From NCBI GenBank assembly GCA_050294405.1, contig JBNKOC010000012.1, positions 103,031-135,030 of the forward strand: a stretch of DNA of 32,000 nt, in the 5' to 3' direction. Position numbers and translations under genes: made by a program. Under the pieces are notes generated by a model that was not told the origin of the DNA, searched no databases, and was given only the letters and a program-made list of their open reading frames with translations. Position 1 is the stretch's first letter, and every line of letters begins with the position of its first letter. Source of the stretch: Fibrobacteria bacterium. Its GTDB lineage: Bacteria > Fibrobacterota > Fibrobacteria > UBA11236 > JADFYW01. Below, piece by piece: positions 1 to 32,000 of the stretch.

Positions 1-1
1 A

Positions 2-436
2 GCGCGACCTATGGGAGGAGTGTTTTCAGATAGATTTGGCCGCAGGGGCACTTTGTTAGTTTTGTTTTCTTGCCTCTTTTTTACATATATTGGCATGGGT
101 TTTTTAAATAGCAGTTGGCCCCTGGTTTTTGCCATCATGTTAACTATGCTGTGTTCCTTTTGCGTTCAGTCCGCCGAAGGAGCGGTGTTTTCCATTGTTC
201 CCTTAATAAAAAGACGCATAACAGGCCAAATTGCAGGTATGGTCGGGGCTTACGGTAATGTGGGAGGAGTTTGCTTTCTCACAATTTATAGTTTAGCGAG
301 CCCGCAGGTGTTTTTCTATTCTATTGCCGGATTTAGCCTCATTTCATTAGCCAGTAGCCTGGCGCTAAAAGATCCTAAAGGCAAGATAATGGAAGTGCAG
401 CCCGATGGAACAATAGAAATGCTTGAAGTCGCCTAA
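2..436 (+). CDS. narK: MFS nitrate/nitrite transporter (NNP/NarK family), C-terminal fragment; the 5' end lies beyond the window edge
   Basis: The reading frame is open to the window edge. The product is hydrophobic and TM-rich. It has a GGVFSDRFGRRG loop motif and the glycine-rich GMVGAYGNVGG nitrate/nitrite-porter signature. It sits next to nirBD. Confidence 0.8.
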   Translation, partial: ARPMGGVFSDRFGRRGTLLVLFSCLFFTYIGMGFLNSSWPLVFAIMLTMLCSFCVQSAEGAVFSIVPLIKRRITGQIAGMVGAYGNVGGVCFLTIYSLASPQVFFYSIAGFSLISLASSLALKDPKGKIMEVQPDGTIEMLEVA

Positions 437-440
437 CCAC

Positions 441-488
441 CGGAGTAGAAAACGTTCTCTTGATGTTTCTACTCCGATATTTCTATTT
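441..488 (+). terminator. Rho-independent terminator candidate after the transporter gene
   Basis: Perfect 11-bp inverted repeat CGGAGTAGAAA (441-451) / TTTCTACTCCG (466-476) with a 14-nt loop, followed by the T-rich ATATTTCTATTT. It starts 5 nt after the stop codon, between convergent genes. Confidence 0.6.
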
Positions 489-626
489 AAGTGGCCCTTA
501 TAGTCGAGCTCAATTTACATTCCACTTCGATTTGCTTTGCGATGGCACGGAAATTTGATAGATCCTCAAATAAGTAAGTGGCAATCTTTATCGGGGACTT
601 TGTTGCTGCCCCTTTTAAAAGTTTAA

Positions 627-974
627 TTATTCCTGCAGTCCGATATAAACAAAGCCTTTTTCAACTCGCACATTATAGATTTGAATTTTATAGTTTTCAC
701 CGCTTAAGCACTCCCCATTGGTTAGAGAAAATGTTTTTTTATGATGGGGACAGGCAACTTTTGGAATACCATCTTTTGTGCCGGTTAAGCCTCTAGCTAA
801 TACATTATCTCTTTTGTGAGGACATAAATTTTGACAAGCATACCAGTGCTTGTAATTAGAAAAATTAAATATGGCGATTTGTTTGCCCTTTAATTTTGCA
901 CAGGCTCCTCCATTCATTGGGAAATCTGATACGGCAGAAACCTTATGCCAAGTAGTGCTTTGCTGAGCAATCAT
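627..974 (-). CDS. nirD: Nitrite reductase [NAD(P)H] small subunit (Rieske-like)
   Basis: 115 aa with the NirD pattern ...FNF...WYACQNLCPHK...VACPHHKKTF.... The start overlaps the nirB stop by 4 nt (ATGA), and a GAGG Shine-Dalgarno lies inside the nirB 3' end. Confidence 0.9.
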   Translation of the reverse strand: MIAQQSTTWHKVSAVSDFPMNGGACAKLKGKQIAIFNFSNYKHWYACQNLCPHKRDNVLARGLTGTKDGIPKVACPHHKKTFSLTNGECLSGENYKIQIYNVRVEKGFVYIGLQE

Positions 975-3493
975 GCTTTAACCTCTTCTAATTCATTAAC
1001 GATCCATTGGTTAGGGCGCTTTTGTCCCCGTTCATAAATCCATTGTATGTTATCGTCACCTTCATTACTATTAATAAAATGCCGGAATTTTTTACGCTTT
1101 TCAGGGTTTTCAACAGTGGATTTCCATTCGCACTGGTAAGTGTCAATTAGATGCAGCATATCTTTTTCTAAAGTATCGGCGATTCCGAGCTTGTCTTCTA
1201 TAATAACCTCTTTTAAATAGTCTAATCCACCTTGGAGTTTATTAAACCAGGTTGCGGTGCGCGTCAATTTGTCTGCCGTTTTGATATAATACATAATAAA
1301 TCGATCTAAATAACGCACCACAGTTTCTTCTGGAATATCAGTTGCAAGTAAAACTCCATGTTGAGGTTTGGCTCCGCCATTTCCACATACATATAAATTC
1401 CACCCCTTGTCAGTGGCCACAACTCCAAAGTCCTTTGATTGAGCTTCTGCACATTCCCTTACGCATCCAGAACAGGCACTTTTTAGCTTATGCGGGGCTC
1501 TAATTCCTTTATAACGGTTTTCAAGGCGGATAGCAAATCCTGTGGAGTCTTGAACGCCGTAACGGCACCAAGTTGAACCGACACAGCTTTTAACGGTGCG
1601 CAAGGCTTTTCCATAAGCGTGACCACTTTCAAGCCCAACAGCTATCAATTCCTCCCATATTTTGGGAAGTTCATGTAATTGAGCTCCGAAAAGATCTATT
1701 CTTTGGCCACCAGTGATTTTACAATACAAGTTGTATTTTTTTGCAACACTGCCAATGGTAATGAGCTGCTCTGGAAGAATTTCTCCTCCGGGAACACGAG
1801 GAACCACTGAATAAGTCCCTCCCTTTTGTATGTTGGCTAAAAATCTATCATTGGTGTCTTGCAATGTGTCTTGTTCCAAAATCATTTCGTTCCACACGCT
1901 GGCGAATATAGAAGCAATGGCAGGTTTACATACCTCACAGCCCTCTCCACGTCCGTGTTTTAAAAGAAGTTCTGAAAAACTTTTAATTTCCCCGATTTTA
2001 ATCAAGTCGAATAGTTCTTGTCTGGAGTAAGGGAAATGCTCGCAAATGGAGTGTGAAACTGCTTTGCCCTCAGATTCTAGGACGGCATTTAAAATGTCCT
2101 GAACCATTGGTAGACAGCCTCCACAGCCAGTTCCAGCATTTGTACAGTTTTTGAGGGCGCCAATTTCAGTAACGCCGTCTCGAACAGCATTTACGATATC
2201 CCCTTTAGATATGTTGTTACAAGAGCAAATTTGCGCTGAGTCAGGCAAAAAGGCTATTGACATGGGGTTTTCACCTTCTCCGCCTCTTTTGCCAAGTAAT
2301 AGCTCTTCTGGATCTTTAGGAACTGCTGTTTTGTTTTTCATAACTTGTAGCAGTTGATTGTATAGGGAAGCATCCCCTACTAACATACCTCCCAGTAAAT
2401 AGTCTCCATATTTTGATAGGGTAAGTCTTTGGTATACTCCTTTGGGATCGTTTTGATATACCATTGTTTTGGAATCAGGAGTTTCTCCGAAAGCATCTCC
2501 AAAGTTTGCTACATCAACTCCCATTAGCTTTAGCTTTGTGGGAGTGTCGGCACCCTTAAACTCTTTCCTGTCGCCTAGAAGATTACTTGCTAAAACGTCA
2601 GCCATTTCATAGCCAGGAGCTACTAAACCATAAATTAAACCGTTATGCAGTGCCACCTCTCCGATAGCATAAATGTCGGGGTCGGAAGTCTGCAATTTGT
2701 TGTTAATTATGACCCCTCCTCTTGGATGCACATCAAGACCGCAATCTTTGGCGAGTTCGTCTCTGGGGCGAATCCCAGCGGAAACTATGATCATATCCAC
2801 ATCTAGCTCTTCGCCATTTTTAAACAACATTTTTTGTACTTTGCCGTTTCCTTGAATTTCTTGGGTTTGAGTATCTGTATGAACTTTAACTCCTAAGGAT
2901 TCGATACTATTTTTGAGTAACCTACCTCCCATATCATCAATTTGGCGGGGCATAAGTCTTGGCGCAAATTCAATTACATGAGTTTTGAGCCCAAGATCTA
3001 AGGCTGCTTTGGCTGCTTCTAAGCCTAAAAGCCCACCTCCAATAACCGCTGCCTTCTTACTGCTTTTTGAGTATTCAATTATCTGTTCCAAGTCTTCAAT
3101 AGTTCGGTATACAAAGACGCCTTTTTTGTCTACACCTGGGATGGGTGGAACAAAGGCAGATGACCCTGTTGCAAGAACAATTGCATGATAAGGAATTGAA
3201 ACCCCTTTTTCGCTTAATACTAATTTTTTCTCTCTATCTATTTTGGCGGCTTTGTCTCCTACATGCAGTTCAATCTTGTTTTTTTTGTACCAATCTAAAC
3301 TTCCTAACATAAGAGGTTCGGCAGAACGTTCTTCAAAAAATTTTGTCAATTGAACCCGGTCATAAGCTGGCCTAGGTTCTTCGCAAAAAGTAATGAGGTT
3401 ATACTTAATATGATAGGCCTTCTCCACCAGCTTTTCGCAAAGTTTGTGGCCAACCATTCCATTTCCAATAACAATTAAATTTTTCATTTCCAT
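971..3493 (-). CDS. nirB: Nitrite reductase [NAD(P)H] large subunit
   Basis: 840 aa. N-terminal Rossmann motif VIGNGMVGHK and a second dinucleotide fold (AAVIGGGLLGLEAA). BFD-like Cys cluster (ICSCNN...GTGCGGC). C-terminal sulfite/nitrite reductase siroheme-4Fe4S cysteines (CVGSTWCRYG, SGCVRECAEA). Confidence 0.95.
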   Translation of the reverse strand: MEMKNLIVIGNGMVGHKLCEKLVEKAYHIKYNLITFCEEPRPAYDRVQLTKFFEERSAEPLMLGSLDWYKKNKIELHVGDKAAKIDREKKLVLSEKGVSIPYHAIVLATGSSAFVPPIPGVDKKGVFVYRTIEDLEQIIEYSKSSKKAAVIGGGLLGLEAAKAALDLGLKTHVIEFAPRLMPRQIDDMGGRLLKNSIESLGVKVHTDTQTQEIQGNGKVQKMLFKNGEELDVDMIIVSAGIRPRDELAKDCGLDVHPRGGVIINNKLQTSDPDIYAIGEVALHNGLIYGLVAPGYEMADVLASNLLGDRKEFKGADTPTKLKLMGVDVANFGDAFGETPDSKTMVYQNDPKGVYQRLTLSKYGDYLLGGMLVGDASLYNQLLQVMKNKTAVPKDPEELLLGKRGGEGENPMSIAFLPDSAQICSCNNISKGDIVNAVRDGVTEIGALKNCTNAGTGCGGCLPMVQDILNAVLESEGKAVSHSICEHFPYSRQELFDLIKIGEIKSFSELLLKHGRGEGCEVCKPAIASIFASVWNEMILEQDTLQDTNDRFLANIQKGGTYSVVPRVPGGEILPEQLITIGSVAKKYNLYCKITGGQRIDLFGAQLHELPKIWEELIAVGLESGHAYGKALRTVKSCVGSTWCRYGVQDSTGFAIRLENRYKGIRAPHKLKSACSGCVRECAEAQSKDFGVVATDKGWNLYVCGNGGAKPQHGVLLATDIPEETVVRYLDRFIMYYIKTADKLTRTATWFNKLQGGLDYLKEVIIEDKLGIADTLEKDMLHLIDTYQCEWKSTVENPEKRKKFRHFINSNEGDDNIQWIYERGQKRPNQWIVNELEEVKA

Positions 3494-3533
3494 AACTTAC
3501 TAATCGGTTTTGTGAGATAACTAATAACGTGAA

Positions 3534-3549
3534 AGCAAAACCTATACCA
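3534..3549 (-). promoter_or_regulatory. Sigma-54 (-24/-12) promoter candidate for nirBD
   Basis: The minus strand reads TGGTATA-GGTT-TTGCT. The invariant GG and GC are separated by exactly 10 nt, matching the consensus TGGCACG-N4-TTGCW. The GC lies about 42 nt upstream of the nirB ATG. Confidence 0.55.
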
Positions 3550-3605
3550 TCTCCAAACCTTGTTTTTTGTTAAAAAATAAGGAAAATGGAGCGTTGCTGG
3601 AATAA

Positions 3606-3641
3606 ATTGTCATACAATTTTCTGACAATACTTGACATTGT
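3606..3641. promoter_or_regulatory. Cluster of ATTGT/ACAAT pentamers forming nested palindromes; possible activator or operator site in the nirB / kinase divergent region
   Basis: ATTGT at 3606-3610 and 3637-3641; ACAAT at 3614-3618 and 3625-3629. These include the 7-bp-arm palindrome ATTGTCA-N10-TGACAAT (3606-3629). The cluster lies about 60-105 bp upstream of the sigma-54 candidate. Confidence 0.35.
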
Positions 3642-3658
3642 ATATTAACCCCTAAATA
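3632..3658 (+). promoter_or_regulatory. Sigma-70-like promoter candidate for the PP2C/kinase gene
   Basis: TTGACA at 3632-3637, a 15-16 nt spacer, then TAAATA/AAATAT at 3653-3659. This would place the transcription start after the ORF-track ATG at 3660 and so favour the ATG at 3714. Confidence 0.3.
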
Positions 3659-3659
3659 T

Positions 3660-5441
3660 ATGAGTTTCACAGAGTCTCTTTTTTGGTACAAGTGTTGCTC
3701 TTTCATAATAAATATGATAGCCATCCAAGAACGCAATAATCACAAGCTAGAAATAGTTTTGGGTCAATCCAGTTTGACTGGTCTTAGGGAGCGTAATGAA
3801 GATTTTTATGCATGTATTAAGCCGCAAAAGGTATCGACTTTAAATTACAAGGGTATTGCAGCAGTAATTGCGGATGGTGTTGGAGATACGGGTTATGGAC
3901 AAGAGGCTAGCCGTTATGCGGTGAGCACTTTTTTCTCAGAATATTTCAGTACTCCCGATTCTTGGAGCATAGAGCGATCCGGGGAAGAGGTGATAAAATC
4001 CATTAACAGTTGGTTGTACTCCCAGTCAGAACGCAACATTGGGGATAGTGGCCTTATGACGGCTTTCTCTGCAGCTATTTTATGTGGAAGCACTCTGCAT
4101 ATTTTCCATGTGGGAGACACAAGAATTTATTTAAAAGCAAAAAATAAATTAAAAAGGCTCACCAAGGATCATAGGGCTCATCACGGCCAAAATCAAATAA
4201 TTCGGGCATTGGGGTTAGATAGTAATGTTTACATCGATTATACACAGGAGATATTGGAACCAGATTCTTCTGTTATTATGATGACGGATGGCGTGCATAA
4301 TTATTTATCTGATGATAAAATCACAGGTTTTTTAAATAAGTTTGCAGCTCCTCAAGTGGCTTCAGAAGCATTAACAATGGCATCTCTTCGTGAGGGAAGT
4401 ACTGATAACATAAGCTGTCAAATAATTAACATAAAACACCTTCCTCCGTCGACAAAAAATGAAATTTATCAACGTTCCCGTGACTTGAAATTCCCCCCTC
4501 CCTTGAAAGTGGGTGCTTTTGTGGATTCTTATGAAATTCAGGAAGAACTAGGTTATGGAGCTATGGGGATAGTGTATTCCGCTTACGATTCTAAGAATGA
4601 TAAAGTGGTGGCTTTAAAGTGTCCCCGACAAGAATTTGAACAGGATATTATTTTCAGGGAAAGGCTCCTAAGGGAGGAATGGATTGGCCAGCGAGTTCAC
4701 AATCCAAATTTGATGAAAGTGCTGAATCCGAGTCATGTGCGCATGGAATACCATTATTTGGTAATGGAGTATTGTAAGGGATTTTCTCTTCGGGAACAAT
4801 TGGATAGTGGTAAGCATTTTAGTCATAATGATGTTGTTGAAATTGCTAAACAAATATGCAGAGGGTTGACAGAACTTCATCACATGGAAATTGTCCATAG
4901 GGATATTAAACCTGATAGTATTATTTGGAGTCAAGACGGTATGGTTAAGATAATCGACTATGGCATAGCCAAAGTTGGTAGTTTAAAATCTTTAACTTCA
5001 AATGCCAACGCTCCATGGATGGGAAGTCCCAATTACATGGCTCCTGAGATGTTCAAAAACAGTAGGGGGAATTCTGTCACGGATATATTCAGCCTTGGTG
5101 TCACCATGTATGAACTGTTAACAAGCTCCATGCCATATGGGGAGATAGACGCTGGAAAAGGTTATAAGAATACTGAGTTTGTTTCTTTACAAGAACTAAA
5201 CCCGGAAGTACCTAGCTGGCTTTCTACGGTGGTAGTTAAATGTTTGCACTTAGATCCTGACTCACGGTATCAAGCTGCTTCAGAAGTTCTATATGATTTG
5301 GAACATCCAGAAAAGGTTTTGCCTGATATGCGTTTTATTCCTTTATTGGAACGAAACCCTGTACTTGTTTGGAAAGTGATTTCGGCGACATTGCTTGGGA
5401 TTGTAGTTGTTTTGTCAGTGCTTTTGATTCGAGGGCGTTAA
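3660..5441 (+). CDS. Bifunctional PP2C-type Ser/Thr phosphatase / Hanks-type Ser/Thr kinase with a C-terminal membrane anchor (true start probably the ATG at 3714)
   Basis: PP2C motifs: AVIADGVGD, HVGDTRIY, MMTDGVHNY, GSTDNIS. Kinase motifs: GYGAMG P-loop, VALK lysine, HRDIKPDS catalytic loop, DYG, APE. The last ~25 residues are hydrophobic (VISATLLGIVVVLSVLLI) followed by RGR. Confidence 0.9.
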   Translation: MSFTESLFWYKCCSFIINMIAIQERNNHKLEIVLGQSSLTGLRERNEDFYACIKPQKVSTLNYKGIAAVIADGVGDTGYGQEASRYAVSTFFSEYFSTPDSWSIERSGEEVIKSINSWLYSQSERNIGDSGLMTAFSAAILCGSTLHIFHVGDTRIYLKAKNKLKRLTKDHRAHHGQNQIIRALGLDSNVYIDYTQEILEPDSSVIMMTDGVHNYLSDDKITGFLNKFAAPQVASEALTMASLREGSTDNISCQIINIKHLPPSTKNEIYQRSRDLKFPPPLKVGAFVDSYEIQEELGYGAMGIVYSAYDSKNDKVVALKCPRQEFEQDIIFRERLLREEWIGQRVHNPNLMKVLNPSHVRMEYHYLVMEYCKGFSLREQLDSGKHFSHNDVVEIAKQICRGLTELHHMEIVHRDIKPDSIIWSQDGMVKIIDYGIAKVGSLKSLTSNANAPWMGSPNYMAPEMFKNSRGNSVTDIFSLGVTMYELLTSSMPYGEIDAGKGYKNTEFVSLQELNPEVPSWLSTVVVKCLHLDPDSRYQAASEVLYDLEHPEKVLPDMRFIPLLERNPVLVWKVISATLLGIVVVLSVLLIRGR

Positions 5442-5463
5442 CAGGTTAACATAAGCCCAAAAA

Positions 5464-5871
5464 TTATTCAGCGGGGAATAAATCGTAAATAAAAACCGGA
5501 GGTTTTATGGGATGCCCTTTTGGATGTATAAAGGCATGCAGCGTTTGCCCTGTGGCAATCGTATTGCCATTTTTTTGAACCTCATAACAAAATTTAATTT
5601 TTGCTTTACCAACAAGATATCGGGTAGATTTTATTGTGATGGTATCGCCAAAAAAAGCAGGTTTTTTGTAGGTAGCTTGGGAAGCTATCACAGGAATGAG
5701 AATGTTATTTTTTTCCATCTCCTGATAGGGGTACCCTAAATCTTCAAAAATTTCGATTCGAGCCGCTTCAAAATAGGTATAGTAATTTCCATGGTGGACA
5801 AAGCCCATGGCATCCGTTTCTGCATATCTGATTTTTATATTAAAGAAATGTGGGTTATGGGGGTGTTCCAT
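5464..5871 (-). CDS. Acyl-CoA thioesterase, 4HBT/YbgC hotdog family
   Basis: 135 aa with the YAETDAMGFVHHGNY active-site region typical of YbgC/4HBT thioesterases. It overlaps the upstream MATE gene by 1 nt. Confidence 0.85.
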   Translation of the reverse strand: MEHPHNPHFFNIKIRYAETDAMGFVHHGNYYTYFEAARIEIFEDLGYPYQEMEKNNILIPVIASQATYKKPAFFGDTITIKSTRYLVGKAKIKFCYEVQKNGNTIATGQTLHAFIHPKGHPIKPPVFIYDLFPAE

Positions 5872-7250
5872 TATGCGGCATTTGGAACGCTTTTTTTAGA
5901 AGCGGTTAATATCCAGATAGTGGCTATACTACCCATTAACATGTTAGTTAGCATAGGGGCGTAGTGAAGGCCGTATTCGCCAAGCGTGGTATGCTTGGAT
6001 AAAATATAACTCAGAGCAAAATTAACGACTGCAATCCTTAATATAGTTATATACATGCTGGGAGTTCCCCTTCCCAGGCCTTGAAAGGCGCCGCCGGCAA
6101 CCATGGCCATTCCTATAAAGCCGTAGCTTAAGCTAACGCAGGATAAATAATGGATAGCAGAAACAAGGGTCTGTTTTTCCGGGTTAAATAACCCCAGTAA
6201 AGGACCTTTTAACAAAAATAAGATGACTCCAACCAATGAAGCGCAGATAAAAACGGATAATAGGCCTTTTACAATGGATTCCCGAACTCTCTCAATATTT
6301 TGCGCACCATAGTTTTGGCCCACCAAAGAAACAATGGCCGACATGATGGATAAGGAGGTAAAAACTCCAATGGTGTCTATTCTCATTCCAATTCCCAATG
6401 CGGCAATTGCAGAAGAGCCAAATGGAGTAGCCAGGGCGGTTAACAGTGTTACCCCTACACCGAACATGGATTGGCTAACGGATGCTGGCAGGGAAACTCT
6501 GATAATGCTTTTTAAATGTTGGGTGTCCGACCAGCTTGGGAGGATGGGCCATTTTAAAGCGCTTTTTCCTTTAAGGAAATACATTACGATAACTAAAGAC
6601 ATGGTGAAGTTTGCCACTACTGTTGCAATAGCTGCTCCAGGTACTCCCCAACCAAGGCCCTGTATATTCATTCCCAAAAATTTAAAACTGTCAAAAATAA
6701 AAAGTGGGTCCAGAATCAAATTTAAAATGGTTCCATAGAACATAGCCATGGATAGGGTTCGCATGTTTCCTTCGGCCCTCAATGCGCCTCCCAAAACAAG
6801 AGCTGAGGAGGTAAACATAAACCCAATCATTACAATTAGCACATAGGATTGGGTCAGGCCGGAAGTTATGGGGTCTACTTTTAATCCGGCCAAATAAAAT
6901 TTTAAAATAAATGGAATGAGTATAATTAAAACTACAAATACTCCCAAAGCAGTGAGAACGGTTTGCGCTAATGTTTGTTCCGCCTCTTTAACTTTTTTTG
7001 CCCCTAAAAGTTGGGCGAGTATGGCAGAACTTCCAGAGTTAAGTCCGTTAAAAAGGGCGAAAGGCACATAGAACATGGGAAAGCCGTAATTGAGAACGGC
7101 CATAGATGCCTGTGTACCCAATCTGGAAACGTACATGGCGTCGGCGATATTGAGCACCATATGAGCTACTAGCCCCAGAAACATGGGCAGTGCCATGCGG
7201 ACTATATGGGGGATTATATTGCCCTGGGTTAAATCTTTTTTGCTTTGCAT
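5871..7250 (-). CDS. MATE family efflux transporter
   Basis: 459 aa, about 12 hydrophobic helices, and an N-terminal ...GNIIPHIVRMALPMFLGLV... pattern typical of MATE (NorM/DinF-like) exporters. Confidence 0.85.
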   Translation of the reverse strand: MQSKKDLTQGNIIPHIVRMALPMFLGLVAHMVLNIADAMYVSRLGTQASMAVLNYGFPMFYVPFALFNGLNSGSSAILAQLLGAKKVKEAEQTLAQTVLTALGVFVVLIILIPFILKFYLAGLKVDPITSGLTQSYVLIVMIGFMFTSSALVLGGALRAEGNMRTLSMAMFYGTILNLILDPLFIFDSFKFLGMNIQGLGWGVPGAAIATVVANFTMSLVIVMYFLKGKSALKWPILPSWSDTQHLKSIIRVSLPASVSQSMFGVGVTLLTALATPFGSSAIAALGIGMRIDTIGVFTSLSIMSAIVSLVGQNYGAQNIERVRESIVKGLLSVFICASLVGVILFLLKGPLLGLFNPEKQTLVSAIHYLSCVSLSYGFIGMAMVAGGAFQGLGRGTPSMYITILRIAVVNFALSYILSKHTTLGEYGLHYAPMLTNMLMGSIATIWILTASKKSVPNAA

Positions 7251-7269
7251 TTGTCCGGCATTTTTTGGC

Positions 7270-7773
7270 CTAGGTGGGCCTTGACCCCCTGGTCATTATG
7301 ATTTTACCGGATCGAACATACTCAATAATGCCAAACTTGTCTAGCATAAGGTGAAGGGCGTCTAGCTTGTCAGAATTGCCGGTAGCTTGCAAAATCAGAT
7401 TTTCTTCTGTTAAATCCACAGTTTGACATTTAAAATGTTTTGAAATTTGCAGAATTTCCGATCTTTGATCCGCATTGCAATTGACTTTGATAAGCAACAG
7501 CTCCTTTTCAATATTTCCTTCGGAAGAATGGTGTTGGGCGTGAATAACGTCCACCAATTTGTTGAGTTGTTTGATGATTTGATCGAATGTTAAGGGATCG
7601 CCACTGGCAACCAGACTCATTCTGGAAAAATTAGGATCGTGAGCCGGAGAAACTACAGCGCTTTCAATATTAAAACCCCTGCGGGCAAAAACCAGGGCGA
7701 TGCGAATAAGAACACCTGGTCGGTTATTTACCAAAAGACTAATTGGATATTGTTCCATTTTTTGACTGTTCAT
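7270..7773 (-). CDS. ilvN: Acetolactate synthase small (regulatory) subunit
   Basis: 167 aa with the ACT-domain start ISLLVNNRPGVLIRIALVFARRGFNIES. It lies directly downstream of ilvB (1-nt gap). Confidence 0.92.
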   Translation of the reverse strand: MNSQKMEQYPISLLVNNRPGVLIRIALVFARRGFNIESAVVSPAHDPNFSRMSLVASGDPLTFDQIIKQLNKLVDVIHAQHHSSEGNIEKELLLIKVNCNADQRSEILQISKHFKCQTVDLTEENLILQATGNSDKLDALHLMLDKFGIIEYVRSGKIIMTRGSRPT

Positions 7774-7774
7774 A

Positions 7775-9490
7775 TTAAGTACTCCCTTTTGGTTTTTCCA
7801 CAGCTTCTTTGGGACGTTCCAGCATCATTTTTGAATAGGGAGCTCCCGCGGGAACCATTGGGAAAACATTATCTTCCTTCTCTACTTCTGCGTGAATCAC
7901 ACAAGGACCTTCGTTATACTCCATAGCCGCTTGCAGCACTTTTCTTACTTCAGCATTTCTTTTAATGCGAAAGCCTTTGCAGCCATAGGCTTCAGCCAGT
8001 TTTACAAAGTTGGGGTTTCCAACCATATCTACACCGGAATATCTGTTATCAAAAAAGATATCTTGCCATTGGCGAACCATGCCTAAATACCGATTGTCTA
8101 TTACCAGTATTTTAATGGGAAGTTTATGAATAACAGCCGTAGAAATTTCGCACAAAGTCATTTGAAAACCGCCGTCACCAACAATAGCTACTACCTGTTC
8201 TTCTGGCATAGCCAATTGAGCGCCGATTGCGGCAGGGAATCCAAATCCCATCGTGCCGGCACCACCGGAAGATATCCAGAAGTTTCTTTTATTTACTTTG
8301 TAAAATTGGGCCGCCCACATTTGATGCTGCCCTACATCGGTAGTCACTATGGCTCCGCCCTGGGTTACATGGTAGAGTTCATCAATTACATATTCGGATT
8401 TTAAGCCCCCCTGTTTTTTGTACTTGAGAGGGTATTGCTTTTTCCATTTTTGAACTTGCTTAACCCAGTTTTCTGTATCTCCAGGTCTTACCATGGTGTT
8501 GAGTTCTTCAACCACCAATCTGGCGTCTCCTAAAACAAAGATATCGGGTTGAATCATCTTTCCATTTTCGGATAGGTCTATGTCAACATGTATCTTTACA
8601 GCGTCTTTACAAAATTCATCCAGTTTGCCAACAATACGGTCATCCCATCTGGAACCAATGGACATTATTAAATCGCAATCCATTACAGCGTAATTGGCGT
8701 ATGCCGTTCCGTGCATACCTAACATCCCTAAGTTTAAAGGATGGGTTTCCGGAAAAGCCCCTTTTCCCAAAAGAGTATTTACCACGGGAATCTTCATTTT
8801 TTCCACTAAATTGGAAATAGCCTTGGAAGCGTTGCTGATAACAGCGCCATGCCCTAATAGCAAAATCGGTTTTTTGGCGTTGTTCAATGCTGTGGCCACA
8901 GCCTGGATGTCCTCAAACTCTCCTCTGCCAGGAATAGTGTAACCAGGAAGATTTTTTTCCACGGAAAAATCGGGTTCGAATGGAGTAGAGGAAACATCCT
9001 TGGGCAAGTCTATGAGAACGGGTCCTGGACGTCCTGTTTCGGCAAGGTAAAAAGATTCTTTAACTATTTTTGGGATTTCCGTAACATCTTTAACCAGGTA
9101 GCTGTGTTTTACAACCGGGTAAGAGATTCCGGATACATCGGCTTCCTGGAAGGCGTCCAAACCTAAATTAGCTGTTATTGTTTGCCCGCAAATGATAATC
9201 ATAGGAATTGAATCCATGTGAGCTGTCATAATTCCTGTTATGGTATTAGTGGCCCCGGGACCGGAAGTGACCAGAACAACACCTGCCTTGCCTGTGGCTC
9301 TGGCATATCCATCTGCCATATGAGTGGCTCCCTGCTCGTGGCGGGAAAGAATTAATTTGATTGGAGAATCAATTATGGCGTCAAAAATAGGAATGCTTGC
9401 GCCACCCGGGTAGCCGAAAATATATTCAACCCCATGCTGTTCTAGCCCATCTATTAGTGCTTGAGCTCCAGTTCTTGTAAGTTTACTCAT
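7775..9490 (-). CDS. ilvB: Acetolactate synthase large (catalytic) subunit, ThDP-dependent
   Basis: 571 aa with [13 protein letters not shown] near the N-terminus and the ThDP-binding IVGDGGFQM...N motif. Length and order are typical of biosynthetic AHAS. Confidence 0.95.
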
Positions 9491-9712
9491 AATTATACCA
9501 TTTATTTGGTTGGGTGTTGGTTTACTGTGGTAATTCTACTAATTTTTACCAGTTTTTCCAGTACATTTTTGAAAATAATATTAACTTTTAAAAATATTCG
9601 CTAATTTTAGAGATAGTCAATATAGTTATGAGTGAAGTATATCTATAAAACTAGATTTTTTTGCCAAATAGTCGGCGAATACTGTTTGATACTGTTAAAA
9701 AATAGGTGATAA

Positions 9713-10384
9713 ATGGACAAAATAAGTTCTGGTATGCTGCCCAGAGAAAAAATAATGCGTTTTGGGGTGGAAAAGTTAGAGGTATGGGAGTTGTTTGCTG
9801 TAGTTTTAGGGGTTGGTTACCCAGGAAAAGGTATTCTGGAACTTTCCAAAGATATCATTGAGGGTATTTCTGCCAACTCTAGTTATCCTAATCTTGAAGA
9901 ATTGGTTCAAATAAAGGGAATTGGTGAGGCTAAGGCTTGCAAAATATTAGCTGTTTTGGAGCTTTCCAAAAGGTTTATACCATTTGCAGAAAGAGCTAGT
10001 CTTAATTGCCCAGAGGATTTTATTCCGCTACTAGCACCCTTAAAATTTGCCAACCAGGAAGAGTTTTGGGTTTTTACGCTGGATTCAACAAATAAGCTTA
10101 TACAATCCCATGCAGTTACAAAAGGTTTGGTGAACCAAAGCCCCATTCATCCCCGAGAGGTTTTTGCTCCTGCTATAGTAGATAGAGCTGTAAACCTAGT
10201 TTTATGCCATAACCATCCTTCTGGAAGCCTCAAACCCTCCAGGGCAGATTTGGATGTGACTCGGGAATTGGTGAGTTTGGGTTCTCAATTAAAAATACCC
10301 ATCCTAGATCATATTATCGTATCCAGCAAAGGTATATGTTCTTTATCCAGGGAAATGCCGGATTTATTTTTGTATGGCCCTTAG
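9713..10384 (+). CDS. radC: RadC-family JAB/MPN-domain protein
   Basis: 223 aa. It has an HhH-like IKGIGEAKACKILA segment and the JAMM motif HNHPSGSLKPSRADLDVT. AGGTGA Shine-Dalgarno at 9704-9709. Confidence 0.9.
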   Translation: MDKISSGMLPREKIMRFGVEKLEVWELFAVVLGVGYPGKGILELSKDIIEGISANSSYPNLEELVQIKGIGEAKACKILAVLELSKRFIPFAERASLNCPEDFIPLLAPLKFANQEEFWVFTLDSTNKLIQSHAVTKGLVNQSPIHPREVFAPAIVDRAVNLVLCHNHPSGSLKPSRADLDVTRELVSLGSQLKIPILDHIIVSSKGICSLSREMPDLFLYGP

Positions 10385-10410
10385 GGGAAAAGAAGACCAT
10401 AATTAGGTAC

Positions 10411-11919
10411 ATGCGGGTAATCCATAAATTTTGGAAAAGAATAGGGCTGCTTTTGTGCTCAGCCTATTTGGTTTCAAGTTGCGTAAAGATTGAAACAAAA
10501 GAAATAAAATACCCTGATGGAGCGATAAAAGAAAAATATAGCTATTACCTGGCTGAAGGCGGTTTGGAAATCTGGGATGGAAAATACAGCCGTTGGTATC
10601 CATCGGGAAAACTCGCCGAAGAATCAAATTGGAATGAAGGTATTCTCCACGGGGTTCAAACTCAGTGGTATGAAAATGGCAATAAAAAAATGGAAGGAAA
10701 CTGGATTTTTGGAGAGGAAGAAGGTGTTTTTAAGAAATGGTATGTAAATGGTCAGTTGGCTGAAGAAATGGCTTTTGAAACCGGCCGCCCCAAAGGACAA
10801 AAAACAGTGTGGCATCCTAATGGAAAGAAAAAATCAGAATTGATGATTGTTAACGGATTAGAAGATGGGATAGAAAATATATGGGATGATAATGGAGATG
10901 TTTATTCCCAAAGGTTTTGGATAAGTGGAAAGCTTGATAGCGTTAAAACATACATTCCCGAGTCAGAGTTGAAACAAATGTCAATCGAGTTTGAGCCTGG
11001 AAAAAAGGCGGAGGAATTTAGCTATTTTTTAGATCCTGATGGAAACCAAATTCGACATGGAGATTTAAAGCAATGGTATGACAACGGGCAGTTGGAACGA
11101 AATATTTCTTTTGATTTCGGAAAAAAAAATGGAATGGAAATTTGGTATTTCGAAAATGGTTTAAAAAAATCAGAAATTCCCTGGAAGGTTGGGAAAAAAG
11201 ATGGCGTGGAAAAACATTGGTATCCAAATGGTGAATTTCAAAAAAGTGAAGAAAACTATGATACAGGGATATTAAATGGAGTTGTAAAAAACTGGTACCC
11301 AAATGGTAAATTAAAAAGTGAATTTTATTACGTTGATGGCAAACTCAGCGATACAGCAATGCTGTGGTTTGAATCGGGTACATTAAAGTCCAAAGCAGTT
11401 TACAGTGAAGGTAAGCTCAATGGCCAGGTGATCAGTTGCTACCCTATAGGACAAAAGAAATCTGTAGCTAGTTTTCAGGAAGGTGTAAAACATGGGAAAT
11501 ACCAGGAGTTTTATACTCATGGTCAGATAAAGTTGGAAGTGGAATACAATCGGGGTATAAAAATTGCGGAAAGTGTTAAGAAGTGGACTAAAGGTGGAGA
11601 TAGGGTGGATTTGAGCAAAATGTATACAGCTGTTGAAAAAGCCCAGTTGGAGCAAAAAATCAAACAATCCCATTCTAATTGTCAAAAAGAAATTGAGAAC
11701 GTTGCTGAACTTAAGGCAAAGTTAAATAGCGGTAGCCTGTATAAAGAACTGCAAAAACTTGAAATCAGCTACAACAGATCAGAACAAAAAAAAGAGGAAG
11801 AGTGCGAGTCCTACGGGGACAAAGTTGAAGAATACTTAAATTATTTTTCAAAAGAAGAATTGGATGAATTTTTACGTCTACAAAACTTAAGCCCTCTTAA
11901 TAGCCCCGGTTTCAACTGA
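10411..11919 (+). CDS. MORN-variant (YwqK-like) repeat lipoprotein with a C-terminal coiled-coil tail
   Basis: The ORF track starts at 10336. The ATG at 10411 gives a signal peptide with the lipobox LVSS-C. About 14 repeats of about 23 aa follow (G.....W/Y..NG.L..E......G...G). The last ~110 aa are K/E-rich and helical. Confidence 0.8.
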   Translation: MRVIHKFWKRIGLLLCSAYLVSSCVKIETKEIKYPDGAIKEKYSYYLAEGGLEIWDGKYSRWYPSGKLAEESNWNEGILHGVQTQWYENGNKKMEGNWIFGEEEGVFKKWYVNGQLAEEMAFETGRPKGQKTVWHPNGKKKSELMIVNGLEDGIENIWDDNGDVYSQRFWISGKLDSVKTYIPESELKQMSIEFEPGKKAEEFSYFLDPDGNQIRHGDLKQWYDNGQLERNISFDFGKKNGMEIWYFENGLKKSEIPWKVGKKDGVEKHWYPNGEFQKSEENYDTGILNGVVKNWYPNGKLKSEFYYVDGKLSDTAMLWFESGTLKSKAVYSEGKLNGQVISCYPIGQKKSVASFQEGVKHGKYQEFYTHGQIKLEVEYNRGIKIAESVKKWTKGGDRVDLSKMYTAVEKAQLEQKIKQSHSNCQKEIENVAELKAKLNSGSLYKELQKLEISYNRSEQKKEEECESYGDKVEEYLNYFSKEELDEFLRLQNLSPLNSPGFN

Positions 11920-11979
11920 TATTCAGTGGAATTCTGATTAAATATCCTTAATAACCAGGAATTGGTTAATTTTTTCAGC

Positions 11980-14157
11980 ATGGAAATTCCAGTAGCTGTA
12001 AAAGCAGCAAAATATTTAATGCTGCTGTCTGCTTTATCTCTGCAATTTTCCTGTAAGCAAAATGGAAGTGTAAAAATGGAAAATAAATTACGAAATGAAA
12101 AAAGCCCCTATCTCCTGCAGCATGCTAAAAATCCGGTCCATTGGTATCCTTGGGGTGAGGAAGCGTTTAACAGAGCTAAAAAAGAAAATAAACTAATACT
12201 ATTGTCCATTGGTTATTCTACTTGCCACTGGTGCCATGTCATGGAAAAAGAATCTTTTGAAAAAGAGGATGTGGCAGCTATCCTTAACAAATATTATGTA
12301 AGTATTAAGGTAGATAGAGAGGAACGCCCGGATGTAGATAATTTGTATATGGGATTAGCACAAGCTTTAGGGGTTGGGGGAGGCTGGCCCCTTAATTTGT
12401 TCTTAACTCCCGACCAGGTTCCTTTTACCGGGGGCACCTATTTTCCTCCGGAAGATGCTTATGGTAAGCGAAGTTTTAAATATGTGCTTCAAACTGTGGC
12501 AAAAATGTGGGAAAGCGAACCTCAGAAAATTTTAGATACAGAAAAAGGGGTGCTAAAATATATCAATCAAAAAAATGAAGTAACCCCCACAGCTGTAAAT
12601 ATTGAAGCGTTGCATCAAAAGGCGATTTTAGAAAAAGCTTCTATGTATGAGCCGGCGTATGGGGGCTTTTCTTCAGCTCCAAAGTTCCCTATGGGTCACG
12701 CACTTTCCTATTTGATATTGCTCGAAAAAAGAAATCCAGACAAAGTGCTTCTCAATAGAATAACCCACACTTTGGATAACATGGCTTCGGCCGGGCTTTA
12801 CGATCAAATTGGAGGGGGGTTTCATCGTTATTCCACAGACAGGGAATGGCTGGTGCCCCATTTTGAAAAAATGTTATACGACCAGGCGCTTTTGATTACT
12901 GCATATGCCAATGCCTACAGCAATACCTTAAATAGCCGCTATGCAGAAATTGTAGCGGAAACAATTGAGTATCTGCGTAGAGATATGTTGGATGAAAAGG
13001 GAGGTTTTTATTCGGCTGAAGATGCCGATAGCGAGGGAGAAGAAGGGACTTTTTATTTATGGGAAATATCGGAACTCAAGGAATTAGTTCCAGAGAATAT
13101 TGGAATGTTAATGGATTGGTTTGATATAAAAGAGCATGGGAATTTCGAGGGAAAAAATATTTTAACCCGTAAACATACTATTAGATGGTTGGCGGAAAAG
13201 TATGGAAAAGATGAAGACGGGTTGAAAGCTAAAATAAAGGAAATGAATTCCAGGCTTTTGGCCGCAAGAAGCCAAAGAATCCGGCCTCATTTGGACGATA
13301 AAATTTTAACAGACTGGAACGGTTTAGTTATATCGGCGTTAAGCAAGGCAGCCCAGGCTTTGCCCGATTCGCTGGGCGATATATATAAAAAAGAAAATAG
13401 CCTTAATATGGCAAAAAATGCGGCCGAATTTGTTTTAAAAGAATTAAGAGATAAGGATAACCGGCTTTTAAAAAGTTACAGGCAAGGGCCTTCTAACATC
13501 GCAGGGTTTATTGAGGATTACGCCTTTTTTGCCAATGGACTATTGGACTTGTATGAAAGCAGTTTCGAAGTAAAATACCTTGAGGAGGCTGTGGCTACAG
13601 CCCGCCAGATGATTGAAAATTTTTGGGACTCCAAGGACGGTGGCTTTTATTTTATTCCTAAAGATGGAAGCATGCTCTTAAAAAATGCCAAGGAACTCAA
13701 TGACGGAGCTATTCCCAGCGGAAATAGTGTGGCGGCGCAGGTATGTGCTCGTCTATATCGCATTACCGCAAATGAGGAATACAAAAACATATTGGAAAAA
13801 ATGATTTCCTTTTTTGGCCCTCAAATTAATACCTATCCTTCCAGCTATCCTGTTTTTTTATCCGCATTGGATATGTATTATAATCCCGGTCCTGAAATTA
13901 TTTTATCCGGAAATAAAGAAAACGAATCCTTTAAAAAAATTTGGAGCCTGGTAAAAAAATACCCATCCATAAACCAAATATTAATTCATGTTCCTGAACA
14001 CAGTGAATCAGCCATATTTGAAATAGCTCCTTTTACCAAACAACAACGAGTCGTTGAAGGAGATGTAACCTTTTATTATTGCCAAAATAGAACATGCCAA
14101 AGACCTTTGAATTCTCCCGTAGATGTGGAAGAATTTTTAAAATCAGTTGCCGGATAA
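11980..14157 (+). CDS. Thioredoxin-domain protein of the YyaL/DUF255 (SPATA20-like) family, apparently a lipoprotein
   Basis: The ORF track starts at TTG 11962. The ATG at 11980 gives MEIPVAV...[10 protein letters not shown]. It has the conserved [12 protein letters not shown] thioredoxin-like motif, followed by a long alpha-helical (alpha/alpha-barrel-like) region. Confidence 0.85.
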
Positions 14158-14865
14158 TATTTGCAATATTGTGCTTTTGTGATTATCGAGATAATAAGAA
14201 AAATCGTGAAGGCCATCAGGGAAAATATACAGGCTGGTGTTTGGATTTTGTTTTTTCCATTCTTTAAAAACAGGTTCAATTTTTTCAATTGGAAAGAGTC
14301 TGTCGTTTCCTCCCTGAAAAAAGTGCCAATGCCCTTTTTGAAACCCATCTTGACTGTAATTTTTTTGATTTAAAATAATTTGAGGGGCGCTGGAAAATAA
14401 AAGCCTCTTGGTTATATTAAAGGGGCTGTTAATACTAAAGTGAATCACGGCTAAAGAGCCATCCGAAACACCAAATAAAATAATCGGCAATTTTTCCAAT
14501 TGCTGTTTGGCGATAAATTCCCTTAAAAAACTATTTATGTTTGTCATTAGTTGCGGGTGAAGCCAATGTAAGTTTCTATTGGCTGAGGGGCTGAATACTA
14601 TATAATCATTTCTGTTTATAAGAGGGTATATGCCTGTTAAGGCTTGTTTCCCTTTGTCTGATATGGGACTATTCATGCCGCCATGAAACCAGATGATAAT
14701 ACCTTTGGCCGAGGTCATGTTTGAAGGAAAGCTGGCGCCGTAGAAAACATTTTCAGAGCCGAATTGAAAAATGGAGTCCCGGAAGGAAAAAGAATTCTCC
14801 AGAAAGAAAAACAAATGGCAAAATAATAAAAGATGAATCTTTGTATTCATACTCATTAATTGCAA
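14143..14865 (-). CDS. Secreted alpha/beta-hydrolase (esterase-like), function unknown
   Basis: 240 aa with an N-terminal hydrophobic signal. HGG oxyanion motif (IIWFHGGMN), nucleophile elbow GVSDG, and candidate Asp (GGNDRLFP) and His (DGLHDF). It starts 21 nt downstream of motB on the same strand. Confidence 0.65.
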
Positions 14866-14886
14866 TATAGCACAATGAATAGTTGC

Positions 14887-15561
14887 TTAGTGGATTCGAA
14901 TTACAATTCTTCTGTTGGCGGCTTGGTTTTCTGGAATGGGCTTGCCGTTGGAGTCCCTGTTGGGAGCAACAGGCTTGGTATCTGCATATCCTGCAGCCTT
15001 AAGCCTGTCCCCATTCACGCCAGTTTCTATCATATACTTAACAATGTTTGTTGCCCTGGAAACGCTAAGCTCCCAGTTTGAGGGAAAACGAATGGTGTTA
15101 ATGGGAACATCATCTGTATGTCCTTCCACATCCACTACAAAGGGGTAATAATCAACCTGCTTAATGGCTTGTGAAACCTTATCAATCAGGTTTTGTGCTG
15201 TTGGGCTTATGTCGGCACTCCCGCCAGCGTAAAAAGCCGAACTTGCAAATTTTAACATTATGTTTTTTTGGTCCTGCTTTATATTAACCTGCTGGGCTGC
15301 TTTCTCATCAGCCAATAACGAGTCCAGAGCCCGCTTAATATCAGCCAAGGGAGTTTTTATCTTCTCGTCTTTGATTTCCGAAATGATTCCAGATTTCATT
15401 TGTTCCCATAAGCTCATATCCACTTTTGAAATGGATATTAACATTAAAAAAAACGCCATAAGAAGGGTTATCATATCCCCGTAGGTATTCATCCAGTCAT
15501 CTAAATTCACCTCTTCAGGTTCGTTTAGTCTGTATTTGTTTTTATGGGATTTTAAAGCCAT
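14887..15561 (-). CDS. motB: MotB/PomB-type stator subunit with an OmpA-like peptidoglycan-binding domain
   Basis: 224 aa. Single TM helix with the conserved channel Asp (YGD29MITLLMAFFLML; codon 15475-15477). C-terminal OmpA-like motif GHTDDVP...NWELSVSRA...NRRIVI. Confidence 0.9.
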   Translation of the reverse strand: MALKSHKNKYRLNEPEEVNLDDWMNTYGDMITLLMAFFLMLISISKVDMSLWEQMKSGIISEIKDEKIKTPLADIKRALDSLLADEKAAQQVNIKQDQKNIMLKFASSAFYAGGSADISPTAQNLIDKVSQAIKQVDYYPFVVDVEGHTDDVPINTIRFPSNWELSVSRATNIVKYMIETGVNGDRLKAAGYADTKPVAPNRDSNGKPIPENQAANRRIVIRIH

Positions 15562-15572
15562 GAATCGCTGCC

Positions 15573-16367
15573 TTATTTTTTGGGCTCAGCATCCATTTGA
15601 AATTTATTTTTTCTGTCCAAATAGGCGTTTAATTTATCCTGAATATAAAATGGACTTTTCTTTTCCAGTATTAACATAAACCCTTCAAGGATTAGATATT
15701 CCCGGAACCTTTGGATTCCTAAAATTTGCTTTACTTTGGTGGAGCATGGTTGGAATATAAATCTGGCGAATAAAACCCCATATAATGTGGTCATGAGGGC
15801 AATAGACAAACCAGGTCCCATTTGAGAGGGGTCATCCATTTTGCTTAACATTACAATTAATCCAATTAAGGTGCCTACCATGCCAAAAGCCGGAGCGGCA
15901 GAGGCCATTGTGTTTAATATGTTGGATTCGGATAGATGTCTGAAGTAGTGCTCTTCAATGGCGGTTTCGGTAAACTCAGCCACCTCATCTTTGGAATAGC
16001 CGGTACTGATTAAGGAACTAACATACTTCACGAAATCATCTTTTGTCTCATTTCCGATGTTTTCAAAAGCGTTGATTCCGTCTTGGGATACACGCCTGGA
16101 CCAGCTGATAACCATTCCCACATCCTGCATAAGAGATTTTGGAGTTATTTTCTGGCGTACGAAAACTTTAAATATAGATAAAAGAGCTACAAAAATATAG
16201 CGCCAGCGATACCCGATAAAAGCAGATGTTACGGTACCTCCAACAACAATGGAAGCGCTGGGACCGCTGATAAATATGCTCCAGTCATTAGTTGCGCTTA
16301 AAACACCCCAGGAAACAATTCCCACACCAAAAATAACACCGAATACGGTGGAAAGGGAAAGAAACAT
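15573..16367 (-). CDS. motA: MotA/PomA-type stator subunit (MotA/TolQ/ExbB channel family)
   Basis: 264 aa with a 2+2 TM layout and a large cytoplasmic loop. TM3 reads AAPAFGMVGTLIGLI and TM4 reads ALMTTLYGVLFARFIFQP, carrying the two conserved prolines. GGAG Shine-Dalgarno upstream; an 11-nt gap to motB. Confidence 0.9.
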   Translation of the reverse strand: MFLSLSTVFGVIFGVGIVSWGVLSATNDWSIFISGPSASIVVGGTVTSAFIGYRWRYIFVALLSIFKVFVRQKITPKSLMQDVGMVISWSRRVSQDGINAFENIGNETKDDFVKYVSSLISTGYSKDEVAEFTETAIEEHYFRHLSESNILNTMASAAPAFGMVGTLIGLIVMLSKMDDPSQMGPGLSIALMTTLYGVLFARFIFQPCSTKVKQILGIQRFREYLILEGFMLILEKKSPFYIQDKLNAYLDRKNKFQMDAEPKK

Positions 16368-17044
16368 TAATTTTGCTCCAAACTTTTGTTGGCTTTTTTA
16401 AGCTTATTCAACATTTGAATAACAGCTGGCATATCAGGGTTTAATCTAAGAGATTGCAACCAGGCTTCTTTGGCGGCGGGCATATCGTCCATCATGTATA
16501 ATATGCTTCCCATAAGGGCGTATCCATCTGACGTTTCTTGTTTTTGTAAACTGAATTTCACCATGTCCAAAGCTTCCGGAAATCTTTTCTGATAGAAAAA
16601 CTCCTGCGCCTTTCTAATTTCCGCCAAGACCTGCTGCATATCGCCTTTTGTAAGGTCATTGCCTTTGGCTATATCCATAACATCATCCCAATTTTCTTTT
16701 TTGTCTTTTTCTTCTTCCTCTTTAGCGGCAGAGTCTACGGAGGTTTTTTTGCTGGATTGCTGGACTTGAGGGGCGACAGGAGAAGGCGGGGGAACCGGGC
16801 TGCCTGACATTACCAAATTTACATCCTGGCTGTTTATGTCCACAACCATAGTTACATTTGAAGACTTGTTAGTGTATGAAATTTTCATTTCATTGCTATT
16901 TTTTGGCGCTGGAGAAGAAACCTGGTTATTCTCTGCACGGGTATCCGCGCTTTTTTTATCTGCCTTTGAGGAGGCGCAGCCCATAGCTCCCAATAGGGCT
17001 ATGTAAATCAGGCTAGAAGGTATAATTAAGGATGTCCACTTCAT
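16367..17044 (-). CDS. TPR-containing lipoprotein, function unknown
   Basis: 225 aa with lipobox LGAMG-C23. A low-complexity Ser/Pro/Gln linker (SPVPPPSPVAPQVQQ) and an acidic KEEEEKDKK stretch precede a C-terminal TPR-like pair (FFYQKRFPEALDM...AKEAWLQSLRLNPD). It overlaps both neighbouring genes. Confidence 0.7.
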   Translation of the reverse strand: MKWTSLIIPSSLIYIALLGAMGCASSKADKKSADTRAENNQVSSPAPKNSNEMKISYTNKSSNVTMVVDINSQDVNLVMSGSPVPPPSPVAPQVQQSSKKTSVDSAAKEEEEKDKKENWDDVMDIAKGNDLTKGDMQQVLAEIRKAQEFFYQKRFPEALDMVKFSLQKQETSDGYALMGSILYMMDDMPAAKEAWLQSLRLNPDMPAVIQMLNKLKKANKSLEQN

Positions 17045-18092
17045 AAGCTAGTTTCTCAAAGGTGATTTTGTGCCCCACTGCATCTCCCAAAGAACCGGTG
17101 ATAAACCGATCTCCAGCTATGTAACTTACCCCAATGGATACTCCAAAATGTTTGGAGAGTTGAGCGTTATATCCATAGGTAAAAACCGGAATGCTGCCTG
17201 TAAATAAAAAAGGAACATAATAGTAGGCGCTAAAATAGGTCCCCAACCAATGGCCCCTGTCCCGGTTTCCTTTGGGAACTAACACGGCCCAAACTCCAAC
17301 TCCAATTTGCATGGTGTATATGCCGCTGTAGCCCAATTCAATACTGTCTTTTTTGGAGATTGCCATGCGGGATACACCTGCGTTGATGTTAAACCACAAC
17401 CTTCGGTTTTTGGTCAAGGCTTCAGTGACACTCCCTTCAATGGCGACTTGGTTAAACCCGGTTTCCTTGTCTATGCCGCTTTGTCCCTCAAACTTTTCCA
17501 TGGAAAAAATTCGAATAGGTACATGAGCGGACCATTTTAAGTCGAATATGCTAGGCTCCACCTTGTTGGGTCCTGCGATAAAATCTCCAGACCACAATAT
17601 TTCAGCAGTTCGGTGCTTCACTAATTTTAGATTTAACATTACATCGCCATCCTTGGACTTGCTGCAAGAACCTTCAATAAAAGCGTCAATTCTTAATTTA
17701 TCGCCAAGCTTCCAAAGCTCTTCGATAGTAGGAATGGTGTTAGACATGCTAAAGGAGGTATCGGTGCTGATAATATTCAGGGTTTTTAGTTCGGGGGGAG
17801 ATACTAGCGTACGGCGGCCTTCATCCCGCAATGTAGTTTCAATTCGGCCTTGAATGTATCTGGACTCCCCTTTTGTGAAACCTTTGGAATCCGTTCTGAT
17901 TTGGTAAATGGCGATTTTTTCCACCGAGGGAGGTATATCCCCTAATGTTTCCTTTAGCTCAGCAATAATTTTTTCAATTTGCTTGATTCCGGAGGATGTT
18001 TCATAAAAGGGATGGTTCTCCGGTAGGTTTTCCGTTACATTGTCCCCGAAAGAAAAGGCGAATAGAAACCCCAATAATGTTAGTATTCTCAT
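17013..18092 (-). CDS. Outer-membrane protein: CsgG/FlgO/LpoB-like periplasmic domain plus a C-terminal beta-barrel-like region
   Basis: 359 aa with signal peptide MRILTLLGFLFAFSFG. The N-terminal half follows the pattern KIAIYQIRTD...IQGRIETTL...LGDKLRIDAFIEGS...VMLNLKLVKHRTAEILWSG. The C-terminal half has alternating amphipathic strands and ends in ...LNYTF, a terminal Phe OMP signature. Strong GGGAGG/GGAGG Shine-Dalgarno upstream. Confidence 0.6.
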   Translation of the reverse strand: MRILTLLGFLFAFSFGDNVTENLPENHPFYETSSGIKQIEKIIAELKETLGDIPPSVEKIAIYQIRTDSKGFTKGESRYIQGRIETTLRDEGRRTLVSPPELKTLNIISTDTSFSMSNTIPTIEELWKLGDKLRIDAFIEGSCSKSKDGDVMLNLKLVKHRTAEILWSGDFIAGPNKVEPSIFDLKWSAHVPIRIFSMEKFEGQSGIDKETGFNQVAIEGSVTEALTKNRRLWFNINAGVSRMAISKKDSIELGYSGIYTMQIGVGVWAVLVPKGNRDRGHWLGTYFSAYYYVPFLFTGSIPVFTYGYNAQLSKHFGVSIGVSYIAGDRFITGSLGDAVGHKITFEKLAYEVDILNYTF

Positions 18093-19933
18093 GCCTCCGG
18101 CCTCCCGCCATAGGCTTTGATATCCTGCCTGATTTTTTGCAAAAGGGTTTTTTGCGCGCTTTCAATTTCTTCAGCTTTTAAATCGGTTTTGGTTTCCAAA
18201 CCCGATTTTATCATAAGCTGCATCCGCTCAGGTAGTAAGGAAATTACTTTTAATTTTATGTCTTCTTCTACTCCGGCAAGGGCATTGGTAAGTACATCCT
18301 GGTTTACATTTCTAACAGAATTAGTGAGAAACTTGTCGGGAAGGCTGGTGATTTCAGGTAGGGTGATAAAATTGTTTTTGATTTTTTCCGCCAGGTTTAA
18401 ATCCACTTCTGCAATGGAATTCAGATATTCTCCCTGGACAGAAATGGGAAGGCTGTCTAAAACATCCAGTACGCTTTCAATGCCATCAGAAGCTACATAG
18501 CGCATGTTTATAACTTCAAGCGCGTTGGCAGACAATCTATCCGCTAGTTCCTTGTATACTTTAAGGGGGATGTTTTGAATTTTTCCCATTCCCGCAAGAA
18601 TTTTTGTGCGCTTGGATTTATCCAATTTTTGAAGTATGGAGCTTGCTTTGGACGGTTCCACCTGGGCTAAAGCCATGCCAATGATTCCTTCAGATTCCTC
18701 CTTTAACAGGTGGAGGATTTGTTGTTCGTTCATCTGGCGCAAAAACCCAAAGAGATCTGCATATTCGCTTTCGTTTATTATGGAGCTGGTTTGGTTTTGG
18801 TAATCTTCTTTGAATTGCTTATACACAGCTAAAACTTCTTCCCCCGCCAAGGGTTCCAATTGTTTTAACCTATTTTCGATATTTTTAGTTTCTTCTTTTC
18901 CCAGTTCTGTGGAAACAACTTTTAATATTCTTTCATCAACTGCCTTAATTAATTTTGTTGTTTCCTGATGTCCTTCTTCACCTTTTTGCTGAATCCATTT
19001 CTTTAATACCTGAGAGCTGGAGGCTGTGTCCCCAATAAAGGCGCTTAACACATAAGAACGCATTTCCCGGAGTTCGTTATTCCCACTGTCCTCTTCTTTA
19101 TTAGCCTCTGTAGATTTTTCTTTTTCGGGAGCTGTTTTAATTTCCTGGAGTTCGTTGATGATGTTAGTATAGGAATCCTGGACCTTGCTTCGCTGCCGGT
19201 TTTTAGAAAACGCTCGGGAAACAATAACGGCAATTAACAAAACAAAAATGCAAATGATGAGTAGGGGTATTAAAGAAGCCAGGTTGTCCACCAAAGGTTT
19301 GAAGGGGTTTAATTTTTCCTCTTTTTCCAACAGCTCGGAATCCGCCTTACTGCTGGGTAAGGCTTTTGGGTCCATGTTTTCAGCCAATTGATATCCCGAA
19401 TTAGGCTTTTTCTGGACTGGGAAAATTCCGGAGCGAATATCCAGCCTGTCTCCCCGATATTCATTTAAATTTGCCGACATGCTAATAAGCTTTTTAATAA
19501 AGGAGTAGTCTTTATCTTCATAGCTTGTATCCACCATGATTTCCACTTCCACATGGTTAATGGAAAAGTCACTTTGTTTTTTCCCAGCCCTGGCTTTTGC
19601 CGCCCCTTCCTTCATGTCATTGGGCAACACAGGCAGCCCCGGCAGGGTGTATATATCATCCAAATCCCCTTCCAGATCAATTTCTTCAGACTCGTTCAGA
19701 AACACATTGGCATCTACTAAAAAAGTCCGTTCATCATAATATTTGCTGAGAACATCTTTTATTAGAACTTCGTAGTAGTGGGAGGCTTTGCGAGATTGGG
19801 CTTCGTATTTGCTTCTATCCTCATTTTTAACTTTAAATTCCTGGCCATTAGCCGGGGCAAAAAGGATTATTGCAAAAAAGGCCCACTGGATGATGCCTGC
19901 AAATTTCATTGATACACTCAATTTTTGAAGCAA
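18089..19933 (-). CDS. Membrane-anchored FliF-like / FliG-like fusion protein (probable true start at ATG 19909)
   Basis: Signal peptide or TM1 MKFAGIIQWAFFAIILFAPANG. The periplasmic ~190 aa end in VEVEIMVD...FIKKLISMSANLNEYRGDRLDIRSGIF, which resembles a FliF/SctJ ring-building motif. TM helix at aa 217-239, followed by KNRQRSK. The cytoplasmic ~320 aa align by eye to FliG N, M (ILHLLKEESEGIIGMALAQVEPSKASSILQKL) and C (DKFLTNSVRNVNQDVLTNALAGVEEDIKLKVISLLPERMQLMIK...AEEIESAQKTLLQKIR) domains. Confidence 0.7.
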   Translation of the reverse strand: MLQKLSVSMKFAGIIQWAFFAIILFAPANGQEFKVKNEDRSKYEAQSRKASHYYEVLIKDVLSKYYDERTFLVDANVFLNESEEIDLEGDLDDIYTLPGLPVLPNDMKEGAAKARAGKKQSDFSINHVEVEIMVDTSYEDKDYSFIKKLISMSANLNEYRGDRLDIRSGIFPVQKKPNSGYQLAENMDPKALPSSKADSELLEKEEKLNPFKPLVDNLASLIPLLIICIFVLLIAVIVSRAFSKNRQRSKVQDSYTNIINELQEIKTAPEKEKSTEANKEEDSGNNELREMRSYVLSAFIGDTASSSQVLKKWIQQKGEEGHQETTKLIKAVDERILKVVSTELGKEETKNIENRLKQLEPLAGEEVLAVYKQFKEDYQNQTSSIINESEYADLFGFLRQMNEQQILHLLKEESEGIIGMALAQVEPSKASSILQKLDKSKRTKILAGMGKIQNIPLKVYKELADRLSANALEVINMRYVASDGIESVLDVLDSLPISVQGEYLNSIAEVDLNLAEKIKNNFITLPEITSLPDKFLTNSVRNVNQDVLTNALAGVEEDIKLKVISLLPERMQLMIKSGLETKTDLKAEEIESAQKTLLQKIRQDIKAYGGRPEA

Positions 19934-20024
19934 AATATTCTCTAACGATTTTTTTCATGGTATTACAATCCCGGTTGGGTTTGCAAAGGTTTTTTAGGAA
20001 GGGCCTTTAAAAATTCAAAAAAAA

Positions 20025-21461
20025 TTAAACGTTTAATTTCCAAAAAATTGGGGCTAGCCAGCGCAGAACCGCGAAAATGAGGAAAATTCCCAATAGATTT
20101 AACGCAAATCCAACACTTGCCATTTTTTTTATGGATACGTGTCCCGAGCTAAAAATTACAGCATTAGGAGGTGTGGCAATGGGAAGCATAAATGCGTAGG
20201 AAGCAGCCAAAGCTACGGCGCTGGTAAAAAGAATGGAATCTTGCTGATTTTGATAGCCAAGTCCGGCCATTATTGGAATGAGCATGCTTGCGGTAGCTGT
20301 ATTCGAGGTGACTTCGGTTAAAAAAATTGTAGTAAGAATAATGGCTAACAATATCAAGGAAACCGAACTTAAATTCCAGGAAGAAAATTGAGCGCCAATA
20401 TATTCAGTTAAGTTTGAAGTTGAAAATGCGTTGGCCAGGCTAAGTCCGCCTCCAAACAGGATCAAAACTCCCCAGGGCAAAGATATGGTATCTTCCCAGA
20501 CCATAAGAAACTCCTGTTTTTTTAGGGAGACAGGTAAAATAAATAACAGGCAGGCCCCGAAGATGGCTATGGTGGCATCGCTCATTAATGGAGAGATCCA
20601 ATTTTTTAAAAAGCCCTGAAAAACCCAACATAGGGCGACCAGAGTAAAAACAGCAAGCACCATTTTTTCGGGCTTACTAATGGGGCCTAATTCTTTTAGT
20701 TCCTTTAGTATTAAGGCGTTCAATTGTCCGGGTTTCAGGAAGATTTCCCTTAACTGAGTTTTCCATAAATATAGCCAGGTTAATATCAACATTATTATGG
20801 ATAAAGGCAGTCCTACTAACATCCAGCTTATAAAACTTATGTTAAAATGCAAATGCTTTTGAACATATCCTGCCCAGAAAATATTAGGAGGAGTCCCTAT
20901 CAAGGTAGCGGCCCCTCCAATGGAGGCTCCGTAAGCAATACCTAACATAAGCCCGATGCTTATTTTTGTGTTTTTATTTTCCCCCACGGTTGCCATTTTG
21001 TTGCCCACTGCAAGAGCTATGGGTAACATCATCATGGCAGTTGCTGTATTGCTGATCCACATGGATAAAAAGGCCGAGGCTCCCATGAATCCCAGTAATA
21101 GCCCGGGGCCGCTGCTACCTACCCATTTTATAGTGGTAAGGGCGATTCTTTTATGCAAATTCCATTTTTCAATACTCAAGGCAATGATGAACCCACCTAA
21201 AAAAAGAAATATTAAGTGATTGGCGTAAGGAGCGGCCGCTGACTTAGAGTCGGCAATTTTTAAAACAGGAAACAGGACTAAAGGCAATAATGATGTTATT
21301 GCCATTGGAATGGTTTCGGTAACCCAAAACACAGCCATTAAAAAGGCACAGGCGGCGGTTTTTTGGCCAGCTGCACTTAAGCCCTCTGGTTGCGGAAGTA
21401 AGAGGATTATTATAAAGCCCGATGGGCCAAGTAACCAGCCAATTTTTTGAGAAGTTTTCAA
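20025..21461 (-). CDS. DASS/SLC13-family sodium-coupled anion (di/tricarboxylate or sulfate) symporter
   Basis: 478 aa polytopic membrane protein with duplicated hairpin motifs (SNTATAMMMLPI and TSNTATASMLIPI) characteristic of DASS transporters. Confidence 0.85.
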   Translation of the reverse strand: MKTSQKIGWLLGPSGFIIILLLPQPEGLSAAGQKTAACAFLMAVFWVTETIPMAITSLLPLVLFPVLKIADSKSAAAPYANHLIFLFLGGFIIALSIEKWNLHKRIALTTIKWVGSSGPGLLLGFMGASAFLSMWISNTATAMMMLPIALAVGNKMATVGENKNTKISIGLMLGIAYGASIGGAATLIGTPPNIFWAGYVQKHLHFNISFISWMLVGLPLSIIMLILTWLYLWKTQLREIFLKPGQLNALILKELKELGPISKPEKMVLAVFTLVALCWVFQGFLKNWISPLMSDATIAIFGACLLFILPVSLKKQEFLMVWEDTISLPWGVLILFGGGLSLANAFSTSNLTEYIGAQFSSWNLSSVSLILLAIILTTIFLTEVTSNTATASMLIPIMAGLGYQNQQDSILFTSAVALAASYAFMLPIATPPNAVIFSSGHVSIKKMASVGFALNLLGIFLIFAVLRWLAPIFWKLNV

Positions 21462-21479
21462 TCTGGCTTCAAAATAAAA

Positions 21480-21827
21480 TCAATCAGGGTAGTGTTTATA
21501 AATTTCTGAAGTTTTTTGAGCCATCCATAAATCTTTTTTTTGTATTCCTTTAAGACTGTGGGTCCACCAGGAGACTTCCACTTTTCCCCATTCCAATATT
21601 ATTCGGGGGTGGTGGTTATTCTGTTCGGCCAGATTGCCAATTTCGTTGCTGAACTTTTGGGCCGTTTTAAAATCTTTAAAGCTAAATCCAGCCTGAATAT
21701 AAGGAATTTCATCCGTTTGAAACAAACTCCATTGAGGAAGTTCCTTTAAGGCAATATATATCTGGTCCAATTCCATTTTTTGGGCGGAACCAGGTTGGGT
21801 TTCAGATTCATTTAAATCAAAAATCAT
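21480..21827 (-). CDS. 4a-hydroxytetrahydrobiopterin (pterin-4-alpha-carbinolamine) dehydratase
   Basis: 115 aa with the core PCD motif FKDFKTAQKFSNEIGNLAEQNNHHPRIILEWGKVEVSWWTH. Confidence 0.88.
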   Translation of the reverse strand: MIFDLNESETQPGSAQKMELDQIYIALKELPQWSLFQTDEIPYIQAGFSFKDFKTAQKFSNEIGNLAEQNNHHPRIILEWGKVEVSWWTHSLKGIQKKDLWMAQKTSEIYKHYPD

Positions 21828-21841
21828 TATTTTCCCCCTAT

Positions 21842-22276
21842 TTATTTTTTACGGATATTTAAAATGAGTTGATCTAAACTCCGCCTTCCCCCACCGGAAA
21901 AAGCATAGTAAAGACTCATTACCATCAATTCAATGGGGTGAGAAAATTTATTAAACCCGTCTGCCTGGCTAATGTGCTTAATAGAAGCGACTAACATGGT
22001 AAAAGCAATTAAGGCTGCCGCTGGCCTGGTGAATAATCCCAGGAGCAGTAAAATGCCTCCTCCAAATTCGGCAAAACTGGCCATAAATCCCCAAAATACT
22101 GGGAAAAAATGGATACCTAATTCTCCCATGGCTCCTCCAAGCTTTTCCCACATTGGGACACCGCCTATTATTTTCGGATAGCCGTGAACAATGAAGCTTA
22201 TTCCCAAAACAGCCCTGATAGCAAGAAGCAAGGGTTCTGAATTTTTATAGCTAAAGAGAGATTCTTTAAATTTCAT
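21842..22276 (-). CDS. DoxX-family membrane protein
   Basis: 144 aa with four hydrophobic helices and the DoxX-like pattern RAVLGISFIVHGYPKI...FAEFGGGILLLLGLFTRPAA. Confidence 0.8.
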   Translation of the reverse strand: MKFKESLFSYKNSEPLLLAIRAVLGISFIVHGYPKIIGGVPMWEKLGGAMGELGIHFFPVFWGFMASFAEFGGGILLLLGLFTRPAAALIAFTMLVASIKHISQADGFNKFSHPIELMVMSLYYAFSGGGRRSLDQLILNIRKK

Positions 22277-22330
22277 TTTTGCACCCCTAAAGGAAATTAC
22301 AAAAATTCAAATGAAAAGGGTGTTTGTGAA

Positions 22331-23305
22331 CTAAATCCAATGTTTTTTGCGGAATAAAAACAACTGGCCAACCACCACAAGGGTAAGAATAAGGCAAAAA
22401 ATCCAAAAAGCCCACTGGTTATCCGCTCCAGGTATTCCGCCCACATTAATGCCTAACATGCCCGTTAAAAAACCCAATGGAAGAAAAACCGCCGCAATGA
22501 TGGAAAGTACATACATGCGGTTGTTTAGTTGATCGGCTAATTGGTTGCTTATTTGGTCTGCGATTACCGTTGCTCTTTCCCTTATGGATTCTAAATCTTC
22601 AAGGTACCGGGTCTGCTGATCCACAATTTCCCTCAGGCGAAAATTATCTTTTTGAGACATCCAACTCATTTCCTCTGATAATATCTTCCAAAGGGCTTCT
22701 TTTTGAGGATGTAAGTAACGCCTCAATAATATTGCTTTTTTCCTAATTTGGGATAAGTCGTCCCTAATTTGGCTGGTAACTCCATTTAGAGTTTCTTCTT
22801 CCAGGTCTCCAATTTTTTCTTCCGCGGTTTCAATGGTATTTTCCATTCTGACAGTTAATCGGAAACACAAATCCACCAAAAATTCTCCTGAGTTTCTCGG
22901 GCCCCTGTTTTCTTTTAAAGCCTGGAAAATATCCTGGATAGATAACATTTTCCGTTTGCGGGAGGTGATGATTAAGTTGTTGGAAATAAAGCTGCGAAGG
23001 GAAACCATATCTTCCGGGTTCTCTCCGGGGTTTAAGTTAACCCCCCGCAAGGTTAGCAATAGATAATCCTCTGTGCCGTGGCTTCGGGGGCGTGTTTCTT
23101 CGGCCAAGAGGGCGCTTTTGGAAATGCCGTCCAGATTGGGATGTTTTAATATCCAGTTTTTTGCATCAGGATTGGAATAATCTAAATGTATCCATAGAAT
23201 TCCTTCCCAAGGGTGATATTGGGTAATATGTTCTGCGTCGAGGGAAAGCATTCCTCCCTTTGCATCCAAAAAACAAGAAAAAATAAAAGGGTTACTATTT
23301 GGCAT
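22331..23305 (-). CDS. zntB: CorA/ZntB-family divalent metal transporter
   Basis: 324 aa with a large cytoplasmic N-domain and two C-terminal TM helices bracketing FLTGMLGINVGGIPG, a ZntB-like variant of the CorA GxN motif. Confidence 0.8.
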   Translation of the reverse strand: MPNSNPFIFSCFLDAKGGMLSLDAEHITQYHPWEGILWIHLDYSNPDAKNWILKHPNLDGISKSALLAEETRPRSHGTEDYLLLTLRGVNLNPGENPEDMVSLRSFISNNLIITSRKRKMLSIQDIFQALKENRGPRNSGEFLVDLCFRLTVRMENTIETAEEKIGDLEEETLNGVTSQIRDDLSQIRKKAILLRRYLHPQKEALWKILSEEMSWMSQKDNFRLREIVDQQTRYLEDLESIRERATVIADQISNQLADQLNNRMYVLSIIAAVFLPLGFLTGMLGINVGGIPGADNQWAFWIFCLILTLVVVGQLFLFRKKHWI

Positions 23306-23311
23306 AGGCTT

Positions 23312-24082
23312 TTAAAAAGGAAGTTGGGTAATGGGAATGCATTTGTCTTCCCCCACAATCATGGTATGTTCATGTTGGGCTGCAAAACTCCCATGTTCAG
23401 TGCTCAGGGACCAGCCGTCTTTGCCTTCAATTACAAAATTATCATCTTCAGCCAAAAAGGGTTCCAGAGTTATTACCATATTTGTGCCTAGCACTCTCTT
23501 TTCTTTTGAAGAGTAAAAGGGAAGTATTTCATTTGGATATTCATGCAACGACTTTCCCACCCCATGGCTGCATAAATTTTTAATTATGTGGTAGCCTTTT
23601 TGGTGGGCGAAATTTTCAAAATGAGCCCCGATTTTTTTGAGGGGAGTTCCGGATTCAATAAATTCCACAGCGCCCATTAAAGCTTCGTAGGTGGAATTGC
23701 AAAGGTCCTGGATTTCCTCTGTAAAGGGAGGAATTTGAAAAGAATGTCCGGTATCCGCGAAATAGCCGTTTACTTTGGCAGATACATCGATGTTTATCAA
23801 ATCGCCTTCCTCAAGGATGACATGGTGGCTGGGAATACCGTGTGCGGCCACCTGATTCACGCTTATGCAGGTGTAACCGGGAAACTTGTAACAAAGTTGG
23901 GGGGCGGATTCCGCTTTGTATTTTTTAAATAGAGAAGCGGCGTAATCATCTAGCTCTTTGGTGGTGACGCCCGCTTTGGCTCTGTGTTTTAACTCCGCTA
24001 AAATTTCCGAGACAATGTTAGCTGCATGGCGAATACCCAAATGATCGGATTGATTTCTCAAAGTCATAATTACACCTACCAA
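23312..24082 (-). CDS. map: Type I methionine aminopeptidase
   Basis: 256 aa with the pita-bread fold metal-ligand pattern (CISVNQVAAHGIP, INIDVSAKVNGYFADTGHSF, HGVGKSLHE, TLEP, QHEHT). An alternative ATG lies at 24067. Confidence 0.92.
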   Translation of the reverse strand: MVGVIMTLRNQSDHLGIRHAANIVSEILAELKHRAKAGVTTKELDDYAASLFKKYKAESAPQLCYKFPGYTCISVNQVAAHGIPSHHVILEEGDLINIDVSAKVNGYFADTGHSFQIPPFTEEIQDLCNSTYEALMGAVEFIESGTPLKKIGAHFENFAHQKGYHIIKNLCSHGVGKSLHEYPNEILPFYSSKEKRVLGTNMVITLEPFLAEDDNFVIEGKDGWSLSTEHGSFAAQHEHTMIVGEDKCIPITQLPF

Positions 24083-24441
24083 TACATAGATAATATTTTA
24101 GGAATAAAAATAAAAATTCCCAGAATAACAGATAAAATAGCCCCAAGTAGTACAGCTCCTGCGGCCATGTCTTTTATGGCGCCAAGGCTAGGCTTTTTTT
24201 CCAGAGAAATTTCGTCCACAATTTTTTCAATGGAAGTATTAATGGTTTCCAGGGATATAACAAAAAAAATAACCGAAATAACAAATAGTAACTCTATTCT
24301 GGAAATTTTTAGCCACCAGGATAATAAAAGTCCAATGCAACTCATCAAAAGATGAATTTTCATATTCTGGCCTTCACGAATGGCCAAGTATATGCCATTA
24401 GCCGCATATTTGAAACTTTTTATTAACTTGATAAAATCCAT
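24076..24441 (-). CDS. dgkA: Diacylglycerol kinase / undecaprenol kinase family (DgkA)
   Basis: 121 aa with three TM helices and the conserved motifs FKYAANGI, SLETINTSIE and IKDMAAGAVL. Confidence 0.88.
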   Translation of the reverse strand: MDFIKLIKSFKYAANGIYLAIREGQNMKIHLLMSCIGLLLSWWLKISRIELLFVISVIFFVISLETINTSIEKIVDEISLEKKPSLGAIKDMAAGAVLLGAILSVILGIFIFIPKILSMYW

Positions 24442-24544
24442 TTATGCTCAAAGGCCTTATTCAAAGGTTTTGTTTAAACATAATTTATTGATGGGATACA
24501 ATCCAGAAATACCTCCATTGCAGTGCTTGGAAACATACAGATTT

Positions 24545-25240
24545 TTACCAGTTGAAGCTATATCGAATTCCTGTGCTTCCTGAAAAAAAAATGGGGCTAA
24601 GATACCCAATCTTCATTTTTTCTGACGGACCATTTTTATGGGTAGATCCAAAATGTTTAAATATTTCAGCCATAGTGGTTCCAAGAATGACTCCCGCTAA
24701 TAGGTCTGCGGGGTAATGCCCAGCTTCATATATTCGGGACCAGGCTAATGTTGCAGCATATCCATACCATATGGCTTTATATCCTGTTATTTCCGAAAAA
24801 TAATGGGCGCTAAAACCTATTAATGTCAGGGATAATGAAGGCATGCTGTATTTTTCAGAAGGAACTAAATCCGTAACAAAACCTTCATTGGAATGACGGC
24901 CTTTTGCCTCTTCCAGGGCATATATTGGTCGTTTTCTTTTAAAAGAAGCTTTTAAAATCTGATTGATTGTCAAACTGGCAGCTAAACCATAAAATCCATA
25001 ATAGGCGGCGTGTTTTAAGGAGTCATTATTACTCTTGCTTCCAAGTCCATATGTATAGCAAAGGGCGATAGGGCTTACAACCTGCATATAATAAATACCT
25101 GTGGAAAGCCAGTCTAAATGGGGGTGGCCGGGATCGTTGATATTTAAAAAAAGACGTTCATCCGTATTTTCGCTATGGCTTAGGGCTACAAGGCCCAGTA
25201 CTAAAGTAAAACTTAAAATTCTAAAAGGGCCCAAATTCAT
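24545..25240 (-). CDS. PAP2-family (type 2 phosphatidic acid phosphatase-like) membrane phosphatase
   Basis: 231 aa. It has the C1 motif KRKRP and the C3 motif SRIYEAGHYPADLLAG. C2 is divergent: PSLS instead of PSGH. Confidence 0.75.
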   Translation of the reverse strand: MNLGPFRILSFTLVLGLVALSHSENTDERLFLNINDPGHPHLDWLSTGIYYMQVVSPIALCYTYGLGSKSNNDSLKHAAYYGFYGLAASLTINQILKASFKRKRPIYALEEAKGRHSNEGFVTDLVPSEKYSMPSLSLTLIGFSAHYFSEITGYKAIWYGYAATLAWSRIYEAGHYPADLLAGVILGTTMAEIFKHFGSTHKNGPSEKMKIGYLSPIFFSGSTGIRYSFNW

Positions 25241-25272
25241 TTGCCTAATTGCATTCTTTTCTGGGGTTATTA

Positions 25273-25301
25273 TTGAACAAAAGCATGGAAATGGTTAATA
25301 T
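25273..25301 (+). promoter_or_regulatory. Sigma-70-like promoter candidate for the RRM gene
   Basis: TTGAAC (25273-25278), a 17-nt spacer, then TAATAT (25296-25301), ending 29 nt upstream of the ATG. Confidence 0.45.
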
Positions 25302-25330
25302 ACCATTATTCATCAACCTCTGAGTGATTT

Positions 25331-25612
25331 ATGGAAATTTATGTCGCAAACATCGGGTATACAGTATCTAAAGAAGATTTGGAAAAATTATTTGGTAAAT
25401 TTGGAGAAGTTTCCAAAGTTCGATTGGTTGAAGAAGACGGTTACAATAAGGGCTGGGGTTTTGTTACCATGGAAGATGAAGAGGCCGCTCAGAGAGCCAT
25501 TAAAGCTTTAAACTTGAAAAGCTTTAAGGGCAAAAATTTAAAAGTGGCCAAGTATAGGCCCAAATCCAAAGATCCCAATCGTCCTCAATTTGGCCAGTGG
25601 ATTCCAAAATAA
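25331..25612 (+). CDS. RRM-type RNA-binding protein
   Basis: 93 aa with RNP2 IYVANI and RNP1 KGWGFVTM, plus a basic C-terminal tail. Confidence 0.9.
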   Translation: MEIYVANIGYTVSKEDLEKLFGKFGEVSKVRLVEEDGYNKGWGFVTMEDEEAAQRAIKALNLKSFKGKNLKVAKYRPKSKDPNRPQFGQWIPK

Positions 25613-25650
25613 GGCAACAAAGCCCTAAGCCGAAGAAGGGAATTTTTGCC
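25613..25650. terminator. Hairpin between convergent genes; possible bidirectional terminator
   Basis: GGCAACAAAGCCCT (25613-25626) pairs imperfectly (11 of 14 positions) with AGGGAATTTTTGCC (25637-25650). On the minus strand the stem is followed by TTATTTTGG. Confidence 0.45.
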
Positions 25651-25656
25651 AACCCT

Positions 25657-26460
25657 TTATAGTTTTGCGCCGCATTTTTTGCAATAGAAGGCATCTATTT
25701 CATGGCCTTCATAGCTGCAACTTGGACAGGCCTGAGTTGAAATAAAATCTTGTTTGCTCTGGCTGAGCTCTGCAGACACAATCCCTGTGGGAACAGCTAA
25801 AATTCCAAATCCCATTACCATTACTATTGATGATAAAAATTGCCCCAGCACAGTTTGAGGGGTGACATCCCCATAACCCACAGTGGTGAGAGTGACTATG
25901 GCCCAGTATATGCCTTTTGGGATAGAAGTGAAACCGTTTTTTTCACCCTCTACCAGATACATCAGGCTTCCGATTATAATAACCAAAGTGAGAACACCAA
26001 TTAAAAACACAGTGATTTTTGGACTGGCTGCTTTCAAGGCCCTGGTTAAAATTTGACCTGCTTTTAAGTAACGCCCCAGCTTAAATATTCTGAATATTCT
26101 AACTAAACGAATGGCGCGTATTATCAACAGGTAATGGAAATCTTGCAGAAACAGGCTTAGGTATGTTGGCAGCAAACTCAGCAAATCTACAATTCCATAG
26201 AAACTGAAAATGTATTTGCTTGGGCGCTCAATGGAAATAATCCGCAGGCCGTATTCTAGGGTAAACAAAATAGTGATTACCCATTCTAAAATACGCAGTT
26301 CCCTGCCAAAGGCCAGGTTAAAACTCTTTACGCTTTCTAACATCACCGCAAGGATACTAATTCCAATTGCCCCCAAAAGGGCCACATCAAAGGCTTTTCC
26401 CATAGGGGTGTCTGCCTCATAGATAACGGTATGTAGAGTTTGTCGCCACTTTGATTTCAT
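25657..26460 (-). CDS. Voltage-gated-type (6TM) potassium channel with a C-terminal zinc-ribbon
   Basis: 267 aa. S4-like helix IIRAIRLVRIFRIFKLGRYLK, selectivity filter TTVGYGD, and a C-terminal CPSC-x12-CKKC motif. Confidence 0.88.
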   Translation of the reverse strand: MKSKWRQTLHTVIYEADTPMGKAFDVALLGAIGISILAVMLESVKSFNLAFGRELRILEWVITILFTLEYGLRIISIERPSKYIFSFYGIVDLLSLLPTYLSLFLQDFHYLLIIRAIRLVRIFRIFKLGRYLKAGQILTRALKAASPKITVFLIGVLTLVIIIGSLMYLVEGEKNGFTSIPKGIYWAIVTLTTVGYGDVTPQTVLGQFLSSIVMVMGFGILAVPTGIVSAELSQSKQDFISTQACPSCSYEGHEIDAFYCKKCGAKL

Positions 26461-26534
26461 GGAGATAAATTAAATAAATAACGGCTGCCTGTTACGCAAT
26501 TCGCATTTCAGATGCATTTTTTTTAAAATGATCC

Positions 26535-26540
26535 TATAAT
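26535..26540 (+). promoter_or_regulatory. Perfect TATAAT -10 hexamer 7 nt upstream of the metallophosphoesterase ATG
   Basis: TATAAT at 26535-26540 and ATG at 26548. There is no Shine-Dalgarno in between and no convincing -35 (ATGCAT at the 17-nt position). Confidence 0.3.
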
Positions 26541-26547
26541 CAAAATT

Positions 26548-27711
26548 ATGCTTCGTTTGGCAGTTATAGGGGATTTGCATTACGAACCAAAAGACAGCTT
26601 GTCTTTTGATAGCTATTTCGAGCAAATAAGAAAACAAAAGCCCCATGTTGTGTGTCAATTAGGTGATATTGGGGGGTACAGTTATTCCGGTTCCTTCCAA
26701 TCTTTTGTGGACGGAAAAAGTTTCTTGTCTCGCTTTGAAGTGCCCTATTATACCCTTATGGGAAATCATGATTTAGAAGGGGAAGAATTTAGCACCGACG
26801 AAAAATCCATTGAAGCCTGGTGCCAGGTATTTGATTACCTTTTGCCCTATCAGCAAGTTGAAATGGAAGGCTACTTGTTGGTGTTTTTATCTTCCACAGC
26901 TTATCGAAGCAATCCAAACAGTTGCCATGAAGTATATGTGGACGATATGCAATTTGAATGGCTACAAAATGTTTTGAAAAATAATACGGATAAAAAAATA
27001 TTGGTATTCTCCCACTGTCCCATATTTGCCTCTCAATTAAAAATACTGCAAAATTTGCATTTGAGAGTTCCCAATGCCTATGTTAACCATAGCCAGTCGC
27101 CCGAAAAATTTATCGAGCTGGTTCATCAATATGATAACATTAAGCTTTGGTTTTCCGGGCACAACCATTTGGGCCAAAACTACTCAAACTCCATTTCCAA
27201 GGTAAACCAATGCCATTTTGTGCACACAGCCGTAATGGGCAATATTACTCGGGATGGATTCAAACAAAGCCGCATTGTGGATTTAAATAAAGATAGTATT
27301 GCAATACATAGCCTGGATCATTACTCGGGAAATATGTTGCTGGATTACGAAGTAAATCTGGAGACAGGTAAAGAAAAACGTCATTTAGTCAAATTTGAAA
27401 AAGACAAAGAAAAATTTTACTCCCCCCCTTCATTTGATGGTTCCCACGAAAAAATAAAATTCGGCAAAAGTGTTTTTATCTTTTACCGGGATATGTTAGT
27501 GGAATTCGACGCCAAATGGAAAACGGCTCGCGGAGTCGTTGCGGATAACATGGCCGGAGCTAAATTGGAAGTTTTAGAGAATAGCCTTATTTTAATCACC
27601 AAAGATGGGTTTTCCAAAATCTTAAAGGCGGATAAAAATGGGTTTTACAGCAAGGTATTTTTTAGGAACCCCTATTTGAAGAGCAGCCCAAAAAAGAAAA
27701 CGGCTTCCTGA
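26548..27711 (+). CDS. Calcineurin-like metallophosphoesterase with a C-terminal extension
   Basis: 387 aa with the motifs GDLHY, GDIGG, GNHD, FSHCP and GHNH in canonical order. The ~130-aa C-terminal region is of unknown function. Confidence 0.85.
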   Translation: MLRLAVIGDLHYEPKDSLSFDSYFEQIRKQKPHVVCQLGDIGGYSYSGSFQSFVDGKSFLSRFEVPYYTLMGNHDLEGEEFSTDEKSIEAWCQVFDYLLPYQQVEMEGYLLVFLSSTAYRSNPNSCHEVYVDDMQFEWLQNVLKNNTDKKILVFSHCPIFASQLKILQNLHLRVPNAYVNHSQSPEKFIELVHQYDNIKLWFSGHNHLGQNYSNSISKVNQCHFVHTAVMGNITRDGFKQSRIVDLNKDSIAIHSLDHYSGNMLLDYEVNLETGKEKRHLVKFEKDKEKFYSPPSFDGSHEKIKFGKSVFIFYRDMLVEFDAKWKTARGVVADNMAGAKLEVLENSLILITKDGFSKILKADKNGFYSKVFFRNPYLKSSPKKKTAS

Positions 27712-27717
27712 ATATTC

Positions 27718-28434
27718 TTACTGTTTGTTTATATACTTCAAGCCTTCCCTTTTGGTCAGGGCGGGTAATGTTTGGGATTTGATAAATTGAACAACGGTTT
27801 TTGCATTTGTTTTGGAATATTCCCGCAAAGCCCAGCCCATAGCTTTTTGAATAAAAAACTCTTTAGATTCCCTCTCCTGCAAGATAAAGTTTTTTAAAAT
27901 CTCCCAATCTGTTGTTTGTTTGTATTTTAGCTGGAATAAAATGGCAGAACGGCGAATCCACATGTTATTATCTGTTATCCAATTATTAAGGGACTGTTTT
28001 AGCTCCTGATTTTTTGCTAAGTGCCCCAGAATATAGCTGCTTAAAAAATCCACCGTATCCCACCAGGATTTAGAGCGAATTAATTTTTTGAGCTGGGGTA
28101 AAAAATAGGGCGTTAGTAAAGATTTGTGAGAAATTAATAAATCCACTGCGCATAATTGGAATTCTCTTTCGGGAAGCTTGTAGAAGTCGTTAGACATTTT
28201 GATAAGGCTTTTTTCAGAGGGAAAGGCAATAACAGCAAAATGTTTTTTTAACAATTGTCTTCTTTCGTCGGCGTTTATTCCAAAAAAGGAAAATTTGTTT
28301 TTTAAATAGGCCTCCATTTGCGAGGCCTTGTGTTTGTTGCTGTGCTTTTTAAAATCTGCCTGAAGTCTTTCAAATGCCTTAACATATTGCCCGGCAAAAT
28401 CCAAAGCCATCTTAATTTTCCGCAGATAAGCCAA
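27718..28434 (-). CDS. DNA alkylation repair protein (AlkD/AlkC-like HEAT-repeat family)
   Basis: 238 aa with WWDTVDFL, MWIRRSAILFQL and FFIQKAMGWALREYSKTN motifs typical of the DNA alkylation repair enzyme family. An alternative ATG lies at 28410. Confidence 0.8.
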   Translation of the reverse strand: MAYLRKIKMALDFAGQYVKAFERLQADFKKHSNKHKASQMEAYLKNKFSFFGINADERRQLLKKHFAVIAFPSEKSLIKMSNDFYKLPEREFQLCAVDLLISHKSLLTPYFLPQLKKLIRSKSWWDTVDFLSSYILGHLAKNQELKQSLNNWITDNNMWIRRSAILFQLKYKQTTDWEILKNFILQERESKEFFIQKAMGWALREYSKTNAKTVVQFIKSQTLPALTKREGLKYINKQ

Positions 28435-29338
28435 GTTTTTTGAGCAGGGCCCTATCTTTGTCGGAGTTTTTTCCCCAGTAGGCGCTATGTAATTGGTGGG
28501 TTTTTACAGCACTGGTTGTAAGGGGTTCCCCCCCTTTAATACTTGGGTAGCTTTCGGTCCATTTGTGAATTTCAAATGGAAAATTAGCTTCAAAATAAAC
28601 AATGAGTTCTCTTTTTAATTCGGGATAGCTCAGAGTATAAGCCACCAGCTCTTTTCCCTCCGCGTTTTTTTCCTGGGATTTAGCTAGGCTTGCCTTTGCT
28701 GTATATGCCTTAAGCGGCTTGTGAACCATGCGGATGTAAGAACTAAAGGGGATTATATTACTTTCACCCAGTGGTAATTTGTTTGGGTTTAAGCGAATAG
28801 TGCTAAACAACCCATCTTCTGTAAAATTGGCGGGGAGGTTAAAATTTTTATCTCCCTCTGATTCAAAATAGGAACGCACTTCCACCTCATAATTCTTTTC
28901 TCTTAAATTAAATTGGTTGAATACATGGCCACACCACTCCGATACGCTGGTGCTGATTTTATAGGGAAGCAATTGTTTGTCCGCATTAACATTGTTAAAG
29001 CTGGAAGTCATAATGGTGTATGGATAAATCCCAGTATAAAATCTCTTATAGGCATTTAATTTTAAAATGGGCTTGGAAGTGGAATCAGGGTAATCCGCTT
29101 TCACTTGTTTTTCGGGGTTGAACTTTTCTGTCACAAATATATGAACGGCACTGCCCTTGTGGTTTTCTCCATAACGAGCTTGACTTAAGTCAAAACGAGT
29201 GATTTCGGCTCCCTTGTGGTACCAGTACTTTTTAAAGTTTTCAGGTTCAGGCAATTTGAAAATTATAGTTTGCTCTTTTCCCAGACAGCTCAAAAGCGAA
29301 AGCTGCATTATCAACAGACATAGAAACTGAAATTTCAT
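28412..29338 (-). CDS. Lipoprotein of unknown function
   Basis: 308 aa with signal peptide MKFQFLCLLIMQLSLLS-C. I recognise no motif. Its 3' end overlaps or abuts the AlkD-like gene. Confidence 0.6.
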   Translation of the reverse strand: MKFQFLCLLIMQLSLLSCLGKEQTIIFKLPEPENFKKYWYHKGAEITRFDLSQARYGENHKGSAVHIFVTEKFNPEKQVKADYPDSTSKPILKLNAYKRFYTGIYPYTIMTSSFNNVNADKQLLPYKISTSVSEWCGHVFNQFNLREKNYEVEVRSYFESEGDKNFNLPANFTEDGLFSTIRLNPNKLPLGESNIIPFSSYIRMVHKPLKAYTAKASLAKSQEKNAEGKELVAYTLSYPELKRELIVYFEANFPFEIHKWTESYPSIKGGEPLTTSAVKTHQLHSAYWGKNSDKDRALLKKLGLSAEN

Positions 29339-29551
29339 GGTTATGTTCTCCTCTTCGTCTATTGGTCTTTGTTAATGTAAAAAAGTTACATTTATGTGGT
29401 AAAAGTATTGAGGTTTGGTTGCCTGAAATTTTGTCAGAAAAATAATCCAAAGAAAAATTGAAAGATACCTCAATCTTGTATATCTTAGTCAAGATAGCGG
29501 GCAGTAGTGGGATTGTAATAAGCCATAAAGATTTGGCTTAATGGAGATTTT

Positions 29552-30553
29552 TTGGGTTCCTGGTTGTTGAATATAGCGAGCTTTGCTGCTTGGGCCGTTT
29601 TATTGGCTGCGCTTTGGCAAAGTTGTGAAGAAAGTAACATCACCCAGCCTTCCATGGATAAATTACCGGCTTCCATTTCCACTTCCGGTGTATTAAAAGA
29701 TGCAGGCTGGACCGATAGCTCATATTCTAAGCTGGGAATTGTAAAACATGGCGATAATTACGACAAAATTTTGCGGAACCACTCTTACCTCCACGCCTTT
29801 CGCCCTTCGCCTGTTACCAAAGATTCCTTAGAAACAGTCCTTTCCCAGGTAATCACTCAGGTGGTTTCCGGGGCGGGAGAATTGCAAATCCCCTCTATTA
29901 AAACCACAGCATATTCCTTTTCCAAAGGAAGGATGGGTGATGTGCTTTGGGAAATGGAAGCGCCTGGAATCAACGGGGAAATTTTTAATGGCTTTTATCG
30001 CGTTGAACGCAAGGAATGTTGTGGCCTCGGAAAGCTTTATGCCCTTTATAATCTTACCAGCGGTCAAAAAATTATCAGCTATTCCAACAGCTATTTAAAA
30101 TTAGAAGCTGTGGATGGAAGCGCAAAAAGGCTTTTGGGCCTTAAATCCGGCGCCAGCAGCTATCTTGAAATTTATGAAGAAGATCCATTATACATAGGGA
30201 CTTTAAGTTACTCCAGTATGGAAGGAGAATTGGAAATAGCTGTTTTGATGGCCAAAGACAGCCTTTCAAAATCCAAATTGGAGAACTCCCTCAGTCTTAA
30301 CTTTTTGGCTCCATTAAGTGCAAACATATCCCAGGATGTTATTTTTGGAGAAAGGAGCTTTAGGGTTCCTCCTCAGCCAGCGGAAGGTTCGAATTACCCC
30401 CTTTGTACAGTTTCCTTAAACCTGGAGCCGGAAGAAAAAAGTCTATCCATCGAAGTTTATTCCGACAGTCTGGGCCTGCAAAACTTAAGGGAAAATGGGT
30501 TGTCCGTGGATATTATTAACCCCATGCTTCCTGTGTCCACAAAAGCGGAATAG
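29552..30553 (+). CDS. Exported protein of unknown function (possible lipoprotein; TTG start)
   Basis: 333 aa with an N-terminal hydrophobic segment ending ALWQS-C. The composition is coding-like with no recognisable motifs. Confidence 0.55.
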   Translation: MGSWLLNIASFAAWAVLLAALWQSCEESNITQPSMDKLPASISTSGVLKDAGWTDSSYSKLGIVKHGDNYDKILRNHSYLHAFRPSPVTKDSLETVLSQVITQVVSGAGELQIPSIKTTAYSFSKGRMGDVLWEMEAPGINGEIFNGFYRVERKECCGLGKLYALYNLTSGQKIISYSNSYLKLEAVDGSAKRLLGLKSGASSYLEIYEEDPLYIGTLSYSSMEGELEIAVLMAKDSLSKSKLENSLSLNFLAPLSANISQDVIFGERSFRVPPQPAEGSNYPLCTVSLNLEPEEKSLSIEVYSDSLGLQNLRENGLSVDIINPMLPVSTKAE

Positions 30554-30718
30554 CCTTTAAACCGCAAAAAACCCAATTAATTAAAAATATCCCAATTTTT
30601 AAAAAACGCCTGATACTTCGCAAAAACATGGGGTTTATTTTGTACATCCCTGAATATTGAAATTTATTTGAATATAACTGGACAAGGCAGCCTATTTATA
30701 GGAAAATTTTCCCTAATT

Positions 30719-30874
30719 ATGGGTCATTCAGCAAAATTAGATTGGGTCAAAAAAATGGTGTTGGTCGTGAATGCTTTTTTTCTGGCTTTTATTTTGTACC
30801 AGGTTGTATTGGGATCGGAGCCGCAAGAAACCCCTGACCCCAATCTGCATTCTCAAAGTCTTTTAAATAACTAA
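30719..30874 (+). CDS. Possible small single-TM membrane protein
   Basis: 51 aa from ATG 30719 (the ORF track begins at TTG 30668). There is one hydrophobic helix, MVLVVNAFFLAFILYQVVLG. It is the only ORF in a 346-nt gap and has no homology support. Confidence 0.25.
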   Translation: MGHSAKLDWVKKMVLVVNAFFLAFILYQVVLGSEPQETPDPNLHSQSLLNN

Positions 30875-30899
30875 AAGCCTGTATAAAAACCAACTGGTG

Positions 30900-32000
30900 T
30901 TAGTCCAGTTTTAATCCAACGTATAGATCACCACCGTTGCGAATAACATGGAGCAGGCAAACCTCTCCTTTTACGCTATTTAAAATTTCATATACCTCTT
31001 CTGCGGATTTGACAGCCTGCCTATTGGCTTCAACAATAACATCGCCCTTTTTTAACCCCGAATTGTCGGCTAAAGAATTTGGTTCCACATCCATAACTAA
31101 AGCACCGTTTGCAGAATTTATGTCCAGGCGCTTGGCGCTGTGGTAATCCAAGTCTCTAAGGCTAAGCCCGAAATCATCTTCTGGTTCTTTAGTCGGCTTT
31201 TTTGCTTCCTTTTCATCTTCCCTTTCGCCAATGTTTATGTCAACCTTTTTGATTTTTCCATTGCGAATGATTTCAAAGGGGTAGCTTTGAGAAGGTTTTA
31301 ATAGGGCAACAACATTTCGCAGCTGATTTACATCTTTAATGTCTTTTCCATCCACCTTAATAATAACATCCATATCCTGAAGGCCGGCTTCTTCGGCGGG
31401 GGAATTTTCTATAACACTGGAAATCAAGGCTCCTTTAGTGTTGTCCAGATTTAATGCCGAGGCTATGTTATTATCCAGCGCCTGGAGATACACGCCTAAA
31501 TAACCACGGGTGACAGCACCGTCGTCAAGCAAATCCTGCATAATTTTTTTAGCCATGTTAATGGGAATGGCAAAGCCTATGCCGTGACTTCCTCCGGTGC
31601 GGGAGGCTATTGCCGTATTAATTCCAATCACCTTGCCGTCCAGATTTACCAGGGCGCCACCGCTGTTGCCCGGATTAATGGAAGCATCGGTTTGCAAATA
31701 ATTTTCGTAGGAATTAACGCCAACAGTTCTCCCTTTGGCGCTGATGATTCCCATGGTCACAGTGTTGGAGTATCCGAAAGGGTTTCCAATAGCCAGAACG
31801 GTTTCACCAATATCCATGTTATTAGAGTTGCCCAATTCGGCTACGGGTAAATCGGCAGGAGGGCTTTTTATTTTTATAACAGCAACATCGGATAATTTGT
31901 CTGTGCCAATTATTTTAGCTTCAAATTGCCTGTCATCGGATAGAGTGATCATCAATTCATCGGCTTCCCCAGCTACGTGGTGATTTGTGATGATGTAACC
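30900..32000 (-). CDS. htrA: HtrA/DegP-family periplasmic serine protease with two PDZ domains; the N-terminus lies beyond the window edge
   Basis: The frame stays open upstream of the track start to position 32000 and encodes GYIITNHHVAG, which holds the catalytic His. Also present are DVAVIKI (Asp) and GNSGGALV (Ser). Two PDZ-like segments follow. Confidence 0.9.
   Translation of the reverse strand, partial: GYIITNHHVAGEADELMITLSDDRQFEAKIIGTDKLSDVAVIKIKSPPADLPVAELGNSNNMDIGETVLAIGNPFGYSNTVTMGIISAKGRTVGVNSYENYLQTDASINPGNSGGALVNLDGKVIGINTAIASRTGGSHGIGFAIPINMAKKIMQDLLDDGAVTRGYLGVYLQALDNNIASALNLDNTKGALISSVIENSPAEEAGLQDMDVIIKVDGKDIKDVNQLRNVVALLKPSQSYPFEIIRNGKIKKVDINIGEREDEKEAKKPTKEPEDDFGLSLRDLDYHSAKRLDINSANGALVMDVEPNSLADNSGLKKGDVIVEANRQAVKSAEEVYEILNSVKGEVCLLHVIRNGGDLYVGLKLD

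Follow-up and report, generated by a model that had tools for sequence, protein, structure and literature searches.

Five tightly packed minus-strand genes in the 32,000-nt stretch of Fibrobacterota DNA analysed here (the window) encode what we consider, with moderate confidence, to be a self-contained machine that derives from the flagellar motor but is not a flagellum, in which a standalone rotor–stator is coupled to outer-membrane partners. In this reading, that a ring forms and rotates, its stoichiometry and every contact between partners are inferences, with neither an experiment nor a multimer model behind them. The host lineage is uncultured, and no description of the five-gene module was found in the literature.

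Results

Operon layout

The genes span 14887–19933 (Table 1) and follow one another, from gene 1 to gene 5, with overlaps of 4, 32 and 1 nt and finally a gap of 11 nt; coordinates, strand and junction lengths were all confirmed as given in an earlier note on this DNA. Only the beginning of gene 1 has to be revised. The 614-aa reading frame from TTG exists as claimed, but the database copy of the protein (P0001) has 606 aa, which fits a start at ATG 19909 and not at TTG 19933, so that ATG 19909 is probably the start used.

Table 1 Features of the five-gene operon, in window positions
Feature	Position	Strand	Basis
Gene 1: FliF(RBM3)-TM-FliG fusion	18089..19933	-	ORF, 614 aa from TTG 19933
Gene 1, N-terminal hydrophobic segment (res about 10-30)	19844..19906	-	helix 10-24 in model
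Gene 1, periplasmic RBM3-like ring-building domain (res 34-172)	19418..19834	-	AF2, Foldseek, hhalign
Gene 1, LPGLPxLP motif	19622..19645	-	within 40-residue disordered loop at FliF beta-collar position
Gene 1, TM helix (res 212-244)	19202..19300	-	long helix in model
Gene 1, cytoplasmic linker helices (res 283-319)	18977..19087	-	hhalign to FliF C-tail
Gene 1, FliG-like N, M, C domains (res 322-608)	18110..18970	-	Pfam, PDB profile, Foldseek
Gene 1, torque-helix equivalent (res 566-582, LLPERMQLMIKSGLETK)	18188..18238	-	R570 aligns with E. coli FliG R281
Gene 2: outer-membrane protein, 359 aa	17013..18092	-	ORF
Gene 2, TolB-N/LpoB/FlgT-like periplasmic domain (res 33-175)	17568-17996	-	AF2, Foldseek
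Gene 2, 8-stranded OmpA/OmpW-like barrel (res 186-358)	17019-17537	-	AF2, Foldseek
Gene 3: lipoprotein, 225 aa	16367..17044	-	ORF
Gene 3, lipobox Cys23 codon	16976-16978	-	present in window protein and 15/15 orthologues from related loci
Gene 3, C-terminal TPR-like domain (res about 124-220)	16385-16675	-	Pfam below cut-off, conserved motif
Gene 4: MotA-type stator A subunit, 264 aa	15573..16367	-	ORF
Gene 5: MotB-type stator B subunit, 224 aa	14887..15561	-	ORF
Gene 5, channel Asp29 codon	15475-15477	-	aligns with E. coli MotB D32

Gene 1, a natural FliF–FliG fusion

The Pfam models FliG_N (30.7 bits), FliG_M (38.0) and FliG_C (65.2) all score above their gathering cut-offs on gene 1, profile matches to FliG in the PDB reach down to E = 3.8e-20 and Foldseek aligns FliG over its full length (E = 3e-9), while the curated fliG model TIGR00207 yields 82.7 bits against a cut-off of 226.7. 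At the position equivalent to FliG R281 an R or K is found in 56/56 sequences; at that of D289 the window protein has a G, and 34/56 family members have an acidic residue. The window clade does not conserve the second classical charge pair, MotA R90–FliG D288/D289, and no clean covariation of its members was seen across clades. From the EHPQR motif through which FliG binds FliM, E alone is retained, and this FliM-binding motif is, as far as sequence can tell, lost.

The AlphaFold model of gene 1 is only moderate (pLDDT 68.7, pTM 0.31). Its periplasmic domain adopts an alpha-beta-beta-alpha-beta fold (alpha 34–65, beta 71–81, loop, beta 123–135, alpha 140–153, beta 163–169), for which Foldseek returns S-ring/RBM3 structures of FliF (6scn, 6sd1, 8z4d, 8z5v; TM-score on the target 0.55–0.62, E about 5e-3, probability 1.0), and hhalign pairs residues 124–174 with E. 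coli FliF 373–432, RGD motif included (93% probability, E = 2.6e-7). A FliF-like periplasmic segment and a full FliG N/M/C module, both proposed for this protein in the earlier note, are therefore borne out, the former though its match to FliF is short and weak by sequence and Pfam YscJ_FliF_C stays under its cut-off (17.7 against 23.8). The FliF-like claim has to be narrowed to RBM3 only, since RBM1, RBM2 and the beta-collar are missing from gene 1 in both model and profile comparison.

Residues 83–120, including the LPGLPxLP motif, have a pLDDT below 50. The motif is invariant in alignment A1, and its P98, G99 and P101 are kept in 51–55 of the 56 sequences of the deep alignment A3. The TM helix bears a conserved hydrophobic block, SLIPLLxxC. 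Within the linker, residues 301–319 align with E. coli FliF 534–552 (E = 5e-4, probability only 31%), and Trp313 is invariant in A1 and present in 39/56 A3 sequences; it is suggestive that these helices may be a remnant of the C-terminal FliG-binding tail of FliF, which is not established. At its N-terminus, gene 1 has what may be a signal peptide or a TM1 equivalent; in orthologues, a hydrophobic stretch there precedes A-x-A/Q-type sites. Overall, gene 1 is a natural FliF–FliG fusion composed of RBM3 alone, one TM helix and a complete FliG.

Genes 4 and 5, a flagellar-type stator

Gene 4 scores 79.8 bits with MotA_ExbB. Its top NCBIfam models are PomA (143.8) and MotP (140.4), both under the equivalog cut-offs, whereas the TolQ and ExbB models reach only about 20 bits against cut-offs of 135 and 221. 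Among solved structures, the nearest are without exception flagellar stators (down to E = 1.2e-33). Equivalents of MotA P173 and P222 are invariant; for E98, which gene 4 retains, nearly every sequence has E or D. Gene 5 consists of a plug, a TM helix with Asp29 and an OmpA-like peptidoglycan-binding domain (MotB_plug 55.7 and OmpA 62.8 bits), with MotD as the best NCBIfam model (158 bits); the window protein and 15/15 aligned orthologues all have the channel Asp. By these sequence criteria, genes 4 and 5 encode a stator of flagellar type, a MotA/MotB pair whose channel residues, plug and peptidoglycan anchor are intact.

Genes 2 and 3, outer-membrane partners

The gene 2 protein starts with a signal peptide, ends in ...YTF and has no match in Pfam or NCBIfam. 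Its AF2 model (pLDDT 80.5) matches TolB (1.7e-6), LpoB 4q6z (TMt 0.69), OmpA 1bxw, OmpW 2f1t and FlgT 3w1e in Foldseek and, as modelled, comprises an 8-stranded outer-membrane barrel and a periplasmic TolB-N/LpoB-like domain. All seven organism-labelled members among its 58 homologues come from Fibrobacterota. In gene 3, the lipobox Cys23 is followed by a short conserved beta motif, a low-complexity linker and the TPR-like domain. TPR_1 stays under its cut-off there (25.3 against 27.8 bits); the C-terminal motif is conserved and found again in every architecture. Gene 3 is thus a lipoprotein with a TPR-like head. The initial assignment of genes 2 to 5 as an outer-membrane barrel protein, a TPR lipoprotein and a complete MotA/MotB-type stator was right in each case.

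Conservation and genomic context

The same five genes occur in the same order in 15/15 Fibrobacterota loci long enough to evaluate, with flanks that are not conserved, which is far beyond chance; the block is thus kept as a unit in relatives, as the earlier note had suggested checking, and is widely diversified. The order also persists in L029, L030, L034, L035 and L039, while in L031 (about 20% identity) it is permuted, and the 32-nt overlap of genes 2 and 3 is retained in L001, L003 and L006. About 28 deeply divergent groups hold homologous modules that are reordered or have exchanged partners, and some relatives (L033, L054–L058) lack an adjacent MotAB. The family comprises at least 177 clusters at 50% identity (representatives counted at E <= 1e-30, mostly 560–730 aa with end-to-end matches), and many residues are invariant across 16–56 sequences, to under 20% identity. 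The five-gene set has accordingly been inherited together over very deep divergence.

No other flagellar gene is present in the window, as initially stated, nor within 10 kb past each end; homologues of 20 other E. coli flagellar proteins are absent from 837 kb around 55 loci, and the Pfam-annotated neighbourhoods of related loci contain no other flagellar homologue. The finding that would have refuted the original hypothesis, orthologues always sitting inside flagellar regulons, was therefore not made: in these 55 loci the module never lies among flagellar genes.

Some variants differ in their surroundings or domains. MotB carries a SPOR domain in 6/6 type II modules, and PorP/SprF and DUF5723 genes come after MotB in L035 and L039. 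The contigs of several variants also encode SusC-type TonB receptors or PorP/SprF proteins, a content that we take to be typical of Bacteroidota-like genomes.

Discussion

The module shares with the flagellar motor core the RBM3 fold and RGD motif of FliF, FliG N/M/C with the torque-helix Arg, a TGI4/PomA-like MotA with both prolines (classes from PMC12505986) and a MotB with plug, channel Asp and OmpA-like domain, and the torque-generating contact is likely common to both. It differs by uniting FliF and FliG on a single polypeptide without RBM1, RBM2, beta-collar and EHPQR, by the absence of nearby FliM/N, export gate, rod, hook, filament and chemotaxis genes, by its dedicated barrel and TPR lipoprotein partners, and by scores that fall short of every curated flagellar equivalog cut-off. 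In the flagellum-less Chlamydiaceae, a shortened FliF is naturally fused to a FliG-like part (Bergeron 2016, PMC4768692). That protein of about 330 aa has an RBM2-like region, another RBM-like region of unclear identity and only an M-like region of FliG; injectisome association was proposed and no MotAB partner described (PMC4768692), whereas gene 1 has RBM3 only, full FliG N/M/C, operonic MotAB and outer-membrane partners. Engineered Salmonella and Vibrio fusions are functional and still form MS/S-rings, with rotation supported in Salmonella (PMC4768692; PMC11481574), and provide a precedent for the inferred ring of gene 1, although they are artificial, contain full-length FliF and reside in complete flagella.

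Work on outer-membrane-associated proteins by non-flagellar 5:2 motors is described for GldLM, driving the GldKN ring, and for Myxococcus Agl-Glt (PMC13104615, PMC8986121). GldL/M and AglRQS have no homology to the module and no FliG-like inner-membrane rotor; the likeness to T9SS/gliding rests only on the two neighbourhoods with PorP/SprF-family and DUF5723 genes. Ring parts with TolB-N-like or TPR folds, located in the periplasm or associated with the outer membrane around a MotAB/PomAB-driven rotor, are likewise found in the Vibrio H/T-ring and the Campylobacter disk/scaffold (FlgT, FlgO/P, PflA/B), the FlgT match of gene 2 being at fold level, but these accessories show no sequence homology to the module and decorate a complete flagellum. 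Tol-Pal (TolQRA, TolB, Pal, CpoB) follows a similar logic, with an ion-driven 5:2-type inner-membrane stator linked to a TolB N-terminal-type domain, a TPR protein, a lipoprotein and an OmpA-like peptidoglycan binder, to which the septal SPOR domain of type II MotB can be added. This likeness holds at fold and domain level only, as the module has a MotAB-type instead of a TolQR stator, no TolA, beta-propeller or Pal, and a FliG/RBM3 partner.

These parallels (stator pair, inner-membrane-anchored partner, TolB-N-like domain, TPR protein, OmpA-like binder, and a septum-targeting SPOR domain in all six type II modules) leave room for a possible, if unlikely, static arrangement, a Tol/Ton-like force transducer in which the fusion is not a turning ring and its FliG part merely docks and activates MotAB. 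The energised stator or the fusion would then pull the TolB-N-like barrel protein and the TPR lipoprotein, as TolQR–TolA acts on TolB–Pal–CpoB, keeping the outer membrane attached or constricting it at division. However, the stator is flagellar-type by profile scores and PDB matches, the model has no TolA-like extended periplasmic domain, and retention of a ring-building RBM3 and a complete FliG with its torque-helix Arg over very deep divergence is more than a mere docking site would need.

We hold it to be improbable that the operon serves a canonical flagellum whose genes lie at another place in the genome, whether as an accessory or as an alternative motor module; it might then supply, for instance, a further rotor/stator set, or outer-membrane disk and scaffold components comparable to the Vibrio H/T rings or Campylobacter PflAB/FlgPQ. 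TPR proteins and lipoproteins are typical motor accessories, and the gene 2 N-domain resembles FlgT and a Vibrio LPHT ring protein at fold level (Foldseek ranks 31 and 34). Moreover, flagella belong to the ancestral equipment of Fibrobacterota and are widespread there outside Fibrobacteraceae (PMC4704652), and neighbourhoods, not whole genomes, were surveyed. Yet the module has its own FliF/FliG, which without RBM1, RBM2 and collar or a FliM-binding motif cannot house an export gate and rod or join a switch complex; it never adjoins a flagellar gene in 55 loci, and several variants lie on the seemingly Bacteroidota-like contigs mentioned above. Flagella-less Elusimicrobiota are also reported to have motAB and fliG (bioRxiv 10.1101/2022.07.08.499144), their membership in the module family being unestablished. 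A functionless, decaying remnant of a lost flagellum would explain why most of FliF is missing and why equivalog scores fall far under their cut-offs, but it is very unlikely and we give it next to no weight, given the intact reading frames, the breadth of the family and its many invariant residues, the conserved catalytic and interface residues and two non-flagellar partner genes that are always co-inherited.

The original hypothesis of a non-flagellar trans-envelope machine has thus survived both the domain searches and the flagellar-neighbourhood survey and is supported, with ring formation and rotation remaining hypothetical. We propose a model with two stacked rings, one that the RBM3-like domains would build at the inner membrane on its periplasmic side and, beneath it, one that the FliG parts would build. 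Ion flow through peptidoglycan-anchored MotA5B2 units would push on the FliG_C torque helix, where the MotA E98–FliG R281 charge pair is conserved, and the ring would thereby turn; as it lacks the FliM-binding motif, it would presumably do so in a single direction. At the place of the rod-holding collar of FliF, the invariant LPGLPxLP loop may transmit movement or force to the TPR lipoprotein and to the barrel protein's periplasmic domain, and ion-motive force at the inner membrane would in this way be spent on work at the outer membrane. Two outputs come into question: proteins of the cell surface or outer membrane could be moved, in a gliding- or adhesin-like way, or the envelope could be remodelled at division in the manner of Tol-Pal; the SPOR domain on type II MotB and the PorP/SprF and DUF5723 neighbours were counted as functional hints for the machine. 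The module therefore looks like an undescribed ion-powered machine that spans the cell envelope.

Organization of the operon and its surroundings

The five minus-strand reading frames lie exactly where the earlier note had placed them, and their junctions, overlaps of 4, 32 and 1 nt and a gap of 11 nt, are likewise as it gave them. GC content is even over the module region at ~0.40–0.43. The longest reading frame of gene 1 begins with TTG at 19933 and encodes 614 aa, and all gene 1 residue numbers are counted from this codon; the database copy of the protein (P0001) has 606 aa, which fits an ATG 8 codons downstream at 19909, probably the true start. A sixth gene following MotB is not conserved in any related locus and is not counted in the module. 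The 32-nt overlap between genes 2 and 3 recurs at equal length in three relatives with just 40–57% protein identity, which suggests that translational coupling of the barrel and lipoprotein genes may be conserved. A scan for promoters and terminators inside and around the operon gave nothing above shuffled expectation.

Coordinates of the module and of features in its surroundings and in related loci (L numbers denote related loci carrying the fusion gene, except L036, which is sequence beyond a window end)
Feature	Sequence	Position	Strand	Remarks
Gene 1, FliF(RBM3)-TM-FliG fusion	window	18089-19933	-	
Gene 2, outer-membrane barrel protein	window	17013-18092	-	
Gene 3, TPR-like lipoprotein	window	16367-17044	-	
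Gene 4, MotA	window	15573-16367	-	
Gene 5, MotB	window	14887-15561	-	
Sixth gene after MotB	window	14143-14865		21-nt gap from MotB; weak alpha/beta-hydrolase match
Gene 2/gene 3 overlap	window	17013-17044		32 nt
Gene 2/gene 3 overlap	L001	12926-12957		32 nt
Gene 2/gene 3 overlap	L003	12884-12915		32 nt
Gene 2/gene 3 overlap	L006	9274-9305		32 nt
Long gene 3 orthologue	L001	12926-14332		Pro/Ala-rich C-terminal tail
MORN_2-repeat protein	window	10336-11919	+	within a few kb of the module
MORN_2-repeat protein	L001	8056-9792	-	divergent, directly upstream
PP2C phosphatase–kinase protein	window	3660-5441	+	593 aa
NirB-like and NirD-like subunits	window	627-3493	-	assimilatory nitrite reductase
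LpoB-domain protein	L036	14909-15508		199 aa; ~15 kb past right window end
Fusion family member	L025	1895-3793		full length, 632 aa
SPOR-bearing type II MotB	L041	13205-14710		
SPOR-bearing type II MotB	L043, L044, L047, L048, L051			
MotB with C-terminal TPR repeat	L035	4864-5982		
Three genes directly after MotB	L035	5991-10762		PorP/SprF-family; DUF11-domain; 553 aa with FlgD_ig-like C-terminus
DUF5723 protein directly after MotB	L039	12251-13768		

Further products encoded in the window include nitrite reductase, a PP2C–kinase fusion, acetolactate synthase, RadC, a MORN-repeat protein, a DUF255 thioredoxin-like protein, transporters, CorA, methionine aminopeptidase and a DegP-like protease. 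The PP2C–kinase gene encodes a single protein with an N-terminal PP2C phosphatase and a C-terminal Ser/Thr protein kinase. The nitrite reductase comprises a large subunit of 840 aa resembling NirB and a small, NirD-like Rieske subunit, and a molybdopterin oxidoreductase is encoded a few kb further on, in sequence beyond the window (L037). MORN_2-repeat proteins of 527–578 aa lie near the module both here and in one relative, which may be coincidence.

Apart from the module itself, Pfam searches found no flagellar or chemotaxis gene in the window, bearing out the reported absence of FliM/FliN, export gate, rod, hook, filament and chemotaxis genes, and no flagellar gene occurs in 10 kb on either side. 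Had orthologues always been located inside flagellar regulons, the reading of the module as non-flagellar would have been refuted. We therefore compared all reading frames of 55 loci (837 kb) by phmmer with 21 E. coli flagellar proteins (FliF, G, H, I, L, M, N, P, Q, R; FlhA, FlhB; FlgB-I; FlgK), and only FliG found matches, all of them to the fusion genes. Such single-sequence E. coli queries have low sensitivity for poorly conserved proteins and are sensitive for FlhA, FliI, FliP and the rod and hook proteins.

The FliF–FliG fusion protein

Gene 1 had been described as a FliF-like periplasmic segment, a TM helix and a full FliG-like N/M/C module in one polypeptide. The FliG part of this description holds, with three Pfam domains over their gathering scores (FliG_N 30.7, FliG_M 38.0 and FliG_C 65.2 bits) and with full-length FliG chains of C-ring structures as the top Foldseek matches in the PDB (8wiw, E = 3e-9). 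Curated FliG equivalog cut-offs are not reached (TIGR00207, 82.7 vs 226.7 bits; NF004260, 33.6 vs 550).

The FliF part stands only for the RBM3 domain. YscJ_FliF_C is a weak Pfam match (17.7 bits vs a cut-off of 23.8), and the YscJ_FliF domain was not found by Pfam. In the AlphaFold model (16-sequence input, pLDDT 68.7), an N-terminal hydrophobic helix is followed by a periplasmic unit of the order alpha(34-65)-beta(71-81)-[disordered 83-120]-beta(123-135)-alpha(140-153)-beta(163-169), a TM helix (212-244) and an all-helical cytoplasmic part (283-608). Next after FliG, Foldseek retrieved many RBM3 entries of FliF MS-rings and S-rings (6scn, 6sd1, 8z4d, 8z5v; E ~5e-3 to 2e-2, probability 1.0, target TM-score 0.55-0.62). 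A profile of the 56-member family pairs residues 124-174 with E. coli FliF 373-432 (93% probability, E = 2.6e-7), the final beta-alpha-beta of RBM3 with the RGD motif that directly precedes FliF TM2, and aligns no other region of the periplasmic part to FliF. A full FliF, which has RBM1, RBM2, an RBM3 with beta-collar and two TM helices, is thus not present: the model has a single alpha-beta-beta-alpha-beta domain, without RBM1 and RBM2, and a disordered 40-residue loop, carrying an invariant LPGLPxLP motif, replaces the beta-collar. Closer alignment additionally matched residues 301-319 with the FliG-binding tail at the FliF C-terminus (534-552; E = 5e-4), and since the probability is just 31%, a remnant of this tail is suggestive at best. 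Gene 1 is most simply a fliF–fliG fusion that lacks RBM1, RBM2 and the beta-collar. A pseudogene or an assembly artefact of adjacent fliF and fliG can be ruled out, as the fusion is common to ~130 full-length representatives of the family.

Stator and interface residues

Genes 4 and 5 carry the domains expected from the proposed MotA/MotB stator, namely MotA_ExbB (79.8 bits) in gene 4 and MotB_plug (55.7 bits) and OmpA (62.8 bits) in gene 5. Among NCBIfam models, gene 4 scores best with PomA, MotP and MotA, and gene 5 with MotD, MotB and MotS; gene 4 reaches 143.8 bits with PomA and 140.4 with MotP vs 19.9 with TolQ, 20.1 with ExbB and 12.8 with ZorA. All 10 PDB sequence matches of gene 4 are flagellar stators (Clostridium MotA, 1.2e-33; Vibrio PomA, 1.8e-27), and a stator of TolQR/ExbBD type is excluded by these scores and matches. 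The curated equivalog cut-offs of PomA, MotP, MotA, MotB and MotD are unmet (at best 143.8 vs 341 bits for the MotA-type and 158.1 vs 283 for the MotB-type protein), and the pair constitutes a distinct stator subfamily. The E. coli-specific insert is missing and the plug is present; in the classes of PMC12505986, the predicted stator is flagellar-type (FIT, TGI4-like).

The E. coli sequences of MotA, MotB and FliG in NC_000913.3 served as references for aligning the module proteins, and E. coli positions are used here unless stated otherwise. The channel residue MotB Asp32 and both prolines, MotA Pro173 and Pro222, are invariant in the window protein and in 15 of 15 orthologues, in agreement with a stator. 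In the flagellar motor MotA Glu98 is paired with FliG Arg281; the Glu98 position is E or D in nearly all sequences, and the Arg281 equivalent is R or K in all 56 members of the deep family alignment. In the clade of the window protein and its close orthologues, the MotA R90 position is occupied by Q, S or T and positions 87-88 by K/R, and the FliG D288/D289 positions are S/G, with an invariant E580 (gene 1 numbering) nearby; across the family the 289 position is acidic in 34 of 56 members. The divergent module L031 has R at the MotA R90 position and E-E at FliG 288/289. As proof of a cognate interface, such covariation had to be rejected, since L031 fits the pattern and two other loci (L034 and L035) do not, and no covariation is claimed. 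From the EHPQR motif, which binds FliM in FliG_M, only Glu is conserved, with H, P, Q and R turned to S, a variable residue, G and G/A. Judged from residues alone, the channel and at least one rotor–stator charge pair look functional, and the switch (FliM) interface does not.

Outer-membrane partners

Gene 2 has no Pfam and no NCBIfam match. Its model (35-sequence input, pLDDT 80.5) begins with a signal peptide, continues with an alpha/beta domain (33-175) and closes with a beta-barrel (186-358) whose last residues are ...YTF. Foldseek relates the N-terminal domain to TolB N-terminal domains, LpoB (TMt 0.69), GNA1162 and FlgT, and the barrel to OmpA, OmpW, OprG and OmpX. A separate protein with a Pfam LpoB domain, whose fold equals that of the gene 2 N-domain, is encoded beyond the right end of the window.

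The lipobox Cys of gene 3 is present in the window protein and in 15 of 15 orthologues from related loci. It is followed by a short conserved beta-like motif, a low-complexity linker of hugely variable length among orthologues and a conserved TPR-like domain of ~90 residues, suggesting a length-tunable periplasmic tether. Many orthologues of 390–470 aa carry an extra Pro/Ala-rich C-terminal tail of ~200 aa past the TPR-like domain.

Distribution and architectures

A word-indexed search returned 17 fusion proteins and 58 barrel proteins, with all organism-labelled matches from Fibrobacterota, and a further homology search with the deep alignment recovered the same 17 fusion proteins and added none. 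A scan of species-representative genomes yielded 22 loci, 20 of them in MAGs or SAGs labelled Fibrobacterota, Fibrobacteria, Fibrobacteres or Fibrobacterales; the remaining two lie on a 3.8-kb contig binned 'Bifidobacteriales' (L005) and a 4.4-kb contig binned 'Balneolales' (L025). These bin labels reflect either horizontal spread or misbinning, and the 'Bifidobacteriales' contig is possibly misbinned. The 'Balneolales' contig carries a full-length family member. Labels outside Fibrobacterota are limited to one 'Pseudomonadota', one 'Balneolales' and one 'Bifidobacteriales' MAG.

The earlier note had asked whether the five genes are conserved as a unit. The order fusion–barrel–lipoprotein–MotA–MotB is kept in all 15 loci long enough to judge, and the genes flanking it in the window are kept at none of them. 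An exhaustive HMMER search (E <= 1e-30) gave 177 representatives of 50% identity clusters, mostly of 560–730 aa and matching end to end, which fall into ~28 groups with <30% identity between groups; cluster look-ups for the divergent clades returned mostly unnamed metagenome proteins.

A metagenome scan was run with a clade alignment (A4), and three architectures can be distinguished. Type I loci (L029, L030, L034, L035, L039) have the five genes of the window, with detectable homology of the partner genes; L031 is a type I locus permuted to barrel–lipoprotein–fusion–MotA–MotB. Type II loci (L040 and the marine and soda-lake contigs L041-L051) encode first a protein of ~900–1000 aa that matches Ig-like repeats weakly and carries, at its C-terminus, the same TPR-like motif; the fusion, a small TPR protein, MotA and MotB come next, and this MotB is long (490–610 aa), with a SPOR domain behind the OmpA-like domain in 6 of 6 tested. 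In type III (L033, L054-L058) the fusion has TPR/barrel partners and no MotAB in the sequence available, and the stator may be encoded elsewhere or shared. An ISL3 transposase lies 1.5 kb downstream in L055. Flagellar-type MotAB adjoins the fusion in ~30 of 36 evaluable loci, and the invariant core is the fusion protein together with the TPR-like module. In L035 the domain type of the module partner is fused to the stator as a C-terminal TPR repeat of MotB. The module is conserved across Fibrobacterota, with homologous modules in many deeply divergent, mostly unlabelled metagenomic lineages.

Relation to known systems

Full-text literature searches yielded no account of such a module, nor did a 2025 survey on how MotAB evolved or a 2026 gliding-motor review, in line with the earlier note, which could name no described system. 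The only natural FliF–FliG fusion found described is chlamydial, with ~330 aa, an RBM2-like region, only an M-like region of FliG and no MotAB partner (PMC4768692). Compared with that description, and without direct sequence comparison, gene 1 differs in its length (606–614 aa), its RBM3-like domain and its full FliG N/M/C.

With Zorya, defined here by its ZorC/D/E effectors and a ZorA whose cytoplasmic tail is long, the module shares only a generic ZorB/MotB similarity (68 bits; ZorA, 13.7 bits). PADLOC gave no other match, and Zorya or another defence system is thus excluded. Nor does its sequence place the module among the Tol, Ton, Gld or Agl systems.

Proposed mechanism and alternative readings

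What the analysis establishes are homologies, a topology read from signal, TM and lipobox features, conserved residues and co-inheritance; the mechanism built on them is inferred. The S-ring of FliF, a 33/34-mer, is built by RBM3, and the FliG ring lies beneath it. Covalent FliF–FliG fusions are still able to form rings (PMC11481574), and in Salmonella they function (cited in PMC4768692). Taking these points together, we propose that gene 1 would assemble into a ring of two tiers, one within and one below the inner membrane. MotA5B2 units anchored to peptidoglycan would turn this ring by ion flow via a MotA–FliG_C contact, and in one direction only, since there is no switch interface. Neither an export gate nor a rod has to be carried by the ring, and its sole conspicuous periplasmic feature is the LPGLPxLP loop, which may contact the TPR lipoprotein, the TolB-N-like domain of gene 2 or both. 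In this way, the ion-motive force of the inner membrane would be put to work at the outer membrane. As to the kind of work, SPOR domains bind septal peptidoglycan, and a role at division resembling that of Tol-Pal is suggested by their occurrence on type II MotB. The genes after MotB in L035 and L039, one neighbourhood each, point to surface-protein handling and may indicate a link to type 9 secretion.

We consider a rotary envelope machine the probable reading, with considerable doubt remaining. A transducer that works like Tol without rotating would accommodate the TolB N-terminal fold and the Tol-Pal-like role to which SPOR points; measured against the parts of Tol-Pal (TolQ, TolR, TolA, a TolB with beta-propeller, and Pal), the module shares only this fold, its TolQ score is 19.9 vs a cut-off of 221 bits, no propeller is modelled, and we regard such a transducer as unlikely while keeping it in play. 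The flagellar MS-ring, FliG and MotAB are the closest relatives of the module, and flagella are ancestral in the phylum and were lost in Fibrobacteraceae (PMC4704652). An accessory of a flagellar motor can consequently be envisaged. The module nevertheless fails the criteria of a flagellar rotor, lacking RBM1, RBM2, collar, EHPQR and flagellar neighbours and missing the curated cut-offs, which leaves an accessory role more doubtful still. To a mere relic we give hardly any credence, with channel residues invariant.

In a fuller form, the rotary reading describes a new class of ion-driven nanomachine, in which a flagellum-derived RBM3–FliG ring without secretion system or axial structure is turned by MotAB and passes torque to outer-membrane proteins, and which is widespread in uncultured Fibrobacterota and present also in divergent lineages with Bacteroidota-like neighbour genes. 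For this whole we see the chances as evenly balanced; within it, the machine may underlie an unrecognised surface motility or outer-membrane remodelling or division. The observation of the earlier note is confirmed and its structural interpretation supported and refined, while its functional hypothesis survives those tests that could be run and remains unproven. A flagellum-derived, stand-alone rotor–stator module with outer-membrane partners appears undescribed: the novelty is at system level, around a torque-generating core of known kind.

Implications

To our knowledge, the other non-flagellar MotA-family 5:2 motors (Ton, Tol, Agl-Glt, GldLM, Zorya) all work without FliG, and we know FliG solely as the torque ring of flagella, which is why a stand-alone RBM3–FliG ring would matter. 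With it, FliG would for the first time be seen in a non-flagellar role, and a branch would be added to the short list of rotary or force-transducing envelope machines. It would also supply structural and single-molecule torque studies with a natural minimal rotor, made from one rotor gene without switch, export gate or rod, that could be informative on flagellar motor operation in the absence of switch and export apparatus. For flagellar evolution, it would mean that the rotor–stator core is detachable and reusable or, less likely, offer a glimpse of a pre-secretion rotor.

According to a preprint, flagella-less, free-living Elusimicrobiota carry motAB and fliG in an unclear role (10.1101/2022.07.08.499144). 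The module may explain such reports in flagella-less bacteria, with membership of the Elusimicrobiota genes in the family not established, and it may hint at a motility or envelope function, as yet unknown, of major uncultured lineages that degrade polymers.

Follow-up and report, generated by a model that had tools for sequence, protein, structure and literature searches.

Between a gene for a FliF/FliG-like fusion protein and a pair of motA and motB genes, the 32,000-nucleotide stretch of Fibrobacteria DNA analysed here (the window) encodes two envelope proteins, P0001 and P0002, and the question that this locus raises is what such proteins do beside a rotor and a stator of flagellar type. 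A sequence-only reading had likened them to the accessory scaffolds of elaborated flagellar motors, with a CsgG/FlgO-like outer-membrane (OM) barrel protein and a TPR lipoprotein positioning the stator. The location of each gene and its features is given in Table 1.

Comparison with Pfam and NCBIfam models identified the three neighbours as clear relatives of flagellar proteins. The fusion protein matched FliG_C (7.6e-18), FliG_M (2e-9) and FliG_N (4.9e-7), with a weak match to YscJ_FliF_C (0.005); its FliF part is reduced to about 190 periplasmic residues and the FliM-binding motifs are lost. The Asp-Asp pair of the FliG torque helix is replaced, so that coupling of rotor to stator as in a flagellum is only putative. 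The MotA protein matched MotA_ExbB (1.9e-22) as well as the NCBIfam models PomA (5.5e-42) and MotP (5.3e-41), all under the curated cut-offs, and is 31% identical to this genome's flagellar MotA, encoded on contig C10. The fusion gene always stands directly upstream of the barrel gene, and motB is the last conserved gene of the cassette. Coupling of the two genes to motAB, as had been proposed, is reflected in the junctions: ATGA is common to the fusion stop and the barrel start and has GGAGG ahead of it, the barrel and TPR genes overlap by 32 nt, and the TPR stop shares TAATG with the motA start.

Table 1. Positions of the cassette genes and of the features of their products in the window (aa, residues of the protein concerned; AF2, AlphaFold2)
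Feature	Position	Strand	Basis
Fusion gene, 614 aa: FliF-like periplasmic region, TM helix and FliG N/M/C	18089..19933	(-)	Pfam
Barrel protein gene (P0001, 359 aa): leader, periplasmic alpha/beta domain and predicted 8-stranded OM barrel	17013..18092	(-)	ORF, AF2, Foldseek, homologues
P0001 hydrophobic leader, aa 1-16	18045..18092	(-)	read from sequence; likely signal peptidase I type
P0001 periplasmic alpha/beta domain, aa 34-173, TolB-N/LpoB/GNA1162/FlgO-type fold	17574..17993	(-)	AF2 + Foldseek
P0001 most conserved stretch of the family, PEL...TDxSF..SN, aa 98-120	17733..17801	(-)	alignment
P0001 predicted 8-stranded OM beta-barrel, aa 186-359, ending YTF	17016..17537	(-)	AF2, Foldseek, turn/loop pattern
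Lipoprotein gene (P0002, 225 aa): lipobox, beta motif, linker, two TPR repeats and capping helix	16367..17044	(-)	ORF, alignment, AF2
P0002 signal peptide and lipobox, aa 1-23 (AMG-C23)	16976..17044	(-)	alignment
P0002 three-strand beta motif, aa 52-80	16805..16891	(-)	alignment + AF2
P0002 disordered Pro/Ser/Gln/acidic linker, aa 86-128	16661..16789	(-)	AF2 pLDDT <50; gapped alignment
P0002 TPR domain, aa 133-224, five helices (two repeats and cap)	16373..16648	(-)	Pfam, profile search, AF2
MotA/PomA-type stator A subunit, 264 aa, downstream in cassette	15573..16367	(-)	Pfam, NCBIfam
MotB-type stator B subunit, plug and OmpA-like domain, 224 aa	14887..15561	(-)	MotB_plug 3.6e-15, OmpA 4e-17

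The gene order fusion-barrel-TPR-MotA-MotB was found in every one of the 21 loci recovered with the whole cassette, among unrelated flanking genes, and none of the partial loci breaks it, since the parts that are present keep their order. Among 296 Fibrobacterota genomes, the barrel gene occurred in 31 and the N-terminal part of the fusion in 34, with both in 30; the five discordant genomes are incomplete MAGs (81-93% complete), some of the contigs concerned being very short, and in three of them the match visibly lies at a contig end. The co-occurrence with the fusion gene and motAB is thus nearly absolute, as the sequence-only reading would have it. Distant homologues of both proteins were found in the same cassette on contigs whose assignment to Bacteroidota is based on one organism name for a related cluster and on a T9SS-tagged neighbour gene (hhalign E 6e-60 for the barrel protein and 2e-17 for the TPR protein). 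At one locus, a second barrel and TPR pair, duplicated together, adjoins a single cassette. The barrel and TPR proteins are constant members of this conserved cassette of five genes, whose other products are the FliF/FliG fusion, MotA and MotB.

This conservation bears on the simplest alternative, in which a generic OmpW/OmpA-like porin and a housekeeping TPR lipoprotein merely adjoin motAB, or the genes belong to an anti-phage system resembling Zorya. TPR lipoproteins and small barrels are indeed widespread, and MotB matches ZorB models (E 2e-19), but the synteny and co-occurrence are strict across two phyla, the genes overlap, and a search of this genome revealed no paralogues of either protein elsewhere. 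Moreover, MotA matches flagellar PomA/MotP at E 1e-41 to 1e-42 and ZorA only at 0.0037. PADLOC returned no matches for the barrel or TPR protein, and ZorC/D-like genes are absent; membership in Zorya, which calls for a ZorA-type A subunit together with ZorC/D or equivalent effectors, was rejected. We consider this explanation scarcely credible.

The open reading frames of P0001 and P0002 both proved exact, and P0001 belongs to a family of 58 homologues, with 118 representatives at 50% identity. The protein begins with a hydrophobic leader (MRILTLLGFLFAFSFG) that contains no Cys and is modelled as a helix (residues 2-18), consistent with the signal peptide of a secreted protein that had been read from the sequence. 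In the AlphaFold2 model (56 homologues as input; pLDDT 81.3), the leader is followed by an alpha/beta domain whose closest Foldseek matches were the C-terminal domain of LpoB (4q6l and 4q6z; TM 0.69, rmsd 5.3 A, E 2e-5) and TolB chains (E 4e-7 to 2e-4), along with GNA1162 (4hrv; TM 0.52) and, weakly, FlgT (3w1e; E 1e-3). By its predicted fold, the domain belongs to the TolB-N/LpoB/GNA1162 group, common descent within which is not proven. One homologue from the Bacteroidota-assigned branch carries the JGI label 'TolB-like protein'.

The CsgG/FlgO/LpoB-like fold that had been suggested for this domain is therefore borne out at the level of fold, as TolB-N/LpoB/FlgO-type, but the affiliation with CsgG and FlgO by sequence is not. 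P0001 gave no Pfam or NCBIfam match even at E<=1, CsgG (PF03783) did not match at all, and the FlgO model run against the window's own genome did not match the barrel gene. In relatives of P0001, FlgO was the most frequent Pfam match, found in 3 of 56 (best E 0.014) and 3 of 32 (best E 0.0055), all below the 22.6-bit cut-off; weak matches to LpoB and TolB_N were likewise sub-threshold, and weak GNA1162-like matches agree with them. Membership in the CsgG/FlgO lipoprotein families (PF03783, PF17680) was rejected, there being no significant profile match and no lipobox Cys; in the model, the protein is held by its C-terminal barrel instead of a lipid anchor. Within the domain, the family's most conserved stretch (block conservation 0.82) has P100, E101, L102, T110, D111 and N118 invariant, and its motif is retained in the distant branch of the family. 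AlphaFold2 placed this stretch poorly, with pLDDT <50 at residues 104-107 and 114-118; it is a candidate partner-binding site.

The C-terminal half had been read as an OM beta-barrel ending in Phe, and the model agrees, with eight long antiparallel strands (aa 186-358, pLDDT about 90) that matched OmpW (2f1v; TM 0.57-0.58), the OmpA transmembrane domain (0.52) and OprG (0.44) in Foldseek. In the family alignment, the terminal F359 and Y357 reach at least 90% conservation, and OMP_b-brl matches were obtained for 4 of 32 distant relatives (best E 1.6e-4) but not for P0001 itself. The predicted periplasmic turns are constant in length (6, 8 and 4 residues; conservation 0.60-0.83), and the predicted external loops vary over 4-21, 10-14, 2-6 and 14-19 residues (conservation 0.46-0.61). 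As modelled, this half is an OmpW/OmpA-like 8-stranded OM barrel with both termini on the same side; by standard OMP topology, it would hold the TolB-N/LpoB/FlgO-type domain, joined to it by only about 12 residues, just beneath the outer membrane. Since the conserved surfaces, namely the N-terminal domain and the periplasmic turns, face the periplasm, the barrel is probably an anchor and not a surface device.

P0002 fits bacterial lipoproteins by its signal peptide and lipobox, and its lipidation is predicted; Cys23 is at least 90% conserved among 12 homologues in the Fibrobacterota alignment. On the Bacteroidota-assigned contig, the homologue shows no apparent lipobox and its leader is of ambiguous type. 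Its TPR domain scored slightly below the Pfam cut-off of 27.8 against TPR_1 (E 1.2e-5, 25.3 bits), and two relatives scored above the cut-off (TPR_2 at 33.6 bits in G242; TPR_1 at 33.3 bits in L068). The family profile matched consensus TPR proteins of the PDB at E 1.4e-17, and the modelled domain (pLDDT about 95) superposes on CTPR2 (1na3) at TM 0.87 and rmsd 1.0 A, so that the earlier description of a 225-aa lipoprotein with about two TPR motifs holds. The long spacer that was thought to span the periplasm is present here as the disordered linker, but its length differs among lineages, the linker of the Bacteroidota-assigned homologue measuring about 25 aa; the feature is lineage-specific. 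Ahead of the linker lies a three-strand beta motif that the sequence-only reading did not contain (strands 52-58, 63-69 and 75-80; pLDDT about 70), in the region of which I55, N59, D69, D74, M79 and G81 are invariant and which is kept in the Bacteroidota-assigned homologue (hhalign 98.9%).

Are these proteins, then, parts of a flagellum? One explanation would make the cassette an additional stator set, together with H-ring/T-ring-like proteins, for the canonical flagellar motor, whose genes lie elsewhere in this genome, and several observations speak for it: the source genome is flagellated, with FlhA, FliP, FliF, canonical FliG and eight flagellin-domain matches, most Fibrobacterota cassette carriers have a canonical FliG, and FlgO and FlgT, which the barrel protein resembles in fold, belong to flagellar rings. 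It is largely refuted by a closed genome of 1.6 Mb (98% complete) from the same family, which keeps the whole cassette and in which no FlhA, FliP, FliF, flagellin or canonical FliG was found. The cassette also occurs on the Bacteroidota-assigned contigs, beside the T9SS-tagged gene, it has its own FliF/FliG-type rotor without the FliM-binding motifs and torque-helix Asp-Asp pair, and no flagellar gene adjoins it in any of the loci compared. We therefore regard an accessory role in a true flagellum as highly improbable. A stator scaffold that is part of, and dependent on, a complete flagellum does not describe this cassette, and the analogy to the scaffolds of elaborated flagella stands only imperfectly, because the cassette persists where there is no flagellum at all. 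Its presence in bacteria without flagella makes it look like an undescribed envelope-spanning motor.

Evolutionary rates were compared by partial Mantel tests, which are exploratory and yield r values inflated by shared ancestry and shared compartment. The strongest pairing was that of the barrel protein's N-terminal domain with the TPR domain (r = 0.74-0.80 in all four subsets). Both proteins covaried with the MotB periplasmic domain (r 0.41-0.72) in contrast to its TM/plug region (r -0.31 to 0.27), and about equally with the FliF-like periplasmic domain (r 0.43-0.58), so that scaffold and output roles are not separated by these values. The beta motif, a 33-column signal, covaries with the fusion domains rather than with MotB.

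Our preferred explanation, which we judge somewhat probable, is that the two genes encode dedicated outer-membrane-side subunits of a flagellum-independent five-gene machine; more tentatively, they would serve as the fixed frame of its motor. P0002 would be tethered, by lipid in Fibrobacterota and by a leader of ambiguous type on the Bacteroidota-assigned contig, and its TPR domain may bind the periplasmic domain of the barrel protein, as suggested by their covariation and by their duplication as a pair. The resulting OM-proximal assembly would dock on the periplasmic face of the inner-membrane motor, possibly at the peptidoglycan-binding domain of MotB, the FliF-like ring or both. It would form a collar or scaffold that keeps the stator units and the ring aligned with the wall and the outer membrane, by analogy with FlgO/FlgT/MotX/MotY or PflA/PflB in elaborated flagella; what rotates, driven by ion flow through MotA5B2, would be the fusion ring. 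We hold the preference for a frame weakly. Against it, a five-gene machine needs an output, and the only conserved proteins that could supply one are the barrel and TPR proteins; moreover, MotB can bind peptidoglycan through a domain of its own and does not obviously need a scaffold; the explanation is further weakened in that the lipobox and long linker are not conserved on the Bacteroidota-assigned contig.

The first of these objections leads to a different possibility, which we consider rather unlikely: that the pair is an output module on which the motor acts, changing something at the outer membrane or wall. Force or torque generated at the inner membrane by FliF/FliG-MotAB would be passed to the tethered protein with its TPR domain and beta motif, and from there to the TolB-N/LpoB-like domain anchored at the outer membrane, with TonB and its receptors, TolA-TolB-Pal and GldM with the T9SS as analogues. 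With only five genes conserved, the two proteins are the sole conserved candidates for a load, and the second pair beside a single motor recalls several receptors per energiser; TolB-N and LpoB, whose fold the N-terminal domain shares, receive or relay signals across the periplasm. The covariation of the FliF-like periplasmic domain with both proteins, and that of the beta motif with the fusion domains, points the same way. Other features fit an output poorly: the external loops of the barrel are short and poorly conserved, with no surface domain, the short joint would keep the N-terminal domain from reaching the inner membrane, the linker needed to bridge the periplasm is short in some lineages, and profile searches gave no effector-like domain in either protein. 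In its fullest form, to which we give limited credence, this possibility would make the two proteins the outer-membrane end of an undescribed flagellum-independent FliF/FliG-MotAB machine in Fibrobacterota and a Bacteroidota group, acting as its specific coupling or output device and carrying ion-motive energy from the inner to the outer membrane. If so, Ton, Tol-Pal, Gld/T9SS and Agl-Glt would be joined by a new class of motor that spans the envelope.

We found no description of the cassette in the literature searched, and Pfam has no model for either family. The predicted TolB-N/LpoB/FlgO-type domain in front of an OmpW-like barrel is a new architecture, and P0002 represents a small TPR family, likewise new, in which the beta motif is conserved. 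The rotor and stator proteins of flagella are usually seen as belonging to a single organelle, and Bacteroidota are generally regarded as lacking flagella; here, a rotor of FliF/FliG type and a MotAB stator of flagellar type are accompanied by exactly two envelope proteins. As the only parts of the cassette not borrowed from the flagellum, these are probably the key to the machine's function and to the coupling of rotor and stator to the outer membrane. The cassette is also relevant to the origin of flagellar accessories, FlgO and FlgT among them, and perhaps of the motor itself, from simpler machines of the envelope.

Among known systems, P0001 can be compared with Vibrio FlgO and FlgT of the H-ring and T-ring, which with FlgP, MotX and MotY surround a MotAB/PomAB-driven motor and help to hold its stators: it is likewise predicted to be OM-associated, with a TolB-N-like alpha/beta domain. 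It has no significant sequence membership with them and lacks a lipobox; its predicted anchor is an 8-stranded barrel within the same chain, for which neither FlgO nor FlgT offers a described parallel. Unlike the Vibrio rings, the cassette comes without FlgP, MotX or MotY partners, rod, L/P rings or any flagellum. LpoB and the N-terminal domain of TolB, the best structural matches of the N-terminal domain, are also periplasmic adaptors, either fixed to the outer membrane or active there. The Tol-Pal system couples them to TolQR, a motor of 5:2 stoichiometry that resembles MotAB, and includes a TPR protein, CpoB/YbgF. In contrast to TolB and LpoB, the barrel protein has no beta-propeller, long LpoB-type linker or lipid anchor, and the cassette contains no TolA or Pal, its motor partner being FliG-type where that of Tol-Pal is TolA-type.

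The barrel itself resembles OmpW, the N-terminal domain of OmpA and OprG in its eight predicted antiparallel strands, in the aromatic residue at its C-terminus, and in having periplasmic turns that are short and fixed and external loops that are longer and variable, but the domain order of OmpA is reversed, since the periplasmic domain of P0001 is N-terminal to the barrel. P0002, as a periplasmic repeat-helix protein encoded with MotB-type stators, recalls PflA/PflB of Campylobacter, FlcA of Borrelia and MotX of Vibrio, which are encoded with or act on such stators; no homology to these TPR/Sel1 scaffolds was found beyond the generic TPR signal, and P0002 differs from them in having only two repeats, a family-specific beta motif and a tether, and in being independent of the flagellum. 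Finally, the neighbouring genes are clear homologues of the flagellar core (FliF MS-ring, FliG and MotA5B2), from which the cassette departs in that FliF and FliG are fused and that export apparatus, rod, hook and FliM/FliN genes are missing.

The sequence-only reading had placed an outer-membrane (OM) barrel protein and a TPR lipoprotein between a rotor-like gene and motAB, and the interval that it marked corresponds exactly to the genes of the barrel protein P0001 and the TPR protein P0002, in the middle of a five-gene cassette (fusion-barrel-TPR-MotA-MotB). The five genes are tightly packed head to tail on the minus strand: the fusion and barrel genes meet at an ATGA preceded by GGAGG, the barrel and TPR genes overlap by 32 nt, and the TPR/motA junction reads TAATG. 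Across positions 13900-20400, a scan for promoters and terminators gave no signal above that of shuffled sequence, and no Rfam matches or riboswitches were found. Two neighbors were rejected as operon members, as neither the downstream alpha/beta-hydrolase gene (14143-14865, minus strand) nor the upstream gene for a 478-aa transporter-like protein (20025-21461) adjoins the cassette even in its closest relatives. The hydrolase-like gene encodes a secreted product and starts 21 nt past motB; since it does not lie beside the cassette in any relative, it probably does not form a sixth member.

Genes of the cassette in the window, and the cassette of a closed Fibrobacterota genome
Feature	Position	Strand
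Fusion: FliF-like periplasmic region, TM helix and FliG N/M/C, 614 aa	18089-19933	minus
P0001, barrel protein, 359 aa	17013-18092	minus
P0002, TPR protein, 225 aa	16367-17044	minus
MotA/PomA-type protein	15573-16367	minus
MotB-type protein, plug and OmpA-like domain	14887-15561	minus
Cassette of the closed relative G242, locus L050	G242:C1:930000-944000, locus positions 4491-9577	minus

This gene order was retained in every locus recovered, as far as its DNA reaches, and all 21 loci that span the whole cassette carried the five genes in the same order between unrelated flanking genes. Among 296 Fibrobacterota genomes, the barrel family was identified in 31, the N-terminal part specific to the fusion in 34 and both in 30, the carriers representing only 13-14 genera and hence not being independent; the proposed tie of the two proteins to the fusion and motAB was thus borne out. 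The sole barrel-only case is a 2.7-kb contig whose end cuts the fusion, while the four genomes with the fusion alone are incomplete MAGs (completeness 81-93%), two of which have the match <200 bases from a contig start. In the window's own genome (G000), no paralogues of P0001 or P0002 were found, and the only other flagellar-type MotAB resides on contig C10, ~4 kb from fliP (31% and 34% identity). The same genome holds fifteen matches to the MotA/ExbB family, four of them in unusually long frames (501-546 aa), each closely followed by a frame of ~200-220 aa; its ion-driven motors of the 5:2 type far outnumber its two Mot-type stators. One 2.7-kb cassette contig (L053, CAZLBO010000393.1), which matches the barrel protein at 49% identity, bears the label 'uncultured Bifidobacteriales', almost certainly through a binning or taxonomy error.

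The window's own genome is flagellated, as it encodes FlhA, FliP, FliF and a canonical FliG together with eight flagellin-domain matches. All five cassette genes, in unchanged order, were also identified in G242, a closed single-contig genome of 1.6 Mb from the same family (98% complete), in which searches for FlhA, FliP, FliF, flagellin and canonical FliG detected none. Retention of the cassette without these flagellar markers suggests that it is of importance to the cell even where the genome has shrunk strongly, and a role as second stator set for a real flagellum was rejected on account of this flagellum-less carrier. The presence of rotor proteins in some filament-less genomes has been remarked upon in one paper. 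A third FliG_C-like domain of the window's genome (E 8e-7) lies in a 212-aa ORF ~22 kb before the window start (G000:C12:80689-81327, minus strand) and is distinct from both the canonical FliG (contig C33) and the fusion; two or three FliG_C matches per genome occur in many Fibrobacterota. Remote homologues of the barrel protein, aligned by hhalign with the Fibrobacterota profile at E 6e-60, are found in the same cassette on contigs of 2.8 Mb and 0.96 Mb, with a T9SS-tagged protein encoded ~200 bp upstream of the cassette on the former, and a close relative in a related cluster carries the label 'Bacteroidota bacterium'. We tentatively assign these contigs to Bacteroidota, a phylum generally regarded as lacking flagella, from the one organism name and the one neighboring T9SS-tagged gene.

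P0001 matched no model in Pfam, NCBIfam or PADLOC, its family profile yielded only noise against PDB sequences (E at least 0.08), and the FlgO model, searched against the window's own genome, did not match its gene. The only FlgO-model match in that genome to reach the Pfam cut-off (22.6 bits; C28:93375-93539) lies within a 356-aa ORF, about the size of the barrel protein, which may encode the FlgO-like protein of the flagellum proper or a further protein that joins a domain to a barrel. A word-indexed protein search returned 58 homologues of P0001, and all of those with an organism name belong to Fibrobacterota; when 1.84 billion representatives were searched exhaustively with the profile, 118 cluster representatives were returned, 33 of them with E < 1e-30.

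The AlphaFold2 model of P0001 (56 homologues, pLDDT 81.3) begins with a leader helix, followed by an alpha/beta domain at aa 34-173 and by eight long strands at aa 186-358 (pLDDT ~90), and Foldseek comparison with the PDB separated the matches of the N-domain cleanly from those of the C-terminal half. The N-domain resembled TolB, via the TolB N-domain (E 4e-7), the LpoB C-domain (TM 0.69, E 2e-5), GNA1162 and, weakly, FlgT (E 1e-3), while the C-terminal half resembled OmpW (TM 0.58), the OmpA transmembrane domain (0.52) and OprG. In agreement with this assignment, single sequences of P0001 relatives gave weak Pfam matches to FlgO (best E 0.0055), LpoB, TolB_N and GNA1162-like models, as well as to OMP_b-brl (best E 1.6e-4), and one homologue, from the Bacteroidota-assigned branch, bears the JGI name 'TolB-like protein'. 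The C-terminal OM beta-barrel proposed earlier was upheld as a prediction by the modeled strands and their likeness to OmpW, and by the C-terminal YTF, whose Phe is nearly invariant. The predicted periplasmic turns are constant in length and strongly conserved, including the motif KxNPDxGYW, whereas the predicted external loops differ in length and show little conservation. The conserved side of the protein, presumably the one that functions, is therefore predicted to face the periplasm, with the barrel as its anchor. The most conserved stretch of the family, PEL...TDxSF..SN (aa 98-120), was left unplaced by AlphaFold (pLDDT < 50 at residues 104-107 and 114-118) and is retained in the most distant branch. 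Such a combination of high conservation and low pLDDT is typical of partner-binding segments, making this stretch a candidate binding site.

In P0002, a hydrophobic leader is followed by Cys23, which is at least 90% conserved among Fibrobacterota homologues. Its model revealed a three-strand sheet (aa 52-80) with six invariant residues, overlooked in the sequence-only reading, a disordered Pro/Ser/Gln/acidic linker (aa 86-128) and five helices (aa 133-224, pLDDT ~95). The proposed TPR domain was confirmed in these helices by Pfam TPR_1 (E 1.2e-5), by alignment of the family profile with consensus TPR proteins (E 1.4e-17) and by superposition of CTPR2 at 1.0 A; P0002 is a true TPR protein, though a minimal one, and its beta motif is specific to the family. 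In its homologue on the Bacteroidota-assigned contig, both the beta motif and the TPR domain are preserved (hhalign 98.9%, E 2e-17), the linker is short and no lipobox is clearly recognizable. The long linker, previously read as a periplasm-spanning design, is thus not a conserved one. Across lineages, the third cassette gene encodes 183 to 468 aa. The forms of 389-468 aa occur in related Fibrobacteria MAGs (loci L017, at 9109-10515, L054, L056-L061 and L067), and their extension of ~200 aa past the TPR domain matched no Pfam family.

Rate covariation was evaluated from pairwise distances of nine domains in 21 cassettes, controlled for MotA divergence and repeated in four subsets; the resulting values are exploratory leads, inflated by shared ancestry and shared compartment. 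Coupling was tightest between the barrel N-domain and the TPR domain, at partial r 0.74-0.80 with p <= 0.001 in each of the four subsets. These two domains also covaried with two periplasmic domains of the motor, that of MotB (r 0.41-0.72) and the FliF-like one (r 0.43-0.58), and neither covaried with the MotB TM/plug region in the 21 cassettes. Covariation of the barrel N-domain with the cytoplasmic FliG part reached r 0.61 in the Fibrobacterota-only subset and -0.01 to 0.08 in the others, and the analysis does not separate a MotB-side from a rotor-side partner. A metagenomic locus (L068) encodes a second barrel and TPR-lipoprotein pair (7001-8489), 2.2 kb downstream of a complete cassette, with no second motAB or fusion; this barrel has diverged to 24% identity with that of its own cassette, and the lipoprotein (135 aa) lacks the beta motif. 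The duplicated pair likewise suggests that the two proteins work together.

With the folds, anchoring logic, operon structure, strict tie to the fusion and motAB and independence from the flagellum established, we propose that the TPR domain binds the periplasmic domain of the barrel protein, and that the pair would form an OM-proximal assembly docking on the inner-membrane motor from the periplasmic side. In that motor, the fusion keeps the torque-helix Arg; its Asp-Asp pair and FliM-binding motifs are gone. A driven output, by analogy with TolB-Pal or TonB receptors, would supply the load that the five-gene machine requires, for which P0001 and P0002 are the only conserved candidates. We consider this the less favored role and lean slightly toward a fixed frame, a stator cage comparable to FlgO/FlgT/MotX/MotY or PflA/PflB, because OM barrels stay in place, as does MotB bound to the wall, because FlgO and FlgT, the analogues in fold, belong to rings and are likewise static, and because covariation with the MotB periplasmic domain at least equals that with the rotor.

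Neither the cassette nor either protein family was found described in the literature on FliG-like proteins and non-flagellar MotAB, Bacteroidota or Fibrobacteres, nor was a description found of the P0001 architecture, a TolB-N/LpoB-type fold joined to an OmpW-like barrel. A Zorya-like defense system was rejected, since MotA is far nearer to PomA/MotP (E 1e-41 to 1e-42) than to ZorA. Taken together, the five genes make up neither a flagellum nor a Tol-Pal, Ton, Gld/T9SS, Agl-Glt or Zorya system. As for the CsgG/FlgO-like character first ascribed to P0001, the fold holds, being common to its N-domain and TolB-N, LpoB and GNA1162 (and weakly FlgT), but by sequence P0001 belongs to neither the CsgG nor the FlgO family, and it lacks their lipid anchor. 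In P0001 the N-domain precedes the OmpW-like barrel, the opposite of the domain order in OmpA.

Follow-up and report, generated by a model that had tools for sequence, protein, structure and literature searches.

FliF and FliG are normally two separate proteins that together form the rotor of the flagellar motor, and the RBM1 and RBM2 domains of FliF house the type III export gate. Work by Francis et al. in 1992 is said to have found that Salmonella FliF-FliG fusions support rotation, in which case a covalent join would be compatible with function. Two engineered Salmonella fusions are cited by Bergeron (2016, PeerJ, PMC4768692), and engineered full-length fusions form MS-rings (PDB 8z4d). The natural fusion described from the Chlamydiaceae is a protein of about 330 aa with RBM2, one unassigned RBM-like region and a homologue of the FliG middle domain only, and it has been considered in the context of the injectisome, not of MotAB (PMC4768692). 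In E. coli, MotA R90 pairs with FliG D288/D289 and MotA E98 with FliG R281 (PMC12505986).

In the 32,000-nucleotide stretch of DNA analysed here (the window), one gene on the reverse strand encodes, in this order and in a single chain, a signal peptide, an RBM3-like domain, a transmembrane helix, the FliF C-terminal FliG-binding motif and a complete FliG with N, M and C domains (Table 1). A single-chain mini-FliF fused to a FliG-like module had been proposed in the first-pass annotation of this DNA, and Pfam, HMMER, Foldseek and a profile of the family all bear this description out. The open reading frame reported there, 18089-19933, is present on the reverse strand and yields 614 aa from an alternative TTG start at 19933; its sub-coordinates agreed throughout with the translation when checked arithmetically in the 614-aa numbering (transmembrane helix aa 217-239 at 19217-19285, ESEG at 18686-18697, R570 to G578 at 18200-18226, end of the RGD...F segment at 19421). 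The shorter gene extent is the likelier one, because the sequence-identical database protein P0001 (606 aa) begins at the ATG at 19909, and the 606-aa numbering is used below. The resemblance to FliF and FliG and the architecture itself are far beyond chance. The suggested survey for other FliF-like plus FliG-like proteins found the full architecture kept, apparently under selection, in at least 130 database clusters (50% identity), with a conserved five-gene cassette as the gene neighbourhood. Named family members are almost all from Fibrobacterota and are called only "FliG C-terminal domain-containing" or "hypothetical".

Table 1. Features of the fusion gene and of the cassette that it heads (window coordinates; residue numbers of the 606-aa protein).
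Feature	Coordinates	Strand	Basis
FliF(RBM3-TM2-C-tail)-FliG(N-M-C) fusion gene, 606 aa	18089..19909	-	ORF, Pfam, PDB profile matches to FliG and FliF
N-terminal signal peptide, aa 1-22 (MKFAGIIQWAFFAIILFAPANG, then Q)	19844..19909	-	Read from sequence
Periplasmic RBM3-like ring-building domain, aa 26-165, ending RGD...FP	19415..19834	-	AlphaFold, Foldseek, profile
37-aa insertion between RBM strands 1 and 2, at the FliF beta-collar position, LPGLPxLP motif	19574..19684	-	Model, family alignment
Transmembrane helix, aa 204-236, FliF TM2 equivalent	19202..19300	-	Model helix; one hydrophobic 19-mer at residue 205; profile co-linear with FliF 404-559
FliF C-terminal FliG-binding tail equivalent, aa 274-312 (ending FIGDTASSSQVLKKWIQQKGEEG)	18974..19090	-	Cytoplasmic; profile alignment
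FliG N-terminal domain, aa 314-404	18698..18970	-	Pfam FliG_N, about 30.7-30.8 bits (cut-off 25)
FliG middle domain, aa 396-466; ESEG for EHPQ at 18686-18697	18512..18724	-	Pfam FliG_M, 38.0 bits
FliG C-terminal domain, aa 498-595; torque helix at 18200-18226	18125..18418	-	Pfam FliG_C, 65.2 bits, E=7.6e-18
Gene 2: 359-aa outer-membrane protein, signal peptide, TolB-N/LpoB-like domain, beta-barrel	17013..18092	-	AlphaFold, Foldseek
Gene 3: 225-aa lipoprotein, lipobox (...LGAMGC), C-terminal TPR-like domain	16367..17044	-	Pfam TPR_1, E=1e-5; family alignment
Gene 4: flagellar-type MotA, 264 aa	15573..16367	-	Pfam MotA_ExbB; PDB C. sporogenes MotA 1e-33, PomA 2e-27
Gene 5: MotB, 224 aa, plug, channel Asp (TYGDMITLL), OmpA-type peptidoglycan-binding domain	14887..15561	-	Pfam MotB_plug and OmpA

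The cytoplasmic half had been described as FliG-like over the N, M and C domains, and this held: all three domains exceeded the Pfam gathering cut-offs (FliG_N was matched in 56 of 71 family members), and Foldseek aligned the protein with full-length FliG over 311-331 columns at E-values down to 2e-9. HMMER aligned it with the FliG proteins of T. maritima (1LKV, E=2e-14) and A. aeolicus (3HJL); against the NCBIfam FliG equivalog it scored 82.7, the cut-off being 226.7. The FliG and FliF assignments could be mistaken if the cytoplasmic part were a helical repeat, generic or of the MgtE-N type, or if the gene set were a Zorya-like MotAB anti-phage system, an identity that is contradicted by the FliG profile scores and the missing ZorC and ZorD and that we find scarcely credible. 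MgtE_N does match the window protein below its threshold (19.4 bits, cut-off 25.9) and reaches E<0.01 in 48 of 71 members (best 1.6e-8; counted by E-value, not by per-member cut-off), but the FliG domains score far above it, and FliG alone spans N, M and C. With the family profile, MgtE chains gave E=1 as against 7e-46 for FliG (1lkv), and no MgtE membrane or CBS domain is present. MotB matches generic ZorB models at 2e-19, whereas the 264-aa MotA lacks the long ZorA tail and matches ZorA at E=0.004.

In the AlphaFold model the periplasmic region has an alpha-beta-(insert)-beta-alpha-beta topology of the RBM type (helix 26-55, strand 63-73, insert, strand 115-127, helix 132-145, strand 155-161), with the insert at the collar position. 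Below the FliG matches, Foldseek returned more than 15 FliF RBM3/S-ring chains (7d84_A, 6sd1_A and 8z4d_1 among them) with probability 1.0, TM-scores of 0.5-0.6 on the target and modest E-values (0.007-0.03). The family profile matched Salmonella FliF (6scn_A, E=6e-6) over residues 404-559 of 560, the match continuing directly into FliG_N, and also the FliF RBM3 chain 9yh6 (E=1e-4); the RGD..F segment aligned with KRGDTLNVVNSPF (Salmonella FliF 404-437). Pfam YscJ_FliF_C was weak over this domain (E=0.005) and matched 24 of 71 family members, at best with 7e-8. Thus, the resemblance to the end of FliF RBM3 before TM2, proposed in the first-pass annotation, is real. RBM1 and RBM2 are absent from the periplasmic region of the fusion protein. 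The loop at the collar position (residues 76-112) was modelled at low confidence (pLDDT <50); its LPGLPxLP motif is near-invariant in the family, P90 and G91 being nearly invariant across 89 diverse members.

In the family alignment the signal segment ends with A or G before Q and has a small residue at -3, a pattern suggesting that the signal peptide is probably cleaved, and the mature fusion protein would then be bitopic. A basic stretch (SRAFSKNRQRSK) directly follows the transmembrane helix. Further on, the profile segment gnPeksaevlksWieed aligned with the extreme C-terminus of Salmonella FliF (NDPRVVALVIRQWMSNDHE, ending at residue 560) and with that of Vibrio FliF, and most of residues 281-312 were modelled with pLDDT 86-90.

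Two of the functional signatures of FliG have diverged. In the HMMER alignments with T. maritima and A. aeolicus FliG, LKEESEG stands opposite LQSEHPQ and LKNEHPQ, and ERMQLMIKSG opposite KRAAALLKDE; in the EHPQ column of the family, 109 of 131 members retain the E, and H, P and Q are unconserved. MAFFT alignment with E. coli FliG gave K264 as Ala, R281 as Arg (R562), D288 as Ser (S569), D289 as Gly (G570) and R297 as Lys, leaving the R281 and R297 positions of the torque helix basic. The EHPQ and charged columns fall where the first-pass annotation had put them, and its replacement of EHPQ by ESEG, its retained Arg (R570 in the 614-aa numbering) and its Ala for the Lys of ALKG all stand. The change of the acidic pair to Ser-Gly was confirmed by HMMER and MAFFT in the window protein but does not extend to the family as a whole, since 58 of 131 members have E aligned at D289. 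Both columns are uncharged across the whole Fibrobacteria clade, and the loss of the acidic pair is a trait of this clade and not of the entire family. At the R281 column, 127 of 131 members have R or K.

On the stator side, the R90 column of the cassette MotA was occupied by Q, S, T, G or N in 21 of 21 sequences (the window and 20 loci) and the E98 column by E or D in 20 of 21; the window MotA has Ser and the kept acidic residue, respectively. In these columns, the charge changes of rotor and stator are matched, R90 having gone with D288/D289 and E98 having been kept with R281. The match is imperfect in that remote members carry E at the D289 position and their MotA is still without R90. With one of the two canonical charge pairs left, the coupling may be weak or altered.

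The fusion gene is the first of a tightly packed operon, followed by the barrel, TPR lipoprotein, MotA and MotB genes, with overlaps of 4 (fusion gene and gene 2), 32 and 1 bases and a last gap of 11 bases. This order is kept in all 18 distinct loci with enough downstream DNA (15 genome loci and three remote members), and the flanks differ and are unrelated between loci. In the first-pass annotation the fusion gene was not linked to the genes that directly follow it, those for MotAB and the outer-membrane proteins. The loss of canonical features (EHPQ, D288/D289, RBM1 and RBM2) could suggest a functionless flagellar remnant that is decaying after loss of motility. We hold this to be very improbable: across at least 130 clusters the reading frames are undisrupted and keep their length, LPGLP, RGD, the MotB Asp and the R281 equivalent are among many invariant columns, and the strict synteny takes in two non-flagellar genes.

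The neighbouring MotAB and outer-membrane genes are the strongest evidence on the role of the fusion gene. The residues corresponding to MotA P173 and P222 are conserved, MotB matched MotB/PomB structures at 4e-30, and the channel Asp is present in 19 of the 19 family MotBs with the TM segment shown. The nearest solved relatives, together with the plug, the Asp and the peptidoglycan-binding domain, point to a functional-type flagellar MotAB. Gene 2, which in related loci is always directly downstream of the fusion gene, has no Pfam family and its homologues are all named "hypothetical". In its model (pLDDT 80), residues 59-173 fold into a TolB-N/LpoB-like alpha/beta domain of the periplasm and residues 186-358 into a C-terminal beta-barrel that ends in ...YTF. 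Foldseek matched the protein to TolB (8e-7, the top match, with TM-scores low, about 0.2, outside the N-domain), the LpoB C-domain (2e-5, TM 0.71), OprG/OmpA/OmpW barrels (about 1e-4) and FlgT (4e-3). Gene 3, likewise conserved in position, also has a conserved short beta motif (ISYTNKS...D..L.MSG) and a low-complexity linker; in the high-GC clade the lipoprotein contains long stretches rich in Pro, Ala and Lys that recall the spacers of TonB or TolA.

Such spacer-like stretches, the single rotor-stator charge pair retained and a set of parts resembling Tol-Pal (stator pair, OmpA-type peptidoglycan binder, TolB-N-like domain, CpoB-like TPR protein) would also suit a static inner-membrane platform on which MotAB acts as TolQR/ExbBD do on TolA/TonB. 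Ion flow would then cause cyclic conformational change or tension, passed on through the periplasmic domain to the barrel and the TPR lipoprotein, in a non-rotary machine for envelope tethering or maintenance. We regard this as rather unlikely: MotA and MotB are of the flagellar and not the TolQR/ExbBD type, with flagellar stators as best solved relatives and a plug; the TolB matches have low TM-scores outside the N-domain; and the parts kept (RBM3, FliG N/M/C, the torque-helix Arg) are exactly those that a rotating ring needs.

TPR scaffold proteins (PflA, PflB) are known from high-torque motors, and the periplasmic domain of the barrel protein is weakly FlgT-like. An ancestral and common presence of flagella has been inferred for Fibrobacterota (PMC4704652), and the cassette might therefore operate beside a conventional flagellum, or even be its accessory, as a second rotor-stator set, a stator reservoir or a FlgT/FlgO/FlgP- or PflA/PflB-like periplasmic scaffold. 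However, no flagellar gene besides the cassette's own was found in the 32-kb window or any of the approximately 20-kb flanks read, fliM and fliN included. Furthermore, a FliF that lacks RBM1 and RBM2 cannot accommodate the export gate, known basal bodies have no place for a second membrane-embedded FliF-FliG ring, and the FliM-binding motif needed for joining a C-ring is missing, which makes an accessory role distinctly improbable.

We consider it probable that the cassette encodes a switchless FliF-FliG rotor ring that is driven by its own MotAB stator and delivers its output to the outer membrane; rather than a flagellum, this may be a reduced rotary machine. The fusion subunits would form a ring in the inner membrane, with RBM3 domains packed in the periplasm and FliG armadillo domains stacked in the cytoplasm, the covalent fusion fixing the FliF:FliG ratio at 1:1. 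Stator units of the MotA5B2 type, held to peptidoglycan by the OmpA domain of MotB, would let ions pass through the conserved MotB Asp and push the torque helix of FliG_C through the retained pair (the equivalents of FliG R281 and MotA E98), turning the ring. The loss of EHPQ and the lack of fliM and fliN with the cassette imply that there would be no C-ring and no CheY-controlled switching, and thus a motor turning in one direction only; that the protein builds no normal C-ring had been suggested before, and the lack of fliM and fliN in the window and the flanks read strengthens the suggestion. Without RBM1 and RBM2, nothing would be exported and no rod, hook or filament built. Output could pass from the periplasmic ring, probably through the LPGLPxLP loop, to the TPR lipoprotein and the outer-membrane barrel, synteny being what points to such contacts. 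The role in the cell might lie in surface movement, secretion or envelope maintenance, and if the proposal is true, the cassette is a compact trans-envelope machine carrying ion-motive energy to the outer membrane.

Compared with the flagellar rotor and stator, the cassette shares the RBM3 fold with RGD...F, TM2, the FliG-binding motif, FliG N/M/C with the torque-helix Arg, and a MotA/MotB pair with plug, channel Asp and peptidoglycan-binding domain. It differs in that the rotor is one polypeptide without RBM1 and RBM2, a 37-aa loop stands in place of the beta-collar of about 110 aa, the N-terminal TM is a signal peptide that is probably cleaved off, EHPQ and MotA R90 are lost, and D288/D289 and K264 are uncharged. 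The two other genes of the operon encode an outer-membrane barrel and a TPR lipoprotein, and genes for FliM, FliN, the export gate, rod, hook or filament are absent from its vicinity. Like Tol-Pal and the other 5:2 systems (TolQRA-TolB-Pal-CpoB, ExbBD-TonB, GldLM), it encodes an inner-membrane ion-driven motor of the 5:2 type with outer-membrane/periplasmic partners, including a TolB-N-like domain, an OmpA-type peptidoglycan binder and a TPR protein. However, the stator belongs to the flagellar MotAB clade, there is no TolB beta-propeller or Pal lipoprotein, and its partner in the inner membrane is a ring protein of the FliF-FliG kind, whereas TolA, TonB and GldM span the periplasm with a single helix. 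The engineered Salmonella/Vibrio fusions (PDB 8z4d/8z4g) likewise join the FliF C-terminus covalently to the FliG N-terminus, but they are laboratory constructs with full-length FliF (945 aa in 8z4d) inside complete flagella with C-rings, while the Fibrobacteria fusion is natural, truncated and switchless. The chlamydial protein (PMC4768692) is similar in being one naturally joined chain in which the periplasmic region of FliF is shortened, in having two hydrophobic segments and a FliG-derived cytoplasmic end, and in its setting without a full flagellum (for the cassette, as judged from genes nearby). In contrast to it, the Fibrobacteria protein keeps RBM3, carries the N, M and C domains of FliG with the torque helix, and has its stator in the same operon.

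The fusion gene is intact. Called from a TTG codon it encodes 614 amino acids, and an identical protein in the databases (P0001, from a 768-kb contig) begins at an ATG eight codons downstream and has 606 residues; residue numbers below follow this shorter version. An assembly or frameshift artefact joining fliF to fliG is ruled out, because proteins of this length recur in at least 130 independent clusters. Throughout the family alignment the N-terminal hydrophobic segment closes in Ala or Gly followed by Gln, with a small residue at -3, and from the sequence this end looks like a signal-peptidase I site; Gln at +1 after such a site is typical of the FCB group. The positions assigned within the gene by the first-pass annotation all proved right by arithmetic against the translation and are listed in the table.

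Coordinates of the features, states of the stator-facing FliG columns and profile matches to PDB sequences (coordinates refer to the window unless a locus or protein is named)
Feature	Coordinates	Strand	Content or result	Basis
Fusion gene, TTG start	18089-19933	-	614 aa	window ORF call
Fusion gene, ATG start	18089-19909	-	606 aa	P0001
Torque-helix residues	18200-18226	-		arithmetic vs translation
ESEG	18686-18697	-		arithmetic vs translation
TM helix	19217-19285	-		arithmetic vs translation
RGD…F segment, end	19421	-		arithmetic vs translation
Alpha/beta-hydrolase-like ORF	14143-14865	-	240 aa; weak Hydrolase_4 match	
MORN_2-repeat protein	10336-11919	+		
Phosphatase-kinase	3660-5441	+	593 aa; PP2C phosphatase N-terminal, Ser/Thr protein kinase C-terminal, single chain	
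Cation channel	25657-26460	-	267 aa; Ion_trans, Ion_trans_2	
ORF	28412-29338	-	308 aa; no Pfam match at E<=0.01	
ORF	29552-30553	+	333 aa; no Pfam match at E<=0.01	
Fusion gene of Balneolales MAG	L025 1895-3793		full-length fusion	
E. coli FliG K264			Ala in fusion protein	alignment
E. coli FliG R281			Arg in fusion protein	alignment
E. coli FliG D288			Ser in fusion protein	alignment
E. coli FliG D289			Gly in fusion protein	alignment
E. coli FliG R297			Lys in fusion protein	alignment
FliG 1lkv			E=7e-46	89-sequence profile vs PDB
Salmonella FliF 6scn_A	profile 142-313 to FliF 404-559 of 560		E=6e-6	89-sequence profile vs PDB
Vibrio FliF 8z5s	FliF 418-579 of 580		E=5e-6	89-sequence profile vs PDB
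FliF RBM3 chain 9yh6	profile 37-175		E=1e-4	89-sequence profile vs PDB
SpoIIIAG			E=0.05	89-sequence profile vs PDB
MgtE			E=1	89-sequence profile vs PDB

The C-terminal 290 residues matched the Pfam families FliG_N (PF14842, 30.7 bits), FliG_M (PF14841, 38.0 bits) and FliG_C (PF01706, 65.2 bits, E=7.6e-18), all in excess of the gathering cut-offs, and among 71 diverse family members these domains were detected in 56, 68 and 71 proteins, respectively. Foldseek comparison of the fusion model with full-length FliG gave E-values down to 2e-9, and the co-linearity with FliG N, M and C proposed at first reading is thus well founded. The equivalog cut-offs for FliG were missed (NCBIfam TIGR00207, 82.7 bits vs 226.7; NF004260, 33.6 vs 550). 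Judged from its sequence, the protein is FliG-like, yet no ordinary FliG. Ordinary FliG is soluble, has a gene of its own within a set of flagellar genes and resides with FliM and FliN in the C-ring; here it is fused to a membrane protein.

The EHPQ motif of FliG_M is the FliM-binding motif. In HMMER alignments to the FliG structures of T. maritima (1LKV, E=2e-14) and A. aeolicus (3HJL), LKEESEG of the fusion protein faces LQSEHPQ and LKNEHPQ, 'LPERMQLMIKSGLE' faces 'SKRAAALLKDELE', and 'FITL' is aligned to T. maritima 'MFVF'. The EHPQ column is therefore ESEG, as the first-pass annotation had claimed, and family-wide only its Glu is conserved (109 of 131 members; here and below these are the full-length proteins among the best 150 of 178 profile hits). 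In the E. coli FliG reference sequence used, K264, R281, D288, D289, R297 and EHPQ (125-128) fit the published numbering. Aligned to it, the fusion protein displays an incomplete set of stator-facing charges, with only the R281 and R297 columns of the five still basic. The columns predicted for EHPQ and the torque helix were thereby found correct, as were the retained Arg, the Ser-Gly in place of D288/D289 and the Ala replacing the Lys of ALKG. A protein found near the fusion family by profile search (P0163, 310 aa) is unfused and FliG-like, with a canonical N-terminus, ALKG and an R…DE torque helix, and carries ENAR where EHPQ is expected; it may be an unfused relative of the family or a canonical FliG from a related lineage.

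In the AlphaFold model of the fusion protein (16-sequence alignment, mean pLDDT 72), the signal peptide is followed by a helix (26-55), a strand (63-73), a low-confidence loop (76-112), a strand (115-127), a helix (132-145), a strand (155-161), the TM helix (204-236) and an all-helical cytoplasmic region. The periplasmic fold is predicted to have the topology of a ring-building motif (RBM), with an insertion exactly at the position of the FliF RBM3 beta-collar. When the whole model was compared with the PDB by Foldseek, the 13 top entries were FliG (E 2e-9 to 3e-5), followed by a FliF-YlxF integrative model (9a67_A, E=2.7e-3) and then by an unbroken series of FliF S-ring/RBM3 chains (7d84_A, 6scn, 8ftf_A, 6sd1_A and Vibrio 8z4d_1) with E-values of 0.007-0.03, probability 1.0 and target TM-scores of 0.5-0.6; the earliest MgtE entry came only at E=0.14.

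A profile built from 89 diverse full-length family members and searched against PDB sequences matched FliG and, from FliF residue 404 onwards, Salmonella FliF. The family pattern '…FI..L….A.LDEFRGD…I….F' was aligned to Salmonella FliF 404-437 ('…GFSDKRGDTLNVVNSPF') and 'GNPeksaevlksWieed' to the final residues of FliF ('NDPRVVALVIRQWMSNDHE'). The FliG-binding tail (…P….A..(I/V)(R/K).W…) is present, matching the C-terminal end of Salmonella FliF (…DPRVVALVIRQWMSNDHE, to 560) and of Vibrio FliF. The full-length profile was needed for this result: an N-terminal profile of 18 sequences gave a weak FliF match (E=0.027), and a single-sequence PDB search with the segment from the TM helix to FliG_N gave no match. 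Pfam YscJ_FliF_C was weak on residues 119-168 (E=0.005) and was detected in 24 of the 71 family members (best 7e-8). Together, the profile and structural matches imply that the chain runs from FliF RBM3 through TM2 and the FliG-binding C-terminus straight into FliG_N. The RBM3 resemblance proposed in the first-pass annotation is thus upheld by model topology, Foldseek, profile and the RGD alignment.

The truncation of the periplasmic ring region was also rightly recognised. The region of about 185 amino acids holds a single RBM; RBM1 and RBM2 are missing, and Pfam found no N-terminal YscJ_FliF family. RBM1 and RBM2 constitute the SctJ-homology region surrounding the export gate, and the FliF beta-collar is an insertion of about 110 amino acids that grips the rod. 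The insertion at the collar position is only 37 amino acids long (residues 76-112, of low model confidence), so that no collar of about 110 amino acids is present, and it bears a near-invariant LPGLPxLP motif in the family alignment. The protein thus has RBM3, TM2 and the C-tail of FliF without RBM1, RBM2 and the long collar. Its FliG domains come with neither an equivalog-level score nor EHPQ, the complete set of charges or a flagellar gene neighbourhood. We infer that the protein works in the manner of a FliF/FliG rotor, and it should be filed as neither.

When 1.84 billion cluster representatives were searched exhaustively with the family profile, 178 hits at E<=1e-30 were obtained. The best 150 of these include 131 full-length proteins, among which an RBM3-like N-domain was found in 130 and a clear hydrophobic TM-type segment in all but two. 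A genome scan yielded 22 loci, 20 of them in MAGs labelled Fibrobacterota or Fibrobacteria. The other two were a Balneolales MAG with the full architecture and a bin labelled 'Bifidobacteriales' (L005), which also encodes a full-length fusion; the latter label is probably a binning error, given the 51% identity of this copy to the window protein. In the Balneolales copy, E stands at +6 and +8 past the torque-helix Arg. In a profile-based word search all relatives among the matches listed were Fibrobacterota-labelled. The order fusion, barrel, lipoprotein, MotA and MotB is identical in every locus with enough downstream DNA, with differing flanks, and three remote members (L026-L028, 20-28% identical to the window protein) display the same five-gene order amid unrelated housekeeping genes. 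Proteins combining FliF-like and FliG-like parts make up at least 130 clusters, and the MotAB cassette order is kept in the loci with enough downstream DNA and in the three remote members. That the cassette is a decaying relic of flagellar genes is highly improbable, since such conservation across the family contradicts it.

The remainder of the 32-kb window is housekeeping, and neither there nor in the locus flanks read were fliM, fliN or other flagellar genes detected. The cassette could be an accessory of an ordinary flagellum, flagella being ancestral in the phylum (PMC4704652), but no flagellar gene lies near any copy in these flanks and we consider this quite unlikely. Elsewhere in the window a phosphatase and a kinase are joined in one chain, a single-domain voltage-gated-type cation channel of the NaChBac size class is encoded, and two ORFs are without Pfam match (see the table).

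The fusion gene is followed by four genes in the same orientation, at successive spacings of -4, -32, -1 and +11 bases. The first encodes a 359-aa protein without a Pfam family; in its model (36 sequences, pLDDT 80) a signal peptide precedes an alpha/beta domain, and the chain finishes with a beta-barrel that ends in YTF. Foldseek matched its N-domain to TolB-N (8e-7), the LpoB C-domain (2e-5, TM 0.71), GNA1162, PelC and FlgT, and its barrel to OprG, OmpA, OmpW and NspA. Next comes a 225-aa lipoprotein in which a low-complexity linker joins a short, conserved beta motif to a TPR-like end. In the high-GC clade (L001, L007-L012, L014, L023) this lipoprotein measures 390-470 aa, against 225-265 aa, owing to Pro/Ala/Lys/Glu-rich low-complexity stretches on both sides of the TPR-like domain, which recall the periplasm-spanning spacers of TonB and TolA. 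MotA (264 aa; Pfam MotA_ExbB) has C. sporogenes MotA (1e-33) and PomA (2e-27) as its closest solved structures, and MotB has a plug, the channel Asp and an OmpA-type peptidoglycan-binding domain (Pfam MotB_plug, OmpA; PDB MotB 4e-30). By these matches the cassette stator is classed as flagellar-type MotAB, in which MotA is a four-TM protein, and it should conduct ions, as the MotB Asp and the channel Pro columns of MotA are conserved. The presence of a TolB-N-like domain, a TPR protein and an OmpA-type binder would suit a static, energised tether of the Tol-Pal kind; this is unlikely, given that the stator is flagellar-type and the retained features are those of a rotor.

A misassigned MgtE or Zorya protein is barely credible, as direct profile and system tests contradict it. 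MgtE_N reached 19.4 bits against a cut-off of 25.9, no CBS or MgtE domains were found by Pfam, and the profile reaches MgtE chains only at E=1 (FliG 7e-46), so that the C-terminal region does not score better as MgtE-N. Zorya consists of ZorA with a long cytoplasmic tail, ZorB, and ZorC/ZorD or ZorE. PADLOC returned only generic ZorB/MotB matches, ZorA reached E=0.004 and the MotA is just 264 aa long; on the remaining cassette proteins PADLOC gave no match.

Predicted promoters and terminators were no more numerous along the operon than in shuffled sequence, so the scan has no bearing on where the operon begins or ends; the cassette organisms probably use promoters of other types. The hydrolase-like ORF lies directly after motB on the same strand and was left out of the cassette as probably no component of it, being absent after it in all other loci. 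About 3 kb beyond motB lies the MORN_2-repeat protein, read from an internal Met (…LVSSC) probably a lipoprotein. A MORN-repeat ORF is also found directly upstream of and divergent from the fusion gene in 12 loci (L001, L002, L007-L015, L023) of the high-GC Fibrobacteria clade, some 250-1400 bases away. The MORN protein could be a sixth, loosely linked component or reflect mere clade synteny; the repeats account for the likeness among these proteins.

At the E. coli rotor-stator interface, FliG D288/D289 is the partner of MotA R90, and FliG R281 that of MotA E98 (PMC12505986). None of the 21 cassette MotAs (the window and 20 loci) keeps R90, which is replaced by Q, S, T, G or N; 20 of them carry E or D at the E98 position. 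In the fusion family, 127 of the 131 members have R or K at the R281 position, and the D288/D289 columns across the Fibrobacteria clade are S/G, G/G, S/S or similar. One canonical charge pair is therefore retained on both rotor and stator and the other is gone from both, as expected if the cassette MotA works on the FliG-like domain of the fusion. The correspondence is not complete: remote members carry E where E. coli FliG has D289, yet their MotA is also without R90.

The analysis establishes which domains are present, the state of their motifs, the conservation of the operon and the match of the charges; from these we infer the following mechanism. The fusion subunits would form an inner-membrane ring in which RBM3 packs outside and the FliG armadillo stacks inside (a FliF ring has about 33-34 subunits), and this ring would be turned by peptidoglycan-anchored MotAB units. 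Since the FliM-binding motif is missing and neither fliM nor fliN accompanies the cassette, there would be no C-ring and no CheY switch; with RBM1 and RBM2 absent, no export gate and no axial structure would be built. The periplasmic ring would hand the work on to the outer-membrane barrel and the lipoprotein. We favour this picture of a switchless FliF-FliG rotor ring turned by its own MotAB with output to the outer membrane as the probable one, and place far less weight on any single cellular role, be it surface translocation, secretion or envelope maintenance. More tentatively, the cassette may be a free-standing non-flagellar rotary motor, in which a one-way fusion ring with its own MotAB stators carries torque across the periplasm to the barrel and lipoprotein instead of a rod or filament, in genomes without flagellar export or axial genes. 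Such a motor could be a survivor of a rotor-stator core predating the union with type III export, or a radically reduced, repurposed flagellum.

To our knowledge, the torque-generating core of the flagellum has been studied almost solely within complete flagella. A conserved natural cassette made up solely of an MS-ring/FliG fusion, a stator and two proteins of the outer envelope would demonstrate that the core is able to exist, and to be selected, by itself, which bears on the long-standing question of whether rotor and stator or the export apparatus came first in the origin of the flagellar motor. A conserved rotor-stator module without export, axial and switch parts would surprise motor specialists, and it opens the question of a free-standing rotor core to direct test. 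The fixed 1:1 ratio of FliF to FliG, the lack of a switch complex and the interface of one charge pair make it a minimal experimental system suited to structural and single-molecule work. In Fibrobacterota and related bacteria, the cassette may also represent an unrecognised route by which ion-motive energy reaches the outer membrane. The only public names of these proteins are 'FliG C-terminal domain-containing protein', 'flagellar motor switch protein FliG' and 'hypothetical protein'; hundreds of entries named "flagellar motor switch protein FliG" or "hypothetical" would need correcting, and such labels can mislead metagenome-based predictions of motility.

No published description of the cassette was found in the full-text literature, the coverage of which leaves out most subscription journals. 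Engineered FliF-FliG fusions of Salmonella are said to support rotation, and those of Salmonella and Vibrio form rings (PDB 8z4d). Non-flagellated, free-living Elusimicrobiota have 'numerous homologues' of motAB and fliG with an unclear role (10.1101/2022.07.08.499144), and these may belong to this cassette, which would then extend to a further phylum. Among natural proteins the nearest precedent is the FliF-FliG protein of Chlamydiaceae, described as about 330 aa long with RBM2 and an RBM-like region, a homologue of FliG_M only and no link to MotAB (Bergeron 2016, PMC4768692). The window protein is set apart from this description by its 606 aa, its RBM3 and its FliG N, M and C domains. What is new here is a natural, truncated and switchless rotor fusion within a self-contained stator and outer-membrane cassette.
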